Shown piece after piece: positions 1 to 64,000 of a stretch of 64,000 bases of DNA. The notes under the pieces were generated by a model that saw only the letters and a program-made list of their open reading frames with translations, was not told the DNA's origin and ran no database searches. Positions within the stretch are counted from its first letter, which is position 1, and the number at the start of each line of letters is the position of its first letter. The position numbers were made by a program, and so were the translations under genes. The stretch is from a virus. The stretch is taken from IMG/VR virus record IMGVR_UViG_3300045988_025287, positions 32,001 through 96,000 of that record; one strand, given 5' to 3'.

Positions 1-492
1 ATCTGTCAAATACTATTTATTTGATGCATATATGAAGGTTTTAGAGTATGGTATTAGATAGAAATTACGACATGCCATAGAACCGCCTTTGTATGAGAAA
101 CCCTTACGTCTAGACTTAAGTAAGCATAAGTGTTTGCCCTATTCTTGAGCCTCCTATACTGCATTAAAATAGTAATAATCATAATCCCAGAAGTCAGGAA
201 ATGTCACCTCATTAACACGCTTTACTTTAGTCTTTCCAAACTCATCTGTAGTAATATGATTGACTATACGGGATATAGGACAATAGTTTAAATAAAAATA
301 GTTATACCCACTAATGAAATCCCCATCATCAGCTGTATAACCATCTACACATCTTTTACTTTCCTCATCCCAGAACTTAAAATATTCTGAAGTACCTTCT
401 GGATATACGCAATAAGAACCAGTAGCTATAAACTATAGTGCTGGCCCTCTAAATTTATTACTATTTACTATCTTCTTATTGAAGTCTACCAT
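1..492 (-). CDS. Terminase large subunit-like protein, N-terminal 164 codons (gene continues past window start)
   Basis: ATG at 490-492. Frame stays open to nt 1, interrupted only by TAG (433, 154, 139, 13), with no TAA/TGA. GKHLCLLKSRRKGFSYKGG resembles the P-loop region of phage TerL. Sits at the head of the minus-strand late operon. Confidence 0.5.
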
Positions 493-500
493 TCTTGTTC

Positions 501-659
501 TTACTATTTGATGAGATTATTTAAAGCTTCTTTTATAGTTTTTCCTGTTTGTTTCTCTAATTCTCCCAACGCCATATTCCACATTTCCAGATTAATTGAA
601 TACTCATCAAGTTCGTTCTGCATAAAAAAAGTTACATTCTTACCTCTAAGTTTATCCAT
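501..659 (-). CDS. Small protein (51 aa) ending in tandem TAG-TAA
   Basis: ATG at 657-659, TAG at 504-506 followed directly by TAA at 501-503. Lies 8 nt upstream of the TerL-like start. Below the ORF-track length cutoff. Confidence 0.45.
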
Positions 660-1264
660 ATTAGTACGCTTTATATTTAAAAGGGGCGCGTTTCACAACG
701 AACCCCTTCCATTCAAATGATATTTATATGTTTTTTAACAGAAATTGGGGAGATTTCTGTAGCTGTAACCTAGTTTCTTGAGCTAGGGATTTATACGCCG
801 TATATTTAGTACTCCCCACCTGGGCTAACGTTTACCCCAGACTACCTGTTCACGATAACTACCTATCCAACAAGTTTCCTTCTGCTATTATAGTTTCAAA
901 GGACTGGTATTTTAAATTAGTAGTCCCTGTAGGTATCGATCCCACTCCTCCCGGGTTCATGCTACTCTTACTTTTACATAAGCCTTCTCAGTGAGAAGTT
1001 GTAGTCTGGACTATTTCATGACCATATTCTACTAGAACTTAGGCCTCTCCCGTATAGTCTCTACGCCATTTATCAGCAGATGCTGAATTTAGTAAGCCAT
1101 CGCCAAAGTAATATCGCTATTACGAGGTTTCTGTTTGTTAGAGAGATTTTTCAATACATATTTCTACGTAAAGCTCCTACCTAAAAGAGCCGGGCGCGCT
1201 AGCCAGTACGCAAAGGGACAGTGCACGTGGATATTCTTACCCTCCACGTAAGGGTTCTGATGGT
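660..1264 (-). ncRNA. ORF-free G+C-rich island A: structured RNA with group I intron-like core motifs
   Basis: No credible ORF. Minus-strand reading gives GUAGAGACUAUAC (plus 1052-1064) and AAAUAGUCCAG (1006-1016), resembling the group I R/S elements. A second pair lies at 917-929 and 837-848. 7-bp helix 1225-1231/1243-1249. GCGA-capped hairpin 1108-1123. Weak hairpin plus U-run at 681-708. Confidence 0.35.
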
Positions 1265-1402
1265 TTAGAACCAAGATTTAATTCTTTGCCATAATGACTT
1301 CTTTACAGGTTTGTTCAAATATTCAGAAGCTTCTTCAATCTGTCTAAATACTTCTTCTGTATCCTTAGTCAAGTCTATAGTAATCGTAAATTTCTTATTC
1401 AT
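1265..1402 (-). CDS. Small protein (45 aa)
   Basis: ATG at 1400-1402, TAA at 1265-1267. The stop codon lies inside a hairpin (1253-1258/1267-1272) at the edge of island A. Confidence 0.4.
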   Translation of the reverse strand: MNKKFTITIDLTKDTEEVFRQIEEASEYLNKPVKKSLWQRIKSWF

Positions 1403-1459
1403 AATATTTTCATTTATACACTATAACGTGTTGTTAATATTTAGTTATATTTTAATGTA

Positions 1460-1990
1460 TTATTTCGCCAACTCATATGGATTTACTTTAGCGTCTCCTT
1501 TAACTTTACCTATAGCTAATTCTTCAGCTTTAACCATTGTTTCTAGTGAATCAATACTCTTAAGTACTCCACCAACGGAAGTCATGCCAGCTAACAAGTC
1601 CTTAATCTTCTTTTCATCTAAAGTATCGTCTAATGACTCTTTATAGTACTTACTCACACTATCTAACTTTAGACGCATATTGTTTAACATTTGTAGAGCT
1701 CTAGTATTAAGTAAGGTTTTATATTCATCTTCACAAATCAATTCTTCTGCCGTCAATTTGTAATTCTCATCATCGAATATTTCCTTTTTCAGTTTAAGTT
1801 CTCTACTGTCTTCATCCATACTTTGTACATAAGGGCTATCCCATTTATTCATAAGTACAATGTAACTTATTACTTTAGTAGCATGCTCCTTATCAGGTTT
1901 ATCTGCATCCCACACTCTTCTAAAGCATGGGATGCCTATAGCATCTGGGTGTATTTTTACTTTACCTCCAATAAGATCAAATAGTTTCAT
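1460..1990 (-). CDS. Hypothetical protein (176 aa)
   Basis: Intact ORF in the track. Its start overlaps the stop of the upstream gene (ATGA-type coupling). Confidence 0.7.
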   Translation of the reverse strand: MKLFDLIGGKVKIHPDAIGIPCFRRVWDADKPDKEHATKVISYIVLMNKWDSPYVQSMDEDSRELKLKKEIFDDENYKLTAEELICEDEYKTLLNTRALQMLNNMRLKLDSVSKYYKESLDDTLDEKKIKDLLAGMTSVGGVLKSIDSLETMVKAEELAIGKVKGDAKVNPYELAK

Positions 1991-2291
1991 TCGTAAGAAC
2001 TTGTTTATTATCTTCTTTACTCCATCTTATAAGATCGTCTTTAGCAAAAGCATCAGAACAGACTATCGGCTTTAGATTCCACTTACTACTTACACTATCA
2101 TATTTACTTAATATAAGTACAATGTCTCCTAGTTTATAGTCTATTACTTCTTCTTCTGTTATTATTTGACCATCCTACTATGCTATATATATAGTTCTAC
2201 ATTCAAAGTTATCAGATACATTTTTAATGCTATTAGTATCTACTTTATATAAAATAGCATTACCGTATTGATCTATCAATAATTTATCCAT
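1977..2291 (-). CDS. Hypothetical protein (104 aa) with tandem in-frame TAG-TAG
   Basis: ATG at 2289-2291, one nt after the TAA of the upstream gene. TAG-TAG at 2175-2180. TGA at 1977-1979 overlaps the next start. Missed by the standard-code track. Confidence 0.6.
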
Positions 2292-2292
2292 A

Positions 2293-2667
2293 TTAACAAC
2301 CACACTGTACAGGTTCACAAGCACAATCACATTCAATATCACAAGAAGTAGATTTCTTTTTTTCTTCTTGCCCCTTTTCTAGCAATCTGTTATAGTGATT
2401 CTTTACTTCATCATTTTCAATAAAGATGTACTCTGCATCACTTTCTTTATCTATAGGATACAATTTTATTACCATAGTGCCTTTAGTAACACTCCTTCTC
2501 TCTTTAGAACCATCTTTCTTTGTATAGATCCACTCTCCATCTTCAGGAATATACCACGTATAGTCTACATAAAAATGATTTAGTAAGCTAACATTTTCTA
2601 CTTCTTTATCGTAACTAATAACCGTACCTCTATCTACTGAACAAATATACTTAATCATAATAATCAA
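2293..2667 (-). CDS. Hypothetical protein with Cys-rich C-terminal tail
   Basis: Intact ORF. Ends in ...SCDIECDCACEPVQCGC (7 Cys in the last 18 residues). Confidence 0.7.
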   Translation of the reverse strand: MIIMIKYICSVDRGTVISYDKEVENVSLLNHFYVDYTWYIPEDGEWIYTKKDGSKERRSVTKGTMVIKLYPIDKESDAEYIFIENDEVKNHYNRLLEKGQEEKKKSTSCDIECDCACEPVQCGC

Positions 2668-2718
2668 TCAATTAAATAACCTAAATAATATTCTTTCTAT
2701 AATCTCGCTATAATTTCC

Positions 2719-3099
2719 TTAGCACGCCCCATCGGTACATTCGGATTCACATAATCTGGTTTTATTTGATAATTCTGTATTATCTACTAAAACTTCTCTA
2801 TCTCCTCCTGTATGCTCTACTTTTTTATATTCTTCATACTTCTTAAATAGCATATCACACATTGCATTTACCTGATCGACTCTACTAGGTTCTGCATTAC
2901 TCTTCCCATTATCTACTATAGTAGTAGTAATACTGTCAATTACATCATTTGTGAAATCTTCATAAGTAATTACGCCTTCATTAATTAATTCATCTACTTT
3001 GTTATATAGGCGCTTCATTTCCTTACTAAATGAACCATAGAGTGGTTTATTGTTTTCCACTTCTAATTTCCACATCATTTTACTTTCTTCAATTGTCAT
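2719..3099 (-). CDS. Hypothetical protein with Cys-containing C-terminal tail
   Basis: Intact ORF. Ends in ...RLCESECTDGAC. Confidence 0.7.
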   Translation of the reverse strand: MTIEESKMMWKLEVENNKPLYGSFSKEMKRLYNKVDELINEGVITYEDFTNDVIDSITTTIVDNGKSNAEPSRVDQVNAMCDMLFKKYEEYKKVEHTGGDREVLVDNTELSNKTRLCESECTDGAC

Positions 3100-3526
3100 A
3101 TTCTTTGTTTTTTAACTCATTACAGATAGTATTACTTATATTTCCTGCAGCCCATCCTACTAAGTAGGCATACGCTTCATTGCCGTCTTTAAAGTCTTGC
3201 GTATATAAACCTAATTGTTCACAAAAGTAATCTGCAACATGTACTGCCTCATGAGGAATCATATCTGGAGTAATATCTTCTGTACTAGTAACAGCTATCA
3301 CTATCACACCGTATTTATTATCACTCTTACGTATTACTTTACAAGTAACCATTCCTCCATCATATTTATCTATTTCTTGTAATAACTTGTTGTATTCACT
3401 TCCATCATTATTACCGTATACATCAAGAAATATAAAATATTTATCTAAATCCTCAATATTAGTACTTACAAATAATAGTCTAGGGTATATCTCAGGACTA
3501 TAAACATCATACGGTTTCTTTTTCAT
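3089..3526 (-). CDS. Hypothetical protein with HExxH motif (possible Zn-metallopeptidase fold)
   Basis: Intact ORF. HEAVH motif in ...MIPHEAVHVADYF.... Confidence 0.5.
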   Translation of the reverse strand: MKKKPYDVYSPEIYPRLLFVSTNIEDLDKYFIFLDVYGNNDGSEYNKLLQEIDKYDGGMVTCKVIRKSDNKYGVIVIAVTSTEDITPDMIPHEAVHVADYFCEQLGLYTQDFKDGNEAYAYLVGWAAGNISNTICNELKNKEYDN

Positions 3527-3701
3527 ATCTTTTCTTTAATTTGAATTTACCTAAGTAAGAGAATCTAACTGGTTTAGGATCTAAGTTAGAGATGATACTA
3601 TTAGTAAACCTAAATGGGCTGTTACATATTACTTCTATGATAGGGTATGGTATGTTATACTTGTTACTTAATTTAGTATATATACTCACTTGATTCCTCA
3701 T
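3507..3701 (-). CDS. Hypothetical protein (64 aa)
   Basis: Intact ORF, overlaps both neighbours in operon fashion. Confidence 0.5.
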   Translation of the reverse strand: MRNQVSIYTKLSNKYNIPYPIIEVICNSPFRFTNSIISNLDPKPVRFSYLGKFKLKKRYEKETV

Positions 3702-4056
3702 TTAAATCTATCTTTTTGTAATACTTACATTCTTCTAAAGTAGAATAATCATTAAATGTATTAGGTCTTACTATATTGATTATAGCCTTGATATCTTCCC
3801 AATTTCTATCATTTACACAATTATCATAAACAGATTGTAGTTTGTGTATCTCCTGTTTACTATATTTACGTATAGGAGCATATGCAACAAAATTATATCT
3901 ATCTATTGTAAGTAACTCTATACTAGTAGGAATAATCTCAAACTTATTATATGGTAAGTCTCTCTTCTTTAACTTATTCCACAACTTAGTAAATATGTTA
4001 TATTCCTTCCAACATAATATAGTGCCAGGTCTTACTATTGTTGTTTTAATCTTCAT
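3673..4056 (-). CDS. Hypothetical protein (127 aa)
   Basis: Intact ORF with overlapping start and stop in the same-strand gene chain. Confidence 0.65.
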   Translation of the reverse strand: MKIKTTIVRPGTILCWKEYNIFTKLWNKLKKRDLPYNKFEIIPTSIELLTIDRYNFVAYAPIRKYSKQEIHKLQSVYDNCVNDRNWEDIKAIINIVRPNTFNDYSTLEECKYYKKIDLNEESSEYIY

Positions 4057-4423
4057 CTTTATTTACTCTTAATATTATAGTAATTTGTACTCTATCGCCG
4101 ATTATTTCAGGTATAAGCGCCTTATTTACTACAACTTCATCTTCAATCTTACCTTTAATTAATATACCTTGATTCTTAAACTTAGTTATATATCTACTGA
4201 GATTATCAGGAGTAATACCTAATACTTTTCTAATATACTTCCTATTTTCAGTAGATATTACATTCTTACTTATGTTAGGGAGCTTAGGAGTGTTAATATC
4301 TATTGCTATGAACGTAGCCAGTAACTCTAGCTCCCTATCAGTAAGATCAAGTATACCATTAAGGCTCTTTAAGAATTCTGTATTTAAATCGGCTTTGCTT
4401 ACGCTTTTTACCAATTTATTCAT
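4046..4423 (-). CDS. Hypothetical protein, possible winged-helix DNA-binding protein
   Basis: Intact ORF. The LSRYITKFKNQGILIKG segment resembles a recognition helix plus wing. Weak call. Confidence 0.5.
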   Translation of the reverse strand: MNKLVKSVSKADLNTEFLKSLNGILDLTDRELELLATFIAIDINTPKLPNISKNVISTENRKYIRKVLGITPDNLSRYITKFKNQGILIKGKIEDEVVVNKALIPEIIGDRVQITIILRVNKDED

Positions 4424-4793
4424 TTGTTAACGTATCCTTAATTTTATTTAAAACCTTATTTAAGTTATAATATACTGTCTCAGCTTCTAACTTAACACAA
4501 GGCTGTATTTCGCCTTTATTTGCTTTTTCATTAGTCTCTTTTAAGTTACTTTCGTATTTCTTAAGTAAGTCATCAATGAGCTCTAAAGTAGCATCTACGT
4601 TATACTTACTTTCATCATCAACACTTAAAAGGTAACCTTCTTCACATAAGTAATCTGCAGTATCATAATCTAAAGACATCATTCTAGTGTAATTATCTTC
4701 AGCAATGTTAAATGATACTAAACCTGTTTCATCTTCTGCTAATACATCACCTTTCTTAGCAGAACCAAATTCCTTAATTACTTTGTAGCTCAT
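4416..4793 (-). CDS. Hypothetical acidic protein (125 aa)
   Basis: Intact ORF, first gene after the terminator and motif region at 4855-4913. Confidence 0.7.
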   Translation of the reverse strand: MSYKVIKEFGSAKKGDVLAEDETGLVSFNIAEDNYTRMMSLDYDTADYLCEEGYLLSVDDESKYNVDATLELIDDLLKKYESNLKETNEKANKGEIQPCVKLEAETVYYNLNKVLNKIKDTLTNE

Positions 4794-4854
4794 AATATTT
4801 ATTTTAAATGTTTATGTATCTATAAACGGTAGAATAAATAAATGTTAAAATCTG

Positions 4855-4870
4855 TTAACATTTATTAACA
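4855..4870 (-). promoter_or_regulatory. Conserved intergenic motif TTAACATTTATTAACA (copy 1)
   Basis: 16/16 identical to 6162-6177. Lies 62-77 nt upstream of the minus-strand gene start at 4793. Confidence 0.45.
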
Positions 4871-4883
4871 CTTATTATATAGA

Positions 4884-4913
4884 TAATAAAAAACCCTGAC
4901 TAACGCCAGGGTT
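4884..4913 (-). terminator. Rho-independent terminator (minus strand)
   Basis: 7-bp stem AACCCTG/CAGGGTT (4892-4898/4907-4913). On the minus strand it is followed by a U-run (plus-strand AATAAAAA at 4884-4891). Just downstream of gene 4939..5298. Confidence 0.6.
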
Positions 4914-4938
4914 CATTCTAACAATGAGTTAAGCAAAT

Positions 4939-5298
4939 TTAAATTGTATTTGATATAGCAATTATATCATATGGTTTGACTAATTGACTATCCTTAAACA
5001 AATCAAAGTCCTTAGCAAACTTTTTATTATAAACAATAGTATCTCCTACTTTATATTCACATTCTGTTAAGCATGTAGGAACTTTCAGTACTACACCTGT
5101 TGAATACTCAGACTCTACCTCCTTAGTTTCAGTTTGCGTATCATACTTATTGAAACCATCTTCATCAACTTCACCTGTAGGAATCTGCTCTGTAATCTCT
5201 TTAGTAACCATGACAGGTGCTAGAGGTTTAACCAACACATCCTTCAACATAGTATACTTAATTCCATTTACTACTGTTTCTAGTACTTTATCTTCCAT
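4939..5298 (-). CDS. Hypothetical protein (119 aa)
   Basis: Intact ORF. Confidence 0.7.
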   Translation of the reverse strand: MEDKVLETVVNGIKYTMLKDVLVKPLAPVMVTKEITEQIPTGEVDEDGFNKYDTQTETKEVESEYSTGVVLKVPTCLTECEYKVGDTIVYNKKFAKDFDLFKDSQLVKPYDIIAISNTI

Positions 5299-5329
5299 AA
5301 TATTCTATATTTAATACTCAAATAACGTA

Positions 5330-5539
5330 TTATTTCTTATTTTGTTTCTCTAATATTAATATATTTCCGCCATTAGAACAACAATAACGTCTAGCCAAAG
5401 TAGGGCAGTTTCTATTTAAGAAATAACAGCCATCACAACTACCTATTGGATTAGACTCTATTATAAACTATTTGTTGTCTATTGTTACTGGTATTCTATC
5501 TCTTACTATCTTTGCTAATTCCTAATCATTTAATGTCAT
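5330..5539 (-). CDS. Small Cys-rich protein (69 aa) with two in-frame TAG
   Basis: ATG at 5537-5539 overlaps the end of the upstream gene. TAG at 5522 and 5468, TAA at 5330-5332. SCDGCYFLNRNCPTLARRYCCSNG is paralogous to the CQGCDLYNYYCPSRITSLCTQG segment of 5837..6028. Confidence 0.55.
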
Positions 5540-5840
5540 AGTTTTTTCCTTTTCCGTGTTTATCTAAGTAAAGCATAGCTATTGCATTCCAAGCTACTTG
5601 ACTTAGGTGATGACAACCAGTTTCATTATCAACTTCATTGCCCTTCTCATATTCAAGTAAGTGCCTTAACATAGCTGCTTTATAACGTTGGTAGCCATTC
5701 TCTAAGTTCTGCCAATTATTATCACCATATTTAATAGAACCTGCTGTATATACTTTAACAATATCTTCAATCTCTTCTAATGGTAGCAAGTCCCAACGTA
5801 GCTTACCATCTTGGTAATCATTCTTCTTTCCTTCTTTCAT
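5526..5840 (-). CDS. DUF5664-like protein (dATP/dGTP pyrophosphohydrolase-type domain)
   Basis: Intact ORF. KLRWDLLP...YGDNNW...AA.RHL pattern recalled from the phage DUF5664 family. From memory, not searched. Confidence 0.45.
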   Translation of the reverse strand: MKEGKKNDYQDGKLRWDLLPLEEIEDIVKVYTAGSIKYGDNNWQNLENGYQRYKAAMLRHLLEYEKGNEVDNETGCHHLSQVAWNAIAMLYLDKHGKGKNYDIK

Positions 5841-6028
5841 TGTTTATCTCTCTTAAGTATAAATCCTTGAGTACATAATGAAGTAATCCTAGAAGGGCAA
5901 TAATAATTATATAAATCACATCCTTGACACATACCCTTTACTTCATTCTCTACTAAAGTATAAGGTTTATTACCAAAATAAACTCTTTTACCTAAGTAAG
6001 CTACTTCTCTAACTTGTTTGTGTTTCAT
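5837..6028 (-). CDS. Small Cys-rich protein (63 aa)
   Basis: Intact ORF. CxxC...CP...C pattern shared with 5330..5539. Confidence 0.6.
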   Translation of the reverse strand: MKHKQVREVAYLGKRVYFGNKPYTLVENEVKGMCQGCDLYNYYCPSRITSLCTQGFILKRDKQ

Positions 6029-6161
6029 AGTAATTATATTTGTGATTATCTAAAGTAGGAGTAATTAATATTATATCACTTTACTTAACTAGATACTGTT
6101 ATTACTTTACCCCTCTTACTCCCCATATAACGTCTAATATGATGTATTAGTTACTATTTCT

Positions 6162-6177
6162 TTAACATTTATTAACA
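6162..6177 (-). promoter_or_regulatory. Conserved intergenic motif TTAACATTTATTAACA (copy 2)
   Basis: Identical 16-mer to 4855-4870. Upstream of the minus-strand gene start at 6028. A degenerate copy lies at about 6217. Confidence 0.45.
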
Positions 6178-6187
6178 TTATTTATAG

Positions 6188-6907
6188 TTATTTAACGCTA
6201 TTAAGTTCAATGTTTTTAACATTCATTAATGATTTTAACTCATCAGCTAACTTCTTAGCATCTGGATGAGCTGCACCACTACCCCCATCATTTAATTTCC
6301 ATTTCCATATAAACCCTTTATCTGTTTTTCTGTATCCATTGCAACATTCGCTTATATGCCGTGCCCCAGTTATACGCTGAGCTTCATTTAGACCGAAATA
6401 TTCAGATATAAAATTACCATGTTTATCAAACTATAACACAGGTTTACTTCGCTTCATCTTAGAAGATTTTGTTCTATGTTTCCCTTTATTTTTGCTAACG
6501 CGCTTTTCTATTGTTTCTTTTGTTTGTTTTAAACCCATGTGTGATAATTTCATACGTTCAATTTGTTCAGGCGTAAAATTAATGCCAGAAACCCCCTCAC
6601 CACCGTCAGTGATGTTGTATGATTTGTGTTCCTTTTTGTATAGTTTTATATATAGTTTTTCATATTCACAAGCCTATTTTTTAGTCAATCCTGCATGTAA
6701 TATTTCATGTATTATATTATTCCACCCGTATTTTAGTATCGCTGGGGCAAACGCGGGATGTTTCCAATTACCATTTTTCAATTTTATAACATAATTGCAT
6801 CCATCCTAACCCCAGCGTTTAATCGGATTCTATCTAGTTATACCTATATAACATTTTCCACTCGGAGACGTATGTTTATACACGCAATACTAATTATTTT
6901 TCGTCAT
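6188..6907 (-). CDS. GIY-YIG homing endonuclease (239 aa) with five in-frame TAG
   Basis: ATG at 6905-6907 overlaps the thyX 3' end. TAG at 6890, 6830, 6806, 6674 and 6431, TAA at 6188-6190. Motifs: YCVYKHTSPSGKCYIGIT, ...KRW..., NUMOD3-like TPEQIERMKLSHMGLKQTKETIEKR, and an IENR1-like C-terminus ISECCNGYRKTDKGFIWKW. Confidence 0.8.
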
Positions 6908-7760
6908 ATAATAACTCTTTTAGTTTTAACGATAACCGTTGAGCGTCTGGATGCGCGTTTTTGCTTGTCCGTAATGACAAGAAATGTTCCCAGTCACTTT
7001 CAAAGCCTGTCATTACTAATTCTGTCTTAGTTGCATTAGGTAGTACTTGTCTAGCTTGTTGCGGTTTCCAACCTCTATTTATAAGCATAAAATAGTAATA
7101 TTCAGCATTTTTTATAGACTGTAGGAAGCAGTTAGCAGGGTCACTTAGATTATCTACTTCAGGATAAAGTAGTTTAAGTTCGGATACATCACACCAATCA
7201 TTATCCCAATTTGAGTATTTTCCTTCAGGTAAGTCTAACCAACTAGGTATAATATAAGTAATATCATTTCCAAACTTATCCTTACTATAATCACAATACC
7301 TAGTACTCTCCTGTGCAAAGCTAAATACTCTATGTCTAACAAATTCATGACTTACTCCTCTATCACATATGAATTTGACTGTAATACGCTTCTCGTGGGA
7401 AGGTGTAGGATCACATTGATATTTTAAATCATCAAGCCATTTATTTTCTACTAGTACTCGATAATTTGTAGTTATATAAGCCCTACCGTTAATACCATCT
7501 ACACTTATCTTTTTTACTCTAGAATAAGGATTTATTTCGTATTTTCTTACTTCTGGAGAAGTGGCTGTTATAGTTAAATATACAGTGCCGTGCTCTAACA
7601 TAGCTCCATGACCAAGCTTAATCATACGATCTACAAACTCTTTAGCGCTATTCTCTGTTATCTTATCTTCAGACTTATAGCAAGTTCTACCTGCTAACTC
7701 TATCATCTTATAAGGGTCTTTCTCCTCAATAATCTGTACACTGGATTCTATTAATTTCAT
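6894..7760 (-). CDS. thyX: Flavin-dependent thymidylate synthase ThyX
   Basis: Intact 288-aa ORF. RHRVFSFAQESTRY matches the ThyX signature RHRxxSxxxxSxR. Confidence 0.9.
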   Translation of the reverse strand: MKLIESSVQIIEEKDPYKMIELAGRTCYKSEDKITENSAKEFVDRMIKLGHGAMLEHGTVYLTITATSPEVRKYEINPYSRVKKISVDGINGRAYITTNYRVLVENKWLDDLKYQCDPTPSHEKRITVKFICDRGVSHEFVRHRVFSFAQESTRYCDYSKDKFGNDITYIIPSWLDLPEGKYSNWDNDWCDVSELKLLYPEVDNLSDPANCFLQSIKNAEYYYFMLINRGWKPQQARQVLPNATKTELVMTGFESDWEHFLSLRTSKNAHPDAQRLSLKLKELLYDEK

Positions 7761-7761
7761 A

Positions 7762-7980
7762 TTAGTTTAAAATTTCTATGGATATTATTTTTACTTGACT
7801 CATGTACACATGTCCTTCGTATTCTTGTAGTCCTTGTTGTACCATATAGTACTGATCGTCTACTTTTACTATTTTAGACCATCCATCATCTGCAGGACCT
7901 ATATACGTAGATCTATTATACATTTCTGCAGATTTATCAAATGGAATAGTATTACCTATTATTTCGTATTCTATATTCAT
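7762..7980 (-). CDS. Hypothetical protein (72 aa)
   Basis: Intact ORF, 1-nt spacers to both neighbours. Confidence 0.7.
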   Translation of the reverse strand: MNIEYEIIGNTIPFDKSAEMYNRSTYIGPADDGWSKIVKVDDQYYMVQQGLQEYEGHVYMSQVKIISIEILN

Positions 7981-7981
7981 A

Positions 7982-8425
7982 CTATTTCTTTTTAGTAGTT
8001 TTTCTTATATATGTAATAAATCTTATATGTGGGACTCCTAGTTTAGATAGCTTCTTATATGTAACATAAACTGAAGATGTACAGTTTAACAAGTTATATG
8101 AATACTTAAACATATTAACCATGCATACTGTTATTTGTTTATTTTCTGATAGTCTAGTAATAGATAAGTGACGCTGTTTAAATCTAAACATGAAGTGGTA
8201 AGTACTATGAATTATATTTTCTACTTGTTTTGTATTAGTATTATATACCCAGTAGTGAACTCCATTCCAGTTATATTGACTAGCTATTAATATATACGTA
8301 ACACCTTTAGTACGCACTTTTAATACTAAAAACTTAGTATTATCAATCTGTATTTCTTGTTGCCTATTTAGATTATCTATCATAGGCTCAACATGTTCTA
8401 TATAATAATCTATGCTATGTTTCAT
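7982..8425 (-). CDS. Hypothetical protein (147 aa), first gene of the minus-strand block
   Basis: Intact ORF adjacent to the divergent intergenic region. Confidence 0.7.
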   Translation of the reverse strand: MKHSIDYYIEHVEPMIDNLNRQQEIQIDNTKFLVLKVRTKGVTYILIASQYNWNGVHYWVYNTNTKQVENIIHSTYHFMFRFKQRHLSITRLSENKQITVCMVNMFKYSYNLLNCTSSVYVTYKKLSKLGVPHIRFITYIRKTTKKK

Positions 8426-8617
8426 ATTATCTATAACGCAAATATTAAGAATAATTACAGATATTTAACATAAATTAAACATATTTTAAAAATAAAATAT
8501 AAAAAATTTTATAAAAATTTTTTGAGAGAGGTGGTGCGTGTGTGTGAAGTACTACTCCAATTCATCCCCGGCTGTTATTAATCGCGGGAACACCCCCGCC
8601 AATAAAATCAAAGTATT
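8426..8617. promoter_or_regulatory. Divergent intergenic region (strand switch)
   Basis: Very AT-rich stretch 8426-8520 that includes a TTTAACATAAATTAAACA motif at 8464-8481. Followed by a G+C-rich patch GGTGGTGCGTGTGTGTG...CCCCGG...CGCGGGAACACCCCCGCC. Gene orientation diverges here. Confidence 0.4.
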
Positions 8618-8716
8618 ATGAGTTTATCAGATTGTATTTTTATTCCCACAGATGAAGATGAGGAATATGTTGATGCATTAGCTGATGCATTGGAGTATTA
8701 TAGGAGCTATGAGTAA
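8618..8716 (+). CDS. Small acidic protein (32 aa)
   Basis: ATG at 8618, TAA at 8714-8716. Below the track cutoff, hand translated. Confidence 0.35.
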   Translation: MSLSDCIFIPTDEDEEYVDALADALEYYRSYE

Positions 8717-8778
8717 TCATAGCTCTCCTACTCAATTCATTCACAACTGTAATACCATGCACATTAAATATATCAAGA

Positions 8779-8922
8779 TATGAAGTACAGAATTGATGCT
8801 TATTACAAAAGTGGTGCTGTTAAGCAAGGCACAAAGTTATTAGACAATATTGATGAGGCTATTAAGCTTGCATATGCTGTTGCTAAACATTACAAGTGTT
8901 ATACAAGAATAGCCAGAGTTTA
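8779..8922 (+). CDS. Small protein (47 aa)
   Basis: ATG at 8779, TAA at 8920-8922. Followed by the hairpin GCCAGA...TCTGGC. Confidence 0.45.
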
Positions 8923-9004
8923 ATCTGGCTATCTCTTAGTAAACAGTTACAATTCATACTCATCTTAATAGAATTGCATTATTAACCATTTAAATATTTA
9001 ACTT

Positions 9005-9235
9005 ATGTTAACTAAAGTTAAAGAGGTGAGTAAAAGACTCATCACAGGTGGCTTACTTTGTATAGCCATCGGAGTTGTTCAGGGATTTGCTGTACAGATG
9101 TTAGGCTTATCCTCAATGTTCCCTAATCATGTTCAGCTATTTGGTATGCTACTAATGGTAGGTATCACTAGCATATTAATAGGTGCTATTATGCTATTGT
9201 TTATATGGCTAATAAACATGGTTAACAAACTCTAA
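9005..9235 (+). CDS. Small membrane protein (two predicted TM helices)
   Basis: Intact ORF, hydrophobic throughout. Confidence 0.7.
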   Translation: MLTKVKEVSKRLITGGLLCIAIGVVQGFAVQMLGLSSMFPNHVQLFGMLLMVGITSILIGAIMLLFIWLINMVNKL

Positions 9236-9253
9236 GCCACTCTAAATGGTTAT

Positions 9254-9284
9254 AGCGGGGAGTCGTGCACTCCCTGCTTTTATT
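9254..9284 (+). terminator. Rho-independent terminator
   Basis: 9-bp stem AGCGGGGAG/CTCCCTGCT (one G-U pair), 7-nt loop, then TTTATT. Confidence 0.7.
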
Positions 9285-9320
9285 CAGTATCCGGTATTCA
9301 GTATCTGGTATTGAGTACTT
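9281..9320 (+). repeat. 14-bp tandem repeat TATTCAGTATC(C/T)GG, about 2.8 copies
   Basis: Copies at 9281-9294, 9295-9308 and a partial copy at 9309-9320, immediately after the terminator. Confidence 0.8.
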
Positions 9321-9541
9321 ACACCGGCTGCGCACGAACCCCATTCAGCTGCGTCTGCCAAGAATCGGAGGAAAACAGAAAAGTTCTTCCCGCAATATCA
9401 TGTGAGCGTTATATAATGATTACGTTTAGATGTGGTAGTGTATAAAAACCACTCCAGTTTGAGCATACTGTAAAAAGCTCATCATTACTTCACCAAGTAA
9501 TATATAGCCCTTATAGATTATTCACCAAAAAACATATTATC

Positions 9542-10258
9542 ATGGCAAAGTTTCAATTATTAAATCCAGTATTAAGAGTAGTAGGTCAAAAGTATGATGA
9601 AAAAGGCATACCTGTTGGAGAAATCAACAAAAATGTTCAAAATGCAGGTAACAAATACTTGTATTCCCAATTAATCAATCTTGATTGTCCTTGGGAAGGA
9701 ACACAAACCTACACAAGTTTTCAAAAGCCAGTAGTAGCCATATTTGAGCCACTACTAAGCATACAACATGGAGGCATTGGTCAAACAGACCAAGCCATAC
9801 CTGAGATGTTCCAAACTATTGAAGGTTGCTACGTGTCTTGGAAATCACCACAACCATTTTACAAGAAGCACTTGTCTGCACATCCAGCAAATCCAGCTAA
9901 AGGCACACCAGCTATTATGGCGGGAGACATTGTAAAACAAGGAGGAGTTCCAGTAATATACACAGAATTAGTTGTATTCTGTCAGTATTACTATGACAGT
10001 CGTGGAGAAAAGCAATGGATGAGAGGAAGCACTCCTGAAGAAGTCGGAAGAGCAGCATTCAGTAATTACTGTATTCCAGCTAACGACACTCGTGCATTAG
10101 CAGCAGAACAACCTCAACAGCAGGAAACAGTTGGAGGACAAACTATCAACACAGTTAATCCTAACCAACAACCTCAACAACAAGCTCAGCCTCAACAAGC
10201 TCAACCACAGTTTGTACAAGGCCCAGCTCAACAACAAGGTGCCGCATTTGGCGCGTAA
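9542..10258 (+). CDS. Hypothetical protein with Gln/Pro-rich C-terminal tail
   Basis: Intact 238-aa ORF. C-terminus is QPQQQ...NQQPQQQAQPQQAQPQ.... Confidence 0.8.
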   Translation: MAKFQLLNPVLRVVGQKYDEKGIPVGEINKNVQNAGNKYLYSQLINLDCPWEGTQTYTSFQKPVVAIFEPLLSIQHGGIGQTDQAIPEMFQTIEGCYVSWKSPQPFYKKHLSAHPANPAKGTPAIMAGDIVKQGGVPVIYTELVVFCQYYYDSRGEKQWMRGSTPEEVGRAAFSNYCIPANDTRALAAEQPQQQETVGGQTINTVNPNQQPQQQAQPQQAQPQFVQGPAQQQGAAFGA

Positions 10259-10267
10259 CCACTAATT

Positions 10268-10308
10268 AGAACAAGAGAATAGCATAGCAAAAATAATGCG
10301 CTTGTTCT
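10268..10308 (+). repeat. Conserved hairpin element, copy 1 (AGAACAAG-AGAATAG..TAATGCG-CTTGTTCT)
   Basis: 8-bp stem 10268-10275/10301-10308. The loop starts AGAATAGCATAGCA and ends TAATGCG. Homologous to 11177-11270, with compensatory stem changes. Confidence 0.7.
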
Positions 10309-10532
10309 ATAAATAAAAAAACTCAATAACTTCGGAGTAGCGTAAGCTACGGAGTTGTGTAACAATCCCAAGACATTGAGGGCACCAGTTTCTTATTCAT
10401 TTTACTAAACATAATTGTAATCTAAACTACTATAGGGATACTCCTTGGGAGGATAATTATATGACAGAGGAAGTAGTAGAATAAGTTTTAGGTGTAAAAT
10501 GCAATTTAATCATTAACTAAATAAATAATCAT

Positions 10533-10616
10533 ATGGACAGAGATACAAGATTAGGTATGTTATCAGTAATAATCACAATGATAGTATTATATCTATCTAT
10601 ATGGTTATTTAACTAA
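10533..10616 (+). CDS. Small hydrophobic peptide (27 aa)
   Basis: ATG at 10533, TAA at 10614-10616. Its upstream context CATTAACTAAATAAATAATCAT resembles the one before gene 11310. Confidence 0.35.
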   Translation: MDRDTRLGMLSVIITMIVLYLSIWLFN

Positions 10617-11176
10617 GATATACAGATTTATTCGCAAAGTAATTATTCTATGAAATGCAAATTATCCTCATATGTTGTGAAACATAGTTTAACCACGTTA
10701 AAGTATAATAATATAAGTTAGGTATGCCCTTATAAAGACTTAGGTAGCGCTAAGGACTATATTATTATACTTCTCTTCTTAATGCAACTACATCTCTCGT
10801 AAGCAATAACCGTGACAAGTCGGGGAGAGAACACATTTGAGTTTATGTGTCAAGAATGCAGAGTCAAGAATACTATATGAAACCTACTGGAGATAGGTAA
10901 TGCACAACCGTCAAGAGTGTAAGGAAGTATAGTATAATCCACGTGGTAGATGCAGTTGTAGGTTCCAACTGGTGCACATCTTTTAGAGACAGTAACCAAG
11001 CTCGAAGTAAGCAGAGCGAAGACAATTAGCTATACCTCGATAGGCTTAATGAGGTGCTTAACAGTCTGACACTAACTGAACAATAAGTGTCTGTTCATCC
11101 TCAAAGAGGAAAATGTTGAACTCTACAGACATGTAGACAGCTCCATTAACTCTAGCTGTAACAAAGAGTTATTAAT
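10617..11176 (+). ncRNA. ORF-free G+C-rich island D
   Basis: About 560 nt with no ORF in the track, visibly G+C-richer than coding DNA. Bracketed by the two homologous hairpins. Confidence 0.3.
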
Positions 11177-11270
11177 AGAGTAAGAGAATAGAAACGTGTA
11201 TATCTACGTAGTTCATAGCATAGCTTATAGTCGTATAACACAACATCGATTATATTAATGCGCTTACTCT
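11177..11270 (+). repeat. Conserved hairpin element, copy 2 (AGAGTAAG-AGAATAG..TAATGCG-CTTACTCT)
   Basis: 8-bp stem 11177-11184/11263-11270, followed by ATTATTTTTATT (terminator-like). Stem differs from copy 1 at two base pairs, both compensated. Confidence 0.7.
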
Positions 11271-11309
11271 ATTATTTTTATTGCATTAACTAACAAATAA
11301 ATCAATTAT

Positions 11310-11540
11310 ATGGAAACAAAAGTAATATTAGCTACATTTTACGTAATATTAGGCATATATAGTATGATAGTTTATTTAAGATACGGCTATAAAAAATATG
11401 AGGTGCTAACAGTAGCAGACATATTAGTATCTCTATTGATTATAGTTGGATGGCCGCTTCCATTACTAATGTTATTAGTCCATCATTTTCTACTTTTTAT
11501 ATGTAAACTTGAGGAAATTGTAATACTAAGAAAGAAATAA
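11310..11540 (+). CDS. Small membrane protein
   Basis: Intact ORF, two hydrophobic segments. Confidence 0.7.
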   Translation: METKVILATFYVILGIYSMIVYLRYGYKKYEVLTVADILVSLLIIVGWPLPLLMLLVHHFLLFICKLEEIVILRKK

Positions 11541-11560
11541 TTAATAAATAATATCAAATT

Positions 11561-11989
11561 ATGAAGAAAATAACTTGTATTCAGAATTATGTAATAGATA
11601 AGCTTATTGAAGACAAGAAATTGTCTACAAATAGTCTATTAGATGCAGTTTCTAAAGTATGTTCAAAGGAACAGTTTGATAATATACTGTCTATTCTTAT
11701 AGAAACACCTATTCCTTGTACAAATATGCCTGAATTAGAAAGCAAAACAAACTTAGTAAGAATGAGTATGTTTATATCTGAAGAAGCTGGCAATGAAACT
11801 AAATTGAGGATAATAAAAATACTAATGAACCAATTTGGTCTTGGTCTTAAACAAACTAAAGAATATGTAAATAGTTGTATAGGAAAATATAATATATTAC
11901 CTAAAGCTGTTATGCAAGCAGAAATAGATGAAGTTACAGAAAAATTAGAACCTTACAATGTAATTGTATCTACAGCAGGGTTTTATTAA
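11561..11989 (+). CDS. Protein with ribosomal L7/L12 C-terminal-domain-like region
   Basis: KLRIIKILMNQFGLGLKQTKEYVNS...AEIDEVTEKLEPYNVIV parallels E. coli L7/L12 [25 protein letters not shown]...AEALKKALEEAGAEVEV (recalled, not aligned by software). Confidence 0.55.
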   Translation: MKKITCIQNYVIDKLIEDKKLSTNSLLDAVSKVCSKEQFDNILSILIETPIPCTNMPELESKTNLVRMSMFISEEAGNETKLRIIKILMNQFGLGLKQTKEYVNSCIGKYNILPKAVMQAEIDEVTEKLEPYNVIVSTAGFY

Positions 11990-12493
11990 TAAGTTAATGC
12001 AGTAAATATTACTGCATCTTTAAGGTGAGAATCCTTAACAATCCTGTGGGGCTTATATCTCGTGTTTATAGTAGTGGTGTCACGAGTATTAGTGCAGACG
12101 TTAAAATCAGGAACAACTATATTAGACGGCAATATTACCTTCTTCCAGTCGCAAATGTCATATAGTTTAATATAGCCAAGTTCGTTCGTCCTTAGATTTA
12201 TGGTATTAGCCATTTGTTTATTTAATCATCGTTTCATTCTTAATTGTACAGATTGATTAATTAAGCATAACAGTAAGCGTACTGTTGTCAGTATATTTAT
12301 ATGTGAATATAGATATACTGATTGCACTCATTAAGGTAGCCTTCATGTGGCGAGTGTGTTAAGTAATAGGTCTAAAGAATCTTCCAGTTTGTACCTATGA
12401 AAACTAATACCTTTAACCGCCAGCTCACGCGGTATATAAGACAGGATTGCCGGACCCGCAGGTGTAACGAGATAAATACCTGCATTTTTTATT
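11990..12493 (+). ncRNA. ORF-free G+C-rich island E
   Basis: Starts with an 8-bp hairpin ATGCAGTA/TACTGCAT. Contains GTGCAGACGTTAAAATCA (12092-12109), shared with island F. Ends in the terminator at 12458-12493. The only ORF (minus strand, 11986..12213) is doubtful. Confidence 0.35.
12458..12493 (+). terminator. Rho-independent terminator
   Basis: Stem GCAGGT/ACCTGC (12458-12463/12478-12483), 14-nt loop, then ATTTTTTATT. Confidence 0.65.
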
Positions 12494-12531
12494 AACCTTA
12501 ATAATTATCAAGTTGTAAACTTTAATTTAAT

Positions 12532-12614
12532 GCCCAGATGGCGAAATAGGTAGACGCTAAGGTCTTAAACACCTTTGACCATTGGTCGTGCGGGTTCGAC
12601 TCCCGCTCTGGGTA
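12532..12614 (+). tRNA. tRNA-Leu (anticodon UAA), class II
   Basis: Cloverleaf by hand. Acceptor GCCCAGA/TCTGGGT, anticodon stem AAGGT/ACCTT with loop CTTAAAC, variable arm GACC-ATT-GGTC, T arm GCGGG-TTCGACT-CCCGC. Confidence 0.9.
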
Positions 12615-12643
12615 CAATTAGTAATTAACATTAAAATCTATTT

Positions 12644-12949
12644 ATGATAAAAGTAATTAAATATTATGAACTAAATCGAATTAGTAGAATATTAGTAATA
12701 GCAATAATAACATATATTGTTGGTATTCTAATTAAAAGAGAATACGAAGAGTCCAAAACTGTATATAATTTTGTAGATTTACAAATGAAGTACAAGAATT
12801 ATATATTAGTCAATAAAGAGAGAAGTATTACTAATGATGAAGAATATAAGTTCACATTACGTAATCCTATTACAAACCAAAATAGTACTGTATATGTAAA
12901 GTACTATCTATATCATCACGTATATTTTGTTGGAGATACTATAAAGTAA
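12644..12949 (+). CDS. Hypothetical protein with N-terminal TM segment
   Basis: Intact ORF. Confidence 0.7.
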   Translation: MIKVIKYYELNRISRILVIAIITYIVGILIKREYEESKTVYNFVDLQMKYKNYILVNKERSITNDEEYKFTLRNPITNQNSTVYVKYYLYHHVYFVGDTIK

Positions 12950-12968
12950 CATTTTAATCAATAAAAGT

Positions 12969-13337
12969 ATGAAAAGAGAAGAAATTAAATCTTACAAAGA
13001 CGCTTGTAGAGTAATAGGTAGAAAACCTAGAACTTATAAAGATAAGCATTTGAATCTGTATGAACAGCTTAGTGCAATTATAGCTGCTCTGAATTTCATT
13101 AGTAATGATAATAAACCTTGGACACCTAAGTTCGATTATTATTACATCTATTCTTGGTTATACAGAAAAGATGGATATAATAAATCTGCGGGTTTGTTCT
13201 ATTTGGCTTCTTACGCTGGGTTGGGCGCTTCCGGTGCTCTTGTCGGGACTTCTCTGAAAATAAAAGAGAGAGAAGATGGAAATTACATAATAGAAAACTT
13301 TAAAGAACTACTCCAAGATTGGTTTTGGGGAGATTAA
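12969..13337 (+). CDS. Hypothetical protein (122 aa)
   Basis: Intact ORF. Confidence 0.7.
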   Translation: MKREEIKSYKDACRVIGRKPRTYKDKHLNLYEQLSAIIAALNFISNDNKPWTPKFDYYYIYSWLYRKDGYNKSAGLFYLASYAGLGASGALVGTSLKIKEREDGNYIIENFKELLQDWFWGD

Positions 13338-13362
13338 TTACTAATTTTAAAACATTATCAAA

Positions 13363-13821
13363 ATGGAAAATGAAATGATGGCGAGACCCGAACCGCCAAG
13401 AAGAACTGTTTGGGTAATAGTAGCAATCATTGCCTTAATAGGCATGTTTGGAGCAATGATTTACGCAGAGCGTGAAAACATTGCCAATTTCTTAAATGGT
13501 GTGAACCAAGAAGAAATACAAGAAGATCCTCAAGTTATCATTGAGGAACCTGTAACAACAATACAGGATATTCTCGACATGAGAGAGCAAATGAGAGAAG
13601 ATAGAAGAGTTGATAGTGTATTTTTAGCTATGCCAAAGGTAGTATTAATTGATATTTTGATGCAGCATGGTACGTCATTGTCTATAAAAGACATAATTTA
13701 CATATATGAATCAAACACATCAACGTACAACACAGTATTATCTGGGGCAAGAGCTCAAAAATATCTTGATGACTCTATACAAACTCATGTTATATCAACT
13801 GTTGTAAACGACTCTATTTAA
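13363..13821 (+). CDS. Hypothetical protein with one TM segment
   Basis: Intact ORF. Confidence 0.7.
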   Translation: MENEMMARPEPPRRTVWVIVAIIALIGMFGAMIYAERENIANFLNGVNQEEIQEDPQVIIEEPVTTIQDILDMREQMREDRRVDSVFLAMPKVVLIDILMQHGTSLSIKDIIYIYESNTSTYNTVLSGARAQKYLDDSIQTHVISTVVNDSI

Positions 13822-14211
13822 GACTAGACCTTCTTTTTAGTTAATATTAGAGTCTAGTATACTCAGTCTGTGAAGATAGAGTATACGTCCTCAGAAAATG
13901 ACAAACATGTGGGGCGGGAGTAAATAAGTAAAACTAAGCAGTAGTATTATATATCAGTAAGGATACTACGCCGAATCTGATTGTTTTGTTTATTTATAGT
14001 CGTGCGGACGTTAAAATCATGTACTCCAATAAGATTTAGTTTGACAGCTATTTCTGCTTACGAGTTAAAACTATAGTGAGAGTCATAGTAAGTAACGATT
14101 GTAGTCGTTTATCTTTGTCTTATAACAAATGCTATAAACTAAGTTGGCACTAACTTAATTAAATCCTGAGTGCCCAGGCGTCATTATTAACAATTTAAAT
14201 TTTTTAGAAAC
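13822..14211. ncRNA. ORF-free G+C-rich island F
   Basis: Starts with a 7-bp helix ACTAGAC/GTCTAGT. Contains GTGCGGACGTTAAAATCA (14002-14019), 17/18 identical to island E. Confidence 0.35.
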
Positions 14212-14442
14212 ATGAAAAAGATTGGAGATTTTTTATTTGTAGAGCAATGCTTTACAGATACTGAAGAAACAAAAACTGCGGTAGTCAATATTAATTATAT
14301 TGACAGCATAACTCAGAGCTGCAATGACAAACTTGGAGACATTGTAGTCATAGAGACAGATAATACAAGAATTATCTGTAAAGATCCAGAGAATTTCTTT
14401 ACTGAGTTTGAGAATCTAATTTCAGATGAAGAAGAATGGTAG
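14212..14442 (+). CDS. Hypothetical acidic protein (76 aa)
   Basis: Intact ORF. Ends in TAG (14440) with an in-frame TAA three codons later (14452). Confidence 0.6.
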   Translation: MKKIGDFLFVEQCFTDTEETKTAVVNINYIDSITQSCNDKLGDIVVIETDNTRIICKDPENFFTEFENLISDEEEW

Positions 14443-14699
14443 TCAATAAAGTAAAAGAGGGCCGTAAATTAACTGAAATAAAGTTCAGTAACGACCACTA
14501 TCTCGCAAATCTATTAGCTACTACTAAAGTACTTGGCATATCGTTAGAACGAGCTAAAAAGCTATGTAGAACAGTACCAGGTAAGAGAGTAGAAGTTAAT
14601 CCACCTATTGAAATTATCAGTAAGTTAAATACTGATAAATTATTTGAAGAATTAGAGGAGTATGAAATAGAAGTATCTATTAGTATTCCCAGTAAATAA
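14436..14699 (+). CDS. Hypothetical protein, second L7/L12-CTD-like candidate
   Basis: KVLGISLERAKKLCRTVPGK...DKLFEELEEYEIEVSI follows the same pattern as the L7/L12 C-terminal domain. Weaker than 11561..11989. Confidence 0.5.
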   Translation: MVVNKVKEGRKLTEIKFSNDHYLANLLATTKVLGISLERAKKLCRTVPGKRVEVNPPIEIISKLNTDKLFEELEEYEIEVSISIPSK

Positions 14700-14716
14700 C
14701 TTATCAAAAGTAAAAC

Positions 14717-15184
14717 ATGAAAGCAATTGTTATTTCATTTGAAGGAGCTATAAAAGACGATAATATCTTTGCATCATTATTAGCTTCTTTTGTAGAGAAA
14801 CATGTAAACACTGAATCTGTAAATATCCATATTTTATCAGATATAGATGTAACAAATGCGCTAATAGCTAAGTGCTTAATTCCATCTGCTATAACAGTAG
14901 ACAGACCATCTAATCCGCAAATACCAGTAGTAGAAGATTTCTGTAAGAAGATTGTTTCATCTATTGGTTCACCCGCACTTAAAACACGAGAATTGTTAAA
15001 CTCAGAACTATGCAAGTTCTTAGTACAACAAAATCGTGAAGTTATTAGTGTTCCAGTAAGTATTATTGCTAAAGTAAATACTACTTCTGCGTATTACGAA
15101 CATCGCAAGGTACTAAAGGAATACGGTTTATCTGCATTACCTGAGTTATTACGCGATATTAACCCTCTATTTAAATTTTACTAG
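14717..15184 (+). CDS. Hypothetical protein (155 aa)
   Basis: Intact ORF in the co-directional block. Ends in TAG (15182) with a backup TAA at 15200. The antisense ORF 14704..15015 was rejected. Confidence 0.65.
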   Translation: MKAIVISFEGAIKDDNIFASLLASFVEKHVNTESVNIHILSDIDVTNALIAKCLIPSAITVDRPSNPQIPVVEDFCKKIVSSIGSPALKTRELLNSELCKFLVQQNREVISVPVSIIAKVNTTSAYYEHRKVLKEYGLSALPELLRDINPLFKFY

Positions 15185-15185
15185 T

Positions 15186-15284
15186 ATGGCAAAGAAGAAT
15201 AATGAAGAGCCTCCAAAGGAATTTAAAAAGAAGCCAAAACATAAAAAGATGGAGCCCTATAATCGTAAGAAAGCATGGAAATAG
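15186..15284 (+). CDS. Small Lys-rich peptide (32 aa)
   Basis: Hand translated: MAKKNNEEPPKEFKKKPKHKKMEPYNRKKAWK. Ends in TAG. Confidence 0.35.
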   Translation: MAKKNNEEPPKEFKKKPKHKKMEPYNRKKAWK

Positions 15285-15421
15285 ATAATAATTGTCCTAC
15301 ACTTGATAATCATATCAACTGTAGTGAATGTACTCATGAGTGTAAACTCAGAATGCAACCAAAGAATAGTAAAGAAGTAGAGGTTCCGCCAGAGCCTCTA
15401 CTTAATACTATATATTACTAA
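15275..15421 (+). CDS. Small Cys-containing protein (48 aa)
   Basis: Hand translated. CPTLDNHINCSECTHEC cluster. TAA at 15419-15421. Confidence 0.4.
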   Translation: MEIDNNCPTLDNHINCSECTHECKLRMQPKNSKEVEVPPEPLLNTIYY

Positions 15422-15460
15422 TTTAAATTGTTAGTAAAATGGTGGATTCAGTCAACCCAA

Positions 15461-15610
15461 AGAACTGTTTAAGACTAGAACCCTAATGGAAATTGTCAAT
15501 CAAGAGTACAATGGACTATACAACGGTCAACCACATTATATGTAGGTCAGGAGAAGGCAGGGAGTCTCCTGTTGAATAAGAAGTACAAATAGACAGGAAC
15601 AGTTCTTTTT
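15461..15610 (+). ncRNA. Structured element G, closed by a 9-bp long-range helix plus U-run
   Basis: AGAACTGTT (15461-15469) pairs with AACAGTTCT (15598-15606), followed by TTTTT. Internal 7-bp hairpin CAGGAGA/TCTCCTG (15548-15554/15565-15571). Confidence 0.4.
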
Positions 15611-15663
15611 AATTATTACTTAAATTTACTAAAAGATATGAGTAAAACAAAAAACAAATTAAA

Positions 15664-15891
15664 ATGTCATATTATATGACCAATATAATTATTACTCCTA
15701 CTTTATATGAGGAGAAAAGATTAGAAGCTATATCATACTTTAGCAGATGTAGTAGAGAAGCAGCACTAAGAATCCACAAAAAGAACAAATATAAAGATAT
15801 TAAATTGAAGCTAAACACTATAGCAGTAGCTATAATCGAGGCTAAAAAGAGATATTTTGATGATTGTTCTTTTATTAAGATTATATTATAG
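15664..15891 (+). CDS. Hypothetical protein (75 aa)
   Basis: Intact ORF. TAG stop with a TAA one codon later. Confidence 0.55.
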   Translation: MSYYMTNIIITPTLYEEKRLEAISYFSRCSREAALRIHKKNKYKDIKLKLNTIAVAIIEAKKRYFDDCSFIKIIL

Positions 15892-15935
15892 TGTTAAATA
15901 AATTTTATTGTTAAATCAATTAAACTGTATTCAAA

Positions 15936-16403
15936 ATGGCAGAAGTAAAGAAAATGAACATCCTTATAGAGGATGTAAATGGAGAAAACATCCAGGATGT
16001 AATCGCTAATTCAAGTAAGGTAACTGAAGAAATTGCAGAAGAAGCAGCAAAGAAAATTGCTGAACGACGCAAAGAAAAGTTAACGAAAGATTTAGTAGCT
16101 GTTGTTCAGAAGAGCGAATATACGGTATCCTCAGCGGTACTACAAGTTCGTCGTTCTAACAGAACAAACCAACGTATTAAACAGTACCTAAAAGATCTTG
16201 CTACACTGAAAGAAGAGATTGTAAGTGGAAAGAAACCTGTATCTGCATGGAAAGAGGAAGCTTATAATCTAAAGAAACAGTACGACAAGGATCTTATTGA
16301 GATTGGAAAGGATATCGACAAGTCCTTAAATGAACTTAACGAACTCTTTCCAGACTCTTGGCAGTGGAGATACGATGATTTAGTTCCTAATACTAATAGA
16401 TAA
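15936..16403 (+). CDS. Hypothetical coiled-coil-like protein (155 aa)
   Basis: Intact ORF, charged heptad-like composition. Confidence 0.75.
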   Translation: MAEVKKMNILIEDVNGENIQDVIANSSKVTEEIAEEAAKKIAERRKEKLTKDLVAVVQKSEYTVSSAVLQVRRSNRTNQRIKQYLKDLATLKEEIVSGKKPVSAWKEEAYNLKKQYDKDLIEIGKDIDKSLNELNELFPDSWQWRYDDLVPNTNR

Positions 16404-17048
16404 CTAAATCAAAACAAATAAAAGAGGTTCCAAGCTTAGAATCTTTGAATCAATAGCTTAGTATGTGAGTCGGAAATAGTTCTTTTGAACTCTAGGGCCT
16501 GAGGCATACAAGGACCTGAATTAACAGGTCTCATACAGAATTTTAAATCAGTTATGGGGAACTACCGTGAACTACTGATCATAAGTCTGAGATCGCGACA
16601 ATAAGATTGTCCTCTAGAAATAGAGAAACGCTCTAGTCGTGACATCAAGTTTAGACTGAATAATATGAATCTTTGAATCGTTTAAAGTATCTATACTTTA
16701 ACTATTATTCGTGTATTATCAAGATCAGTATAAGAGAACTAACCATTCTCAAGACCATAGGGTATATGACTTTGGTCGGTCATATACCCACAATAGAGTA
16801 GGTATAATACCGAACTGTAAAAAGAATTGACTGTTAGGTCTATTTATGCCTTCAGGTGACCGCGGGGCAGTACCGCGCACATCCACTAAAAAAATATAAT
16901 AAGGGTGTGAAATAGTATTGAACCGTTGAAACAGAATAGAATAGGTCAATAAGCAGATAACTGGCAATACAAGTTATGTAACGGACTATACTGGTATCGC
17001 AGCGTGATAACAGAGTCCAACGGCTAAGCTAATGTCGTAGAAAGCTGG
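16404..17048 (+). ncRNA. ORF-free G+C-rich island H
   Basis: About 645 nt. 13-nt exact direct repeat GAATCTTTGAATC at 16439-16451 and 16667-16679. GC hairpin CGCGG-GGCAGTA-CCGCG near 16862-16880. Ends at a tRNA-like module. Confidence 0.35.
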
Positions 17049-17128
17049 AGTAAGGATAGTACTCAGATGGTAGAGCGGTGAGATAATATCAAAAGCTGGT
17101 ATCGGAGGTTCGAGTCCTCCCCTTACTA
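17049..17128 (+). ncRNA. tRNA-like element without a canonical anticodon arm
   Basis: 7-bp acceptor AGTAAGG/CCTTACT. D-arm-like GTAC-TCAGATGGTA-GAGC. Perfect T arm GGAGG-TTCGAGT-CCTCC. I could not fold the 27 nt between the D and T arms into a 5-bp stem with a 7-nt loop. Confidence 0.5.
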
Positions 17129-17167
17129 CAAATAAAAAATTAAGTTTAATCAATAAATTAATTTGAA

Positions 17168-17446
17168 ATGGGATTAATGAATTTTATTAGACAGAATCTT
17201 CCAGAATCATGGGAGAAAGCTGCAACAGAGATGAGAATGAAGACTGAATTAATAACTCGTCTTCATAATGTAGTACCTCGTGCTTATAAGAATAAGTATC
17301 ACTACAAAGAAGGAATATCTTATATTAGAAGAGTATTCAATACTAAATGTGATATAATACATTTAGTAGATGCTACTGATATAGATATCACTAAATGGAA
17401 TGAATTAAGTAGTAAAATAAAAGAATACGAATATCAATGCGTGTAA
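17168..17446 (+). CDS. Hypothetical protein (92 aa)
   Basis: Intact ORF. Confidence 0.7.
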   Translation: MGLMNFIRQNLPESWEKAATEMRMKTELITRLHNVVPRAYKNKYHYKEGISYIRRVFNTKCDIIHLVDATDIDITKWNELSSKIKEYEYQCV

Positions 17447-17622
17447 GATATTTTGCTTGGTTTGACTCTAAACATGAAAGAACAGAGTTCATTAACTTAC
17501 TCAGATCAGCTAAATCTGATATTGATGCAGTTAATAAAGTGATGCAAAAATATCCAGAGTTAACTTTATCAGAAGTATCTGGAATAGTAAATAACTTTAA
17601 AAAAGAAATTAATCAACCATGA
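17437..17622 (+). CDS. Hypothetical protein (61 aa)
   Basis: Intact ORF. TGA stop overlaps the next ATG (ATGA). Confidence 0.6.
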   Translation: MRVRYFAWFDSKHERTEFINLLRSAKSDIDAVNKVMQKYPELTLSEVSGIVNNFKKEINQP

Positions 17623-18080
17623 GACTCAATCATCCTGGTATCTACAGAATTGTAGGTGAAAACTTTGAGCTTCTTGCCAATATAATTGGAGAAGTTCCTT
17701 GTATGAGAATTACTTCTGCACTATTAGTTAATAACTTAGTACAGAAAGGAGAATTTACTATACTTCCTGAAGACTCTATTGAAATTCAGAGCGTATTAGC
17801 GAATCCCGACAAATTTGTTTTTCTAGAGTATGAATACTCAGAAATATGTTCATTACCATCTTATCGTCAATCGATTCATGGTACAAAAATGCCCGCTATA
17901 ACTGACGAACAGTTAAAGACATTTACTAATAAATACCTTGAAGATATTGGAATATATGGACGAGGTGTAGCCGCAACTAAAGCTTATATATTAGAGACTA
18001 CAGGTTGGTCATTAGCCCAAATTAATGTAGTACTAATGAAAATAGCTAAAAGAGTAAAGCAGCAATATGTTAATTTATAG
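17619..18080 (+). CDS. Hypothetical protein (153 aa)
   Basis: Intact ORF. TAG stop with a backup TAA at 18114. Confidence 0.7.
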   Translation: MRLNHPGIYRIVGENFELLANIIGEVPCMRITSALLVNNLVQKGEFTILPEDSIEIQSVLANPDKFVFLEYEYSEICSLPSYRQSIHGTKMPAITDEQLKTFTNKYLEDIGIYGRGVAATKAYILETTGWSLAQINVVLMKIAKRVKQQYVNL

Positions 18081-18459
18081 TTTGACAAACCATATATATA
18101 CCACTTGGGGAGTTAAATATAGTTCATTTAACTGGCGACCTGAGTGGTATACCTTTTTAAGAATACAAAAAAGGGAATTAAAAGAACTAGAATTTCATGA
18201 ATCTTATAAAGTTCAAACTGTAAAATATTTAATATTTTGGTTTGATAATAGGATAATACAAAAGATAGGAGTCGATAAAGATTTAACTCTAAAGGTTCGT
18301 ATAAGAATATTATGTGGATTAATTAATAATACTCCTACTAGTGTACTTACTAGACCTATGAAAATAGAATTCATGGAATGTATATGGGATACTTATAATA
18401 AATTCTACAAAGATTGGTATGAATATTATTGTAGGAATGTACTAGAATTGCCATTTTAA
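18067..18459 (+). CDS. Hypothetical protein (130 aa)
   Basis: Intact ORF. Confidence 0.65.
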   Translation: MLIYSLTNHIYTTWGVKYSSFNWRPEWYTFLRIQKRELKELEFHESYKVQTVKYLIFWFDNRIIQKIGVDKDLTLKVRIRILCGLINNTPTSVLTRPMKIEFMECIWDTYNKFYKDWYEYYCRNVLELPF

Positions 18460-18507
18460 GTCTATAGAGTCTTGGTTGACTCTATAGGCACACTAAAGCC
18501 CGTAATT

Positions 18508-19068
18508 ATGACAGATGAAGAAAGACAACAGCTTTTAGATCTGATCAAGCAGGCTAAAGAAGGTAAACAATATGCCTTCACACAGCTTTATAATCGTTAT
18601 CACAGAATTATATACAATACTATATATAATATTGTACACAATAAGGATGTAACAGATGATTTAGTATCTGTAACGTTTACTAAAGCTTTCTTTAAGATAG
18701 CTAGTTATATTAATCATATTTCATTTGAAATGTGGTTAAAAACTATCGCTATAAATAGTAGTATTGATTATATACGACGTACTAAAAAAGAGAAGTATGA
18801 TTATGAGTTAGATAATGATAATAACTGTCTACAGGTAAGCAGTTCGGCCGACAGCTCACCAGAAGATGTCTACATCTATCATGAGACGGATAGTAAGTTA
18901 TCTGATGCACTAAACAGACTTCGCTATAAGTATAGGTATATACTTGAACTACGCACAGTTCAGAATCTCTCTTACAAGGAGATTGCTGAACATCTTGAGC
19001 TCTCTGAGTCTCAAGTAAAATCTCGCCTTAATAAAGCGAGAGAGAAATTAAAACAATTGTTAAACTAA
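18508..19068 (+). CDS. ECF-type sigma-70 family RNA polymerase sigma factor
   Basis: Region-2-like YNRYHRIIYNTIYNIVHNKDVTDDLVSVTFTKAF and region-4 HTH LSYKEIAEHLELSESQVKSRLNKAREKL. The ATG at 18508 is preferred over the TTG at 18472 used by the track. Confidence 0.8.
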   Translation: MTDEERQQLLDLIKQAKEGKQYAFTQLYNRYHRIIYNTIYNIVHNKDVTDDLVSVTFTKAFFKIASYINHISFEMWLKTIAINSSIDYIRRTKKEKYDYELDNDNNCLQVSSSADSSPEDVYIYHETDSKLSDALNRLRYKYRYILELRTVQNLSYKEIAEHLELSESQVKSRLNKAREKLKQLLN

Positions 19069-19084
19069 AAAACATTTACTAATT

Positions 19085-19456
19085 ATGACACCAGCAATTA
19101 TTGGGCTATTAACTGTAGCATTTATCCTTGCACGGTTATTCCGTAGTACAGGAATGTGGTGGAAACTTGTTTTCGCCATTATGGCTGGTCTATTAGTAGG
19201 TATTTTAAGTAAGGAAGTAGTTAAGTCAGATAATGATAAGACTACTTCTCTTACTAGTTTAGTTAGCACCATGAGTAATGATGATGCTTTAACATGCATG
19301 CAAAGCTTAGTAGCTACAGTGACAGAAGGTACTACCATTCGCCTTACTGGGGTTGCAGGTTACATTGTTAAAGATGAAGAATTATTCGATGCACTAACTA
19401 AAAGTAATACCTTTACTAATGGACGTGACTCACCAGAAATAGAGGATGATAGTTAA
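19085..19456 (+). CDS. Membrane protein directly downstream of the sigma factor (possible anti-sigma partner)
   Basis: Two N-terminal hydrophobic helices, then a soluble domain. 16-nt spacer after the sigma gene. The functional link rests on position only. Confidence 0.6.
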   Translation: MTPAIIGLLTVAFILARLFRSTGMWWKLVFAIMAGLLVGILSKEVVKSDNDKTTSLTSLVSTMSNDDALTCMQSLVATVTEGTTIRLTGVAGYIVKDEELFDALTKSNTFTNGRDSPEIEDDS

Positions 19457-19531
19457 CCTCTTAAACTAATCCATCTTTTTAATTGTACTTAATAATAACT
19501 TTTATTTTAACACTTTAAAACATTATCAAAA

Positions 19532-21046
19532 ATGGCAAAAGAAATGAGTAAGGCTGAAAGAAAGGCAGCCTTGAAAGCAGCAAAAGCAGCAGCAAAAGCT
19601 GAAGCTAAAGTAAACAACACTGAGAACAAGAAAGAGGAAACTAATCCTCAGGTAGATAACAAGCCGAAAGATGCTAAAGTAGAGGATGCAAAGAAAGCTC
19701 CTACTACAGCTAAGGAAACTAAGGTTCAGGCGAAGAAGGATGCCCCTAAAAGTCCGGATAAGCCTAAGAAGAAGGAAGAGAAAATTCCTACAATCATTCC
19801 TGAAGATGCAACAGGTAAGAACAGCCCTGAAAAGAAAGCTGTAGAACGTGCTGCAAACCTTATCACAGGAATTCCTACGGCCGGTATACCTATTGGTTCA
19901 AGAGAATCATCTGTTGATGGTAAGGCTATGTTAGCATTTGTAATGCAACAGCGTTATGCTAACAATGAAGAACTCAAGAAGCAATATCCTGAGTTATATG
20001 CAGACATCAATCGTAGCATTGATGTAGTTACTTTGTTAGCTCTTGTCGATGTACGTCAAGACTTGTTCGACCGTGGTGAACGTGGCGAATTGCAGTTACA
20101 GATAGCTGCAGACCAAGTATTACCGCTGCAAAGTATGGCAGAAATGCTAGGTATTAAACTAGCTCCTGCTAAAGCTCTGCCTGGGAATGATGGGCAAATG
20201 TCTATTAACTTCTCAGAAAGTGAAGTACCTACAGAACTTGCAAACAGCAAGCCAAAAGTAGAAATTCCAGAGCTTGATCCTAACAAGATTACTAATGATG
20301 AGGAATTGAAAACTGCCCTTAATTACCTCATCTCTAAAGAGAAGAATGTGGCAGAAAATATAGTTAACACTGTAGAATGGTATCGTGTATATCGCGGCCT
20401 GAAAGAAACTAATGCAGATAAGAAGCTTGCATTAGACGAAAAGACAGTTACAGATTGGATTAATGAGATATTCTCTATTATCCAACCTACAGCCATCTTA
20501 CGTGGTTTAGGTCGTGCTGTATACTTATATACTTCACAGACAGGTTCACCGTGTATGGCTCACTCTATCATGCATACACATATGTCTAAGGCTGGTTGGA
20601 GTGAAGAACAAGTAGCAGAAGCATTACGTGCTTTAATTGGAGAAAACTTCCGTTATAAACTGAAGGATGATCCTGAAGCAAAGCCTGAAGAAGATAAAGC
20701 AATTAATGCTATTACTGGCTTACTAGGCAATGACTATATTGATAAGTTATTTGCCGACTATACTATTACTACTGATGGTGTAGAAGACAGTAAGAAAGTT
20801 GAACTTGAAGCTGCACGTGAAGTTGCCCGTAAGGTTCTAGGGAGTATTCGTACCAATTACTTTGACAAACAGAAGGAGACTCCTACGCTTGATAAGATGC
20901 GTATGGTAGTAGGTCAGATTATTAATCTGTATCGAAATCCGGCTGATCGTCTTGCAGAGTATTGTCAAGGAGATTTAATCGCTCCAAAGGAAGACGAATA
21001 TCCTAAGAATGAAGAGAAATCTGAAGGGACTGAAAAAAAAAACTAA
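19532..21046 (+). CDS. Hypothetical 504-aa protein with Lys/Ala/Glu-rich N-terminal ~100 residues
   Basis: Intact ORF. The AKAAAKAEAK...KKDAPKSPDKPKKKEEK low-complexity head resembles histone-H1-like basic repeats. Confidence 0.85.
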   Translation: MAKEMSKAERKAALKAAKAAAKAEAKVNNTENKKEETNPQVDNKPKDAKVEDAKKAPTTAKETKVQAKKDAPKSPDKPKKKEEKIPTIIPEDATGKNSPEKKAVERAANLITGIPTAGIPIGSRESSVDGKAMLAFVMQQRYANNEELKKQYPELYADINRSIDVVTLLALVDVRQDLFDRGERGELQLQIAADQVLPLQSMAEMLGIKLAPAKALPGNDGQMSINFSESEVPTELANSKPKVEIPELDPNKITNDEELKTALNYLISKEKNVAENIVNTVEWYRVYRGLKETNADKKLALDEKTVTDWINEIFSIIQPTAILRGLGRAVYLYTSQTGSPCMAHSIMHTHMSKAGWSEEQVAEALRALIGENFRYKLKDDPEAKPEEDKAINAITGLLGNDYIDKLFADYTITTDGVEDSKKVELEAAREVARKVLGSIRTNYFDKQKETPTLDKMRMVVGQIINLYRNPADRLAEYCQGDLIAPKEDEYPKNEEKSEGTEKKN

Positions 21047-21117
21047 ACTGGTTTAAAAAGTTTCTTTTAAAAATTCATATCTTAGAAGAATAACCATTCT
21101 AATAAATATCATATCAA

Positions 21118-21519
21118 ATGAATAATAGAATGTTAACTGTAGTTGGAATGTTTGTTGTCAGTGTATTCATTGGTAGGCAAATGTTTGCAACTACAGAAGT
21201 TATACAGGCACAGCCTGTTATACCCTCTATAGTGGAGTTACCTAACTTCCCTAAAGTAATAAAAGAGGAGAAAAAGTCTGTAGATGAGATAAATGTCGAA
21301 GTCGACTTATCTACATTAGAAGTATCTGTGAAAGGAACAACAGACGCAAAAGTGAATGTAAAAACTACTGGTGAACCAAAGCCAGTAGTTAAGTGGAAAA
21401 CTAAAGTAATAGAGAAGACGAATTCAACAGGATATCCGAAAGTAAAAGCTATAAGTAAGGTATCTGATGACGAATCACCGGCAACTCCATTAACAATAGT
21501 AGATAAATATGAACAATAA
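21118..21519 (+). CDS. Hypothetical protein with N-terminal TM/signal-like segment
   Basis: Intact ORF. Confidence 0.7.
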   Translation: MNNRMLTVVGMFVVSVFIGRQMFATTEVIQAQPVIPSIVELPNFPKVIKEEKKSVDEINVEVDLSTLEVSVKGTTDAKVNVKTTGEPKPVVKWKTKVIEKTNSTGYPKVKAISKVSDDESPATPLTIVDKYEQ

Positions 21520-21931
21520 AATTATACTTCAACAGATGATACGTCTATCACGTATCATTAAGGACTCAAGAGAAGCAAGAGCTAAATTGAATTCTATTCA
21601 AGCTCAAACTGAATACTTTATAGTAGAAGGTAATCAGTCTACTTTTATTAGAGACCAAGCTAACAGTAGTATAACTAATTGTTTATATGTAGAACAGTAC
21701 TTACGTTCGTCTGTAAGTAATGCTTGTAAATGTTTGGATGGTTTTGATGCTTCAAAAATGGAACCAATAGACTACATCAGTAGTAGTGATGTAAAAAATA
21801 AGTTTGTCGACATATGTCTAGGTAAGAAAGTAGTAGCTTCTATTAATCTTACCACTGGTGAAATAATAAGCATCAATACACCAAAACAAGGATTAACGGC
21901 TAAAGATGACAGCCCTACGGTAAAAAGTTAG
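21509..21931 (+). CDS. Hypothetical protein (140 aa)
   Basis: Intact ORF. Ends TAG-TGA-TAA-TAA (21929-21940). Confidence 0.7.
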   Translation: MNNKIILQQMIRLSRIIKDSREARAKLNSIQAQTEYFIVEGNQSTFIRDQANSSITNCLYVEQYLRSSVSNACKCLDGFDASKMEPIDYISSSDVKNKFVDICLGKKVVASINLTTGEIISINTPKQGLTAKDDSPTVKS

Positions 21932-24037
21932 TGATAATAACCGTATAATAAATACTATAATTATATCACAGTTCGAGAGGAGTAAAACTATAGCGTAAAT
22001 CACTCCGAGGAAGTCATGCGGTAAGGTATATAATAATACTGGTCGCACCTGTCAGGGAGTTTGGAATCATTTCTCCATAGCCCGAAAAGTTACATGATCC
22101 GAGAATATGTTAGCAGCTAAAACTGTGAGATTACTCAAAAGGTAGGATGTTAGCTTATGTAATTGAAAACTACATAAGAGGGGATAAGCGTGTACAATCC
22201 TCATTAGGAAGTGAGAACCGTTTGGAGACTTCTAAAGACGCAGTACTAAAGAGAAGACACACTGAGTGCTAAACAGTACAAAGGGAACGAAATCCCTATA
22301 TCCGTATTAGTTTATCAAAAGCAGAATCAAAAAGGGATATAAACACGATGACGAAACAGGGACAATACGGTTCCTGACTTATTCCTTTGGAAAGAATAAG
22401 TAAAGCCGAGAGGCAAAGGTTAGTTTCACCTTAAGAAGCAGCCAGCTCGTGGAAAAAAAGAGATTGCAGATAACGCATTACCGGTCTCCAAAATCGGTTA
22501 ACAAAAGCGCTACTGTGCGTCCAGAAAGGGAAACAGGCTAACTCTAGTGTTCAGTATACATCAGCTGTGATGCAATATGCAATTGTGGATATTGGAACTT
22601 ATACTTATGAAGGGAGTAAACTACTAATACTAATGTAAGGATAACCGTGTTATGGTACATACTTATACAAAGTAAGGATATGAAAGCTGGAAACGCAATG
22701 ATCCAAGAATTAAACGTGCAAACGTTAAAGCTTGACTGATTAACGTGGAGCAGGAGCCAATCCTGTACATTATCGTAAATAGTGTGCTGTAAAAGAACTT
22801 ACGTATAAGGGATGAGGTATATGAGATTGATACCATCTTTCAAGTCTAAGGTGACTCATGAGTTTTGTCGTGTAGATGAGTATAATGTATGAGAAATGAC
22901 GAGACTAAAATATAATAGTCTAAAATGCGAGTATGAGGGCGCTATAACCCTGAACTTAGAAGCGGACACCTTTAGCAAGTGTTATTACGTGGTAATAAAT
23001 AAGATTAGGAGATGCAGAGAAAACTCCTTGTAAAAAACGGCAGAGCTTAAGCATTTCAAGATATGTAAATGCCTTTGATTTATTATGCTAGTTCACACCA
23101 GAATTTTGGATAATAAACATCGTTATGGATTAAGGAAGTAAATAGAGTTATTAAAGATGCTTTAGAGTTAGAATCCTAAAACCAGTTTAGTAATAATTAT
23201 AGTATATGATGATATACTTAATGAATCAATTTTACTTACGCTGAGTAGAGTCAGCTATGACAAAATGAACTCTAATTATTTAACTTTTTAATTAATTGGG
23301 AAGTCCAATGATAGTACAGAGATTTCAAACTACTATTGTAAAGTAGGAGTTAAGGAGTACGAGTCACCCCGACTGCCAACCGACATTGCTGACTGTTAAG
23401 ACACTCGTAAAGTACAATGCGCAACATTGTATGTGAGAGAACGCTGAGTCGTTAGTTACCTGTGTTGTTTCTTACACTGTCTCTGTAAGGGCAATAGTAC
23501 ACTTATGATGAAAGTATTCCATAAGCAAACAAGGAGACGATGATAGGTGGAAATCCTAATGTTCGTGCAGTATAAACAAACAAATCCTGGAAATGGTATA
23601 GATGGGTCATGCTATAAGCAATGAGTCTATGATTTTAGTAATGTTAGATTAAACAACCGTAATTCTAGCGAATTTCGATAATATCCGGACATACTCAGTA
23701 GGTTCTAAGGAACTGATGATAAAGTGGCTTATATCGCATCTAATCGCGTTATACGCTTACGGTGAGGGGTGCGTTAAGCATCGAAGGAATTGAATCTTAA
23801 CCGTCGAAACGGGACGTTAAAACAAAAAATATCAGAAATTATCAGAAGTAACTCACAGAGTATTTCTCATAAATTTTCAATTTATTATTTTTATGCTTAG
23901 TAGATTATGTGATTGAGTTCACCTATTCCAATTTTGAATAGCTATTAAATAATCGAACGGTGGAGAGACTTTAACAATTTTTTGTATAACTATGTTCGTA
24001 TTGGTATATCAAGTACGGACTCAAAAAGGAACATTTT
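21932..24037. ncRNA. ORF-free G+C-rich island I (2.1 kb), probably two or more structured RNAs
   Basis: No ORF of 60 codons or more in any frame. An AT-rich spacer at about 23160-23300 splits it into parts of roughly 1.1 kb and 0.55 kb. Hairpin GCATTT/AAATGC plus T-rich tail at 23051-23084. The GGGACGTTAAAA motif at 23811-23824 is shared with islands E and F. Confidence 0.4.
23830..23847 (+). promoter_or_regulatory. TATCAGAA direct repeats (2 copies, 10-nt phase)
   Basis: TATCAGAAATTATCAGAA is identical to 31970-31987. About 190 nt upstream of gene 24038. Confidence 0.5.
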
Positions 24038-24664
24038 ATGGAAAATAATATTAATGGAGCTAACACTCCGGGTTTAGCAGCTCAAATTTTAGCTCGCTAT
24101 CGGCAAACAGCCCAGAAGTTTGGGCCTTTCTTTGGACAGCAGATATTTACAATCGTAGCACAGACTCCTGACCTTAAGTGGAAAGAAGATGTAGCTACAG
24201 GTAAGAATACTTTCCGTCAGGAAGTAAAAGCTTATATTCTCAAGGCTATTGATGTTGAGTCAGTTAGTTTACTTGAGAAGGATGTTGATGGACGTCCGAA
24301 AATCATCTTGAATGAAAAGAAGAATGATCCATCATTAGTTTTTGAGCTTGCTGATCCTGAATTTACTAAAGCAACCCGGCAGAATGTAATTGAATGTATT
24401 GAACGGTTGAGTAAACCAGGCTCTAAGCCTATGTTCTTTACAGCTGAAGAACTTCCTATGTTGAATGACTTAACTAAGTTATCCAACCAGAGTGTGTTGA
24501 ACTTCTATGAAGAAATGACACGTAAGTGTATGCAGTTAGCTGAAACTGTCCGTGGTTATATGGATATGAATCAGCGTATGCAGGTTGAGTATTTACGGCA
24601 GTGCGGTTTAGATAATCAGGAAACTGAAATTCACGTAACTGCTACAATTACTGAAGAAAAATAG
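24038..24664 (+). CDS. Hypothetical protein (208 aa), ends in TAG-TAG
   Basis: Intact ORF. The next ORF is in the same frame, 4 codons later. Confidence 0.75.
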   Translation: MENNINGANTPGLAAQILARYRQTAQKFGPFFGQQIFTIVAQTPDLKWKEDVATGKNTFRQEVKAYILKAIDVESVSLLEKDVDGRPKIILNEKKNDPSLVFELADPEFTKATRQNVIECIERLSKPGSKPMFFTAEELPMLNDLTKLSNQSVLNFYEEMTRKCMQLAETVRGYMDMNQRMQVEYLRQCGLDNQETEIHVTATITEEK

Positions 24665-24673
24665 TAGAAGCTT

Positions 24674-25237
24674 ATGAACGGCAGACTTTCTTCATTACGT
24701 GTAGAACTTCTGCGAATTCTAATATGTTCTGAGCCAGCCATATTGTCTAAAATTCAGATTTGGAATGGAGGACGTACAGAAACGCCTAAAAAAGTAAGTA
24801 TTAGAGAAGATGGACGGGTCTTCCTATTTTACGGAAGTGGGCCATTATGGTGGCAAAGATTATTTAATACTTATGAATCGGTAAGTATTATAGATGCTTC
24901 TATTAGTATAGCAGATGCAATCACTGGGTCGAATTCGACTCGAAATGAATTTGCTTTTAACGAGATTACTAAGAGTATAATCGACGAAGCAAAGAAACGT
25001 AAGGATTTCGATTGTATTGTTGATATTTTGTTTGATTGTATGAGGAATTGTTCAGATGGGGAACTACATTCCAAATGGATTAATCAAGAGAATATCAAAA
25101 AATATGCAAGAGAAAATGGTATAACCAATGTTGAAGACATTAACCTTGAAGGGCTTAATGGAATAGTTGGAATTAAGACTGGTGGACGGGTTATTCCTAT
25201 AGTACTCGGCCAGTTAAGAAAATTTAGAAAATATTGA
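24674..25237 (+). CDS. Hypothetical protein (187 aa), or C-terminal half of a 399-aa readthrough product
   Basis: Same frame as 24038..24664, separated only by TAG TAG AAG CTT. Confidence 0.7.
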   Translation: MNGRLSSLRVELLRILICSEPAILSKIQIWNGGRTETPKKVSIREDGRVFLFYGSGPLWWQRLFNTYESVSIIDASISIADAITGSNSTRNEFAFNEITKSIIDEAKKRKDFDCIVDILFDCMRNCSDGELHSKWINQENIKKYARENGITNVEDINLEGLNGIVGIKTGGRVIPIVLGQLRKFRKY

Positions 25238-25268
25238 TTTGGATATTATCTTAAAACAACATAATTTC

Positions 25269-25319
25269 ATAGTACTGAACTGGGTACTATTTATAGTAAT
25301 TACTGCTGAATTGGGCAGT
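25269..25319 (+). other. Two similar stem-loops with loop TGAA(C/T)TGG just upstream of tRNA-Arg
   Basis: ATAGTAC-TGAACTGG-GTACTAT (25269-25290) and ACTGC-TGAATTGG-GCAGT (25302-25319). Confidence 0.5.
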
Positions 25320-25330
25320 TATTACTACAC

Positions 25331-25404
25331 AGTTCCTTAGCTCAACTGAATAGAGCAACACACTTCTAATGTGTAGGTTATGGGTTTGAATCCCATAGGA
25401 ACTA
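25331..25404 (+). tRNA. tRNA-Arg (anticodon UCU)
   Basis: Acceptor AGTTCCT/AGGAACT, D stem GCTC/GAGC, anticodon stem ACACA/TGTGT with loop CTTCTAA, T arm ATGGG-TTTGAAT-CCCAT. Confidence 0.9.
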
Positions 25405-25459
25405 CTACTGGTAGATGTAGTTTGGTCGAGTATTTAACATTTAAAAAACATTAATCAAT

Positions 25460-25987
25460 ATGAAATCAATTACATCAATATATTTGCTCGGAGATAAGAA
25501 TAAAGGTAAAATCGGTCGTATTAAGGAAATTTCTAATGAAATTACTTTCTATTGGAATAAGATTAAAGAAGAAAATGTTATTCCGAAAGAAGCTAAACGT
25601 AATTATGACTTAAAAGCATTACTTCAGAAGATTGAAGCTCTATCTGAAGAACGTATATTATTAAAACTGTATATGCAGTGTATTAATATGGGTTATAAGA
25701 AGTTTACAGAATTACCAAAGGATAATAATTATCTTAATATCTTTACTTTATGTGAAAAGACTGAACAGCTGTTTCATTTAAGTAAGATCAAGACTCTTGA
25801 TCCGAAGCTTAAGCGTTCTAAAGGAAAGAAGAACTTAGATAAAACTGAAGAACTTACTTCAGCTTATATTGCAGGTCTAAAAAATAAATTACAATTAGAA
25901 ATTAACAAAATTAATAAAGATATTACAGATTTTAATGAGAAGGCAGAGCTTAACATTGAAGCTCCAGCTTTATCATTAGCTGCATAA
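25460..25987 (+). CDS. Hypothetical protein (175 aa)
   Basis: Intact ORF. Confidence 0.75.
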   Translation: MKSITSIYLLGDKNKGKIGRIKEISNEITFYWNKIKEENVIPKEAKRNYDLKALLQKIEALSEERILLKLYMQCINMGYKKFTELPKDNNYLNIFTLCEKTEQLFHLSKIKTLDPKLKRSKGKKNLDKTEELTSAYIAGLKNKLQLEINKINKDITDFNEKAELNIEAPALSLAA

Positions 25988-25992
25988 ATAAT

Positions 25993-26019
25993 GTTTAAAG
26001 GGGGAATCCCCCTTTAAAC
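25993..26019. terminator. Perfect 12-bp palindromic hairpin with 3-nt loop
   Basis: GTTTAAAGGGGG-AAT-CCCCCTTTAAAC immediately after the stop of 25460..25987. No clear U-run, so its terminator function is uncertain. Confidence 0.4.
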
Positions 26020-26048
26020 TAGTATTAACAATTTAATTATCAAAAATT

Positions 26049-26840
26049 ATGAAAAAGATATTAGCAAAGAAAAATAATAGAACCGGTATAAAGAACCATA
26101 GAAGTAACAAGAATAAGTTTCGTAGAAGCTATAAGGCTTATCAAATAATGACGGTAAGCAAGAAACCGGGACCATCTGGAGTCATTAAATATGACGAGAA
26201 TGGGAAAGTAATAGGATTTGTAAAGTGGGCAGGAAATAAGAAGCAATCTGAATATACCACTAAAGTAGCAAAAGACGCTATGAATGAAAACAAATCTATA
26301 AAACAATCTAAAAAAGAATTAATCAAGAATATTCTTATGAAAGCAGGATATGATCCTACAATACGATATACCCGTAAAGAGAAGAAACATTTTACGCGTA
26401 TAGTTAAGAACAATATGTTCACTAAACCTAAAGCTATTACGTTAACAACTGAACAAATCAAAGAGAAGATAAAAGCAGATAAACTTGCAAGAAAATCTAT
26501 GCAGGCTAAATTTGATGAGTCAGTACGTAGTAATCCTTTAACTCCTAAGAAAGGTAAACAGACAGCTCCTAGTGCTGCAGAGTTGTCTATTAAAGAAAAG
26601 CCTAATAAAAGAAATTTCCAATATGCTATACAAAGAAGATGCTCTGATAACGATATGAAAGTATACGATTTTGCTACTGGAAACTTTGAAGCATCTACCA
26701 GAGATGAAGCAAAGAATAAAGCTGCTAAATTAGCTAAAAAGTACAAGAAAGATACATCATTTACAGGAGTAACAGTAAAGGATATTGAAGGAGATAACAG
26801 TATAACTTATTATAGTCGTAATAAGTTATTAGCAGCATAA
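26049..26840 (+). CDS. Very basic Lys-rich protein (263 aa)
   Basis: Intact ORF. The antisense ORFs on the minus strand were rejected. Confidence 0.8.
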   Translation: MKKILAKKNNRTGIKNHRSNKNKFRRSYKAYQIMTVSKKPGPSGVIKYDENGKVIGFVKWAGNKKQSEYTTKVAKDAMNENKSIKQSKKELIKNILMKAGYDPTIRYTRKEKKHFTRIVKNNMFTKPKAITLTTEQIKEKIKADKLARKSMQAKFDESVRSNPLTPKKGKQTAPSAAELSIKEKPNKRNFQYAIQRRCSDNDMKVYDFATGNFEASTRDEAKNKAAKLAKKYKKDTSFTGVTVKDIEGDNSITYYSRNKLLAA

Positions 26841-26880
26841 AAAACTAATAATATTTCTGTTTCCATGTTTTAAACTGGTT

Positions 26881-26951
26881 TCTCATGTAGCTCAGTGGTA
26901 GAGCCGCTACTATGTAGTGTGAACGCGTTGGTTCGAGTCCAACCATGAGAT
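26881..26951 (+). ncRNA. tRNA-like element with aberrant anticodon arm (loop contains CUA)
   Basis: Good acceptor TCTCATG/CATGAGA, D arm GCTC-AGTGGTA-GAGC and T arm GTTGG-TTCGAGT-CCAAC. The anticodon region CGCTA-CTATG-TAGTG gives a 5-nt loop, or a 7-nt loop ACUAUGU with C at position 33. Confidence 0.5.
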
Positions 26952-26973
26952 CTAACTTTTAAATACTTATAAT

Positions 26974-28953
26974 ATGATTATACGAGGAAAGATAGTCTAC
27001 GTATATGATATTGAGGTATTTCAAAATATCTTTCATTGTTCGGTAAAAAATACAGAAACAAACGACATCTATAAGTTTGAGATATCAGAGAGGAAAAATC
27101 AACTAAGAGAATTAGTTAAATTCTTTAAACAGGTAGATAAATATATTACTTGGGGAGATTATTATACTACAAATATTAATATTCCAGCAAATATTATATT
27201 CTGTGGTTATAATAACTTGCATTATGATAATCCTATAATCAATTATATAATTGAATATGAAGATAAATTAATGCAATATAATATACCTACTATATGTAGT
27301 TCTATATTTAACCTAAGTAAAACTATAACTACTTCGAGTGAAGATAATATAGATGCATGGAAGCATTGGAAGTATCAGATATGGTTTGATACTTTTGATA
27401 TTCTTACTATGTTATATTCTAATAAACTTAGAGTAGGTTTAAAGGAAATTCAAGTAACAATGCAATATCCTAATGTACAGGAATTTGTATGTGATTGGAC
27501 TAAACCTCTTCCTTTAGAAGATTTTGACTCTATGATAGATTATAATATTAATGATATTGAATCTACTTCAGAATTATTAAATAGATGTAAGAAAGACATT
27601 GATTTACGAATCGCTATTGAAGATGAGTATGGAGTAAGAGTACTTAGTAAAGATGGCGTAAATATTGGAATAAAGATTTTAACTCAGAAATATCTAGAAA
27701 AGACAGGTTTAACTTGGCAGGATATTAAAGATTTAAGATCTCCAATGAGTGTAATACCATTGAAAGATGTAATATTACCATTTATTAAATATGATAGCCC
27801 TATTCTGCAAAGAGTATTAGATGATATGAAAAATCAGATAGTATCTCCAGGTAGAAAAGGATATGAGAATAAGTTTGTATTTAATAATTTACGCTATTCT
27901 GTAGGAGTAGGAGGTATTCATTCTGTGAATAGTCCTGAAATCATTATTCCTAGAGATGATGAAATGCTTATAGATATAGATGTAGCTTCTCTATACCCAA
28001 GTATGCTTATAGAATATGAATTCTATCCTAAACATTTAGGTAAAGAATTCCTAGAAGTATATAAGCAAATTAAAGATGAGCGAATTGAAGCTAAACACAA
28101 CGGCGATAAAGTAAAAAATGAAACTTTAAAGTTAGCTTTAAATGGTTTATCAGGTAACTTACAGAATGAACATAATTTCTGTTATGCCCCCGAAGCTGCT
28201 ATGAAAATTAGAATCAACGGACAGTTACTATTACTTATGTTAGCTGAAAAATTAACTCAAATTGGATGCCGAATCGTCCAAGCAAATACTGATGGTTTAT
28301 TCGTCTTACTAAAGAAAGATATATATTCTAAAGTAAACAGTATTTGTAGAGAATGGGAACAGCTTACTAAACTTACTTTAGAAGAAGATCGTTTTAAAGC
28401 AATGTATCAATATGCTATTAATGATTATTTTGCTATTACTGAAGATAACAAAGTAAAAGAGAAAGGAATGTTTATTACTACTGTAAAATTAGGTAAAGGA
28501 TTAACTCCAAAGATTATACCTAAAGCAGTAATAAGTTTCTTTAAAGATGGAATATCAGTTGAAGATACAATTAAGAATTGTACAGATATAAGAGATTTTC
28601 TAATGTCTGAGAAAACTGGTAAACAATGGCATGTTGAATATATGAACGAGGAGCAACAAAGAACTAATCGTTTCTACGCATCTACTAATGGTGGATACTT
28701 GTGGAAATGGAAAGATACTGGTCATAAAGAAGGTGAAATTATAACATATACTGAGCCATACGTAGGAGAACGTAAATATAAGGCTTCTGCAAGACAGTAT
28801 CAGAATATGCTTACTGCATCTGGTGTTACTCTTCTAAATAAATTTGATAATAAACCAATTGAAGAAAGAAAGATTAATTATAGGTATTATATTATGGAAG
28901 CCTATAAGATAATCAGAGATTTAAAACCGTTACAATTGAGCCTATGGGATTAA
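26974..28953 (+). CDS. Family B DNA polymerase
   Basis: Exo I DIEVF, Exo II NNLHYDNPII, Exo III YNINDIES. Pol motif A DVASLYPS, motif B KLALNGLSGN, motif C QANTDGLFV. Confidence 0.9.
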   Translation: MIIRGKIVYVYDIEVFQNIFHCSVKNTETNDIYKFEISERKNQLRELVKFFKQVDKYITWGDYYTTNINIPANIIFCGYNNLHYDNPIINYIIEYEDKLMQYNIPTICSSIFNLSKTITTSSEDNIDAWKHWKYQIWFDTFDILTMLYSNKLRVGLKEIQVTMQYPNVQEFVCDWTKPLPLEDFDSMIDYNINDIESTSELLNRCKKDIDLRIAIEDEYGVRVLSKDGVNIGIKILTQKYLEKTGLTWQDIKDLRSPMSVIPLKDVILPFIKYDSPILQRVLDDMKNQIVSPGRKGYENKFVFNNLRYSVGVGGIHSVNSPEIIIPRDDEMLIDIDVASLYPSMLIEYEFYPKHLGKEFLEVYKQIKDERIEAKHNGDKVKNETLKLALNGLSGNLQNEHNFCYAPEAAMKIRINGQLLLLMLAEKLTQIGCRIVQANTDGLFVLLKKDIYSKVNSICREWEQLTKLTLEEDRFKAMYQYAINDYFAITEDNKVKEKGMFITTVKLGKGLTPKIIPKAVISFFKDGISVEDTIKNCTDIRDFLMSEKTGKQWHVEYMNEEQQRTNRFYASTNGGYLWKWKDTGHKEGEIITYTEPYVGERKYKASARQYQNMLTASGVTLLNKFDNKPIEERKINYRYYIMEAYKIIRDLKPLQLSLWD

Positions 28954-28961
28954 CAGAGGCT

Positions 28962-28980
28962 TATCAGATATATTTCAGAT
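28962..28980 (+). promoter_or_regulatory. T(A/T)TCAGAT repeats, 10-nt phase
   Basis: TATCAGATATATTTCAGAT, 31-49 nt upstream of gene 29011. Related to the TATCAGAA repeats. Confidence 0.4.
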
Positions 28981-29010
28981 AAACCATAAGCTTATATAAT
29001 ATATAAGACT

Positions 29011-29580
29011 ATGATTTTAGAAATAGACACTTCTATCTTAGATAGAATACCAAAACTATCTATTAATCAATTAGTATTCCTAACACTTGTATTGAATGAT
29101 ATCAAAACAATCAATCAAGACATTCAGAGACTTCTCAGCCTAGTTAATGAAGAAGAAATACAAGAGTTAGAGACTCAAGGTTTAATCTCTATCCAGTATG
29201 ATAGAGATACTCAAGTCATAAGTAAAACAGAGAAACTAGAAGAACTTCTTAAAGAAGATAAAGCTATGTTTGATATGTTCTATGACCAATTTCCAGTTTA
29301 TGTTATGAGACCTGATGGAACTAAAGGATTTCTCAGAGCTAATGTAAACAAATGTAGGAAAGAATATAACCACATTGTAGGCAAATCTAAAGCAATGCAT
29401 GAACATATCATGAATTGTTTAAAATACGAAATAGATGAGCGTATGCGTACAGGTAAAATAGGTTATATGAAAACTATGTGGAAATGGCTCACTCAACGTG
29501 AGTGGGAAACTATTGAGGAACAAATGAAAGTAGAAACTCCTAACCAAAATTACTATAATTATGGAGAATATATCTACTAA
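29011..29580 (+). CDS. Hypothetical protein, possible replication initiation/organizer protein
   Basis: Intact ORF directly upstream of, and overlapping, the helicase gene. The function is positional inference only. Confidence 0.6.
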   Translation: MILEIDTSILDRIPKLSINQLVFLTLVLNDIKTINQDIQRLLSLVNEEEIQELETQGLISIQYDRDTQVISKTEKLEELLKEDKAMFDMFYDQFPVYVMRPDGTKGFLRANVNKCRKEYNHIVGKSKAMHEHIMNCLKYEIDERMRTGKIGYMKTMWKWLTQREWETIEEQMKVETPNQNYYNYGEYIY

Positions 29581-30347
29581 AACACTAACATTTAGACATA
29601 TATCCTCTGCTACTAACGAAGCAGTAGAATATATTCGTAAGAGAAAGAATCATGAGATTGTTTCTTTACGTACTAGATGGAGTAAGTTTAATAAATCCTG
29701 TATGGGAGGCATTGAACCTAATACTATATATACTATTGTAGGTATATCTGGTAGCGGTAAGAGTTCATTTGTAAATACGCTTGAAAGTGATTTAATAGAC
29801 TTAAATTCTAATCAGGATGTAGTAGTACTTAATTTTTCATTTGAAATGTTAAGTTCTAGACAAGTAGGTAGAAAATTGAGCAGTAAGTTAAGGCAAACTA
29901 CTGCTCAGCTATATAGTTCTAGTAGTGATTTAGACAATACACTATTAGAAGAAGTAGAACAAACCTCTCAACAGATAAAATCATATCCGATATATTATGT
30001 AGATACACCGGGTACTGTTGCAGATATAGCATCTACCATTGATTACTTTTATGAGAATAAAGCTAAAGGCAAGAAATTTGTGATTATACTTGATCATACT
30101 TTACTTGTTGAAGGGCAAAATCGTGAAAGTGCACTACAAGTGATTTCCGATTTACAGAAACTGTTTATTAGAGTAAAGAAGTTTCCTGATACTACAATAA
30201 TACAGTTATCACAGATGAATCGTAATATCGAAAATCCTGAAAGAATTAATAATCCATCTATGCATTATCCAATGCGTAGCGATATATCTTCTGCTGATAC
30301 TATCTTTCATGCATCAGATTACGTTATATGTATTCATAGGCCAGAAT
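29561..30347 (+). CDS. DnaB-like replicative helicase, exon 1
   Basis: Walker A GISGSGKSS, Walker B VIILDH, SQMNR. The ORF stops at IHRPE-TAA, exactly where a group I P1 helix places a U-G splice site (U at 30347). Confidence 0.8.
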
Positions 30348-31188
30348 AAATAAAGCTGTTCTGGATAAATCCCGTTAAACGGTGAAAACCCGATGGGGCA
30401 ACGCCGTACCAAGTTTATATAGAAATATATAAATAGTGTCTAACGACTAGTAGTGAAACTACCGCTATTAAAGCTATGTTAATAATTCTACCACGAAAGC
30501 GGGAAATATAAACTTATATATTTATTATACGTTCCATATATAGTAATAATTAAATATTCTTATATGGAACTATTAATAGACGGAAAGAAAATAAATATTA
30601 GAGATAAAAATAGAATAAAAGAAGAAAATAATACTATTCTATTCAGATGTACTATATGTGGTAAATATCTACCTATTAGTGAGTTTGAACTTCGATGGAA
30701 TAATAGTAAAACTGAAAAAAATAATGTAAGATCACAATGTAAACATTGTCGTACAGAGGAAAGTAGGCTATACCACTATTATAGAAGAAGGAAATATACT
30801 GAACAAGTAGTAAAAGAAAAAATGTTACATTATGATAAACTAAAACATGATTTAGAATATCATAATAAAATAGTATTATATAGATATGCTAAGAACCATT
30901 CAAAACGATGTAATATTGAATTTAATATTACTCCTAATGATATAATAATTCCTAAAGAATGTCCAATTCTTAAGCATGAGTTTATTTTAAATGATAAACA
31001 ATATACTTATTCTATTGATCGAATTGACAATAGTAAAGGATATATACCTGGAAATATTGCTGTTATTTCAAGATTAGCAAATATAATGAAAAATTGTGCT
31101 AACTTTGAACAATTAATATTATTTTCTGAAAATATAAAAGATTATATTAAGAAATAGTCTAAACTACACGTATAAGATGAAGGTGTAG
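30348..31188 (+). mobile_element. Group I intron (IA-like) carrying an HNH homing endonuclease ORF in P8
   Basis: Hand model. P1 30341-30347/30358-30364. P3 30371-30375/30499-30503. J3/4 UAA. P4 30379-30384/30402-30407, with A-rich J4/5 and J5/4. P5 CCC-GAUG-GGG. P6 8 bp with a GAAA loop (30414-30433). P7 GACUA 30445-30449 / UAGUC 31155-31159. P9 31164-31169/31183-31188. The 3' end is uncertain (31188 or 31202). Confidence 0.65.
30564..31157 (+). CDS. HNH homing endonuclease (intron-encoded)
   Basis: Intact 197-aa ORF. Cys clusters CTICGK...CKHC. IDRIDNSKGYIPGNIAVISRLAN is HNH-like. Its TAG stop coincides with the P7 3' strand. Confidence 0.85.
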   Translation: MELLIDGKKINIRDKNRIKEENNTILFRCTICGKYLPISEFELRWNNSKTEKNNVRSQCKHCRTEESRLYHYYRRRKYTEQVVKEKMLHYDKLKHDLEYHNKIVLYRYAKNHSKRCNIEFNITPNDIIIPKECPILKHEFILNDKQYTYSIDRIDNSKGYIPGNIAVISRLANIMKNCANFEQLILFSENIKDYIKK

Positions 31189-31418
31189 AGTGCAAGATAA
31201 AGAGCTTGCAGAGAATACAAATTGTGCTCAATATACAGAGTTATGGACCAAATCGTCTACCAGTAAGAGATAAAGTTTATTTGCATATTCTAAAGAATAG
31301 AGATGCAGGTGAATGTTCTATACTTGAGTTTGATAATGACCTTAAATACAATAACTTAATTGAGACTATACGAGAAGATGAACCAGTAAGGAAGATTTCG
31401 TTTAGTAATAACAATTAA
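31189..31418 (+). CDS. DnaB-like replicative helicase, exon 2 (start approximate)
   Basis: Carries VYLHILKNRDAGE, matching the DnaB C-terminal KNRxG motif. Frame is open from 31176. Joining U30347 to A31189 keeps the frame but creates a UAG codon at the junction. Confidence 0.55.
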
Positions 31419-31432
31419 AAAGGCTGAAAATT

Positions 31433-31948
31433 ATGAAATCATATACATTTACATTACCGAAAAATACTAAGAGTGCAAAAACATATAAAGAGTCTTTAAT
31501 GGAACGAGTAATTAATGCTTATCCTTGGATGACTGTAGAAAGTAAGAGTGATTATCCTTCTTGTAGCTATGGCATTGAATATGCAGGTGCAGGTGATATC
31601 ATTACTTTAGGTTTAAGTAAGACTCATAATATTGGATGGTTACCGAAGGAATGTGCTAATTGTCCGTTTAAGTGTTGGGGAGATAATGTAATTAATTTCG
31701 ATTTAGAAACAGAATTCTTCAAGGCAATTAACGCACTTGATATTTATGCAAAGGAACATTGTCCGTTTGATGTTGACTATGACTTTAAAGATGAGTTTGG
31801 TACTCCGGTTAAAATCTTTGATAACTTCGTACAGATTGGTTATGAAGTAATTCCTATTGCATTTGGTTCTTTGAACTATTTGAAACCGAAGACAAAGAAA
31901 ACTATTATTGATATCACGATTAATATTAAGAAACGTGGTTTGTTTTAA
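31433..31948 (+). CDS. Hypothetical protein (171 aa)
   Basis: Intact ORF. Confidence 0.75.
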   Translation: MKSYTFTLPKNTKSAKTYKESLMERVINAYPWMTVESKSDYPSCSYGIEYAGAGDIITLGLSKTHNIGWLPKECANCPFKCWGDNVINFDLETEFFKAINALDIYAKEHCPFDVDYDFKDEFGTPVKIFDNFVQIGYEVIPIAFGSLNYLKPKTKKTIIDITINIKKRGLF

Positions 31949-31969
31949 TTAAAATATCTTATTCCATTT

Positions 31970-31998
31970 TATCAGAAATTATCAGAACTTTATCAGAG
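31970..31998 (+). promoter_or_regulatory. TATCAGA(A/G) direct repeats (3 copies, 10-11-nt phase)
   Basis: Copies start at 31970, 31980 and 31991. They lie 25-53 nt upstream of gene 32023. The first 18 nt are identical to 23830-23847. Confidence 0.55.
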
Positions 31999-32022
31999 GA
32001 ATACAAAAAAATAAAAGCTTTT

Positions 32023-32763
32023 ATGATTGTATTACCAAAAGAAAAAGTAAAAGCTAAAGTAGAAAATCCTAGATTTTTAATAATTTTTGGTCGTCCTAAA
32101 TCAGGAAAAACTACTTTAGCAGCGGCTCTAGATAATAACCTTATTATTGACTTAGAAGGTGGTTCAGAGTTTTTAGAGGCATTAGCAATTCAAGCTAGAT
32201 CAGTAAATGAACTAGGAGATATAGCGAATGCCATTAGAGAAGAAATTAAAATATCAGGTAGTAAGCCATATAAGTATATTACTATAGATAATGCTACACG
32301 TCTTGAAGAAATGTGCATGAGTTTCGCAATTCAACTTTACAAAAATACTCAAATGGGAAAGCGTTATGAAGGTACAGACTTAAGAACCTTACCAAATGGG
32401 GCAGGTTATTTATACATAAGACAAGCTGTAAGAAAAGTTATTGATATGTTCCGTGGTTTATGCGACAATTTTATCCTTATTGGTCATACTAAGGATAAAT
32501 TAATTAACAAAAACGGACAAGAATTATCAGAGATGTCTCTTGATTTAGTGGGTGCATTAGCAAATATTATATGTGGCGAAGCAGATGCTGTTGGCTATGT
32601 ATATAGAAAGAAGAATGAGACACATATCTCATTTGAAGGCGGAGATAATTCTGTTATTGAAGCTAGAGCGCCTCATTTAAGAGGGAAGAATATAGTAATA
32701 GCAGAAAGCGATGAAAACAATAACATTACTGCTTATTGGAATAAAGTTTATTTACCTGAATAA
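32023..32763 (+). CDS. RecA-fold ATPase (AAA_24 / Sak4-like recombination protein)
   Basis: Walker A GRPKSGKTT, later ILIGH. Size and position (next to the SSB-like gene) are typical of phage Sak4-type ATPases. Family assignment is from memory. Confidence 0.6.
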   Translation: MIVLPKEKVKAKVENPRFLIIFGRPKSGKTTLAAALDNNLIIDLEGGSEFLEALAIQARSVNELGDIANAIREEIKISGSKPYKYITIDNATRLEEMCMSFAIQLYKNTQMGKRYEGTDLRTLPNGAGYLYIRQAVRKVIDMFRGLCDNFILIGHTKDKLINKNGQELSEMSLDLVGALANIICGEADAVGYVYRKKNETHISFEGGDNSVIEARAPHLRGKNIVIAESDENNNITAYWNKVYLPE

Positions 32764-32779
32764 TTAAAAATAAGATATT

Positions 32780-33409
32780 ATGATATTTAGTACAGAATTA
32801 GCAAATGAAGTAAAGTTGTCAGATAATAGTAATAACACTAAATACTTAGAAGCAGGTATTCATGACAACGTTAAGTTTGTATCCGCAAAATTTGCAGAGT
32901 CTCCTACAGGGAAGAAGTTCATTGAATTTACTTTTGAAAAAGATGGTAAGAGTCTTGTTCATACAGAATGGGAACCAGCTGTTCGCGAAGGTGATACTGA
33001 AGAACAGAATCAGAGTAAAGCTACTAACCAGGTAACTCGTATTATGCGTATACTTAAGTGTTTCTATCCTAAGAATGTATTAGCATTCAGTGGTAGTTCT
33101 TATAAAGAATTTGCCAATTGGGTAGTAACAATGCTTAATAGTGCTAATAAAGATATTTTACTTAAAGTAAAAATAGTTTATAATGATAAGGGTTATACTA
33201 CACTTCCTAGTTATGTTAAGTTTGCCTCTATTGAGCCTATGAATATTCCTATGGGTTTCTATGAAGAAGGTAAGAATGAAAGCATGATTAGAGAAATTAC
33301 AGGTATTGATCAGTTTACTAAGCCGATTGTTGCAGATAAGGAAGATAAGGAGGTTAATCCTCTTACTACTACTGTAAGTGATCAGCCTAGTGATGATCTA
33401 CCTTTCTAA
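32780..33409 (+). CDS. Single-stranded DNA-binding protein-like
   Basis: Acidic C-terminal tail ...DQPSDDLPF resembles the SSB C-terminal DDDIPF tip. Located in the replication gene neighbourhood. Confidence 0.5.
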   Translation: MIFSTELANEVKLSDNSNNTKYLEAGIHDNVKFVSAKFAESPTGKKFIEFTFEKDGKSLVHTEWEPAVREGDTEEQNQSKATNQVTRIMRILKCFYPKNVLAFSGSSYKEFANWVVTMLNSANKDILLKVKIVYNDKGYTTLPSYVKFASIEPMNIPMGFYEEGKNESMIREITGIDQFTKPIVADKEDKEVNPLTTTVSDQPSDDLPF

Positions 33410-33632
33410 TTTTGTAGATAATCCTATAAGCAGCCTACGCTAGGCATAATATAGCGATACGTGAGTAGCATGCCGCTATGTGAGATAAGAAGCAATCGAC
33501 GGTAATACGCCGAATGTAAGGTGTGACGGAGGTATCAAAATTCATAGAATAGGGATAGCATGCACTCACGTTTTTATGATAGTAATGGTTAATTAAGGTT
33601 CGATTCCTTGGCTATCACTAAAAATATATCAT
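33410..33632 (+). ncRNA. ORF-free G+C-rich island M with a tRNA-like 3' module
   Basis: 14-bp imperfect inverted repeat ACGTGAGTAGCATGC (33459-33473) / GCATGCACTCACGT (33558-33571). The 3' end carries AAGG-TTCGATT-CCTT plus an acceptor-like GATAGC.../GGCTATC (33554-33617), but only about 34 nt sit where the D and anticodon arms should be. Confidence 0.35.
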
Positions 33633-34604
33633 ATGGTTTACGATACAACAAAGATAAAAGATAATGTGAGTATTACTTTAGATTGGATATTATCTAAAGT
33701 AACTGAGTATGATATATATGCAGCGTACATTGGTAATTTTAAAGTAGGTATGATATATAATTCACCATTAAGAAAGGATAAGACACCTTCTTTTGGATGT
33801 TATTATAGTAAAAAAACTAAACAGTTAATGTTTAAAGACCATGGTACTGGAGAATGTGGTAATGTAATTAAATTTGTATCACTATTCACAGGACTAACTA
33901 ACTATTCAGATATACTTAATGATATAGTTAATAAACTTAAAATTACTAATGATACGAAACTCGTTAGCTCTAAGCAATATATACCGTCAACAGAGACAGT
34001 AATTGGTATTGTAAGACAAGACTTTACTCTAACAGATATCAATTACTGGTCTCAGTTTAATATTTCTACTACTACTCTAAAGAAATTTGGAGTAAGTAGT
34101 ATAAAATATTATCTATGTAACGGAGTTGTAAAGGGTATTTACAAGGATAGTAATCCTATGTATGCTTATAAGGTCTATAACAATTTTAAGATATATAGAC
34201 CTTTAGCAGATAAATATACAAAGTGGCGTAATAACCTGACTGAGAACGACATTCAGGGGTTTAAACAGTTACCTAAAACTGGAGATATACTCATTATTAC
34301 AAAGAGTATGAAAGACGTCATGTGTTTATATGAGATGGGTATTCCAGCAATAAGCCCATCATCAGAGTCTACATTTATCCCACAGAAATGTTTAGATATT
34401 CTCAAGAAGAGATTTAAGCATATTATTATAATATATGATCGTGATAAAGCTGGATTTCAAAATGTACGAAAAATTATGAGTAAATATAAATTAGACTTTC
34501 TGTTTATTCATAAGAAATTTAAATCTAAAGATATTTCAGATGCTGTTAAAAATAATTCATTCTTAGAAGTAAAAAACTGGATAAATAATGAACTAAATAA
34601 ATAA
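33633..34604 (+). CDS. DNA primase (TOPRIM type)
   Basis: IIIIYDRDKAG (TOPRIM DxD), an upstream acidic motif region, and an N-terminal Cys/His cluster CYYS...HGTGECG. Confidence 0.7.
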   Translation: MVYDTTKIKDNVSITLDWILSKVTEYDIYAAYIGNFKVGMIYNSPLRKDKTPSFGCYYSKKTKQLMFKDHGTGECGNVIKFVSLFTGLTNYSDILNDIVNKLKITNDTKLVSSKQYIPSTETVIGIVRQDFTLTDINYWSQFNISTTTLKKFGVSSIKYYLCNGVVKGIYKDSNPMYAYKVYNNFKIYRPLADKYTKWRNNLTENDIQGFKQLPKTGDILIITKSMKDVMCLYEMGIPAISPSSESTFIPQKCLDILKKRFKHIIIIYDRDKAGFQNVRKIMSKYKLDFLFIHKKFKSKDISDAVKNNSFLEVKNWINNELNK

Positions 34605-34640
34605 ATTTACGTTATCTGGTATATATAGATTCAATGTTTT

Positions 34641-35204
34641 ATGAGAAAAGATATAAATGGATATAAATATTATTATATAACTGATACCGGTGAAATTTAT
34701 TCAAAGAATAGACAAGTAGAAATACTAAATCCGAACACAAAACAATTAATGACTTTTACTAAAAAAGGAAGAAAACTAGCAAAAAAGATTAATAATTCTG
34801 GATATTATGAGGTATGTTTATTTGAAAATAACACTAAGAAATATTATTTGGTACATAGATTAGTTGCACAAACATTCATACCAAATCCTAATAATTTACC
34901 ACAAGTAAATCATAAGGATGAAGATAAATTAAATAATTCAATAGATAATTTAGAATGGTGTACTAGTACGTATAACCATTCTTATGGAACTGGTAATATT
35001 AGAAGAAAAGTTAATCAAAAAGCAAAAGCAGTAGTACAATATACTACTAATAACTCATATATTAATTCTTTTTTTAGCATAAAAGAAGCAGAAAGAGTTA
35101 CAGGAATTAAGTCTTATAATATATCTGCAGTTTGTAAGAATAAGAGAAAAACAGCAGGTGGCTATATTTGGAGTTATGAAAAATTAGATAAACAAGAAAG
35201 TTAA
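34641..35204 (+). CDS. HNH homing endonuclease (free-standing)
   Basis: VNHKDEDKLNNSIDNLEW...N..H motif. C-terminal ...KTAGGYIWSYE is typical of phage HNH/IENR-type endonucleases. Confidence 0.85.
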   Translation: MRKDINGYKYYYITDTGEIYSKNRQVEILNPNTKQLMTFTKKGRKLAKKINNSGYYEVCLFENNTKKYYLVHRLVAQTFIPNPNNLPQVNHKDEDKLNNSIDNLEWCTSTYNHSYGTGNIRRKVNQKAKAVVQYTTNNSYINSFFSIKEAERVTGIKSYNISAVCKNKRKTAGGYIWSYEKLDKQES

Positions 35205-35553
35205 AAATGCTACTAAAGTAGAATTAGACGGAATCTGTTTTCGATCTAAACTTGAAGCATATACGTATAGTAAATTAAAAGAAGCAAATATTAAAGTCTA
35301 TTATGAAAATAAACGCTATACATTATTACCTAAATTCGAATTTCACGGTAAAAAAATAAGAGCAATTACATATTTGCCTGATTTTATAGGAAAAGAATTT
35401 GTAATTGAGTGTAAAGGTTACAGAACAGATACATGGCCTTTACGTGAGAAACTATTTAATTACTATCTATATAATTTTGAACCTAATATGAGCTTTTATA
35501 TAGTTCACAATCAGAAGGAGGTAGATGAGTTAATAAAAAAACTAAAGAAATGA
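35176..35553 (+). CDS. DUF1064-type small PD-(D/E)xK nuclease (125 aa) with TAG as codon 4
   Basis: Absent from the ORF track. ATG at 35176, TAG at 35185-35187, TGA at 35551-35553. VELDGICFRSKLEAYTYSKL...YLPDFIGKEFVIECKGYRTDTWPLREKLF fits the DUF1064 pattern (recalled). Confidence 0.65.
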
Positions 35554-35601
35554 TACTATTTTATAGTATAATTATATATAAATTAACTAAAACTTTATAC
35601 C

Positions 35602-36264
35602 ATGAAAATCTGCGCAATAAGTGATGTACATGGTCATTTAATTAATATACCAGAATGTGACGTATTATGCATAGCAGGAGATATAGTAAATCTACTTGCT
35701 CAGAGAAGTAACGAAGAATCAGATAAATTCTGGTCTATTACTTTTGTCAATTGGGTAGACAAATTACCGTGTAAAAAGGTAATTGTAGTTCCAGGAAATC
35801 ATGATATTTATATAGAAAATCTTATTAATGATATTGTAAAGGATTTGAGTTGGCAAGATTTTAAGACTAAGATATCAACTTTAACTAATGATAAAGTAGT
35901 ATTTCTTGTTGATGAGTTATATGAATATGAAGGAATAACCTTTTATGGAACTCCTTGGATAGCTCCTATACATTGGCAAACGTGGGCATTTGAAGATATT
36001 CAGAATGAATACGATGAGTATATATGCCCATATGAAAAGATACAAAACTGTGATATACTTATTACTCATGAAAATCCTAATTATAATGAAAAGCTTGAAC
36101 ATTACTGTTTTGGTAAGTATAAGCATCATTTTTTTGGGCATTGGCATGATGGTGTATCATATGGTCATTTAAATCAATATAATTGTAGTATATTAACTGA
36201 TAGTTATCTTGAAAGAGAAAGACCTAAAATAGTAACTATAGAATTAAGTAAGAATGATTATTGA
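35602..36264 (+). CDS. Calcineurin-like metallophosphoesterase
   Basis: Motifs ISDVHGH, AGDIV, PGNHD, plus later His residues. Confidence 0.8.
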   Translation: MKICAISDVHGHLINIPECDVLCIAGDIVNLLAQRSNEESDKFWSITFVNWVDKLPCKKVIVVPGNHDIYIENLINDIVKDLSWQDFKTKISTLTNDKVVFLVDELYEYEGITFYGTPWIAPIHWQTWAFEDIQNEYDEYICPYEKIQNCDILITHENPNYNEKLEHYCFGKYKHHFFGHWHDGVSYGHLNQYNCSILTDSYLERERPKIVTIELSKNDY

Positions 36265-37234
36265 TTGTGAATATTATTCTGATAACACACGTATTTCCAA
36301 TTCTGCTATTGGTTGGTTCTTGAAGAAAGGACCACGTTTCTATCGAGATATGATAGATGGAAAGGAAGAAGGATTAAAACTTCCTCAGCTCGAAAGGGGT
36401 ACTATGATTCATGAATATATACTTCAACCAGAGGATTTCTGGAATGATTATATAATTCTTGATTATGAAGTGCCTAAAGTAAAACAACAAAAAGATTTCT
36501 GTGAGACTTATGCTAATTCATTAGAACTCATAGAAGACGATAAAAAGATTGCTGCATACAAATCTGCATACAGTAATTCAAAAAGCTCTGAAACCGTCTT
36601 AAAAGAAGCTACAGAGCTATGTAATCGTTATGCTGATTATATTAAAGCATTACAAAGTAAAAAAGATAATCGTAAAGTAATATCTTTTGCTGATTTAAAT
36701 ATGCTTAAAAATATTAAGAATAATATTGATAATCATAAGAAGGCAAAAGAGTTATTAGAAGATATTCCTGGAGTAGAATCTCATAATGAGTTTCATATTA
36801 ACTGGGAATTACCTGTTGATGATTGGGTTGCGCCTTGTAAGTCTTTACTTGATAGATGTATATTCGATCATATAAATAAGAAGATTACTTTAATCGACTT
36901 AAAAACAACTAGTGATGTCTATAATTTTAAACATTCTGTAGAAGAGTTTGATTATTATAGACAGATAACTTATTACTTGCTTGCAATTAGTTGGTACATG
37001 AAAGATCAAGGAATTGATATTTCAGATTATGATTGTGAAGCATATATTATTGCTATTCAAACGAATGGTAATAATGAAGTGAGAGTATTTAACATGTTTA
37101 ATGAATTAGAGTTAGATAGTCGTAAGGACCTTATTGTCAAAACTTTAACAGAACTATCATATCATTATCAGACAGGTAATTGGGACCATACTCGTAAATA
37201 TTACGAAGAAGATGGTACTGAAGAACTTGAATGA
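36254..37234 (+). CDS. PD-(D/E)xK (RecB/Cas4-like) exonuclease
   Basis: ...LLDRCIFD...ITLIDLKTTSD...YYRQITYY pattern of the PDDEXK_1 family. Adjacent to replication and recombination genes. Confidence 0.6.
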   Translation: MIIDCEYYSDNTRISNSAIGWFLKKGPRFYRDMIDGKEEGLKLPQLERGTMIHEYILQPEDFWNDYIILDYEVPKVKQQKDFCETYANSLELIEDDKKIAAYKSAYSNSKSSETVLKEATELCNRYADYIKALQSKKDNRKVISFADLNMLKNIKNNIDNHKKAKELLEDIPGVESHNEFHINWELPVDDWVAPCKSLLDRCIFDHINKKITLIDLKTTSDVYNFKHSVEEFDYYRQITYYLLAISWYMKDQGIDISDYDCEAYIIAIQTNGNNEVRVFNMFNELELDSRKDLIVKTLTELSYHYQTGNWDHTRKYYEEDGTEELE

Positions 37235-37712
37235 TGTAAGTATTTATATAGTTCCATTATGTGATGATAATATTACGTGGAGAGATTTAACTGTAGAAAG
37301 TGGATTTATAAATGCTTTTACATCTGATAAAAATAGACCTTTTCTAGAAGATAAGGTCTTTCTTGTTTATGATAGTAGTGTAAACACTATTGAGTCTCTT
37401 GAAACACACTGTAAATTATCCAGGTTAGACTCTTACTATAATAAACGGTATATAACTATTAACAAAAGACATTATACTGTTTATTGTCTGAGTAATCCTA
37501 AGTATAATAAAGATATTAAACGTCTTCGTAATAATGGTAAACCTTCTACTCTAGATGCCATGCTAGAGATTAATAGATTTTGGCAAGGTATAAAAGTGCC
37601 AGAATTAGAAAGAAGGTTATTCTATAGCTGGTATAGATTTGGTGACTCTATAGAAGCAGAATTACCAGAAGAAGACTACTATAGTTATGAAGATATTGGT
37701 GAGTCTTTATAA
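37212..37712 (+). CDS. Hypothetical protein (166 aa), last plus-strand gene
   Basis: Intact ORF ending at the convergent terminator. Confidence 0.7.
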   Translation: MVLKNLNDVSIYIVPLCDDNITWRDLTVESGFINAFTSDKNRPFLEDKVFLVYDSSVNTIESLETHCKLSRLDSYYNKRYITINKRHYTVYCLSNPKYNKDIKRLRNNGKPSTLDAMLEINRFWQGIKVPELERRLFYSWYRFGDSIEAELPEEDYYSYEDIGESL

Positions 37713-37713
37713 C

Positions 37714-37756
37714 TAAAAAGCCTACTGATTTAATAGTCAGTAGGCTTATCTTTTTA
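37714..37756. terminator. Bidirectional rho-independent terminator at the convergence point
   Basis: 10-bp stem AGCCTACTGA/TCAGTAGGCT (37719-37728/37737-37746), flanked by AAAAA on the left and TATCTTTTTATT on the right. Confidence 0.8.
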
Positions 37757-37795
37757 TTAGTGCATTTAAACTAATTGAGAATTGATATAGAAACT

Positions 37796-40700
37796 TTAGA
37801 AGTTCATTAATTGATTCTGTAGGTAATTACGTTTTGATTTAGGATCTTGAGCTTCTACAATACTCTTAAACGGCGTTACTTTGATAATATTCTTAAGTAT
37901 TACAGGCATACCTTTATATACTCCTCTATCTATTATAGTAAATGGAGTTCTATCTCCAATATATGAAGCAGGATTAATCAAGTTTATGAAACTACTAATA
38001 TTATCAAACCAATTGAAAGCTGCTGTTGGAGATTTAATTAAAGCCATAAATTCAAAAGGATTATACATAGTACGGAATTCAAATGCTGAACGCATAGCTA
38101 AATAAGTTATTGACTATGTTAACCAAGTATCATAATCATCATCACCATCAACTACACTAGCTATAACGAGAGCTACTGCTGTAGATGCAGTAATAAGGAC
38201 TAATTCATTTAATACTCTTCTAACAGCATATTGTTCATACTCTTGCATATTATTATAATCAGCTAATAACTATTTAATAGCAAAATGTCTATTAGCTATA
38301 ATATTCTTCAAGAATCTACCTGTAGATCTATAGTAACCTTCCTCTATAGTTTGTAAATCTAAATTATACTGTTTAGGTTTGAATCTATCGTGTAATGCAG
38401 AAATCATAAAGTTACGATGTAATACTAAGTATGAAGCCATCGCATTGGCATGTACAGCAGCTTTATCAACTTCTCGGATAGTACCATCTATTCGTCTACT
38501 TATAATTTCAATTCTATTACGTACATCATTTAATAGTCTATCTGTAATTAAAGATTTATATTTATCATCTACTACTACATCTCCATTTGGAAGTTCTATG
38601 TACGCATCATATAACGTAGTAGTAAGCTATTTAAATTCTACTGCTCCTTTCTTTCTATCATTAGAGTAGAATTTATCTATATACTATTGCTTTGACATAA
38701 AACCTTCATTATCAACTAGACGATAATTATGATAGATACTTAATAAAGTATGACTTTTAACAGTGTAATCAGACTACGTATATCCAGCAAACCAAAAATT
38801 TTGATTAATAGAACGTAATACCTAACTCTAGTCTAATCTATCAAATAACTCTTTGTTATCTTTTACTACCTAATTAAGCATAAGTAAATAAGGTAATCTA
38901 CCTTTAGGATTAGGATTACCTATGTTCTACATCATGTTAGGTAGTTCTCTAGCAAATTCAGATCTAGCAAAGTTTAAATCTTCTAAATCAAAATACCTAC
39001 CCATCTTAGCTTCTAAAGTAGTATAAGTAGCATCAGTAAAGAAAGAAGTACCTATAGACCATAAGTTACCAGATAGGTTTACTTTAGTAACAAATCCTCT
39101 AACAATATCTAAGGCTTTACCAAAGTTAATATCATAACCTAATACGTTACCCTCAATAGGAGTTTTATTTCTACCATACATCAATCTATCTACTAACAAC
39201 TATGACTATTTATATACATTAGTAGATCCAGGTCCTTTTAATTCTTTAGAGGTTCTTATAGATAACTATTTTAGTAAATTGAGCATTAATTCTACTTCAT
39301 CTTGTTTAGCTGACATATTTTTATAATTAGCAGCCATATTGTAGAACTGTACTACAGCAGATACAGCATCCGTAGATATACTATTTGTATCTTCTAAAGG
39401 AGTAATAAACCTAGTAGGTATTACTTTAATAGGATCTCCATTAGGCATAGTAGAAAACTCTTTAACGAAATCTAAATCATCTTCTTTTGTTATAGCAAAA
39501 TCTTCTACAGCATATTTTAACTTATTTAATATTCCATCTTTACGATTCAATACCTACATAAACCTAGCTTCTATTTGTGGCATCATATTTTCATTACTAT
39601 TAGTGAGGAATGATATAAAACTCATAGCCTCATTCATTATATTAGTAATTTCATCATATAATTCCTTTACTTCAGGTTTATTCATTACTTCGTTATAAGC
39701 TTTACTATTATCATAATATTTCTTGTTAGGCTAAATAGCAGGTCCATTTTCATCAAATTCAGGATTGTACCACTCTGAAGATTCTAGTATTTTAGAATAT
39801 TTACTAGATGGTACTATCTCTGTATACTACTGAGCAAATTCAGGTAGTGGTCTAAGCTCTGTATAATATGAAGCTGGATGCATAAATCCTCTTACATCTT
39901 CATAATGATTATTATTAAACCATTCATTATATGCTTGGACGCCTGCATTTCTAGCCTATTCCATATCATGATAATACTATTCTGTATTTACTATTTCTGC
40001 AAAATTTGAGAATTTATCAGCTCCTTCTGTTTTTTGAGTAGCAGTATATGCATTTGCTATATCTTGATCTAACTATAATAAGCTTCTTTTCTCATCATCG
40101 CTTAATGAATTAATGTCAATCTTATTGGTATGAGGATCCTTATATAAATTTTGTAATTGTCTTCTCCTATTACGCAGTTTCTAATAAGTACTTTCGGGAT
40201 CTTTGTTAGCAGAATCAGATTCTAGGTTAGCTATTCTGTCATAGAAATCTTGAGTATACCTAGTTACAGTATTTCTTTGTTTCCATAACTATACTTCAGC
40301 GGTTTCACCTCCATATCTTTCTATTACTTTAGCTAAATCCTTTTCATACTTATCCTTATCAATATCATATTTAATATGTTTATTTACTTCTTCATGAAAA
40401 GCAGTTAATTCATCTGCTATTACTCTATCTATTCCAGTTTTTTCACTACCGTCTATATTAAATATATTAGATAGTAATCTTTTTTGTTTACGTAAAGATT
40501 CTAGCTATTTGTATTCTGCTTCTGTAAGTAGGTTTTCATACTATATACCGTTAATAGTCATAGATTGTGTAATACCATCTATCATACTTTGGATCTCTCT
40601 TTCAGCATCTCTAGTCTTCATAGACAGCATCTTATTTCTAAGAATATAATATTCAGCTTTGTATCTCCTTTGAGCTCTATCTGCATACCACTTAGTTAGT

Positions 40701-42472
40701 TCATCAAACCACTTCTTTTGTATATCTTCATTTTGCGGTAACACATACATGTTATTATTGTCTTTAGATATACCTAATTTTTCAGCTAATTTATCCATGA
40801 ACTATCTCTGGTCACGCTTTAATTGACCATTATTCAGTGGGGATACCTTATTACCAGAGTATGTACCATCGTCTAATTTTTCATATAATAGCTTCTATAC
40901 ATCATTACCGTATTTTTCTTTGGCTACACTTACTAATTTAACTAATTTAATACCAACTTCCATAGTTTCTCTATCTGTGGCATTTTTAGCATCATTAAGC
41001 AATTTGGCTATAATCTATTGCACAGCATTATTACTATTACTAGACATACCGAACCAATCCATGAACAAACTAGAATCATGTTTAGGATCATCTAGCCAGT
41101 TAATAGTATCTTGTATCATATTCTGTGGCATACCTAATTCTGTAAGATACTATTGTAATGCACTATAACCTTTAGATTTAAGTACATTTATAAACTTATT
41201 ATTAACATTGTCTATTTGTTGTGATAAGGTAGTAGCTAATTCTTTTATATAACTATAATCAGGTTTATCTTTGAGTATATCAGTAGTATCAAACAGATAC
41301 ATTATATCATCCATAAGAGGCTTATAGAAGCCAATATAATCATTAGATAACTATCTAATCTGTTTAGCACTAATATTCTTTGTAGGTTTACTTAAGAATT
41401 TAATACTATCGTTTATAGATTCATCAATATGCTATAAGAATTGATATATACCTTCCTCTGTTTCAGAATTAGCCAGTTGCTATATTGTAGTCTATAGTTG
41501 ATTCCACACTTTAGGATTCTTAACGGTGTATCTCTTAATAGAATTTAATCTGTCTTTTAAACCTTTCTATATCTTTTCATATAACTTAGTTACTTCGTTA
41601 ATTACTCTCATATCCTCTTGAGGTATTGGAGTAAAGTCTTCTGGATTATAAGTTACAGTTGACAATAATAACAATTCAGACATCAAAGGCTCACCATTTT
41701 TATCTATAGTTTTTATTGAAAGATTATTATTGAGATAATCTTCTAAATACTCACCTTCTTTCAATACATACATTGGAATACCTCGAACATTACTGATAGT
41801 ATCATCTATACTCTATTTCCACAATCTACTTTCATGTTCTTTTCCACCTCTACTGATATTCCTTTTAATAAAATCTTCAGTTGACAAATTTATGATTTTA
41901 GTAAAATCTTGAGGAAATAATTTTAATAAGGTGTGAGGAGAAGCAAATAGTACTTTATTCTATTTTTTTGCTTCTTCTTTAACTCTATTCCATTCATCTG
42001 TTATGAATTTTATATAATCTGGATGTTTTTCAGGATATATTAGATATTCGTTTCTTGCAATTTTGTATTCAGGTGTTCCTTTCTTAGTATTAGAATGCTA
42101 TTCTATCCATTTATCTCTTTTTGAATTAAATTCTACATCCCAGTCTATAAATTTATCTTTGAACTTACCTTTTTCAAAAGAATATGTTTTACCTATTGCA
42201 GGATGGCCGAATATAACATCTGTAGATTTAATCTAATTATTATACCAGTTTCTAAAACTGTTAGAATATATTACAGCTTTAGCTTTAATAGCAGCGTCTC
42301 TATCATTATTATATTGTTTAAGTAAATCCTAAAATAGTATAGAAGGCTCCCCATTTGGAGCCTTATCTATACCATGACCATTATTCAAATCCCAGACAGT
42401 ATATGCAACTTCTGGTACAACTCTTTCTAGTTCCTTCCATTCTGGAAGATTTTTATTTGGACATTTATACAT
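37796..42472 (-). CDS. Large virion-associated protein (1558 codons), 36 in-frame TAG
   Basis: ATG at 42470-42472 (TAA upstream in frame at 42491), TAA at 37796-37798. A codon-by-codon hand scan of the frame found only TAG interruptions. Last gene of the late operon. Function unknown; likely a cargo/ejection protein by position after the RNAP-like gene. Confidence 0.7.
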
Positions 42473-42483
42473 ATTATCTGGAA

Positions 42484-45400
42484 TTATAAATTACATATGA
42501 ATTTTCTTAACGCTTCTTCAAGTTTATCTTGAGTATTAACATTATCTCTTGCCATCTACTGTGCAAATTCATTTAAATAGGTCTGTCTTTCATCAGCTGT
42601 TAAATCATCTAACGTATCTAATACTTCAGATATTCTTTTATTACCTTGGTCATACAAGGCCATTAAATCTACACCAGTAAGTTCCTTTACCGTAGATTTT
42701 ATGTTATCTACAGTTTCATCCTCTCTGAATGTATTTTCATATACATCGTTTTCAGTATCATTCTCATCTGCTTCTTCAAGTACAACACCTTCAACACTAT
42801 CGTCAGTATCGTCTTGTTCGTACTCAAATATTCTATCCTGCTCAGCTATAGCGTAATTCATACCAGAATATGATGGTAATTCTCCAATGTGATGCATATA
42901 CGCTTTATCTTGCTCAAAGTAAGTTCTTTCTACTTCATCAGTCATATCAGATAATGCATCAAGATTATTCAAAGCTTCAAAATAATCCCATTCATTTTCC
43001 TTATTGAATTCAAATTGAGTTGATAAACCGTATTCTACGATAGTATGACCTTTATAGCTGTATCCTTTTTTGGATATCAAACCATATATAGGAGTATATA
43101 AAATTCTACCAGTAAGTTTACCTTTCCATGTTCTTTCTGGTTTATCAATATAACCTATTAATCTATATACATGCCAATTAGCAGGTTCAAAACCTAAACT
43201 GTCTTTTATCTTAACATAAGGAGGGAATATTGGATATTTTATATCATCTACTGTTACCCAGTTTAATGGTTTAATAACAGCAGCCTACATATCAGTTCTC
43301 TATCCAAATATAATATTTGGCATAACTGCATCTTTATTAAGGCTTACAGATCTTAATGGAGCTTGATATTTACCACCATACATGTCTACAGGTCTTACAA
43401 GCTTATCATTCTACCAATTATTCAAGAATAAATCCTCAATGTCATTATAAGATTTATCTGCATTATTAACCATCTGATCTAATTTACCTTGAATGAATTG
43501 AGTATAACCTATATTAATCCTTTCGCTATTAGGTAGGTACTGAAAGAACGCATTCATTACTGTATTATCTCCAGATGTGTAGAAAGAGTATACGGCTAAA
43601 TCTCTGAACAATCTCTTAACTGAAGGTTCGGGATCATCTAATAACTATCTCCAATAGTTGATAAGATTATTTGCTTGTGCCTAATCTGCATTTAACTATT
43701 CTGATCTATCAATAAAGTCTAATCCTTCCTTATTAATATTAGGTATTAAGTAGTTAACGAAATCATTAGCTATAGTACCATCATTATTTAGTAAGTGACT
43801 TAATCTAGGATTACCCTTTAGTACTTCCTACTTAAATCTATACAGTCTATTAGGTATAGAATTACGTCCTTGGAACATAGTATTTAAGTCTATATTGTTA
43901 TCCTTAACATATTGATTAAAGAATTGACTCTTTATCTAAGCTTCCATACCATTTATTACAGCGCTAAGTAATTTAGAATCAGCATTAGCGGCTCTACCTA
44001 CTAATGATAAAGCTATATGTTTTTGATTAGCAAATTGATCAGTATTACGTAGTAATAAGTTTCTAAATATAGATGAACCCAAAGGTATACTATTTTCTGT
44101 TTTTGTACGAATGAATGTTTCATTAAAGAATCTAGTAACCTCACCTTTAGCGAATTTACTATTTTCTTCCATGTCTAACATACCTTTATAATATATATCT
44201 TGCTCAGCAAAAGTTTTACCAGTCTTCTTAGTATCAATCTTTGAGAATTTAACAAGATTAGCTAAATCGTCTGCATAAGGTTTAAGAGCTAACCAAGCGT
44301 GGTATATTCTTACTTGTTCTTCATTAAAGTTTTTAGAATCTTCTGGATTAATCTTTAATAACTATCTTGTTCTTGATGTTACTTCTCCTTTATCGTCAAT
44401 ATAAGTTCTAAATAGATCTTGATATTCTGAAGCTTTAGTTTTATTTTTTCTGTTTATATATTCGTACTTTCTACGTAACTTTTTAGTAGGATCATATTTA
44501 TCTAATACTTTTTCAATAGCTTCTTTTTCAAGTTGGGAAGGAGTCTTAGTTCTATCAATACCGTACTTACCTTTAGTCTTAAGTACTTCATTAGCCATCT
44601 CTACTAAGATAGGTTGTCTAACAAAATAGAATGTTTGAGCGCCTTTACCCGTACGTAATAAGAATGACACCATATTATATGTCCAAGCATTAACATTAAG
44701 CTTAACAATGTAAGGATCTTTAGCTATATCTACGAACGCATTAATCATAGCAGATAACCAGTCTAATATGCGACCTCCTTTAGGATTACCTATTGTAGGA
44801 TAGTCATATATTCGTCCAACATCTTCTATCTATAAAGTTCCTGTAAATTCATTGCTCTACATTTTAATACCTACTAACTAAGTAAGGATATGATGAGCGT
44901 TATTCAACGCAAAAGGACCAATACCAGCTTTACCGCCAGTATATTCCGCCTTTCTATCTTCTTGGTATCTAGGAGTATATACTTCAAATGGTTCTGGATG
45001 ATATGAACTAGTGCCTTCAATATCTTTAAGTATTCCCTTAACTGTATCAGTAGCATCATCAATAGAACCTTTTAACATAGCTGAATTATCCTTAGTAAGA
45101 AGAACTTTGATATACATTTTAATAATGTCATTCTTATAAGCACTGGCTACATCTTCTCTAGTTAATGCACCGCCGTGAGTTATAATTCCCCCGTTTTTGT
45201 TAAAGGAATATCGAGCTACATATAGTTTATCAATATCGAAGTCAGAACCTGTAAGCTTAGTAAATCCTTCAGGAAGCATAATAGTATCACCCATAATCTC
45301 AGGGAATACATCTACGAATCTTAGTGCGGATATTGATGCAATAGACTGTGTAGGAATACGATAACCAATTCCGGTAGCATCTGCCCTCTATCCTATGATA

Positions 45401-48400
45401 TTATGATCTAATAACCATTTTCTAGCTTGTTTAAATGTCATCTTACTGTAGTTAGGTATCATATGTTTAAATAGATTTATACTTACTACAGAGTCCATAG
45501 AACCATCCTTATCATTAATCATGAGTAATGGTTTTCCATCATTGATCATATCTTCTGTAATAACATTCTAGCTAGTAGCTTCGAGTCCAAATGCAGATCT
45601 TTGAATGAAAGCTCCACCAGGCATATGAACATCAATAACTAGTTTATTAATCATAGATATAAATCTACTTTCTAACCATTTATTATCAGATAAAGCAGAC
45701 AAAGGTATTACAAATGCATTATTCTTAGTTTTAAGACCAGATAATACATTATCATTAGCGTCAGATTCTCTAGCGTCACGCTCTAACATATTACCTAACG
45801 CTGTAACATTTATATTACCGTCTACAAACAATTCATCTACTATATCCTATCTACCCATATTAGATAAAGTATTCAATGCTCCCATTACTGTATCATTGAT
45901 TTCTCTACCTGTTACTTGAGAACCGTCTGGACCATATAAATCATCCTTACGTAAATTAGATAAGTTTACTTTTAAGAACTATGTACCAGCCATCTGTTCC
46001 GGATGAGTATGAGGATTAGTCTCTAACTGCTGTCTGATATATTTAAACTTCTACCTATATGTTACGAGTTTACTCAAATCAGTAATAGTATTACCCTATC
46101 CGCTTTCTGCCCAGTCTACTATAGAAGCGGATAATACAGTCTAACCGTCTTTAAGTTCTATTTCACTATCTTTAGCCTTTCTATAGTATGCAGTAGGAGA
46201 TTCTGAACCAGCTTTAACTGCAGAATCAAACATAGCCATATCAATAGGATCATTAGGATCTACCATTCTGTCATATAAAGCTTTAATATCTCCAGTAGCT
46301 ACAGATTTAAATAACGGGAATAAAGCCATCTTATTAAAGTAAGGTATACCTAATCCATTTCTAAATCTGGTACCGAATGCTATATACTTCATAGCATTTA
46401 ATATAACTTTATTAGCTTCTGCATATAACTTAGGATCAGATTCCCATTTATCTGCAGTATCAGGATCAGTCAATACTTCAAATGCTCGTTTAATGTCAGC
46501 ATTCCATACACCACGCATTCTAAGTAAATCTCTAGTCATATTAGGACTTATATATACAGCTGCATCAGCCACATTAACTCCTTTCTTATAACCAGCTACA
46601 GCTACTTTAGCTGCTTGTTTAGCAATTTTAGTTTCTTCAGGGTAGGTATTTTCTATATCACGTATGCTAAGATCTTTTACCTCATTCCAAGCTTCTTCTC
46701 CTAACATTTCCTATATAGTTTCTTTTATATTTGCCCTATAGAACAAACCTTCATACTCATGGTATTGTTTATCCATGATTTCGTGATCTTTAAGCTCTGT
46801 AACTACATATTCATCACGCATTGGATCATTAAAGAAGTCTAATCTATTATTCAAACCAGTTGATGTCAAAGAACCTAAACGTTTGATTTTGTCAATAGAT
46901 ACGTCTGTTATACCCTCTCTATCATACTTTACTTTGTAATACGCAGGTGAACCACTAAATAGCTTTTCTACTTCTTGAATAGATATTATACTATTCATCA
47001 CATAGTCAGATATCATATCAAATACTGCATATGCTTCCGCATTAGCACTATCCACACTCTAATATCTAGCTGATCTTTCTGTTACTACATTATCATCAAG
47101 TAATACATTACGTATACTCCATATATTACCTTGATCATTCATAGTAATTAAACCAAGATCTCTAGCATATTCTAATTCTTTCTTTACTCTACGATTAATT
47201 ACTCCAGCTAAGAAAGCCTTTTGTGTTTCTGGAGAAGTATTAAAGAAATAGTCTTTAGCTAATTGTAAACACTCTTTAGCTGATTTGGTAGGATCATTAA
47301 AGTTAACAAAACCTTTATTAGTATATATACCGGTCAAGAATAAGAATCTAGCTCCATTGCCTTCCAAAGTTACAGTGTGCTTAACTCCATCTTTATCTTT
47401 ATAATCATATTTATTAGGAGTATGGAAGTTTTTAATACGTCTAGATGGTTCGATCCAATCATTATTTATAGTACCATCATCGTTATAATGTAACCCAGTC
47501 TCTGGATTATAATGATTAGGATCATCATCTATCTATCTTAAGCACAACTCTATTTGGTTTAGTTCATCGTAACAATAACCTAATAGATAGTCCATAACTT
47601 GTTCGCCATACTGAACAAAAGTTTGACCATTATTATTATTGAATCTAATAGGTTCGTGTGGTAATGTTATTCCTTTAATGAAATGATATGTTTTCTTATC
47701 TGCTACTGTAGGGAATATTATTCTATTATTAAATACAGCTGTCATTTTAGCTATATAGTCCTCTCTATCAGTAATACCGTGGTAATCTCTACCCTTATCT
47801 CCAGTAGTAGTATCCTTAAAGTTAATAAGGGTTTCCATTGATAGATTTCTATTACCTCCTCTAACTGCCTGCAATATAATAGAATGTTCATTATAAACTA
47901 CAGATTCTAATTCCTAGAATACAGTAGGATCTGATACTATCTCATTAAGTCTATCTTTAGCAAAATTATTCTGTGATACCATATAATAAGAATTACCATC
48001 AGGACCATAGCTACTCAAACTATTATCTGTAGCATGTGTAAATGCATAATAATTAGCTAACTCTTTAACGTAACCTATATTATTCCATACCTATGTAGGA
48101 TCAACAGTTACTTCATTCACTTTAATTTCTTTAATAGTACTATCATTATTTATAGCATTTTTAATTGCTTCAAGTACACTTACTATTTTCGGAATGCCAC
48201 CGAAATTAACAGTTGAACTGGAGAACTCGCTGATAAGAGTAAATGCATCTGATTTAGGATTACCATATCTACCAGATAATAACATTTTGTCTATGGTAGG
48301 TACATCAATACCGATACCTATTACATTAAACATGTTAACTAAATACTTCTTAAGCATTTTCTAGTTAGATGTTTCGTGCAAATCAATATTTCTATCTCCT

Positions 48401-51400
48401 ATCTTAAGTATACCTTTATTGTTTCTAAAGGCAGTTATAACACTATTAAAATTCTTAATTACAGTATCAAGAGCTTTTTTAGATCCTTCTTCGGCTATTA
48501 TTACGCCTTCTTTATCGTATTTAAATAATCCAGCATTAGTAAATAATGCTTGAGACCATACTTTAGGGTAAGTAGCTGCCTTAACATCGACAGTGTTGTC
48601 TACGAGTTCATGCTTAATAAAACCAGTCTCTGGATCTTTACTTATCTTAGCAGTTACATAATTGTTTATATCACAGGTAACCACTGTCTCTATTTTGGTA
48701 AGCATAGCTTCAGCATCAGCAGCCTTAACTAAATCTTCTTTCTGATTAGAATCTTTAATCAGTCTGTTAAGTTTAAATAATAAAGCAGAATGAAAAGCAC
48801 TACCATTTTGAGCATAAGTAGCTACTTTATCAACTATATTAGCTATAGTACGACACCCGGACAAATCTTTAAGTATATTGTCCCATGCAGTTTTAGCATC
48901 AACAAAATTAGCAAAATGAGTAATAGGATCTATCTTCATAGACATGGAGCCGTCTGGGCTAATTTCATATAGAGGTATAGTTTGGAAGAAGAACTTAACC
49001 TCTGCAGGAGCATTATCCTTAATGGATATATTCATACCTTCTACTGTATGCTATCCTATATTAACTCTTTCCGCTCCCTCTTCTATATCACTTATAGTTT
49101 CATCCTCATTACGATCTATAGCTCTAATACCTAGTTGTTTTAATCTAGTAGCTATAGTTGGCATAAATACAGTCTCATATTTCTCAAGAATCTCATCCAT
49201 TACAGGAGAAGGATAAGTTCTAGCTTGCGCTTCTATAATAAGCTTAAGCCTTTCAAATTGTTGATTATCCTCAGACAATGCTGAATATTCAATATTAGGC
49301 ACTGCAGTTTGTCCATTTACTCTAAAGAATGCATATGTGAGAGACTTGATTATATTATCAAATTGATTGTATTGAGTAATTGTTTTTAACTCATAACCAG
49401 CTACTTCTAGATTAGGACCAGATGTACCATATATTTGTCTAAATCTATTTACATTCTCTTCGTTAGGCTTAATTCCATAGAACTTTCCCCTATTAATATC
49501 AGAATATATCTTAGCTAATGCATATTGACCAGTTCTAGCCCACAGCTTAATAAAATCTAAAATCCTTCTAAACCAATTCTTAGTATCAAAAGCATAGCTT
49601 CCAGCTTCATTTAACATAAAGTCTCTAAATTGATCTGCTAAAGCCTCTTCTATTTGAGAATCCGTCATTTGAGGATTCTTTTTTCTCATTCTATTATATA
49701 TTCTTTCTCTTCTTTTATTATCTATCAAGAGTAAAGAAACTCTATGCCATGCTTCATGATACTCTGTACCTACAGGGGCAAAATTACTAATTAATACAGA
49801 ATCTTCTATTACTCTACCTACTACAGCTGTACCAGCTTCTGTAACATCTATTATAGTAGGAATAATCTGAGGAGATGTTCCAAAAGTAGAACTTAACCAT
49901 TCTTTGGCTTGTTCTGGATCTATTCTTTCATTTACCCATAGAGTATTGTCTTCCTATACTTCTACCTCCATATTAGGGCCTCGTTTCTTCCCATCTAATA
50001 TAGCAAATATATCTGCCATATTCACAGAAGTCTACTTACCACTTTCATCTGGTAGAGTAAATACTTTAGTTTTAATAGGATCTTCGTATTCTTTCTCTAC
50101 CTTTTGTTGAGCTTGCTACTGTATCTTTTCAGCAGCTTTATCTGCTAACATTACATCATCAACATATATATTAGAATCCCATAACTCATCAGCTATATCA
50201 GTAAGTAATATACCTTGTTTGATATACCATCCTAAAGTACTCATACCGTTAGGATGTTTACTGTCGATAGTTTTACGACCATTACTTCCTGGAATTATAC
50301 CAAATTCACTCTAATCTAACTCTATTAAACCAGGGATAATAGTAAGCTTATCTATGTTGCTATTCTTTAAGAACGCAGCAACTGACTTAAATCTAGGATC
50401 TGTTACCTGTGATTGTAAATCTCCTCCTAAGTAATAAGTATTAAGTGCTTGTTCATCTATATTCCAATGGAAATTAGACATTATATAATTTTTAGCTTGT
50501 TGTCTAATATCCGGTTGACTAACTAAGTCACTTATACTATAGCTAGTATTACCTATTACTAAGTTGCCATTATCATTTACAAAAAATTGTTTTCTTTGTT
50601 TGGCTTGAATCTGTTGGGGAGTAAATCTGGTATCATTAGGATTTACAGCAGTATGAGGACCAAAGTTTACTATAAAATCTAATATATCAATAGGTCTAAT
50701 ATTAGTCTTAACTCCTTTAGCATCAGTATAGAATTGATCGTTACTAGTAACTAAATCTAATATCAGATCCGCTATTTGAGGTTTATCTGCAAATGTCTAA
50801 TAGTTCAATTTAACTAGCTTAGTATCGTATTCTCCATCTAATCTAGGAACTTTTAATACCCACATGGGTTGACCAAGACTACCACCTTTTACAGATAATA
50901 TAGTGTTTCTTAATCTTATTACTTCATTGTTTATAGGACCAGTAGTTATACCTATCTACGTATTATCTGGGGTTATCTCAAATGGATCTTTTATAGTTAA
51001 CCATGCTGAATCTAGTAAGCTTCTATTCTTAGGGCTGTTATCTGGATTTTTTTCATTTCTAAATCTTCCAGTAGTAGCTCTAAGAGCTGTAGGAACTACC
51101 TCAAGGTTTGGATTCTTTTTAGTTTGTTCATACAGTTCTATAATCTTATTTCTCAATCTGACCAGATTATCTACAATCTTAGTCTATTTTTCAAACGGTA
51201 GCCTATTAAACGGGCTATATCTACCTCTAAGACCACCTTCAACAGTTTTAATAGCTCCGGCGTATTTTTTACCTTTGTAATCAAATATAGCATAAATAGC
51301 AGGTTCTACTTTTCCGTCTTTATTAGTATAATCGTGTACTTCAAAGTGAACCCCGTTGTTCATTACTTCAGGTATAAAGTCAGGTTTACTACTTACTAAC

Positions 51401-54400
51401 GATAAATCATCATCATTAAGGTAGTCTTCCATTCCTTGATATCTCTTAGATATTCTAATGTAATTACCATTAGCATCTCTAGAACCTTCACTTAATCTGT
51501 AATTAATTTCATGAGAATATGGGTCTTCATCTTTATCATATGTTAATTCCTATGTATTTACAGTAGTGGGCTATTCTACTGGTATCTATTCCTGCTGAGG
51601 CTGCTGTGACTGTTGCAAACTACTAGCTGCTTCTGCTCCTAGCCAATCACCCATTATACTAGCTAATGTTGGTAATTCTGCTTGAGTTGGCTGTTCTTGT
51701 GTAGGTGTAGCAGGTACTTCTGGAATAGCATCTGCACTCTTAGTAGGAGTATCGTCATTCTGCTTTACTACTTTCTATCTTTCTTCTGATTTTATTTCCT
51801 CTAACTTTTCTGCAGCCTATTGCTCCTCCTATCTAGCTTGCTTCATTTCTTCAAGTCTAGCAGGAGCCTAATCTTTTATACGTTGCGCTATTTTACTGTG
51901 ACTCTAAATAATAAACTTTGACAATTCTACTTGAGAGTTAAGAGTGTCTGCTAGTCTATTAGCTCTACTAGAATTACCATTAGTATACAGCTCTTCTTCT
52001 AACTACATTCTAGTATCTCTCATATCTTCCCATAGATTCTTTAATCCGTCTTCAGAATTCTCCATAAACTTAGATGCGCTATACTCCTGATAATTCTACC
52101 TATTTGGATATAGGTAAGAATAAATATCTTTCATAGCTTGACCTGCATTAGCATACGATTTACCAGCTTTGTATTTAGCACTAGGTACAAGAACAACATC
52201 TCCTTTAGAGTTCCTTTCTTGTTCAAAGTATTTATTACGTATTGCACTAGCGTTCTATCTTGCCTCTGTTATATCTTCTGGTTCAGTTGCTACATCTTCA
52301 GCAGTATACTACGCTTTACTTTCTGCAGCAATGGTAGGTTCAGGATTGGTAACTTCAGGTGTTGTTGTAACCTCTACAGGTTCTGGAGTTATTTCTTCAC
52401 TATCTATTACTTCATCCTCTTGCTTCTTTCCAGAGTATAAATCATCCAACTCCTATACAAAAGTATCTTCCTGATCTTCCACATCTAGCCACTTATTGAT
52501 TTTTGCTATAGCACCTTTAGGACTATTCATAGCATCTCTCTCAGCTTTAGCTCTTTCAAAATCAAGATTTGCTATAATTTCTTTTTCTTGTAAGTCCTTA
52601 AGAGTCTGATGAAGGTTAGGAACATTTAATTGTTCCTCTGTGATACCTAAGTCTTCTGTTTCTTTACGCAGCTATTGATAAACATCATCTATCTGTTGTT
52701 TATCTTTATTTAACAAATGTTTAAATTTGATAACATCAGACTTAGAAGTACGTATGCCCGTATTTTTCTCTAATTCAGACAGCTTGTTACCATTACTGGT
52801 ATAATCAGTTATGAGTTGATCATATAACTCAGTCTGTGATTTTAATCTGATTAAATTACGAATAGCTACTTCTTGATCAGGGGTTACATCAGGCTTAATA
52901 GAAGATATATACTGGGATATTTCAGGACTATACATTAACTAGTCTACCTCTGATGTTATATTAGCTCTATTATTAGCAGCTTCAGTAAGTAACGCTTCGT
53001 GGTGTTCTTTTAATGCTACAAATACATCATACTCTTCTGTTCTAGGATCTATTCCTGCTTTCATTGCTTGACTCATAGTGACAGGAGAAGTATACATATT
53101 TCTAATGAGTTCTGCCCTCTTTCTCTCGTTCTATATATCCTGTATATCTAATCCTTCTGTTCTAGATACTATATTTTCAGCTTCATCAAAAGAACTCATA
53201 AGGTTATCATATTTACCAGTTCTAATGAAACTACTATACATGGCATTCTTTCTAACTCTATCTTTAGCATCCATCTATTCTGCATACAAAGCAGATACAA
53301 ATTGGTCAGTAGGTAATTGATTATTTATTTGTATTGCTGCAGATGGAGCACCGTATACAGTAGTCATTAAACCTCCCAACAATGCACCGCCTTTAAAGTT
53401 TTCCATGAATTCCTAATCATTTGAATACACAGGATCCCACGGAGTAATAGCTGCAAATACAGCACGAGCTCCAGTACCAATGTTACGTATAAAACTCTTT
53501 ACTAGATTTGGATCAGCATCAAAATTATTGTCTATATATCTCTATCCCTTAATGTACTGAACACCTTCTTCAGCTCCTTCTAGTATACCATATACTAATA
53601 TACGACCACCTAAATCAGTAATGGCTCTACGTTTAGTTCTCATAGGTAATCTACCTACATTATCTAAGCCAAAAGAAGTTATATCGTCTATTCTATTAGA
53701 TAATTGCTCTTGCAATCCCTTCTTTAGTTTAGTACCTTTATCAGCTAAAGTCTTTAAACCTTTTACTTTTTTAGCCATAGAACCTATAGGTACTACTTCT
53801 ATTGCTTGTTGGGCTATATCACTAATCGATAAAGCCATGTTATCTATATATAGAGATCTCAAACCTTCTCTATTATCTAGCATAGCTTTATTAAACTTTC
53901 TATTATTTATTTTGATATCTCCAGAAAGTATACGGTCATATACATACTCATCATCATTAATTTGATCTGCGCTATAACCCTATTGAGCCATCTTAATCTT
54001 AGCATCAGCTAATACACTTTCGTCTACACCTAATTTCTTAGCTGTATTCTTTACTGACTGCTTGTAGTTCTAGAATACTTCAGCTTTAGACTCTCGATCT
54101 CTACTGTATAAATTAGATCCTATAGATATTAACGCAGCAACTCCTGCCACTAATGGATTACCAGCACTGGCAGCATAATAAGCAGATATAGTACCTAACA
54201 AAGAAGAACCGACAGAAGCAGCACTAGATCCTGCTAAACCCGGTAATTTGAATAACCAAGTGTCTATGTCAGAATAATCCATACCAGGCTTTTCTTTGTT
54301 CTTTCTATAATATTCTGAGGTTAACTTTTCATCAAATCTCTTAACTTTATCAGATTGTATTTCGGCATCTCTGAGAGAAATTATCCTCTTATTATAGATA

Positions 54401-54972
54401 TTATCATCTTTCATACTACCGTCAAGTCGAGTAATGGGATTGATTTCTTTATCTATTTCTATTAACGCGTTATCTAGATTGCCTTGTTTAAGACTACCTG
54501 TAATATAACTATTAAGATAGTTATTGTTAAATTTACCAGATATAGCAGTATCGTATGCAGATTTATTATTAACTTGCATTAATGATGCTTCCTACAGCTA
54601 TTGTTTTAATTGTTCATTAGTAGGATCCTAGCTTAACTATCTAGACAATTCTATTACTGCTCTACTAGAGTTTATATAATCTTTTAGGCTGATTAAGGTA
54701 TTATAATCCTAATCAGCCATCACATACTCTCCTAACTTAGCATCTCTTTCAGTTTGCGCTTTTGTTAAATTCCAATCATAGAATGCGTTAGAAGCCCAAT
54801 CTGTGAAACCATAATTGTCAAGTGCTTCTTCGTAATTAGCATCTGGATTAGCCATACGATGCATATACTCCTCAGTATTAATCTGAGGAGCTATCATAGC
54901 ATCATACATTGCTGTTCTTTGTCTAATACTATCTATTAATGATGTATCATATACTTTCTTTTTCTTTGCCAT
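42484..54972 (-). CDS. Giant protein (4162 codons) containing a virion RNA polymerase-like DFDID motif, about 60 in-frame TAG
   Basis: ATG at 54970-54972, TAA at 42484-42486. The hand scan of all 208 sequence lines in this frame found no TAA/TGA. GSDFDIDK at 45229-45243 resembles the catalytic DxDxD loop of crAss-like/N4-type virion RNAPs. Gly/Ala-rich hydrophobic segments near the N-terminus. Confidence 0.7.
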
Positions 54973-54974
54973 AT

Positions 54975-56948
54975 TTATCTGCCTAATAATTGTTGTGCTG
55001 ACGTCTGGTATTCATCTTTAGCTTGAGAAGATCCTCCAATACCACTAGAAGATCCTCCTTGCCATCTTTGATTTACTCTTTGCCAATACTCTGATGATGT
55101 ATATGAGTTAGGTAATGTTCTATAAGCATCTACTTCATAATATTCAACGCCATCTTGTCCTACTACTTCAGTTACTTTAGAAGCTCCAAATTGTTGCTTA
55201 AGAGCGCCTTTAGTAGTCTATCTGCCAAATGGCATAGAATAACTAGAAGCCATTTCACTAAACAACACAGGATAATTTACCCACATACCTGTTCCTAATG
55301 ATTCTTCAATTCTTTCTTTAGGTATTCTAAGTTTGCCGGATAAAGCCATACTTCCAGGCCCTGTCTTTACTACTTTATTATTTGGTATAAATTGAACTCC
55401 ACTTAATTGACCACTTTCTACTAACTCTCTAAACGGAAAACTAGTATCTCTTCCTATACCGGCATCTCTACGAGCTTTTCTACCAGGTCCTTCATTACCA
55501 GCAATCATACTAAATACTGTTTCCGGTAATAAGAATCCTTCTGTAGTATTAAATTGATATCCCTAATGTTTAATACCGTCACTATCTTGTATTTCTGTAG
55601 ATAATGCTCCAACACCCGTTAATAAGTCGTCTTTATCGAGTAATCCTACTGGCGCACTTACTTTATTAAGCGCAGCATTTACTCCTTTTAGATAAGATTT
55701 GGTACTAAATTCTTTACTATCCTAACTAGTTAACGGGGAGAAACCAGCTACTCTTTGGAATTCATCTCTTACTACATGCTTACTAGCTAAACTAACCATT
55801 TGATTCTATAACTGTTGAGCTCTATTACTAGCTGCTACTGCTGTTACATAGTCTTCATCGTTTCCAGTTTGTCTGTATCTAGTGCTGTATTCATTAGCTG
55901 CCTACACCATAGAACCATATTCATTCTGCATTCTATCTATATTGCGTAGACCTTTACGTGCATCGTCTGCAATTTTACTGTTAGGATACTTAGTGATCAA
56001 ACTAGATATATAGTCTCTATAACTATTAAACTTATTACCTATACCAGACATAGTGTTTCTAGTAATACTATCATTTAAAAAATCTAATCTAGTAGGATTA
56101 GGTCTTATTACTTCTTCATTACTTCCCCTGTTACTTTGTTTAGCCATAGCTAACCAATATGGGTCTACAGTATCTTGATTCACAATTCTATCTCTCTGTG
56201 AGTCAGCTATCATTCCTACGAATCTCTATCTAGCTAATTCAGCATCCCCTCCAGAAGCATCTAATGCTTCTCTATAATACTGTTGACCCTAAGGCGTACT
56301 AATTAAATCATTAAACTTAGCATCTGCAATATCGTACAATGTATCATAAGTAATGCCTACTCTATTGTATTTGACTCCATCTTTCCATACAGACCCTATT
56401 GAACTAGGTTTAAGATTACTAAAGTAAGGATTAGCTAGTTCATCTGCAGTCATATAACGTAATGGGGTAATTTGATCAAATACTCTTTTACTACCTAAAG
56501 TATCATAATTAGGTATATTTGCAGAATCCCAGCTTCGTTTATATCTTCCTTCTGCTTCCATTTTAGCTCTCATCTCAAGACCTGCCCTAAGATTATCAGC
56601 ACTTTCTTTGAGTAAACTTAAAGATCCGTAATCAGTATTACTAATTATAGATTGTAAATTAGCACGAAAACCTGCATCTTTTAAGGCATCTGGATTAGAA
56701 ACTATTTGATTAATAGCATCTTGTACATCTTGACGATTAATAGTTAAATTGTAGTAATTCTATGTGTCTATTGCAGATGGTGATCTAAATTCTCCAAACT
56801 TTTGTAACTAAGTATTAAACTATTGTGCAGCCTCATCTACAGCTTGCTTCTACGCTGCCCCTATTCTATATAATTCACCAAAGTTAATAGGTACATATGT
56901 ATTTAATATAGGAGCTTCCGCTGCTCTATCATATCTATTAGCCTACAT
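54975..56948 (-). CDS. Late protein (657 codons), 12 in-frame TAG including codon 2
   Basis: ATG at 56946-56948 with TAG at 56943. TAA at 54975-54977. Overlaps the upstream gene by 11 nt. Frame scanned by hand. Confidence 0.65.
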
Positions 56949-58779
56949 TGTTACCTCCTTTTCTTAACCATTTATTAAACTGTCTAATAGTATCTGCTGT
57001 ATAACCAGATTGCAAAAATGGAGCATACATAGCTAACATTGCATTATCTCTAGCTTCCTGATTACGCATTAACTCTCTATTCTGAGCCCATTGACTTAAC
57101 TGACTTAAACCAGTCCTAAGTATATTTCTAGCAGTAGCTCTATTCTGAGCATTAGCTTCATTAGCCATATTCGTAGCATTAACCCATTGCTGTCCTAAAC
57201 TATTCATAGTATTAGCATAATCACCTAAGTACTGATTGTTAACATTACTTTCTTGAGATCTTAAACTAGCTATAGCTCTGTCAGTATTAACAGCTGACTG
57301 TAATCTATAAGCTAAATTAGCTCCAGTACTAGTATTAATCTGACTAGCATTATAATTACTAGTAGCTCTATTACGGTTTAAATCTTCAATAGCAGGACTA
57401 ATATCATATCTACGTCTACGCATCGTATTACTAATACTAGTAGCATAAGGATTATATACTGCATCAACTGTTTCAGGTCTACTAGTAAATAGATTAGACA
57501 TAACAGGAGTTAAAGAAGCTATCCCTGACAATGCGCTTCCTACTTTATCAAATAATTTATTACGTCTGTCTGCTCTAGTTTCTCTATAACTAATATCATT
57601 AGGTGTAGCACTAGGAGACTCTACAGTATCATAGTCTGTATCATACACAGATTCTACTGTTGGAGCGTCATACCAAGTAAACGGTAATTCTGGTTTACCT
57701 TCATCAATTAATCCTGCACTTGTAGAAGGAGTAGTTCTGCGTCTCTTAACTGAAGTACTACTAACACTTGTAGGAGTTGTAGTTGATGCAGTTTGAGTAT
57801 TATTAGGGTTAACAGGTATATGATACCACTGATTATTACCAGTTCCCCACTGTACTCCAGCCCCCCATTTACGATTAGGGTTATAGATAGCATCTACTAT
57901 TCTATCTCCTAAACCAGGTTTAATCTCATCACCTAAAGCAGCTGCTTGTATCTACTTAGTCTTAGGTTTAATACCTTTACTTTGTTTAACAGATTCCTGC
58001 ATAGCAAATAACTAATCATGAATCATATTATTATTCATTTCATTTAATTTTGCTGCATTCTCTGCAAATCTGTCATTATACTTACTTTTCTTTTTTGCCA
58101 TCATTTTCTCACCAAGTTGTGCAAATGTTTCTTTTCTACCAGGTACTTTAAGCTTATCACTTAATACTCTACTGCCTTCAGGTAAACTAACTAAATTACT
58201 ATCAGTAGGATTATTATTCTCTGGTACTTTACTTATACTTCCATCTGGAGTCTATATTAATTCACCATCATCTACGTAAGCTAAAGAGGAAGACACTCCT
58301 CCATTAGCCATAGTATCTGTATTCATCCCTATCATATCTTCATATGCTTCACTTTGTAGGTAATTAGTACCTTGTACAGCAGCTCTATTACTATAAGCAT
58401 TCTTCTTAATTGCTGCTCTCTTTCTACGTAATCTTCTATTACCGAATGCTCCAATTAGACCACTACCAAGACTACCTTCATCATAATCTGTGAACGAAGT
58501 CATTTCAGCTTCTTCACCAGATCTGCCTATTAGCCCTATACCAGCTCCTACTGCAGCACCAATTGGACCAGCAACTTGGAAACCAGTAGCTGCACCACTG
58601 GCTATGTCACTTACAGATTGTGCAGCAGCTTGCCCTCCTGTAGTAGCGTTAGATTTCTAAAAAGGAGTAGTTAAAGTATTTAATATATCAGGAGCACTTT
58701 CAAGCATGTTATTCCCAATTTCTTTGAATTGAGTTCCAAATGCATATGCTGGTACTTTTGTTTTCTTTTTACTTTTCAT
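56938..58779 (-). CDS. Late protein (613 codons) with Gly/Ala-rich hydrophobic N-terminal region, 4 in-frame TAG
   Basis: ATG at 58777-58779, TAA at 56938-56940. MKSKKKTKVPAYAFG... then GAATGFQVAGPIGAAVGAGIGLIG. Possible ejection/internal protein. Confidence 0.65.
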
Positions 58780-58780
58780 A

Positions 58781-61700
58781 TTAAATTAATGAATTTCTGT
58801 ATGTTGTTGTAATCTATGGTATTTCAAAAGTATGATCTATATCAGAATCTAACTCATAATCGCATATCATATACTTACCTCTTAACCTAGCAGGTAACGA
58901 TAACGCATCTTCATTCTTATCTGCTCTAGGTACTGGGAATCTAAATGTATCTTCTCTATAATCAGTTATTATATGTTGTTCAGGAGTAATAACATTACCT
59001 TCTTCATCAAGTTCTTCTTTAGTATGTTCTCTAACTGATTCTTGATGTTTAGTACTGAATTTCATATAATCTATGATATCGTCCTTAATAGACTCTTGAT
59101 TACCATCTCTAAACTCTCCTTGTAATCTAACATTATCAAATACTTTAGTATAAGGAGCATTCTTATTAATAACTATTTCTAATTTAGCTTTTCTATCTAA
59201 AGGAGTTAACCCTATTACTCCAGTATCATGTATAGTATGCAATTCATTGTCTTTTATTGCTACTACTCTATCAGAAATAGGTAACGACCATTTAGGATTA
59301 AATGTATAGAAAGATGTAAATCTACCTAACTACTCATTAAATATTAATGGTTTGTTTAATATATTAAACCACACCTCATTATACTTCTTATCAAATAAAG
59401 ACATAGCTTTAGCCCTATCTTCTTTAATGTTTTTATTAAAGTAAGATTGTACCTGCTTTTCTTTAGATAACTAACTTACTTGACCTGTATAAGAACATAT
59501 TTCGTTCTTATCATAATCGTACCAATAAAGCACATTATCTGAATTAATTATACTCTTATCATTCTTAATAGACGAACCATTAGTAGTAGTTACATAGTCG
59601 AATCTACTTAATATACCACCAGTACCTAATACTAACTGATTTACATTATCATCAGTAATAAGTGACCTTTCATTGACAGAAGCTACTCCTACTCCAGTAT
59701 CTTGGAAATAGAATAGTCTATCTTTGAATACTTTTAGATTGGTTATGTCTCCCCACTGATTATCTACATCTAAGTAATCAGCTACTTTGAATTTAGACCA
59801 CTAATCTATTACTTCATTATTAGTCTTAGCCTATGAAGTTAATATTCTATTAGTATATCTTACATCTTTATCGGCATACATAGAATTAGGTACATACAAT
59901 TTACCAGTATTCTATGCAGAATAAACAGAATTATATACAAAGTAAGGAAGATCTTGTACATGTATGTCCTACATCTAAGTAGGCTCTAACTGCAACCAAG
60001 AATCTGCAAAATTTGAACTAGTTACTGTTCTATGAATCTGATCTCCGTGGAATAAATTCATATTAATAGAACTTTCAAATGGTATATAAGCTCCTATATA
60101 ATTCTTCATTCCGTCCCATTCTTTAGCGTCAGGTAATTGGAATAGCATAGTATTAGGATAATCTAATAAGCTTAGATAAGTATCTCCTCCAAATACATAC
60201 TTGCTGTCGTGCGCTGCTATACTTATGTATACAGAATTCTGTCTAGATGAGAATGTGTTACCACCATATATAGAATTACCATCACGTTTAACATTAAATA
60301 CAGGAATAGCATTAGTAGAATCAAAAGGATGAAGTTCTGGATATTTACTAGTAGGTACGCTATTAAATCCAGAGAATACATTCTATAATTCTGGTACATG
60401 GGCTATAATACACGGACCAGCTGGACCTTGTAATGATTGATTATCATTATGAATAAAGTCAGACATAGAGTAGTTAGTATAAGTTCTATTACCAACATTT
60501 ATTCTTTTAGCTACTACATCTGGAGCTCCATACATATTATAATCTATATTGGGTGGGTATTTAGCATCTTCAATATACGATGTAGATTGAGATTGTCCAA
60601 ATGTTGGAACGAAATATTTAGCTATTGATGCTCCACGGTATACCTTATTACCTCTACTATCTTGATAAGGGAAACCTACAGCAAGTACGTTAAGCCCCCA
60701 TCTCTAGCCATAACCTACATATGGCACAGTATCTTGCTGCAATACTCTACCATCTATCTGAGTAACGTAATCCGCCGCAGCAAATATACTACGACTTACA
60801 CTATTACCAATAGTATTACCATTTACATAGTTATCTTTAAAATCATCAAACTTGCTATCATTTACTTTACCACCTACAAATGGAGAATAGTATGAGCCTA
60901 TACCATCTAAGTATACACTTCCTTCAAACAGTTTAGTTGCATCATCCCCTTGTACACATATTTCTGGAGATACTAAACGTATATAATCATTTACTCTCAT
61001 AGTAAGAGAGAAATTACCAATATCTTCCGCTGTACCTGTTGATATTGCTAATTGTTCACCAATCAAACTACAGAAGAAAGGAGTAGGTCTCATCTCCAAA
61101 CTACTATCTAATTCAGATCCCTATCCTACATATTTATCCTGCTCTTGAATTCTATACTCATATACGTAACTACCTACTGTTTGCATAACTACAGTCCTAT
61201 CACGTTCAGTTCTATCACAACGAACTATCTCGTAACTCACTGCACCTACAGGCATCTTCTTTACTTTGAATTCTACACCTAGAGCATTACCTATAAGAGT
61301 ATTGTTTTCATATCTAAACGGAGGCATTTGTGAAGCATGAGGCATTCTAATATCACCTATCCAGAGTACAGGAGAAGCTACAGATTTATCATTATAGAAT
61401 ATTATACCAAATCTATATATCTCATCTCTTTGGTAACCTCTATAATTAGCAGCTATATATGGATCAGCATAATTGGGTATATATGGATTATTCTTCTATT
61501 CTTCAGTAGGCTGTACTATTTCAGGCATTTTATTATCGCCCCTGTTTATATACCTAGTATTATTCCTAACAGTAGGTACATCCATACTACAGGATTGATT
61601 CAATCTAAACTTATCTTGTTTACTACTTAGATTTATATCTGTAGTTACAAAGGAATACTCTATATTAATACCATAACCGCCTAATTCACCATCCTTGTTG

Positions 61701-62953
61701 TATATATATGTATTCTAAGAATTAGATGCATCCTTAGTATACTTTACATTGTTGAAAGGATTTATACAATCATGCGTAATAGGAATACGTTTAATAGCTT
61801 CATCATCTGTTATAGACAGACGAATGTTATTACTATCTAAACTAGATAATAGCTACACACTCCCTTCTGAATTAGCTCTGTAAGCTCTAGCATCATAGTC
61901 ATTACCATCTTCATCTTCTGGTATCCAAGTATTCTCTGTTACATTAGCTGCAAATAATCTATTTTGCATTTTAGCAAGAGTCTACGCTATAAACTGATAA
62001 CCAGTCATAGCATTGAATTCATCTACAGATATATCACTTAAAGTAGCTCCATAATCTACATACTGTATACTTGTTTGACCATCGGGTATATCTATCTCAT
62101 CTACTATACTAATAGTAGGGGTAGAATTATTCTGTTCATAGAATATACGAATTACTCTTAACTTATTAAAGTCCTAAAGTGATAATTCAGTAGATAGCAT
62201 TACTGATTTATTTGATGCTTTATTTAGACCAGTACCTTTATATTCAGAACTACCTTGGTTAGTTACACTATTTGTTAAGTGAATTAACTCACTCATTGGA
62301 GAAGTAACAGTTTCAGTGCCATGCACATTAAATAATTGATAACAATATGTTACCATTCCAGCTTTAAGATTACCTTCAGATAACCAACGGAATTTAAACG
62401 GCAATAAACTTACTACTGGAGTTATTTCTAATGAACCAGGGTTGATTATATTTCCATTCTCATCTATAAGATTAGAATTGTCTATATAATCATTACTCAT
62501 TATATTAACAATCTTGATAGGGCTATTTCCATCAGTGAAGTATATTTTTATATTAGTATCTGATTCATAGTTACCTACAATACTTAGTGTAGGATTTTTA
62601 GATAAATCTTCACACAATCCTAGAGCTCCTTTACATACTAATTTAATTTGAGGCATATTACTATCAAACCCCATTAATCTGTATATCTTATTAATGTTAT
62701 CGGATGTTTTAGTTATTACTACTGCAATGTCATTTATAGTAGTAGTACCTATTATAGTCTCATCTTTAGGTATAATAGTATCGTATCTTCTAGGGTTCTC
62801 TATACTTTGTAATACTCCTGTAGTTCCTCCATCGTTGGTGACAACACGGACATCCTCAGCATACCTGTACTGAGTATCCGGTATCAAATTTACATCCTGG
62901 TCCATATTAAGACCTTGTGTAAATGTATTAACTTGTGCAGTATTACTTATCAT
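58781..62953 (-). CDS. Large tail/virion structural protein (1390 codons), 16 in-frame TAG
   Basis: Start MISNTAQVNTFTQGLNMD at 62951-62953 (alternative ATG at 63016). TAA at 58781-58783. Frame scanned by hand: TAG only. Confidence 0.65.
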
Positions 62954-63671
62954 ATTGTCCCTCCTTAATTTTAACTCTTCTCCAAGTAAACCCTCCAGCG
63001 TGTTTATGTCGTGCATTTTTTCTTAAGCAATCACTGATGCTCTAACGAGAAACGCCTGTTGCTCTACTTGCTTCTCTTATAGAGTCATATTGAGCTATTA
63101 TTGTATTGCCATCATAATCGAGTTGTACTACCGGTCTTTTATTTTTTATCTCATATTCTTTTATGTGGTATTCATCCACTCTATTAGCTTTAGTATAGGA
63201 CCATTGAAATCCGCAACATGATTTCTTTCTTCCATCACAACAGGCTCTTATATTATCAGGCAAAGCTTTAAGCTCTCTAGAAGCCTATCTAACACTATCG
63301 TATTCTCTTACATAGTTACCCTATTTATCATAGCAATAAATCTTTCTACCATCTACCTCACAACAATTATAGTATCCATATTCATGTATATATTTAGATT
63401 CAAGATATTTGATAGTACTAATATTATCCGCGCACTCTTCTACTATTATAAAATTAAAATTTTCGCACCCGATTTCATCAAAATCTTGCTGTAATTTTTT
63501 ATTAATTCCTTTACCGTTGTGTAGACTTCTATAATGGGCTTCGTAACGAGCTCTTATATTAGTAGAGGATCCTATGTACATTCTACCGTTCAAGTTATTC
63601 TTTATAGCGTATATTCCACAAGTATAACGTGGAATAAGTTTACTATTTGCTTTTATAAACTTTGTTTCCAT
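62943..63671 (-). CDS. GIY-YIG homing endonuclease (242 aa) with three in-frame TAG
   Basis: GIYAIKNNLNGRMYIGSSTNIRARYEAH. Two IENR1-like repeats: GNYVREYDSVR-TAG-ASREL and GNTIIAQYDSIREASRATGVSR-TAG-SISDCLRKNARHKHAGGFTWRRV. TAG at 63321, 63285 and 63042. TAA at 62943. The ATG overlaps the upstream TAA (TAATG). Confidence 0.85.
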
Positions 63672-64000
63672 TATGGTCTATTCTAATTATAAATATCTTG
63701 TCGTTCTCCTACTGTACTATAAAAAGTATCATGGGCATCTATTTCCGGGTATAATTTTAACCAAGAGTTCTACACCGAGGCCAAATCATCTACGGTAGGC
63801 ATCATAGCTTCAGCATATGCTTGCTTACGATAGAAGTTATAAGAGTTGCGTATATCATAATAATCTCCCTGACTTATTTGACCTTTTAACTTTTTAGGAT
63901 ACATTAATTTCATAGTAACATACCAGTATATAGCTTCCTTATAAGACTCTAAATCTGGTATCATTGGCATACTATCTTCATCTGTATATATAGCATAATA
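63671..64000 (-). CDS. 3' end of a late structural gene (5' part outside the window)
   Basis: Frame is open from nt 64000 down to the TAA at 63671-63673, with TAG at 63770 and 63683. Confidence 0.6.

Follow-up and report, generated by a model that had tools for sequence, protein, structure and literature searches.

The window, i.e., the whole 64,000-nt stretch of viral DNA analyzed here, is from a crAss-like phage of the family Suoliviridae whose late genes are TAG-recoded. A BLAST search against GenBank phages returned cr114_1, cr115_1, cr53_1 and cr4_1, all of them Suoliviridae (Crassvirales) of human faecal origin, and these records carry no annotation at the positions of the hairpins described below. 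Under the standard code, the minus strand between 37799 and 63022 contains no stop-free stretch of at least 500 codons. When TAG is read as a sense codon, the same region has open stretches of 1564, 4175, 662, 615 and 1413 codons, which means that TAG is recoded in the late genes. In the early region on the plus strand (8-37 kb), the standard code applies. ARAGORN called a tRNA-His at 26881-26952 with anticodon ATG at position 32, unusual in both anticodon and position, which may be a mis-call or an odd tRNA of a recoded phage.

In the early region, two hairpins enclose 868 nt, and the neighboring genes and RNAs are all on the plus strand (Table 1). Copy 1 starts 9 nt past the TAA stop of a gene for a 238-aa protein, for which no Pfam or PHROG match was found; the adjacent proteins that were scanned gave PHROG or Pfam results without informative function. 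A 142-aa protein (11561-11989) scored 23.3 bits against the ribosomal L7/L12 C-terminal domain (PF00542), below the cutoff of 25.9. The enclosed stretch, which the initial annotation of the sequence had described as holding only a 27-codon open reading frame (ORF), was found to contain RAGATH-6 and RAGATH-7 as well. The wider plus-strand region also has a tRNA-Leu, and weak sub-threshold matches to RAGATH-20 and RAGATH-22 occur on the same strand at 16358-16594.

Table 1. Position and basis of the features at and around the two hairpins (window coordinates)
Feature	Position	Strand	Basis or remark
238-aa gene, Q/P-rich tail	9542-10258	+	copy 1 after its stop codon
Copy 1, minimal S form	10267-10309 (blocks 10268-10308)	+	sequence, folding, covariance-model match
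Copy 1 P1	10267-10275 with 10301-10309	+	
Copy 1 bulge AGAAUA	10276-10281	+	
Copy 1 P3	GCAU 10282-10285 with AUGC 10296-10299	+	
Copy 1 loop	10286-10295	+	
Copy 1 bulged G	10300	+	
Module A, CUCAAU...AUUGAG stem, optional 34-nt inner hairpin	10312-10396	+	high conservation, unannotated
27-codon hydrophobic ORF MDRDTRLGMLSVIITMIVLYLSIWLFN	10533-10616	+	conserved in relatives
RAGATH-6 RNA (RF02686)	10625-10775	+	Rfam, 176.3 bits vs. gathering score 170
RAGATH-7 RNA (RF03159)	10870-11092	+	Rfam, 174.4 bits vs. gathering score 111.8
Copy 2, extended L form, three-way junction	11173-11274 (core 11177-11270)	+	sequence, folding, covariance model
Copy 2 P1, 12 bp including flanks	11173-11184 with 11263-11274	+	
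Copy 2 P1 core, 8 bp	11177-11184 with 11263-11270	+	
Copy 2 J1/2 AGAAUA	11185-11190	+	
Copy 2 P2, loop UAUAUC	11191-11198 with 11205-11209 plus 11212-11214	+	
Copy 2 P3	GCAU 11218-11221 with AUGC 11258-11261	+	
Copy 2 P3b	11226-11233 with 11247-11254	+	
Copy 2 bulged G	11262	+	
U-rich tract ATTATTTTTATT, then conserved leader GCATTAACTAACAAATAAATCAATTAT of the next gene	11271-11309	+	
76-aa membrane protein gene (phrog_14512)	11310-11540	+	downstream
Hatchet ribozyme	12016-12112	+	Rfam
Hatchet ribozyme	13887-14022	+	Rfam
RAGATH-9	15448-15608	+	136 bits
Permuted-tmRNA model match	16826-17007	+	56 bits vs. gathering score 47

Several of the neighboring elements are conserved in their own right. 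Module A, composed of AAACUCAAUAACUUC, the optional 34-nt hairpin and CCCAAGACAUUGAGGGCACCAGUUUCUUAU, is nearly invariant in dozens of relatives, where it exists in two length forms and in many cases comes after an S copy. No Rfam family matched it, and it may be a separate structured RNA. The 27-codon ORF has eight protein variants among relatives, e.g., MDRDTELGMLSVIITMIVLYLSIWLFN, and its leader (GCAATTTAATCATTAACTAAATAAATAATCAT-ATG) resembles that of the 76-aa gene. Upstream of each Hatchet in the window, an ordinary P0 hairpin directly follows an ORF stop codon, with the P0 stem TGCAGTAA/TTACTGCA at 11997-12015 for the first and ATACTC/GAGTAT at about 13860-13885 for the second.

Structure and covariation of the hairpin

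Copy 1 reads AGAACAAG-AGAATAGCATAGCAAAAATAATGCG-CTTGTTCT (10268-10308), and copy 2 reads AGAGTAAG-AGAATAG-(22 nt)-CATAGCA-(31 nt)-TAATGCG-CTTACTCT (11177-11270), followed by ATTATTTTTATT. The blocks AGAATAG, CATAGCA and TAATGCG are common to both, and the composite three-block pattern did not occur once in 100 dinucleotide shuffles. Each copy alone folds as predicted, with -9.8 kcal/mol (z -3.0) for copy 1 and -26.2 kcal/mol (z -3.6) for copy 2, and copy 2 matches our covariance model R1 with 85.9 bits (E 3.5e-15). These results confirm the initial annotation, in which two homologous hairpins had been described with stems differing at two adjacent, compensated pairs; the changed pairs are numbers 4 and 5 (A-U to G-C and C-G to U-A). 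Its estimate of about 55 nt of insertions in copy 2 agrees with the 53 extra nt that we counted, and the U-run it had noted after this copy is the U-rich tract directly 3' of it. Pattern and covariance-model searches found no third copy of the hairpin within the 64-kb window.

Across the family described below, P1 consists of 8 bp, lengthened to 9-12 bp by the flanks, and stacks on an invariant 4-bp GCAU/AUGC helix, P3. The junction between the two has a single G on the 3' strand and an AGAA-containing bulge on the 5' strand. In extended forms, a P2 hairpin (GAG-GUCU...AGAC-AG-CUC, with many variants) is present at the bulge, and P3 continues via a small internal loop into P3b. Both arms are optional, ranging from absent to more than 50 nt, with minimal forms seen for each P1 allele, and both are wholly replaced between relatives while the unpaired core stays invariant. 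The core AAG-AGAA...UA-GCAU-A...UA-AUGC-G-CUU was identical in 71 distinct family rows. Only three P1 alleles occur, namely S (AGAACAAG/CTTGTTCT), L (AGAGTAAG/CTTACTCT) and K (AAAGTAAG/CTTACTTT), which differ at pairs 2, 4 and 5, every difference being compensated. Judging from these alleles, the sequence of P1 is itself tightly constrained, besides the selection on the helix.

Among the K-type copies, L017 (6003-6155), L145, L163 and L219 have an insertion of about 40 nt in each of the P2 and P3b arms. The insertions are alike (…AAGTAAGATATTTAATATGTCTTATATACCTA…), which suggests that a small repeat has colonized both arms of those copies.

Pairing was assessed in the alignment that was gathered through a RAGATH-7 15-mer and thus independently of the hairpin itself. 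Standard pairs filled 96.2% of the cells of this alignment, as against 26-60% when partners were slid by 1-3 columns, in sequences that are akin to one another and were fitted to the structure of the model. Changes on both sides occurred in 13 of the 24 pairs (three in P1, six in P2 and four in P3b), and none of 500 shuffles reached the observed covariation score. P3 never varies and is therefore uninformative on pairing. That the helix is under selection, as proposed from the two window copies, is supported by the compensated P1 alleles in relatives and by the strong covariation of the optional arms. G.U pairs outnumbered A.C pairs (28 vs. 15), an excess that mildly favors RNA from the plus strand.

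Two structural likenesses of the bulge were considered and rejected. Loop B of the hairpin ribozyme has the strands AGAAACA / GUAUAUUAC; no Rfam hairpin-ribozyme match was obtained here and there is no equivalent of loop A. A kink-turn was dismissed by inspection, since no tandem G.A/A.G lies beside a 3-nt bulge in either orientation.

Distribution and arrangement in related phages

Relatives were collected by three routes: an exact-pattern scan of IMG/VR followed by the covariance model R1, built from 23 distinct long forms; retrieval of loci via the conserved RAGATH-7 15-mer and search of these with R1, which avoids circular ascertainment; and a scan leaving P1 unconstrained. Combined, they gave 92 non-redundant instances of the hairpin (52 L, 16 K and 24 S); the search of relatives that was suggested as a check when the pair was first noticed thus found further copies. 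The motif lies at most 500 nt downstream in 49 of 58 (84%) non-redundant genuine RAGATH-7 loci, sometimes only 4-5 nt from RAGATH-7 or RAGATH-7-assoc. S copies also occur without RAGATH-7, directly after protein-coding genes, and in cr115_1 the same S form is found about 10 nt past a small ORF.

A scan of 185,579 bacterial and archaeal species genomes gave 24 pattern matches, of which 23 lacked P1 pairing and represent chance. The sole true match (L267, 6810-6887) is on a 100,100-bp contig in a Sphaerochaeta sp. metagenome-assembled genome (MAG), and this contig appears from its size and content to be the genome of a crAss-like phage that was binned there. The scan thus doubles as a negative control and supports a restriction of the motif to these phages. 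No Rfam 15 family matched either hairpin in permissive cmscan searches (E up to 10) of 8400-17500 and 10255-11310; this includes RAGATH-7-assoc and the hammerhead, twister, twister-sister, pistol, hatchet, hairpin and HDV-like ribozymes. The only overlaps were noise, from DUF805b (10.8 bits) and Afu_182 (13.7 bits). The hairpin is a conserved and previously uncatalogued RNA stem-loop that is found only in Suoliviridae crAss-like phages.

The proposal that the pair brackets an island extends to other genomes. All 16 non-redundant two-copy loci have an S copy first and, 3' of it on the same strand, an L or K copy; no three-copy locus was found among the gathered loci. The distance between the copies is 586-2175 nt and is filled by variable RNA cargo, consisting of combinations of RAGATH-14, -6, -7, -7-assoc, a tRNA and unannotated modules. 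Within L127-L139, where the island follows position 6714 in each, the 238-aa proteins are 98-99% identical and the cargo is very different; turnover of the island appears very fast relative to that of the genes. L132 has no cargo at all, only a single S-type hairpin followed directly by the same U-rich flank as copy 2 of the window. Homology breakpoints were found at every module boundary (10396, 10481, 10616, 10782, 10935, 11090...), and several lie at 10310-10311.

Traces of partial hairpins were also seen. A half-motif, TGAGTAAGAGAACAAA(T/G)T, resembling the 5' half of the L type, is located directly 5' of an S copy in L086 (11854-11912, minus strand), L152 (3338-3393) and L180 (975-1033), and looks like a scar of rearrangement between copies. 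In L135 (about 6727-6764), the 3' P1 strand of the S copy is replaced by CTAGCTAC, which breaks the hairpin, and the locus diverges from there onward.

The three types differ in the sequence that follows the hairpin. The 52 L copies precede either a Hatchet ribozyme (14) or a U-rich tract (38), and these flanks are mutually exclusive. K copies were followed by a U-rich tract in nine instances and by other sequence in seven, never by a Hatchet or an A-rich tract. For the S type, the flank was A-rich in 13 instances, U-rich in five and other in six, again with no Hatchet. Where a Hatchet follows, its cleavage-site C(-1) is 5 nt past P1 of the hairpin (ATTTC↓T, then Hatchet P1), and in the U-rich L cases the tract leads into the conserved leader of the next gene. 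In the window, a U-tract lies immediately 3' of copy 2 (AUUAUUUUUAUU) and not of copy 1 (AUAAAUAAAAAAA); neither copy abuts a Hatchet, the nearest being the one at 12016. A P0 hairpin without conserved sequence is reported for about 90% of hatchets, immediately 5' of the cleavage site (PMC4604424). There seems to be a local rule by which an RNA unit ends in a hairpin, followed by a Hatchet cut or a U-run, with the conserved motif filling the hairpin slot.

Possible roles of the hairpin

Our leading, if tentative, reading of these sequence data is that the element serves as a 3'-end cap or punctuation hairpin, of which the invariant bulge and GCAU helix would be read by some factor. The hairpins would cap the 3' ends of RNA units derived from a polycistronic transcript of the early region, copy 1 capping the mRNA of the 238-aa gene and copy 2 a non-coding unit ending with RAGATH-7. 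The 3' end of the RNA would form a few nucleotides past P1. In the window, this would be at the U-rich tract; for about one in four relatives, the abutting Hatchet would make the end, with the hairpin replacing the P0 of the ribozyme. Once at the terminus, the hairpin would block 3' exonucleases, and a protein or nuclease probably reads the bulge and the GCAU helix. The structure, the covariation, the positions of the copies and their Hatchet or U-tract neighbors are observed; that the region is transcribed in this way, that 3' ends form there and are shielded from decay, and that a factor binds are inferences.

Having different P1 alleles may confine the 5' and 3' copies to local folding and reduce the length of direct-repeat homology between them. 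The 5' strand of copy 1 and the 3' strand of copy 2 could form six of eight pairs, and the two central mismatches would prevent cross-pairing. Identity of the direct repeats would be cut to 10-nt tracts by the same difference. Long intergenic regions of phi14:2, a crAss-like phage, are the source of early RNAs that are abundant, unusually stable and still present late in infection (bioRxiv 10.1101/2020.03.07.982082), which fits a need for stabilizing ends. The role of the motif is likely a housekeeping one.

The weak point of the cap proposal is copy 1. Most S copies are without a U-run or ribozyme, which leaves the formation of a 3' end after copy 1 unexplained. Conservation also counts against it, since the ordinary P0 and terminator hairpins of these phages are not conserved in sequence. 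The invariance of the AGAA bulge and of the GCAU helix is not accounted for by a pure cap, which makes the factor proposed to read them hypothetical. A further point against the cap is that 39 nt separate copy 2 from the next ATG, leaving little room for a promoter, so that the hairpin must permit read-through.

It is unlikely that the copies are plain intrinsic terminators, a duplicated element without further function whose conservation would reflect recent spread. In favor of this explanation, the 12-bp P1 of copy 2 is followed at once by UUUUUAUU, and the U-rich flanks of 38 L copies and of five S copies, as well as the single copy left between two genes where the island is absent, point the same way. 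The idea that both copies terminate transcription is doubtful for copy 1, given that S types are mostly followed by A-rich sequence, that the stems are AU-rich and that a terminator consensus scan of 9300-12700 gave no sites. With three GC pairs among the eight of P1 and an interior of 25-137 nt, the motif lacks the G+C-rich stem and short loop of an intrinsic terminator. Multi-branched elements of 89-153 nt are atypical of terminators, and the canonical GC-rich terminators of these phages look different (L005, 2740-2775). Furthermore, the unpaired core is invariant where P2 and P3b are replaced, which argues for selection on the core and not for recent spread.

A function in RNA cleavage seems quite unlikely. 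The motif would then be a small self-cleaving ribozyme or a dedicated endoribonuclease site, with the S and L copies acting together to release the RAGATH-6/RAGATH-7 RNA, which might afterwards be ligated or circularized. Such a function would suit a neighborhood with two Hatchets and RAGATH-6, -7 and -9, and a conserved junction core with variable peripheral stems is also what small ribozymes have; the S-then-L/K order in every two-copy locus also speaks for it. On the other hand, Rfam gave no ribozyme match for the 1-kb stretch even at E up to 10, and the common core is tiny, comprising a bulge of 5-6 nt, a 4-bp helix and one G. Self-cleavage would be redundant in the 14 L copies that directly precede a Hatchet. 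Self-cleavers do not typically have a 3' U-tract, as has been argued for other motifs (PMC5737381). The more specific version, in which S and L form a matched pair, as a new minimal self-cleaving motif or as the site of a dedicated nuclease or ligase, that excises the variable RAGATH cargo from the early transcript as a discrete, possibly circular RNA and the P1 alleles mark the left and right ends, is improbable.

Sites acting at the DNA level, i.e., recombination sites of an att or attC-like kind or hairpin promoters that drive gain and loss of cassettes, are very unlikely. They would account for islands that differ or are absent next to 238-aa proteins that are 98-99% identical, for the breakpoints just past copy 1 at 10310-10311, for the single copy at the empty site and for the half-motif remnants beside S copies in L086 and L152. 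Breakpoints were, however, present at every module boundary and not at the hairpins alone, and the hairpins were therefore discarded as sole recombination hot spots. An att model predicts a hybrid right site with an S-type 3' half. In L132, the empty site carries CTTGTTCT, the 3' half of the S type. The L copy ends instead in CTTACTCT, a compensated 3' half that pairs with the 5' half of the same copy; it is thus no hybrid of the S copy, and the attL/attR model was rejected for that reason. No integrase or recombinase was found among the adjacent ORFs scanned, which cover part of the window, and the G.U excess and large variable arms suit RNA better. Promoter hairpins of the N4 type have 5-7 bp and 3-nt loops and are unlike the motif.

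Significance and comparison with known systems

The motif is a phage structured-RNA element of the RAGATH/Hatchet neighborhood, and it is real, conserved and uncatalogued. CrAss-like phages are among the most abundant human gut viruses, with early regions in which structured RNAs that include Hatchet and RAGATH-6, -7, -9 and -14 form clusters as yet unexplained. Our literature search found no paper linking RAGATH RNAs to crAss-like phages. The hairpin family gives the cluster a grammar of fixed left and right markers, between which the cargo changes even in near-identical phages, and the right marker is interchangeable with the P0 of a ribozyme. If the cap or processing role is true, the motif would locate the mature ends of the RAGATH RNAs, which is the first need for functional study. 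It could also enter Rfam and thereby improve phage annotation.

Among known systems, the RNase III hairpins of phage T7 are paralogous, intergenic and contain internal loops; they punctuate the polycistronic early transcript and leave its pieces with a hairpin that protects the 3' end. The motif is likewise a set of paralogous intergenic hairpins with internal loops. A substrate of the T7 type has about two helical turns of near-continuous double-stranded RNA. Stacked on one another, P1, P3 and P3b of the L form could reach about 25 bp, as against about 14 bp for the S form. Differences are this small number of stacked pairs in the S form and the host, which is a member of the Bacteroidales. 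With RAGATH-7 and RAGATH-7-assoc (RF03159 and RF03105), the motif shares the genomic niche and the strand; it falls outside both Rfam models and is matched by neither.

The P0 hairpin of Hatchet ribozymes (Weinberg et al., 2015; Li et al., 2015) resembles the motif in position. It lies a few nucleotides 5' of the cleavage site, as does the motif in 14 of 52 L-type copies, and after cleavage it forms the 3' end of the upstream product. P0 lacks sequence conservation (PMC4604424; Li et al., 2015), whereas the motif has an invariant core, and most copies of the motif are followed by a U-rich or A-rich tract. Rho-independent terminators and 3' stabilizer hairpins resemble the motif as stem-loops ending a gene or RNA unit, and copy 2 is followed by a U-rich run as they are. 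The motif differs from them in its AU-rich stem, its branched long form and its conserved unpaired nucleotides. The nearest functional counterparts of the element are the Hatchet P0 and the terminator-type 3' hairpin, yet it combines this placement with a conserved sequence that P0 does not have and with a stem that is not GC-rich.

What the first reader, a model, noticed from the sequence alone, without database searches (positions are those of the whole stretch)
16404..17128. Island H ends in a tRNA-like module lacking an anticodon arm, with short duplications at its edge
The 80-nt module at 17049-17128 has a 7-bp acceptor stem, a D-arm-like segment and a textbook T arm (GGAGG-TTCGAGT-CCTCC). 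The 27 nt in between (GGTGAGATAATATCAAAAGCTGGTATC) cannot form a normal anticodon stem-loop. AAAGCTGG occurs both immediately before the module (17041-17048) and inside it (17091-17098), and CTGGTATCG occurs at both 16991 and 17094. This looks like a recombination or insertion scar. The 645 nt upstream are ORF-free, G+C-rich and contain a 13-nt exact repeat (16439, 16667). A tRNA-like 3' module could act as an RNase P/Z processing handle for the upstream RNA, as in MALAT1-mascRNA or plant-virus TLS elements. That idea is speculation.
Basis: partly seen in the sequence, partly recalled or inferred. Interest (0 to 1): 0.65.

Follow-up and report, generated by a model that had tools for sequence, protein, structure and literature searches.

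The report
tRNA-like handle after phage tmRNA
The 80-base element is a stripped-down tRNA look-alike sitting directly after a gut-phage copy of the ribosome-rescue RNA (tmRNA), and it most likely serves as a cutting signal for the host's tRNA-processing enzymes, not as a decoding tRNA.

Summary
The window comes from a crAss-like phage (Suoliviridae; closest relative cr53_1). The module at 17049-17128 is real. It has a 7-bp acceptor stem, a weak D arm, a textbook T arm and no canonical anticodon arm. ARAGORN does not call it, and the Rfam tRNA model gives 18.9 bits against a cut-off of 29.

The "upstream RNA" is a circularly permuted, two-piece tmRNA gene (about 16753-17048; Rfam RF04321 56.1 bits; G3:U70; tag GNTSYVTDYTGIAA). 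Its conserved 3' block abuts the module.

All 127 related tmRNA loci carry a tRNA-like element at this position. It always keeps a 12-bp acceptor+T stack capped by a T loop: 112 are perfect, 15 have one mismatch, and 11 of 12 pairs covary. The interior ranges from 11 to 91 nt, falls into at least 13 types, and is swapped between nearly identical flanks.

Similar elements with defective anticodon arms sit upstream of the DNA polymerase gene (26881-26952) and the primase gene (33577-33617).

Best reading: a tRNA-derived punctuation element, comparable to a plant mitochondrial t-element, cut by RNase P and RNase Z. The cuts would define the tmRNA 3' end and free the downstream mRNA. This is inferred from comparison only. 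No RNA ends were mapped.

The parts
16404..16752 (+). Upstream non-coding stretch. It contains a RAGATH-20-like RNA (hairpin GACCUG-AAUUAA-CAGGUC at 16513-30; conserved ACUGAUCA..GAUC at 16574-94) and the repeated motif GAATCTTTGAATC (16439-51, 16667-79). It is not part of the tmRNA or the module.
   Evidence: RAGATH-20 at 29.6 bits, E=0.019, below the cut-off of 101.4. RAGATH-20 scores above the cut-off at the equivalent position in L003, L006 and L007; the repeat is exact here and in cr53_1, and is replaced in concert by GTATCTTTGTATC in cr4_1 and L004.
16753..16789 (+). 5' extension of the tmRNA acceptor piece. An 11-bp hairpin (16760-70 / 16779-89) has a loop UUUGGUCG that can pair with the upstream GACCA (16753-57), forming a putative pseudoknot.
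   Evidence: inverted repeat I1, 100% complementary; cr60_1 and cr56_1 keep the same loop with a different stem (GACTATGTAGG/CCTACATAGTC), so the stem covaries. The pseudoknot itself is inferred.
16826..16888 (+). tmRNA acceptor piece. P2 5' strand at 16826-40. T arm CGCGG-GGCAGUA-CCGCG at 16861-77. 3' acceptor strand CACAUCC at 16878-84. Discriminator A at 16885, then CUA (CCA is not encoded).
   Evidence: RF04321 tmRNA_permuted at 56.1 bits (cut-off 47), and alpha_tmRNA partial at 42.6 bits. Coordinates.
16889..16902 (+). Short intervening loop, predicted to be excised so that the gene yields two RNA pieces. In relatives this segment is 150-900 nt and may hold an endonuclease gene.
16903..17048 (+). 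tmRNA coding piece.
- 5' acceptor strand GGGUGUG at 16903-09 (G3:U70 with 16882).
- D-loop analogue at 16910-22.
- P2 3' strand at 16939-50.
- PK1 region at 16951-80.
- Tag reading frame at 16963-17004 (GNTSYVTDYTGIAA), with stops UGA UAA at 17005-10.
- Helix 5 at 16983-17018.
- Invariant 3' block AACGGCUAAGCUAAUGUCGUAGAAAGCUGG at 17019-48.
   Evidence: ARAGORN calls a permuted tmRNA with homologous tags in 49 relatives; helix 5 folds in all 45 distinct variants, using different sequences; the 3' block is conserved across three subfamilies.
17049..17128 (+). tRNA-like module (type A).
- Acceptor 5' strand at 17049-55.
- Degenerate D arm at 17056-76.
- Non-canonical 27-nt middle at 17077-17103.
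- T arm at 17104-20.
- Acceptor 3' strand at 17121-27.
- Discriminator A at 17128.

Predicted RNase P cut at 17048/17049. Predicted 3' processing after 17128.
   Evidence: Comparative evidence.
17129..17167 (+). Trailer and leader (CAAAUAAAAAAUUAAG...UUUGAA) running to the ATG of the next ORF (17168-17446). It would become the 5' leader of the downstream mRNA after 3' processing of the module.
   Evidence: the bona fide phage tRNAs have the same N73-C-[A/T]-A trailer; similarity between type-A loci ends right after ..CCTTACTAC.

Best explanation
The module is a tRNA-derived, non-decoding tRNA-like element. It keeps a tRNA "top half" with an elbow and lies immediately 3' of a phage-encoded two-piece (circularly permuted) tmRNA gene.

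**Proposed mechanism**
1. The tmRNA, the module and the next gene are transcribed together. This is inferred: they share a strand, and no promoter or terminator was found between them.
2. Host RNase P recognises the 12-bp acceptor/T stack and the T loop. It cuts between G17048 and A17049, creating the 3' end of the tmRNA coding piece.
3. RNase Z or exonucleases, followed by the CCA-adding enzyme, process the module after A17128. This is the same route expected for the phage's real tRNAs and for the tmRNA acceptor end. It releases an RNA of about 80 nt and frees the downstream mRNA with a 39-nt leader.

**Shown versus inferred**
- Shown: the anatomy, its conservation and covariation, and the tmRNA identity.
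- Inferred: co-transcription and every cleavage step.
For: **The upstream RNA is a tmRNA**
- RF04321 scores 56.1 bits against a cut-off of 47.
- The acceptor stem has G3:U70, and the tag is GNTSYVTDYTGIAA**.
- ARAGORN calls a permuted tmRNA with homologous tags in 49 relatives.
- Helix 5 is maintained with different sequences in 45 variants.

**The module follows the tmRNA everywhere**
- A tRNA-like element follows the invariant tmRNA 3' block in all 127 genuine loci. In 88 of the 112 loci with a perfect stack it starts within 10-11 nt of the search motif, directly after AAAGCNGG.

**Only the top half is conserved**
- The conserved features are a 12-bp split helix (acceptor/T = 7/5, 6/6, 5/7 or 4/8), a TTCGANT loop, and A73 followed by CAA.
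- 112 loci are perfect and 15 have one mismatch.
- 11 of 12 pairs show double-sided changes. There are 128 compensatory cells, against 29.5 in shuffles and 14-21 in slid controls.
- The interior varies from 11 to 91 nt in at least 13 unrelated types.
- Rfam accepts only 2 of the 10 module-bearing loci tested as tRNA.

**It shares a processing signature with real tRNAs**
- The trailer N73-C-[A/T]-A matches the phage's bona fide tRNAs and the tmRNA acceptor end.

**The device recurs elsewhere**
- tRNA-like elements with absent or aberrant anticodon arms lie 15-22 nt upstream of the polymerase and primase genes, here and in relatives.
- The census found 146 same-strand minihelices, 13 on the opposite strand and 1 in shuffled sequence. 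ARAGORN calls only 40 of the 146.

**Transcription context**
- No + strand terminator and no convincing promoter lies in 15800-17600.

**Precedent**
- Plant mitochondrial t-elements (PMC1920247).
- The statement that permuted tmRNA transcripts are cleaved by tRNA-processing enzymes (PMC11915505).
Against: - No transcript ends, RNase P or RNase Z assays, or expression data were available. crAss-like phage promoters are unknown, so co-transcription is an assumption.
- Folding energy alone is unremarkable (z = -1.1).
- Within module types the interior is structured and conserved. Examples are anticodon-stem covariation in type B, D-stem covariation in the cr53 type, and only 1 change in the 27-nt middle between the window and cr60_1 while both stems changed. 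That hints at a function beyond a handle.
- Cassette swapping between near-identical flanks could reflect selection on the interior.
- Some loci have 58-87 extra nt between the tmRNA block and the module.
- One type is a bona fide tRNA-Ile(GAU) (52.8 bits). In those phages the neighbour may simply be a working tRNA gene.
- The internal AAAGCTGG copy is non-random and unexplained.
Confidence: 0.6

Rival explanations
1. The module is released as a stable, CCA-tailed tRNA-like small RNA with a job of its own. Candidates include a decoy or sponge for host tRNA-targeting nucleases or tRNA-binding enzymes, or an aminoacylated minihelix. The swappable interior would set the specificity. This reading is compatible with cleavage by RNase P and RNase Z, but places the main function in the released RNA.
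For: - The interior falls into at least 13 types that are exchanged between flanks at least 97% identical (49 such pairs).
- There is within-type structural covariation, and the type-A middle is highly conserved.
- Both module edges are mosaic breakpoints.
- Several types keep real anticodon-loop motifs, such as CUGAUAA or NUU loops.
Against: - No target was found. Complementarity of the interior to the rest of the window is at chance level (29 9-mers against 19 +/- 8.5 expected).
- Some versions have only 11-15 nt of interior (L098, L012, L049) and still occupy the site, so no interior is strictly needed.
- The acceptor stem has no recognisable identity set such as G3:U70.
Confidence: 0.15
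2. It is a decaying tRNA pseudogene, a relic of a tRNA gene that once neighboured the tmRNA, with no present function.
For: - It is clearly tRNA-derived. Relatives at the same site range from a true tRNA-Ile through near-cloverleaves to stubs.
- The D stem is eroded by a 2-nt insertion in the window lineage.
- Published annotations treat comparable low-scoring tRNA-like calls in another Crassvirales genome as putative pseudogenes.
Against: - Neutral decay would hit the acceptor and T stems as well. Instead all 127 loci keep the 12-bp stack, and 11 of 12 pairs are maintained through double changes.
- The element is never lost despite frequent replacement.
- The helix total stays at 12 bp even when the junction moves (7/5 to 4/8).
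Confidence: 0.1
3. It is a working but non-canonical tRNA that decodes. One possibility is the missing suppressor for the phage's TAG-recoded late genes.
For: - Late genes on the minus strand (37.8-63 kb) give long ORFs only if TAG is read as sense, and no CUA tRNA is called in the window.
- A preprint on an amber-reassigned Crassvirales genome notes that reassigned phages, including one of the Suoliviridae, can lack a detectable suppressor.
- A 5-bp/7-nt hairpin can be drawn at 17086-17102.
Against: - There is no CUA anywhere in the interior.
- The drawable loop AAAAGCU lacks U33 and R37 and is displaced by 8 nt.
- Rfam tRNA scores 18.9 bits, and ARAGORN makes no call.
- Sister modules at the same site have no room for any anticodon arm.
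- Only 64 kb of a roughly 100-kb genome was seen, so a suppressor may lie elsewhere.
Confidence: 0.05
4. It is mainly a DNA-level feature: a recombination, homing or attachment site at the tmRNA 3' end, with the RNA fold incidental.
For: - Mosaic breakpoints lie at both module edges.
- Endonuclease genes sit inside the tmRNA intervening segment in cr56_1, cr113_1, cr6_1 and cr4_1.
- AAAGCTGG is duplicated non-randomly.
Against: - Compensatory base-pair changes are a signature of selection on RNA structure, not on a DNA site.
- No integrase context was seen.
- The same kind of element occurs at other intergenic sites with no tmRNA nearby.
Confidence: 0.07

Closest known systems
Plant mitochondrial t-elements (tRNA-like processing signals; Forner et al. 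2007, PMC1920247)
   Same: - Non-canonical cloverleaves that keep the GGTTCRANYCC T arm and an acceptor stem.
- They lie between or next to genes on long transcripts.
- Their ends coincide with RNA 5' and 3' termini.
- They are cut by RNase P and RNase Z, and the excised element can acquire non-encoded C or CCA.
   Different: - The setting here is a dsDNA bacteriophage relying on bacterial RNase P.
- It is attached to a tmRNA, not an mRNA.
- It is present in every relative, with a strictly kept 12-bp stack and an interior exchanged like a cassette.
- Cleavage has not been demonstrated here.
mascRNA / MALAT1 and MEN-beta tRNA-like 3' modules (from my own knowledge)
   Same: A tRNA-like structure at the 3' end of a longer non-coding RNA. 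RNase P cleavage makes the mature 3' end of the upstream RNA, and RNase Z plus CCA addition releases a small tRNA-like RNA.
   Different: - Those are eukaryotic nuclear lncRNAs, and mascRNA keeps a cloverleaf with a poorly conserved anticodon loop.
- Here the upstream RNA is a tmRNA coding piece, and the module comes in many unrelated interior versions.
Two-piece (circularly permuted) tmRNA genes of Alpha- and Betaproteobacteria and Cyanobacteria (RF04321; PMC11915505)
   Same: The upstream RNA has the same gene order: acceptor piece, intervening segment, coding piece. It also has a G3:U70 acceptor stem and a tag ending in a hydrophobic residue plus AA. Processing by tRNA enzymes is the accepted route.
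   Different: - It is phage-borne, in the Suoliviridae.
- The intervening segment ranges from 14 nt to more than 900 nt and can carry endonuclease genes.
- It is always followed by a separate tRNA-like minihelix. I found no description of that arrangement.
Canonical phage tRNA genes and tRNA pseudogenes
   Same: - Shared ancestry. The acceptor stem, T arm and N73-C-[A/T]-A trailer match the phage's own tRNA-Leu and tRNA-Arg.
- One sister type is a true tRNA-Ile(GAU).
   Different: - There is no canonical anticodon arm.
- It fails both tRNA detectors.
- Its stems are under structural selection, unlike a pseudogene.
tRNA-like domain of bacterial Y RNAs (YrlA; PMC4201824, seen by title and abstract only)
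   Same: A bacterial or phage-associated non-coding RNA that mimics a tRNA without decoding.
   Different: Y RNAs carry a Ro-binding helix and are encoded next to rsr. Neither feature is seen here.

Membership tests
Canonical tRNA (Rfam RF00005 / ARAGORN) | Covariance-model score at or above the gathering cut-off (29 bits), or a detector call | tested here: not met
   18.9 bits, E=0.57, covering only 17077-17128; no ARAGORN call.
Canonical tRNA (Rfam RF00005 / ARAGORN) | 7-bp acceptor stem and a 5-bp T stem with a TTCRANT loop | tested here: met
Canonical tRNA (Rfam RF00005 / ARAGORN) | A 5-bp anticodon stem with a 7-nt loop (U33, R37), placed 1 nt after the D stem and 4-5 nt or more before the T stem | tested here: not met
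   the only 5-bp register (17086-17102) is shifted and has the loop AAAAGCU (A33, C37). All other registers give 3 pairs or fewer.
Canonical tRNA (Rfam RF00005 / ARAGORN) | 4-bp D stem with a GG-containing loop | tested here: inconclusive
   GG is present. The stem is only CUC/GAG here, but a full GCUC/GAGC in cr60_1.
Permuted two-piece tmRNA (RF04321), for the upstream RNA | Covariance-model score at or above the cut-off (47 bits) | tested here: met
   56.1 bits, 16826-17007.
Permuted two-piece tmRNA (RF04321), for the upstream RNA | Alanine identity pair G3:U70 in an acceptor stem whose 3' strand lies upstream of its 5' strand | tested here: met
   GGGUGUG (16903-09) pairs with CACAUCC (16878-84); relatives vary positions 4-7 but keep G1-G2-G3:U.
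Permuted two-piece tmRNA (RF04321), for the upstream RNA | Tag reading frame ending in a hydrophobic residue plus A-A, followed by a stop, inside helix 5 | tested here: met
Permuted two-piece tmRNA (RF04321), for the upstream RNA | Actual cleavage into two pieces, SmpB binding and trans-translation activity | not testable with these tools
   Needs RNA end mapping and biochemistry.
t-element-type tRNA-like processing signal | Acceptor/T minihelix with a T loop, kept by selection while the rest of the cloverleaf is dispensable | tested here: met
t-element-type tRNA-like processing signal | Located at boundaries between same-strand transcription-unit components | tested here: met
t-element-type tRNA-like processing signal | RNA termini coincide with the element's ends, and RNase P and RNase Z cleave it | not testable with these tools
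   No transcript data or enzyme assays were available.
Neutral tRNA pseudogene | Substitutions accumulate in stems without compensation, and the element is sporadically lost | tested here: not met
   128 compensatory cells; present in 127 of 127 loci.

The most novel reading that the evidence does not exclude
The tRNA-like modules are more than passive cut sites. They would form a hypervariable, horizontally exchanged cassette system. A constant top half guarantees excision and CCA-tailing by host enzymes. The swappable bottom half would be an effector that titrates or misleads host tRNA-directed defences or enzymes, which would make it an RNA-based counter-defence locus tied to the phage's own ribosome-rescue RNA.
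Probability: 0.12. Interest if true: 0.85.

Novelty: new variant of a known kind. Interest (0 to 1): 0.55.

Why it matters
- It would show that an abundant family of human-gut phages punctuates its early transcripts with tRNA top-half mimics, alongside hatchet ribozymes and RAGATH RNAs. That borrows host RNase P and RNase Z the way organelles do.
- It would show that a phage two-piece tmRNA depends on such a handle for its 3' end.
- It gives annotators a rule: a 12-bp split stack plus a T loop, followed by A-C-[A/U]-A. The rule covers elements that tRNA finders miss or mislabel, such as "tRNA-Leu(taa)" in cr60_1 and "tRNA-His(atg)" here.
- It flags a recombination hot spot.
- It offers a compact natural part for releasing RNAs in Bacteroidales.

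Tried and rejected
- **ARAGORN and Rfam on the window.** No tRNA call for the module. ARAGORN also misses the window's tmRNA.
- **Thermodynamic folding.** z = -1.1, not informative.
- **Antisense targets of the interior.** At chance level.
- **Amber-suppressor idea.** TAG recoding is real, but the module has no CUA and no proper anticodon loop.
- **CTGGTATCG duplication as a scar.** p is about 0.08, and the repeat is lineage-specific.
- **ARAGORN's tmRNA 3' coordinate, which overlaps the module in cr60_1.** The tmRNA call ends at nearly the same position (675-682 in the extracted regions) whatever module type follows, so it is not evidence that the module is part of the tmRNA.
- **RNAalifold on 18 coding pieces.** Indels misalign helix 5, and the only stems returned are invariant. 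Per-sequence folding was used instead.
- **Pairing of the 3' block AAAGCUGG with the 5' end of the acceptor piece.** By eye, no complement was found.
- **Promoter and terminator scan.** Nothing on the + strand.
- **GG in the interior as an elbow signal.** Present in 37 of 38 distinct interiors, but expected by chance in the longer ones, so it is weak evidence.
- **Literature searches.** No description of this arrangement was found.
Full report
**1. What is in the sequence**

The stretch 17049-17128 reads AGTAAGG | ATAGTACTCAGATGGTAGAGCG | GTGAGATAATATCAAAAGCTGGTATC | GGAGG TTCGAGT CCTCC | CCTTACT | A.
- The 7-bp acceptor stem and the T arm are perfect.
- The D stem has only 3 bp.
- ARAGORN does not call the element.
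- The Rfam tRNA model gives 18.9 bits against a cut-off of 29, and the match covers only the 3' half.
- Folding energy is unremarkable (z = -1.1).

Scanning every register of the 27-nt middle finds one 5-bp stem with a 7-nt loop, AUAUC-AAAAGCU-GGUAU at 17086-17102. It sits 9 nt after the D stem and 1 nt before the T stem, and it lacks U33 and R37. The element therefore lacks a canonical anticodon arm, but it is not hairpin-free.

- AAAGCTGG is at 17041 and 17092. CTGGTATCG is at 16991 and 17096.
- The AAAGCTGG recurrence is non-random (40 of 20000 shuffles).
- The 9-mer is not clearly non-random (162 of 2000 shuffles) and is absent from other loci that carry the same module type.
- G+C enrichment is slight.

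**2. Context**

The window is a crAss-like phage of the Suoliviridae, subfamily Loutivirinae. Its closest relative is cr53_1, at 92.5% identity.

Rfam finds a dense set of non-coding RNAs on the + strand:
- RAGATH-6, RAGATH-7 and RAGATH-9
- two hatchet ribozymes
- three tRNAs
- at 16826-17007, a permuted tmRNA (RF04321, 56.1 bits against a cut-off of 47)

The Rfam alignment and the coordinates give the tmRNA anatomy:
- P2 5' strand at 16826-40
- T arm CGCGG-GGCAGUA-CCGCG at 16861-77
- 3' acceptor strand CACAUCC-A-CUA at 16878-88
- a 14-nt intervening loop
- 5' acceptor strand GGGUGUG at 16903-09, forming G3:U70
- tag frame GNTSYVTDYTGIAA** at 16963-17010
- helix 5 at 16983-17018
- a 30-nt block AACGGCUAAGCUAAUGUCGUAGAAAGCUGG at 17019-48

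Evidence from relatives supports the tmRNA assignment.
- RefSeq annotates the homologous RNA in cr60_1, cr52_1, cr114_1 and cr115_1 as tmRNA.
- ARAGORN calls a permuted tmRNA with homologous tags in 49 of 130 extracted regions.
- Acceptor positions 4-7 covary while G1-G2-G3:U stays fixed.
- Helix 5 folds in all 45 distinct variants, using different sequences.
- A covarying hairpin and putative pseudoknot at 16753-89 extends the acceptor piece on its 5' side.

The "645 nt upstream" therefore holds two things: a RAGATH-20-like region (16404-16752) and a two-piece tmRNA gene (16753-17048).

**3. Comparative anatomy of the module**

I searched the tmRNA 3' block in IMG/VR and obtained 120 loci. 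With nine GenBank or RefSeq phage records added, this gave 127 genuine loci.

Every one of them has a T-loop-capped split helix downstream of the block.
- 112 have a perfect 12-bp stack.
- 15 have a single mismatch.
- The two remaining hits were unrelated sequences.

Features of the conserved part:
- The stack totals 12 bp even when the junction with the interior moves. The acceptor/T split is 7/5 in 79 loci, 5/7 in 19, 6/6 in 12 and 4/8 in 2.
- The loop is TTCGANT in 106 of the 112 perfect-stack loci.
- The next bases are A then C-A-A in 93 of 112.

On 29 of the 35 distinct minihelix sequences:
- 11 of 12 pairs show changes on both sides.
- There are 128 compensatory cells, against 29.5 +/- 5.2 in shuffles and 14-21 when the partner strand is slid.
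- The 100% pairing in this set follows from how I selected the sequences. The covariation does not.

The interior is the opposite of conserved.
- It runs from 11 to 91 nt and falls into at least 13 unrelated types.
- At one end is a true tRNA-Ile(GAU) (Rfam 52.8 bits). Next come near-cloverleaves with NUU or CUGAUAA loops that both detectors reject. At the other end are 41-45-nt stubs.
- Only 2 of 10 module-bearing loci pass the Rfam tRNA cut-off.
- Module type is poorly coupled to the flanks. Forty-nine pairs of loci share at least 97% identity over the 140 nt upstream but carry different types. One pair (L013 and L058) is 100% identical upstream.
- The same type occurs in different subfamilies, for example cr53_1 and cr115_1.
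- All 29 type-A modules in IMG/VR follow the tmRNA. Their similarity stops right after ..CCTTACTAC, with nine different continuations.

The module is therefore a cassette with breakpoints at both edges. It is often replaced and never lost.

**4. The same device elsewhere in the genome**

A scan of the window for the split-stack signature recovers tRNA-Leu, tRNA-Arg and the module. It also finds two more intergenic elements on the + strand.
- 26881-26952 is called tRNA-His(atg) by ARAGORN, but its anticodon arm folds as a 6-bp stem with a 3-nt loop.
- 33577-33617 is a 41-nt minihelix.

They lie 22 nt upstream of the DNA polymerase start codon and 15 nt upstream of the primase start codon. Relatives carry different tRNA-like versions at the same two sites, with interiors from 26 nt to about 75 nt.

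Across 1.08 Mb of related loci there are 146 such elements on the tmRNA strand. The opposite strand has 13 and shuffled sequence has 1. ARAGORN calls only 40 of the 146.

All real tRNAs, the tRNA-likes and the tmRNA acceptor end share the trailer N73-C-[A/T]-A. CCA is not encoded in any of them.

**5. Mechanism**

The features under selection are the acceptor/T coaxial stack of fixed length, the T loop, the discriminator and the shared trailer. From established knowledge, these are what bacterial RNase P, RNase Z and the CCA-adding enzyme read.

The element abuts the tmRNA 3' block. No + strand terminator or convincing promoter intervenes.

The most economical reading is a tRNA-like punctuation element.
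- RNase P cuts at 17048/17049 and makes the 3' end of the tmRNA coding piece.
- 3' processing after 17128 releases an RNA of about 80 nt and frees the next cistron with a 39-nt leader.

Two precedents fit.
- Permuted tmRNA precursors are described as being cut by tRNA-processing enzymes (PMC11915505).
- Plant mitochondrial t-elements do the same job for mRNAs (PMC1920247).

The structure, its conservation and the tmRNA identity are shown. Co-transcription and every cleavage are inferred.

**6. What does not fit neatly**

- Within a type the interior is not random. The anticodon stem covaries in type B, a 3-bp D stem covaries in the cr53 type (AUC/GAU to ACC/GGU), and a small hairpin covaries in the cr6 type.
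- Between the window and cr60_1, both stems changed by compensatory substitutions, while the 27-nt middle changed at one position.
- The AAAGCTGG copy inside the module is non-random.
- These points, together with the cassette swapping, keep alive the idea that the released RNA has its own role. I found no antisense target and no way to test charging.

The phage reads TAG as sense in its late genes, and no CUA tRNA is called in the window. The module has no CUA and no usable anticodon loop, so I rate the suppressor idea low.

**7. Novelty**

tmRNA genes are annotated in these RefSeq records. In cr60_1 the module is annotated as tRNA-Leu.

My searches of the open literature found no description of a tRNA-like handle attached to phage tmRNA, and none of tRNA-like punctuation in Crassvirales. 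One preprint lists two low-scoring tRNA-like calls in another Crassvirales genome as putative pseudogenes.

The principle is known from organelles and from MALAT1/mascRNA. The setting, the strict 12-bp rule with a sliding junction, and the cassette behaviour are new. I class it as a new variant of a known kind, with interest 0.55.

Noticed in passing
window 37799-63022, minus strand: The late genes give long reading frames (1564, 4175, 662, 615 and 1413 codons) only if TAG is read as a sense codon. TGA or TAA as sense does not help. No tRNA with anticodon CUA is called in the 64-kb window.
   Followed up: partly
window 26881-26952 (+): ARAGORN's "tRNA-His(atg)" (Rfam tRNA 46 bits) folds with a 6-bp stem and a 3-nt loop (CGCUAC-UAU-GUAGUG) where the anticodon arm should be. 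It lies 22 nt upstream of the DNA polymerase ORF. Relatives carry other tRNA-like versions at that site, with interiors of about 26 to about 65 nt.
   Followed up: partly
window 33577-33617 (+): A 41-nt minihelix (TGATAGT AATGGTTAAT TAAGG TTCGATT CCTTG GCTATCA) lies 15 nt upstream of the DNA primase ORF. cr4_1 and cr60_1 have longer tRNA-like elements at the same place. The cr4_1 element has a G3:U70-type acceptor stem and an insert of about 75 nt.
   Followed up: partly
window 10625-15608 (+): A dense array of Rfam-recognised RNAs lies between small + strand ORFs: RAGATH-6, RAGATH-7, two hatchet ribozymes and RAGATH-9. Related loci also carry RAGATH-20 or RAGATH-7-assoc just upstream of the tmRNA. 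The RAGATH motifs therefore appear to be standard equipment of Suoliviridae early regions.
   Followed up: partly
window 16439-16451, 16667-16679 (plus a degenerate copy near 16537); L133 1418, 1531, 1666; L004 1032, 1142: The direct-repeat motif GAATC-TTT-GAATC flanks the RAGATH-20-like RNA. In cr4_1 and L004 every copy reads GTATC-TT[T/C]-GTATC instead. That concerted change in all half-sites suggests a co-evolving sequence-specific binding partner, either protein or RNA.
   Followed up: partly
L006/L007 813-1394, L131 282-884, L133 2172-2669 (all minus strand): In cr56_1, cr113_1 and cr6_1, a reverse-strand gene annotated as an endonuclease lies inside the tmRNA intervening segment, between the acceptor piece and the coding piece. 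cr4_1 has a reverse-strand hypothetical gene there. In other loci (L129, L130, L012) that segment contains further tRNA-like sequences.
   Followed up: partly
window 16414-16423 and 17128-17137; 16445-16465 and 17145-17165: The sequence just after the module (ACAAATAAAA ... TTTAATCAATAAATTAATTTG) resembles the sequence just after the upstream ORF's stop codon (ACAAATAAAA ... TTGAATCAATAGCTTAGTATG). The first copy is preceded by a 10-bp hairpin (16376-85 / 16402-11). This could mark the borders of an inserted RNA island, or a second, hairpin-type processing site.
   Followed up: no
window 16861-16902: The window's tmRNA has an unusual tRNA-like domain for this phage group. It has an alpha-proteobacterial-type T loop (GGCAGUA) and only a 14-nt intervening loop. 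ARAGORN misses it, while it detects the versions with longer intervening segments in relatives.
   Followed up: partly
L051, L009, L071 (module position): One module type carries a 91-nt G+C-rich interior (GGGGCGG[CA]GGGAAAGGA[GA]CUGAUACCCAAUCCCCUCAG...) in place of the anticodon arm. It was not identified; it could be a long variable arm.
   Followed up: no

Follow-up and report, generated by a model that had tools for sequence, protein, structure and literature searches.

The window analysed here, a stretch of 64,000 nt (positions 32,001 to 96,000 of IMG/VR virus record IMGVR_UViG_3300045988_025287), comes from the genome of a human-gut crAss-like phage of the Suoliviridae (Loutivirinae). 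At one fixed place within its block of early/middle replication genes, a sigma factor gene, an ORFan of ~500 aa and two small ORFs are followed by an ORF-free gap (21932-24037) and then by an ORFan of ~205 aa. No PHROG, Pfam, NCBIfam or PDB-sequence matches were obtained for the adjoining proteins, and the AlphaFold2 model of the 504-aa neighbour (pLDDT 69; all-alpha core, 80-93), which has a Lys-rich disordered N-terminus, had no PDB fold match (best E = 0.25). Phage ORFans near the gap occupy 19532-21046, 21118-21931 and 24038-25237; the flanking proteins offer no functional hint for the RNA described below.

The gap is a real ORF-free, non-coding stretch. As an earlier note on this DNA had claimed, no ORF of at least 60 codons lies between the plus-strand gene that ends at 21931 and the next one, which begins at 24038; this holds for both strands (the largest has 57 aa), and reading TAG as sense brings no rescue, the longest plus-strand frame then having 55 codons (74 with TGA and 101 with TAA as sense). 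TAG is truly recoded in the late minus-strand genes (38.5-64 kb), where the longest frame grows from 337 to 4175 codons. Variable sites in the region are spread equally over the three codon phases (52/54/53%), and just 13-22% of indels are multiples of three. Small CDSs have been called within the homologous region in RefSeq/GenBank records (cr113_1, cr109_1, cr7_1 and Dulem virus 42), with no positional conservation between related genomes. The lack of ORFs in 2.1 kb at 36% GC is the chance expectation for any non-coding DNA; chance does not, however, account for a non-coding stretch of this length being conserved above the level of the adjoining genes.

Among the other observations of the earlier note, the hairpin with a T-rich tail at 23051-23072 and the AT-rich stretch are present (23000-23299 has 28% GC), whereas the supposed G+C-enriched island and the scarcity of intergenic space are not borne out. 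The region has 35.9% GC against 32.1% in the window, yet its flanks are equally rich (38-42% at 19.5-21 kb and 37-40% at 24-24.8 kb), so GC does not mark it. Five more ORF-free gaps of 0.6-1.3 kb occur in the same plus-strand gene block, each carrying known ncRNAs (RAGATH-6/-7, two Hatchet, RAGATH-9, a permuted tmRNA and a tRNA).

The same synteny of the gap was found in more than 120 IMG/VR contigs, and also in three Suoliviridae subfamilies and one lemur phage, with a gap length of 2.0-2.5 kb throughout (2.5 kb in cr50_1) and of 2054-2224 nt in 82 full-length copies. Between genera, the ORF-free region retains 70-75% nucleotide identity and the adjoining genes are less conserved (60-64% nucleotide and 53-57% amino acid identity). 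The position is fixed across all lineages, and no empty-site alleles were seen. When a 'genome' collection was scanned for cellular homologs, all nine matches lay on phage-sized contigs of ~98-101 kb or on short fragments that had been binned into MAGs of unrelated taxa, and a cellular copy of the element was rejected because these are phage-sized contigs or fragments mis-binned in MAGs. The ~1.9-kb RNA locus is a hallmark of the Suoliviridae (the 'delta' crAss-like phages of the gut). Its parts are listed in Table 1.

Table 1. Parts of the ORF-free region and of its 3' boundary, in window coordinates (paired segments are separated by a colon)
Feature	Position	Strand	Remarks
5' hairpin	21932..21968	+	8 bp; begins 1 nt past upstream stop codon; A/T-rich conserved loop, invariant CTATAATTAT
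5' domain (Loutivirinae)	21969..22049	+	near-invariant GUUCGAGAGGAGUAAAAC...CACUCC hairpin 21979-83:22002-06
5' domain, variable hairpin	22008-11:22048-50	+	covariation
Core A, multi-helix junction	22050..22227	+	deeply conserved; covariance model
Core A P1	22050-54:22223-27	+
Core A P2	22055-57:22081-83	+
Core A P2a	22062-65:22074-77	+	loop UCAUU
Core A P4	22097-100:22145-48	+
Core A P3	22113-16:22123-26	+
Core A P5	22154-61:22171-78	+	loop YUGAAAA
Core A P6	22180-84:22198-202	+	loop ARAGCGUnGUAYCAA
Core A invariant junction strands	within 22050..22227	+	GAGAAUAUGU, CAAAAGGUAGGAU, UGAGAACCGU
Hairpin chain	22228..22540	+	covarying: 22282-86:22293-97; 22357-63:22370-76; 22377-87:22392-401; 22480-85:22493-98; 22513-16:22533-36
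45-nt motif, copy A	22296-22340	+	helices 22299-306:22333-39 with 22308-13:22319-24
Closed module	22541..22617	+	closing helix 22541-45:22613-17; interior lineage-variable
Central part	22618..23072	+	most conserved in Loutivirinae; invariant UAACCGUGUUAUGGUACA
Central closed module	22662-76:22798-809	+	lost as a unit in cr4 clade
Central hairpins	22810-20:22830-41; 22866-75:22892-901; 22965-72:22977-83	+	covariation
Hairpin 23051-58:23064-72	23051-23072	+	'terminator' of the earlier note; invariant loop CAAGAUAUGU
AT-rich linker	23073..23297	+	variable, less conserved; covarying 23136-39:23234-37; 23161-66:23176-80; 23240-43:23252-55
Core B	23298..23571	+	deeply conserved; invariant CCAACCG and UAUAAA
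Core B, B1 domain	23314-17:23357-60	+	encloses hairpin 23330-34:23342-46, loop nUUGUAA
Core B junction closing helix	23372-76:23567-71	+
Core B junction hairpin	23412-19:23425-32	+	loop nGCAAn
Core B junction helix	23449-53:23536-40	+
Core B junction hairpin	23471-76:23484-90	+	loop CUGUCUC
Core B junction hairpin	23544-47:23555-58	+	loop UGGAAAU
3' domain	23572..23825	+	covarying hairpins 23597-603:23625-31; 23642-45:23652-55; 23727-37:23746-56; 23773-78:23796-801; 23802-05:23813-16
TATCAGA repeats	23829..23860	+	~10-11-nt phase (TATCAGAAATTATCAGAAGTAACTCACAGA); putative promoter/operator of downstream gene
Putative 5'UTR/regulatory region of gene 24038-24664	23861..24037	+	conserved AGUAGAUUAUGUGAUUGA
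Hairpin motif, copy B	23990-24034	+	helix 23995-24004:24009-19; ends in A-rich ribosome-binding region

Comparison of related phage genomes revealed compensatory changes above the phylogeny-matched background on one strand, which is the generic criterion for a conserved structured ncRNA. About 20 covarying helices were identified on the plus strand, arranged as a chain of independently closed domains in which stems vary freely while loops and junction strands are nearly invariant. Over the whole element, 177 pairs with double changes were counted versus 38-48 in slid controls, and in the Core A alignment (A7) 95.4% of cells are paired, both sides change in 29 of the 33 pairs, and 212 double-changed cells stand against 17-33 in slid controls, a number reached by none of 500 shuffles; both sets of counts are inflated because these alignments were fitted to the structure or were its source. 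For a structure predicted from the window only, pairing is kept in other clades upon double base change at a frequency of 0.64 versus 0.34-0.43 in slid registers, and the true excess is smaller than this contrast suggests, since coding controls reach 0.47-0.51 at register 0. RNAalifold energies were -485/-451 for the plus strand, -436/-402 for the minus strand and -297/-269 for matched coding DNA, with 14/13, 8/9 and 3-4 strong helices, respectively, a three- to fourfold excess of the plus strand over coding DNA, and the ratio of G-U to A-C in pairing positions was 25:7. Compensatory changes, tolerance of G-U but not of A-C, and the preference for the plus over the minus strand together point to an RNA that is single-stranded and has a defined polarity. 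Folded as a single sequence, the region reaches -479 kcal/mol, against -552 and -517 kcal/mol for the coding flanks, so that stability taken by itself carries no weight, and z-scores from column-shuffled alignments (160-nt tiles) were dropped as uninformative because values of -3 to -6 occurred in the coding flanks as well.

Individual helices illustrate this pattern. The 5' hairpin is 100% paired, both sides change in 4 of its 8 pairs, and its stem occurs as UGAUA/UAUCA, UGACA/UGUCA, UAGUA/UACUA and CAUCA/UGAUG. Divergent lineages have another covarying hairpin in place of the 5' domain, their Core A starting 35-60 nt past the upstream stop. The hairpins of Core A were recovered alike by independent single-sequence folds of distant lineages, and its covariance model (R1) gave a single full-length plus-strand match in each of 30 genomes and also matched four more Suoliviridae (34 of 34 genomes, once each). 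Further downstream, an insertion specific to some lineages (~22412-22470) lies inside the hairpin chain, and the closing helix of module 22541-22617 displays CG<->AU and CG<->UA compensations among 82 sequences. The hairpin at 23051-23072, which the earlier note took for a terminator, rather looks like a functional structural hairpin because its loop is invariant, its stem covaries (GCAUUU/AAAUGC, GUCUUU/AAAGAC, ACCUUU/AAAGGU, AAGUUU/AAACUU and ACGUUU/AAACGU) and its U-rich tail is found in the clade of the window alone; it was not called by the terminator scan. Two transcripts of 1.1 and 0.55 kb, as the note suggested, are conceivable. With nhmmer, Core B was located in every divergent lineage, always collinear with Core A; loop-anchored, alignment-free checks returned 9, 12 and 9 distinct pairing stems, and its closing helix appears in five complementary variants (ACUGC/GCAGU, ACUAC/GUAGU, ACAGC/GCUGU, AGUAC/GUACU and AGUGC/GCACU). 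In at least three subfamilies, the sequences of both cores, their order and their spacing are demonstrably conserved. Mimicry of anticodon stem-loops by the conserved 7-nt loops was considered and rejected in general; by eye, nUUGUAA alone fits the U33/R37 pattern.

A search of Rfam 15 with Infernal, which the earlier note had proposed, yielded no family match to the region, whether at the gathering threshold (window), at E<=10 (21700-24300) or at E<=1 (three divergent homologs). The candidates that the note had named (GOLLD, ROOL, group I/II introns, tmRNA and RNase P) thus gave no signal even at E<=10, and are not supported. What stands of its interpretation is a structured, possibly new RNA, which is backed by the covariation, tested against phylogeny-matched controls, and by the empty Rfam search; its G+C argument is weak, and its terminator looks like a structural hairpin. 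The sole Rfam model aligning in the region, GEBRO (RF02988; 22445-22511), is a chance match, with 15.5 bits versus a gathering threshold of 284.7, E = 0.19 and 66 of 350 model positions (33-98) falling in the lineage-specific insertion. GOLLD and ROOL are large ornate ncRNAs associated with phages and prophages. Their covariance models (RF01998 and RF03087) were unmatched on the window, on 21700-24300 and on the three divergent homologs. By functional analogy only, the element may resemble them as a large multi-domain structured phage-borne ncRNA with conserved loops and junctions and variable peripheral stems (10.1101/2024.12.08.627333). tRNA genes lie near GOLLD and ROOL and may be counted as neighbours of the element too, but the linkage is loose: the nearest two, tRNA-Arg and tRNA-His, lie 1.3 and 2.8 kb downstream, beyond intervening genes. 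In contrast to GOLLD and ROOL (roughly 0.6-0.8 kb, in Bacillota prophages), the element is two to three times longer (~1.9 kb) and resides in lytic crAss-like phages of Bacteroidota, and a single closed global fold or multimerisation is unsupported for the element.

Group I and II introns are likewise large structured RNAs and are common in phage genomes. However, the catalytic core of group I (RF00028) was unmatched by the covariance model, the group II models (RF00029 and D1-D4) gave no match and there is no ORF of at least 60 aa. Unlike introns, the element has no intron-encoded ORF and lies between two complete genes (21509-21931 and 24038-24664), each with its own start and stop and separately conserved in all lineages, which speaks against an intron. 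In the related cr53_1 (NC_055889), where the region corresponds to 85521-87647 on the minus strand of that record, the DNA polymerase gene is split by an HNH-endonuclease insertion. None of the RAGATH, Hatchet, twister, hammerhead and pistol ribozyme models matched in 21700-24300, even at E<=10. RAGATH-6, -7 and -9 and Hatchet (RF02686, RF03159, RF03146 and RF02678) do occur on the same strand of the same gene block at 10.6-15.6 kb, sharing with the element the genome, a human-gut metagenomic phage source and the status of orphan structured RNAs, but they are single-domain RNAs of 100-220 nt with ORFs between them, whereas the element extends over ~1.9 kb without an intervening ORF. Literature searches on crAss, Crassvirales and Suoliviridae found no paper linking them to such an RNA; non-coding regions are unmentioned in Yutin et al. 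2021 (PMC7886860), and RAGATH is not mentioned in the main text of Weinberg et al. 2017 (PMC5737381). Catalogues that list viral motifs of 29-151 nt in bulk (PMC10690425) may contain short hairpins of the element anonymously.

At the 3' end, the final ~210 nt (23829-24037) are probably the promoter/operator and 5'UTR of gene 24038 and lie outside the large RNA. The same 18-mer, bearing three TATCAGA copies in phase, recurs 33-54 nt upstream of the ATG at 32023, and TTATCAGA is invariant in Loutivirinae and missing from divergent lineages. The only k-mer shared among intergenic regions is TTATCA[AG]A, found mostly directly before start codons. No U-tract terminator was found after the 3' domain (23572-23825), the terminator scan detected none at the element ends, and sigma-70-like matches in the promoter scan stayed below shuffle expectation, so that no promoter was recognised.

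Taken as a whole, these observations are best explained, in our judgement with good likelihood, by a large structured ncRNA locus of ~1.9 kb (21932 to ~23825, plus strand) whose family is absent from Rfam. The element probably represents a novel type of large functional RNA, most likely a new, large ornate one that acts in trans. Its transcription would occur together with that of the upstream genes or directly after it, given that the first covarying hairpin lies 1 nt past their stop and no promoter is recognisable. The RNA would fold autonomously and work in trans like GOLLD, ROOL or OLE. Those of its nucleotides that are unpaired and invariant might serve tertiary or quaternary contacts, a catalytic or ligand pocket, or contact with an invariant host partner. 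We infer such trans action and such a partner from these features, and would favour the translation or RNA-processing machinery because a permuted tmRNA, tRNAs, ribozymes and TAG recoding are found in these phages too. More tentatively, the entire ~1.9 kb could be one RNA molecule. Its two invariant cores would then be centres of catalysis, or sites at which an invariant host machine docks (the ribosome, the RNA-processing machinery or RNA polymerase), and this phage family, one of the most abundant in the human gut, would use them to reprogramme its host. The inter-domain long-range helices LR1-LR4 are unsupported, being invariant or contradicted; because no such helix is supported, the notion of one RNA draws solely on conserved total length, A-to-B spacing and absent internal signals.

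The region could instead hold several structured RNAs of small or medium size that are independent of each other (e.g., Core A, the central part and Core B), made as separate transcripts or cut from a precursor, which we regard as doubtful but conceivable. Every supported helix is local or closes one domain of 80-250 nt, modules are gained and lost as units (22662-22809 in the cr4 clade and the insertions at 22412-22470), the less conserved linker (23073-23297) separates two better conserved halves, and a cluster at 10-17 kb of the same genome holds numerous small ncRNAs as separate units, along with two Hatchet ribozymes, which are self-cleaving. However, total length as well as the order and spacing of Cores A and B (~1.05-1.25 kb apart) are stable across deep divergence, the cores were not found apart or elsewhere in a genome among the lineages and covariance-model genomes examined, no internal promoter, terminator or known ribozyme was detected in the scans, and ORFs separate the RNAs of the 10-17 kb cluster while none intervene in the element. 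An unlikely explanation is a cis-acting UTR, either a giant structured 3'UTR of the upstream operon (a stabiliser or processing platform) or a long leader for the downstream genes. The immediate start after the upstream stop codon, the lack of a recognisable 5' promoter and 3' terminator and the resemblance of the internal 45-nt motif to the translation-initiation region of gene 24038 would fit it, but a length of 1.9 kb with two junction cores invariant across subfamilies goes far beyond UTR elements known from bacteria or phages, the much faster evolution of the flanking genes is unexpected if the RNA merely served them, and Loutivirinae have a separate promoter/operator-like element between the RNA and the downstream gene. 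Location in the replication-gene module and the phased TATCAGA repeats at the 3' end might point to a DNA-level element (replication origin, packaging site or protein-binding array), which we consider very improbable given the compensatory pairing over dozens of helices, the bias for G-U over A-C and for the plus strand, a GC skew that turns at ~9 kb and ~38 kb rather than at 21932-24037, and a body free of detected iterons or direct repeats. Hidden protein-coding DNA, whether concealed by a non-standard code, by frameshifting or by introns, is refuted for practical purposes, and so is a decayed pseudogene, despite TAG recoding in late genes and the small CDS calls, since no single-stop reassignment opens a long plus-strand frame, substitutions lack 3-periodicity, most indels are not multiples of three, the annotated CDSs are positionally unconserved, and conservation with covariation excludes a decaying pseudogene.

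Large, intricately folded ncRNAs are rare in bacteria and phages, and to our knowledge almost all that have been studied gave unusual biochemistry (ribozymes, RNA nanocages and RNP machines). crAss-like phages are among the most abundant viruses of the human gut, and no description of this element was found in Rfam 15 or the searchable literature. It also exposes spurious CDS annotations in reference genomes. Between phage subfamilies with protein identities down to ~25%, its unpaired nucleotides do not vary, and its two cores, of ~180 nt (Core A) and ~275 nt (Core B), have sizes suited to probing, ribozyme assays and cryo-EM. If the whole were one molecule, no larger structured ncRNA apart from ribosomal RNA would be known from phages or bacteria, and with its cores working as proposed it would constitute a new functional class, beyond a new family. 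Suoliviridae give at least 5 kb of a ~100-kb genome to RNA genes.

The region that holds the RNA locus (ORF-free interval 21932-24037) has its nearest relative in the crAss-like phage cr53_1 (NC_055889; Suoliviridae, Loutivirinae, Blohavirus), with 92.9% identity across the entire query. In eight Loutivirinae records, blastn detected the entire 2.1 kb (71-93% identity), each time flanked by the same two genes and mostly without annotation. By using one exact 18-mer of the locus, more than 119 IMG/VR contigs were recovered, and 82 full-length copies were reduced to 18 representatives at <96% identity (length 2054-2224 nt; between-lineage identity 65-75%). The RNA locus is non-coding: variable sites are even across codon phases (52/54/53%), only 13-22% of indels are divisible by three, and, as the earlier note had held, there is no ORF of at least 60 aa on either strand between genes 21509-21931 and 24038-24664. 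No long plus-strand frame appears when TAG, TGA or TAA is reassigned. Its nucleotide identity is ~70-75%, whereas 2.1 kb of adjoining coding DNA from those genomes reaches 60-64%, and the downstream protein shows 53-57% amino-acid identity; stronger purifying selection than on the protein neighbours was shown for the locus. The G+C enrichment reported earlier exists (35.9% vs 32.1% for the window) but is marginal, adjoining genes being equally rich or richer.

Several reference records carry CDS calls in or over the homologous locus, including minus-strand hypothetical proteins of 145-160 aa in cr113_1 (segment L006, 2938-3375), cr109_1 (L007, 2940-3377) and cr7_1 (L151, 8039-8521), a series of ORFs 31-102 aa long in Dulem virus 42 (L132, 3916-5924), and gp30 of cr131_1 (L128, 5470-6039), which extends into Core A. 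The positions of these calls are not conserved, and most likely the calls are spurious. No cellular copy of the locus was found. Whole crAss-like genomes (~98-101-kb contigs, L141-L149) sit in MAGs assigned to Gastranaerophilaceae, Sphaerochaeta, uncultured Bacilli (rabbit), Bacteroidaceae and Segatella copri. Such mis-binning could mislead host assignment, although two of the labels, Segatella and Bacteroidaceae, may give a hint of the true hosts.

Beyond these close relatives, a Loutivirinae alignment profile detected two collinear islands in cr131_1 (Oafivirinae), lemur Dulem virus 42 and further IMG/VR and mis-binned MAG contigs, with an ORF-free gap of 2.03-2.20 kb. Using the ~500-aa upstream ORFan as synteny anchor, we observed the same gene order in three Oafivirinae, cr124_1 (gap 2162 nt), cr7_1 (2171 nt) and cr130_1 (2025 nt), and in cr50_1 (Boorivirinae, 2514 nt). 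Core A (22050-22227) is a seven-helix junction; when sequences of distant lineages were folded independently, its helices were recovered. Two near-identical sequences and a hand-drawn structure served to build a covariance model, which gave exactly one full-length same-strand match in each of 30 genomes and in each of the four additional Suoliviridae, the lowest being cr50_1 (26.6 bits, E = 1.3e-5). In the resulting alignment, which was fitted to the model although the effect is very large, 95.4% of cells are paired, 29/33 pairs changed on both sides, and double-changed cells number 212 vs 17-33 in controls with slid partners, values attained by 0/500 shuffles. Core B (23298-23571) was examined without alignment by anchoring on the loops nUUGUAA, CUGUCUC and U[GU]GAAAU, which are closed by 9, 12 and 9 distinct pairing stems, respectively; its closing helix occurs in five versions, each perfectly complementary.

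Column-shuffle z-scores were discarded as uninformative since coding flanks score too, and the single-sequence folding energy of the locus is not unusual. An energy-free search found 20 helices with at least three compensatory pairs on the plus strand vs 7 on the minus strand, and when helices were defined from Watson-Crick pairs alone, G-U exceeded A-C by 25 to 7, where composition predicts parity. The fold predicted from the window sequence alone was canonical in 64% of double-changed cells of other clades, compared with 47-51% for flanking coding DNA. In matched sequence sets, RNAalifold energies were -485/-451 (plus strand), -436/-402 (minus strand) and -297/-269 (coding DNA), with 14/13, 8/9 and 3-4 strongly covarying helices, respectively. 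In the 18-sequence consensus of 423 pairs, pairing reaches 94%, and 177 pairs show changes on both sides vs 38-48 with slid partners; as the alignment itself supplied this consensus, the coding controls give the fairer comparison. The homolog comparison suggested earlier revealed a conserved locus with compensatory pairing above coding controls. The locus was shown to hold structured RNA of several domains on the plus strand, two ancient junction cores among them.

Some 20 helices with good support are spread over 21932-23816, the first hairpin beginning 1 nt past the upstream stop codon; stems are freely variable, and loops and linkers are close to invariant. Mid-range closing helices have compensatory variants among the 82 sequences, whereas candidate inter-domain helices were not confirmed by such variants in this set. 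The locus is a chain of closed domains, not one demonstrable global fold, and the main rival to one large RNA is an array of separate RNAs. No promoter or terminator of the locus was recognised. Both the 23051-23072 hairpin and an AT-rich stretch at around 23000-23300 are present. The hairpin's proposed role as a terminator was not supported: its loop is invariant, its stem covaries and its U-tail is not conserved.

Closing helices of the RNA locus and other RNAs of the plus-strand block
Feature	Coordinates	Strand	Support
Mid-range closing helix	22541-45:22613-17	+	compensatory variants, 82 sequences
Mid-range closing helix	22662-76:22798-809	+	compensatory variants, 82 sequences
Mid-range closing helix	23314-17:23357-60	+	compensatory variants, 82 sequences
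Mid-range closing helix	23449-53:23536-40	+	compensatory variants, 82 sequences
Mid-range closing helix	23372-76:23567-71	+	compensatory variants, 82 sequences
Dense cluster of known orphan ncRNAs	10259-17167	+	
RAGATH-6	10625-10775	+	
RAGATH-7	10870-11092	+	
Hatchet ribozymes (n=2)	12016-12112, 13887-14022	+	
tRNA-Leu(UAA)	12532-12615	+	
RAGATH-9	15448-15608	+	
Permuted tmRNA	16826-17007	+	56 bits

Phased copies of TATCAGA (two to three, 10-11 nt apart) occur at 23829-23860 and 31969-31997 and share the identical 18-mer TATCAGAAATTATCAGAA, the latter element lying 33-54 nt 5' of the gene at 32023. The copy at 23829-23860 is invariant in Loutivirinae and absent from Oafivirinae-like lineages. 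The repeats probably serve middle genes as an operator or promoter element. The segment 23861-24037 is conserved, its final 45 nt forming a hairpin and an A-rich ribosome-binding motif directly 5' of the ATG at 24038. This 45-nt unit is a direct repeat (76% identity; 22296-22340, inside the RNA, and 23990-24034) with both copies conserved and, in some lineages, an identical CAAAAAGG to CAAGAAGG change in both. The stretch 23829-24037 is best read as a putative promoter/operator and 5'UTR of gene 24038, which would place the RNA body at ~21932-23825. A TTAAAACATTATCAAAA-like motif directly precedes the ATG of three plus-strand genes (13347-13362, 19515-19531 and 26029-26048) and is possibly a phage translation-initiation or promoter motif; TTATCA[AG]A has 16 copies in the plus block vs 3.4 expected.

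Plus-strand genes, among them those for the sigma factor, DNA polymerase and further replication functions, occupy ~9.5-38 kb, the rest of the window being minus-strand, and GC skew changes direction at ~9 kb and ~38 kb. Intergenic space had been described as almost lacking, which is inaccurate: the same block contains five further ORF-free gaps of 0.6-1.3 kb, holding RAGATH-6, RAGATH-7, two Hatchet ribozymes, RAGATH-9, a permuted tmRNA and a tRNA. The cluster places these orphan Rfam families (RAGATH-6/-7/-9, Hatchet) in Suoliviridae crAss-like phages, and a tmRNA 5' of the sigma factor was annotated or detected also in cr131_1, cr124_1, cr7_1, cr130_1, cr50_1 and a MAG-derived genome (L147). 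A tRNA-His at 26881-26952 (46 bits with the Rfam tRNA model), also annotated by cr53_1 at the homologous site, was given an odd anticodon by ARAGORN ('atg' at loop position 32).

The plus block (9.5-38.5 kb) uses the standard code. Minus-strand late genes (38.5-64 kb) show giant frames only with TAG as sense, the longest stop-free frame rising from 337 to 4175 codons and summed long frames (38500-64000) from 2721 to 7271; the window's three tRNAs all lack a CUA anticodon. Gene 24038-24664 terminates with TAG TAG (24662-24673) in frame with the next ORF, 24674-25237; the counterparts are annotated as a single 399-aa protein in cr53_1 and are separate genes in different frames in cr4_1. In a TAG-recoding phage, this could permit a stage-dependent read-through fusion. 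The DNA polymerase gene of cr53_1 (segment L001, 11547-14127) is split by an HNH endonuclease gene, and the window polymerase (26974-28953) is one intact 659-aa ORF; another HNH gene of cr53_1 (L001, 9515-9940) lies at a site where the window (25238-25459) has tRNA-Arg only. Such differences between 93%-identical genomes are insertion polymorphism, the insertions in cr53_1 probably being mobile introns or homing endonucleases.

With regard to identity, Rfam 15, at permissive thresholds too, yielded no family match for the region or for three homologs of divergent lineages, and GOLLD, ROOL, introns and the other families named in the earlier note were not supported; its broader proposal of a structured RNA that is "something new" is supported by the covariation tests against controls and by this lack of an Rfam family. 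Likeness to GOLLD and ROOL is limited to being a large ornate phage RNA. An intron was rejected in view of the two complete, separate genes on either side, and a replication origin because the skew turns elsewhere, repeats are missing and G-U tolerance is strand-specific. The sole Rfam alignment, a 66-nt GEBRO fragment, is a chance match. No description of the locus was found in Rfam 15 or the searchable literature; individual hairpins may be present anonymously in bulk catalogues of 29-151-nt viral motifs. In our assessment the feature is real and the RNA family new.

The neighbouring proteins are ORFans. The 504-aa neighbour (19532-21046) is conserved in ~100 homolog clusters, all on crAss-sized contigs, and has no Pfam domain. 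Its predicted structure comprises a disordered Lys/Ala-rich N-terminal region (~100 residues) and an all-alpha core, predicted with confidence, for which the PDB offered no fold match; as modelled, the protein has a new fold, all-alpha and with a tail rich in Lys, and is possibly a nucleic-acid-binding ORFan co-conserved with the RNA locus. The RNA would be transcribed together with early/middle genes and, as a large RNA that folds autonomously, may act in trans. Its unpaired nucleotides are invariant across lineages whose proteins share only ~25% identity, an indication of tertiary or quaternary contacts, of catalysis or of an invariant partner in the host, and not of a phage protein that evolves quickly. 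Speculatively, the preferred target would be the translation or RNA-processing apparatus, because the phage also carries a permuted tmRNA, tRNAs, ribozymes and TAG recoding.

Follow-up and report, generated by a model that had tools for sequence, protein, structure and literature searches.

Two adjacent early genes of a TAG-recoded crAss-like phage joined by a lineage-specific, probably neutral in-frame amber bridge

Results

Gene content of the locus

The window analysed here is a stretch of 64,000 nucleotides of viral DNA (positions 32,001 to 96,000 of the IMG/VR record IMGVR_UViG_3300045988_025287). Two genes of its plus strand are flanked by a 2.1-kb non-coding region on one side and by the DNA polymerase cluster on the other. 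Gene A (24038..24664) begins with an ATG at 24038, comprises 208 codons and ends with a TAG stop (24662-24664). It is directly followed by a 9-nt spacer, TAG-AAG-CTT (24665..24673), the first triplet of which is a second in-frame TAG (24665-24667). Gene B (24674..25237, plus strand) then starts at its own ATG (24674), runs for 187 codons and ends with a TGA. The junction reads ...GAA GAA AAA TAG TAG AAG CTT ATG AAC GGC..., and one frame is kept throughout, i.e. 208+2+2+187 = 399 codons if TAG is a sense codon. This arrangement was described in an earlier note on this DNA, and its coordinates, frame, spacer and 399-codon sum all proved exact when the sequence was rechecked. An assembly error at the junction was rejected, as 49 out of 51 independent assemblies are identical, RefSeq cr53_1 included. 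Two antisense ORFs (24232..24486 and 24871..25074) were also rejected, because polymorphism concentrates at the third positions of the plus-strand frames. A promoter/terminator scan at the junction, run with a sigma-70 model that is ill-suited to Bacteroidota-type promoters, returned none above shuffled sequences.

Gene A encodes a conserved hypothetical protein of Loutivirinae crAss-like phages, with homologues in 33 clusters (51-99% identity, all about 200-260 aa). The product of gene B is also a conserved hypothetical protein, for which 58 homologue clusters were found (52-89% identity; most are about 180-211 aa long and a few are shorter fragments); the B homologues examined share the N-terminus M-[NDSK]-[GS]-R-[LI]-S. 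No significant match to A was obtained from Pfam, PHROG, profile comparison with PDB sequences or Foldseek against the PDB. Likewise, Pfam, PHROGs and profile comparison with PDB sequences gave nothing significant for B, the AF2 model of which had no Foldseek match (best Foldseek E-values against the PDB of 0.4 and 1.5 with the A and B models). In the AF2 models, which were predicted separately for the two proteins, A (mean pLDDT of 79) has an alpha/beta domain and a 53-residue helix and ends in roughly 20 disordered residues, and B (mean pLDDT of 67) is mixed alpha/beta, its first six or so residues being disordered. The adjacency of A and B is constant and their spacer never exceeds 19 nt in any lineage, which suggests co-expression and possibly a complex of the two products.

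The ORF-free 2.1-kb region upstream of gene A (21932..24037) displays 71-77% nucleotide identity across genera, more than its flanking genes. RNAalifold gave -514 for this region versus about -250 for column shuffles, and 145 pairs show changes on both sides versus about 52 in column shuffles. A search of Rfam with this region gave no match. It is predicted to be a conserved structured non-coding region. The window also carries a cluster of RAGATH-6, -7 and -9 motifs together with two Hatchet ribozyme motifs.

Phage identity and partition of the genetic code

Over positions 23500-25500, the window is 96.6% identical to the crAss-like phage cr53_1 (NC_055889.1), and over 21935-24037 it is 92.9% identical, with a shared gene order. 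It thus shows species-level identity and synteny with this phage from human faeces, Blohavirus americanus (Suoliviridae, Loutivirinae). The G+C content is about 32%, and the strand blocks track GC skew.

The late block (37796..64000, minus strand), which contains the virion and giant-protein genes, is open solely when TAG is a sense codon. Under the standard code this block is shattered, and reading TAG as sense yields ORFs of 1558, 4162, 657, 613 and 1411 codons; the summed ORF length then grows from 15045 to 22952 aa, and the longest ORF, of 665 codons under the standard code, reaches 4175 codons. Six late ORFs contain 131 in-frame TAGs in 8649 codons. The early blocks, i.e. the plus-strand replication block (about 9000..37700) and a small minus-strand block (1460..8425), contain no internal TAG in 8767 codons, versus 132 expected at the late-gene frequency. 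Either code yields near-identical products from the early and replication genes, TAG being absent or located at ORF ends, and the A/B pair is the sole exception. TAG recoding in crAss-like phages is known to concern mostly late genes (Yutin et al. 2021, PMC7886860), and the early blocks of such phages have been called "dual-coded", with near-identical products under both codes (Mgcod, bioRxiv 10.1101/2022.06.29.495998). Metaproteomics has shown that crAss-like phages decode TAG as Gln, and no recoded peptides turned up in their code-11 region (PMC9523058).

Default ARAGORN on the window returned only Leu, Arg and His tRNAs, and no CUA tRNA. With its intron search, a split tRNA was detected at 920..1220 (minus strand), with a 228-nt intron (958..1185) in the anticodon loop. 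Splicing after ...CTCT and ...GCATG leaves the loop CTCTAAC, identical to that of the cr53_1 tRNA, and ARAGORN then calls a 73-nt tRNA with the anticodon CTA, i.e. an amber suppressor; the splice sites display U(-1) and a terminal G. In cr53_1 and four other relatives, an uninterrupted tRNA(CTA) lies just upstream of the terminase gene. The tRNA of the window occupies the syntenic place, with a body that differs from the relatives' tRNA and with the insertion in its anticodon loop. The Rfam model RF00028 (Intron_gpI) matches 992..1195 over its full length with E = 0.0035, at 21.3 bits, below the gathering score of 50. The exact exon/intron junction of the split tRNA was found in only 3 IMG/VR contigs. 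Since a tRNA that would carry a CUA anticodon after splicing is encoded at the head of the late operon, the means of reading TAG is present, gated by transcription at this position and probably also by splicing. The premise of the earlier note, a code that depends on the stage of infection, is therefore borne out by the 131 TAGs in late codons, their absence from early codons and the encoded CUA tRNA.

Besides A/B, the only in-frame tandem TAG within the window lies in gene 1977..2291 (minus strand, 104 codons), two genes upstream of the suppressor tRNA. The doublet occupies codons 38-39 (window 2175-2180), as had been correctly remarked in passing in the earlier note. The homologues of this gene in cr53_1, cr4_1, MT835839, cr113_1 and cr60_1 are continuous across the doublet, where the aligned residues are E-TAG, E-T or Q-K. 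Downstream of it, the motif DGQ[IV][IV]T..E[VL][IV]D is conserved, and single TAGs are found at other positions. As these homologues are both continuous and conserved across the doublet, the TAG-TAG of gene 1977..2291 must be decoded; a double TAG is therefore no absolute terminator when the suppressor tRNA is present. No tandem in-frame TAG was found in the 8649 codons of the late genes, where about 2 would be expected, a difference that is not significant (P ~0.14). Gene 1977..2291 is therefore the one case that supports the decoding of doubles.

The junction in related phages

We surveyed the junction in 89 loci, i.e. 80 IMG/VR loci, the window and eight GenBank/RefSeq loci. The sequence TAG TAG AAG CTT ATG was found in 49 of them and TAA TAG AAG CTT ATG in 2, and the other 38 are distant loci. 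The 49 TAG-TAG loci are at least 98% identical in A and thus represent a single species. In the 38 distant loci (six from RefSeq and 32 from IMG/VR; A at most 59% identical), TAA terminates gene A, 5-8 nt lie between the genes and B is offset by +1 or +2. The RefSeq genomes cr56_1, cr60_1, cr52_1, cr4_1, cr109_1 and cr113_1 as well as the unannotated MT835863 (L008) each encode A and B as two genes, with a TAA stop on A, a frame of +1 or +2 for B and 5, 7 or 8 nt between them.

Intermediate relatives (L095-L104) were recovered via the protein database. In the closest one for A (L100, 92%), A ends with TAA and the contig ends 2 nt past this stop. L103 (A 88%) reads AAA TAG AGA TTA TGA: its A has a TAG stop, a backup TGA overlaps the ATG of B, and B is in frame +2. 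In L101 and L102 (A 87%) the junction is CAA TAA TAGAAGCT ATG with B in frame +2, and in L104 (A 81%) a TAA is followed by 19 nt with B in frame +1. Those compared by B comprise L095 and L096 (87%; TAA AAATT ATG, frame +2), L097 (83%; TAA ATAGAGGCTT ATG, frame +1) and L099 (75%; TAA GCATC ATG, frame +2). L098 (B 83%), with TGA TAGAGT ATG, has B in frame, but behind a TGA that is not recoded.

A and B are thus separate in about 50 relatives beyond the species (A 51-92%). Their A genes end with TAA, with TGA or with TAG and a nearby TGA; spacers range from 5 to 19 nt, apart from one 4-nt overlap, and all three frame offsets of B relative to A occur. The in-frame bridge made only of TAG is limited to one species-level cluster and is not conserved among relatives. 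The earlier note had held that homologues always split, with different frames or spacers, would speak against a conditional fusion, and this is what was found in all relatives outside the species. A TAGA(A/G) motif recurs in the spacers of relatives (after the stop in L101/L102 and L097, in TGA TAGAGT and in AAA TAG AGA TTATGA). By this comparison, the second TAG predates the doublet, as it was already in the spacers of related lineages. The steps to the doublet are a change from TAA to TAG and a one-base change in the spacer (AAGCT to AAGCTT). Stop type, spacer length and phase of the junction are thus free to drift, and both proteins stay conserved.

Variation within the species

From the 51 genomes of the species, 49 carry TAG-TAG at the junction and 2 carry TAA-TAG (L037 and L053); the fusion is impossible in these two because of the TAA at the end of A. 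Among 48 comparable genomes, 115 of the 1200 sites in A/B are variable, 91 of them at third codon positions, i.e. 23% of third positions versus 2.9% of first and second positions. This concentration, which is seen in gene A (53 of 62 sites) and in gene B (38 of 52), indicates that both are under purifying selection in their annotated frames. Within the 15-nt junction, the sole variable site is a G/A in the stop of A (46 TAG and 2 TAA in the 48 genomes), which, judging from this sample, behaves like a synonymous site. A neighbour-joining tree places the two TAA genomes in different subclades amid a TAG-TAG background. The potential for read-through thus seems to have been lost twice, and the loss tolerated. 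The tree was built from about 3 kb of very similar sequence, so it does not firmly establish that the two TAA variants arose independently.

Stand-alone B and the fused database entries

A profile search of 1.84 billion representative proteins gave 86 matches to the B family, nearly all of 160-200 aa, which align from residue 1-30 and have their own N-terminus. No full-length A-B fusion was found among these 86 representative matches or by homology searches run separately with A and with B, and the few long matches (353-1971 aa) align solely over a short repeated motif (B positions ~33-63). B has its own ATG and a conserved N-terminus and so would not need read-through to be expressed. Fused entries are limited to RefSeq YP_010112236.1, from cr53_1, and P0001, a 399-aa cluster of 2461 metagenome proteins with "QQ" at the junction. 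In other datasets, these sequences have also been called as separate 208-aa proteins (P0065-P0067). Both fused entries are products of table-15 gene calling on the same species.

Stop codons of the early genes

The 51 early genes end with TAA (35 genes), TGA (8 genes) or TAG (8 genes). In the seven TAG-terminated early genes other than A, a TAA or TGA follows 0-11 codons on; A is the only one in the window without such a backup. The median distance to the backup stop is 5 codons in these seven TAG genes versus 11 in TAA/TGA genes (one-sided Mann-Whitney test, p = 0.013). A stop is directly followed by another stop in 3 of the 51 early genes (TAA-TAA, TAG-TGA and TAG-TAG). Three in-frame early pairs out of 51 have no intervening TAA or TGA (18067 to 18508, 33633 to 34641 and 24038 to 24674). 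Given 8 TAG stops among 51, the probability that at least one of these three fusable pairs has a TAG stop is 0.41. The A/B arrangement is therefore not beyond chance: with 51 early genes, a single in-frame pair bridged by TAG is to be expected.

In the table-15 RefSeq annotations of cr53_1, cr4_1 and cr56_1, the in-frame TAGs of the replication block are confined to the first 3-4 or the last few codons of a CDS, except for one in cr4_1, 34 codons ahead of the CDS end, and for the A/B CDS of cr53_1. No other TAG bridge joining two genes was found in the replication blocks of cr4_1, cr56_1 and cr53_1. Because the TAGs are placed at the ends and the backup stops are close, TAG in the early block behaves like a stop with its read-through kept short, A/B being the one exception in the window.

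Discussion

We consider it likely that A and B are two genes which a lineage-specific, probably neutral in-frame amber bridge connects in a single species, and which table-15 annotation has turned into a chimera. They would be distinct neighbours within the early/middle (replication) module, tightly linked and probably coupled in translation. In such a dual-coded module, a TAG at an ORF end would terminate translation in the usual way for as long as the host release factor is the only reader of this codon, and the TAG of gene A would be one of these ordinary early stops. The second TAG would belong to the older spacer motif ahead of the ATG of B. In one species, a single-base change in spacer length would have brought B into the frame of A, and the stop of A would have changed from TAA to TAG. 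Once the spliced CUA tRNA is made, ribosomes still on the A/B mRNA may decode both TAGs as Gln. If this mRNA is still in translation late, some A-QQKL-B would be the likely outcome, a fusion whose existence and timing we infer.

Such a late 399-aa read-through product is mechanistically plausible, since TAG is a sense codon in the late genes, a CUA tRNA is encoded and the tandem in gene 1977..2291 must be decoded; it is probably incidental rather than a selected switch. Because disordered tails flank the junction in the models, the fusion would probably consist of two domains on a flexible tether and be harmless. A counterpoint to the incidental view is that read-through could be ended by a single transition to TAA, yet 49 of the 51 genomes retain TAG-TAG; the fusion is therefore at least tolerated. 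Of the conditional 399-aa fusion proposed in the earlier note, the late recoding of TAG and the plausibility of read-through stand, but a locus that switches its product with infection stage by design finds no support, as the bridge occurs in one species only, TAA-TAG variants exist and B stands alone. As for the doubled TAG, proposed in that note to be first a tight terminator and then a linker, a doublet can be decoded, as gene 1977..2291 shows, and the second TAG is an older feature of the spacer.

A programmed fusion would have A and B made separately early, behind a tight TAG-TAG, and a 399-aa A-QQKL-B with a distinct function made late. Much of the machinery is there, as TAG goes from stop to sense in this phage, a suppressor tRNA is encoded and a tandem TAG is decoded in gene 1977..2291. 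Moreover, TAG-TAG is kept in 49 of 51 genomes, the spacer is invariant in the 48 comparable genomes, the disordered tails on either side would make a flexible linker, and A alone among the TAG-terminated early genes lacks a TAA/TGA backup. However, the TAG-only bridge does not extend beyond one species-level cluster, and in the other lineages examined, from 92% identity in A downwards, A ends with TAA or TGA or has a backup TGA, and the frame of B varies. Two natural TAA-TAG variants, a B gene with its own conserved start that is stand-alone throughout the family, an arrangement expected by chance (P = 0.41) and replication blocks of cr4_1 and cr56_1 without a similar bridge also argue against such a programme, which we regard as unlikely. 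We find it improbable, too, that the doublet is a selected, reinforced stop, in which the second TAG would back up the first, read-through would fall to the square of the single-codon efficiency and a harmful fusion would stay rare. The unusually close backup stops of TAG-terminated early genes (median of 5 versus 11, p = 0.013) and the TAA-TAG or TGA-TAG tandems of L101/L102, L098, L037 and L053 agree with this explanation, as does the lack of in-frame tandem TAGs in the 8649 late codons (about 2 expected), although that lack is not significant (P ~0.14). Yet in a phage that suppresses TAG this codon makes a poor backup, TAA being far more effective, one transition away and actually found. 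In addition, L097 and L103 have the TAG motif in their spacer without any tandem-stop role, which suggests that it is part of the upstream region of B.

At the other extreme, A and B could form one constitutive gene of 399 aa, TAG being read as Gln whenever it is expressed. The frame is indeed open across the junction if TAG is a sense codon, cr53_1 has a single annotated CDS there (YP_010112236.1), and the 399-aa cluster P0001 has 2461 members, but both annotations come automatically from whole-genome translation with table 15. The block around the pair lacks internal TAGs (0 in 8767 codons), every relative encodes A and B as two proteins, the same sequences have been called as separate 208-aa proteins (P0065-P0067) and TAA-TAG variants occur, so that this explanation is extremely improbable. 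Finally, it is quite doubtful, and we put it forward as speculation, that the TAG-TAG bridge serves as a sensor of the suppressor-tRNA level. A share of tethered A-QQKL-B with changed activity would then appear late, and gene 1977..2291 would be under the same gate of squared dependence. If this were true, the locus would hold a recently evolved protein fusion driven by the code switch in one phage species.

Programmed read-through of stop codons is well known in viruses, for instance in the A1 coat extension of Qbeta and in retroviral gag-pol. These extensions have no independent start, are conserved among relatives and are set by the local context and host tRNAs. As in these systems, a leaky or suppressed stop at A/B would let one mRNA yield a second, longer product. 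In contrast with them, B is an independent gene with a conserved start, the in-frame arrangement of A and B is not conserved, and their read-through would need a phage-encoded suppressor tRNA. In bacteria, tandem stop codons serve as termination back-ups, and at A/B, too, a second in-frame stop directly adjoins the first; TAA-TAA and TAG-TGA are also found in the window. Unlike the bacterial tandems, both stops at A/B are the reassigned codon, and the backup would fail exactly when it is needed.

The window resembles the described dual-coded TAG-recoded crAss-like phages in several respects: late genes are rich in TAG and replication genes free of it, by strand; the suppressor tRNA lies at the 5' end of the late block; and TAGs at the ends of early ORFs lead to short alternative C-terminal "isoforms". 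In the described dual-coded cases, almost identical proteins are produced by both codes, whereas in the species of the window two whole genes are joined. Gene fusions that arise when an alternative code is applied have been taken as a warning sign (Borges et al., bioRxiv 10.1101/2021.08.26.457843). Fusions appear in this literature as an annotation artefact to screen out, with no described isoform (bioRxiv 10.1101/2022.06.29.495998, PMC7886860, bioRxiv 10.1101/2021.08.26.457843).

For annotation, the consequence is that whole-genome translation with table 15 merges A and B, and the chimera has entered both YP_010112236.1 and a cluster of 2461 members; assigning the code block by block avoids it. 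If the fusion were functional, it would represent a new route from a genetic-code switch to protein architecture, which the comparative data make unlikely. On our preferred reading, two genes with a probably neutral bridge, A/B is an extreme case of the two-isoform effect of dual coding, and its junction would be a natural reporter of the suppression of TAG, and of tandem TAG, on early-module mRNAs late in infection.

A large non-coding region upstream of gene A

Directly upstream of gene A (24038..24664, plus strand), the plus strand of the window carries a 2.1-kb stretch (21932..24037) in which no ORF reaches 60 aa under the standard code or, when TAG is read as sense, 150 codons. Nor does the annotation of cr53_1 (NC_055889.1, Blohavirus americanus, the same species as the window phage) place any CDS in its counterpart. 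The length of the region is kept among relatives (2.04-2.13 kb), and its identity between Loutivirinae genera (71-77%) exceeds the conservation of the flanking coding genes. Using RNAalifold on nine sequences, we obtained a score of -514, compared with about -250 in column shuffles, and 145 pairs with double-sided changes, compared with about 52; the minus strand scores worse than the plus strand. The region matches no Rfam family and appears to be a structured non-coding RNA of very large size.

Further upstream, Rfam matches that are all above the gathering score were found on the plus strand within 10625..17007: three RAGATH motifs (RAGATH-6 at 10625-10775, RAGATH-7 at 10870-11092 and RAGATH-9 at 15448-15608), two Hatchet ribozymes (12016-12112, 13887-14022) and, at 16826-17007, a "permuted tmRNA". 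All of them are intergenic, among small early genes.

Variation within the species

Several sites of the window differ from cr53_1. In the window, gene B (24674..25237, plus strand) and the gene that follows are separated by a tRNA-Arg(TCT) (25331..25405); at this position cr53_1 carries an HNH endonuclease gene and no tRNA (3428..3853 of L001, a stretch of cr53_1). The window DNA polymerase (26974..28953) is a single ORF of 659 aa, while that of cr53_1 (29289..32101 of L090, another stretch) is annotated as two pieces flanking another HNH endonuclease gene. The homing-endonuclease content is therefore variable within the species. At 6028..6894, between the thymidylate synthase gene (6894..7760, minus strand) and the next gene, the window is about 700 bp longer than cr53_1; the sole long frame at this place (6188..6907, minus strand) is open only with five TAGs as sense. 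ARAGORN also gave a plus-strand tRNA-His (26881..26952) with the unusual anticodon ATG instead of GTG, and its call in cr53_1 is identical.

Suppressor tRNA and the code switch

The amber-suppressor tRNA (920..1220, minus strand) is interrupted by a 228-nt intron (958..1185), probably group I. Because this intron splits the anticodon loop, default tRNA finders miss the tRNA. The tRNA(CTA) at the same site of cr53_1 is a different one and is uninterrupted. The exact exon/intron junction was found in only three IMG/VR contigs, two from the species of the window and one of 99,848 bp.

Two genes upstream of this tRNA, a small conserved gene (1977..2291, minus strand) contains an in-frame TAG-TAG in an otherwise TAG-free block. 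Its homologues have single TAGs elsewhere in the gene or no TAG, and in the same small block of cr4_1, a RefSeq crAss-like relative, two neighbouring genes also have internal TAGs. This gene looks to be gated by suppressor level, and splicing of the tRNA intron could further delay the code switch. Finally, in the early blocks (1460..37712), genes stopping at TAG have a much closer TAA/TGA backup than other genes (median 5 vs. 11 codons; P = 0.013), which is consistent with selection limiting read-through extensions after the code switch.
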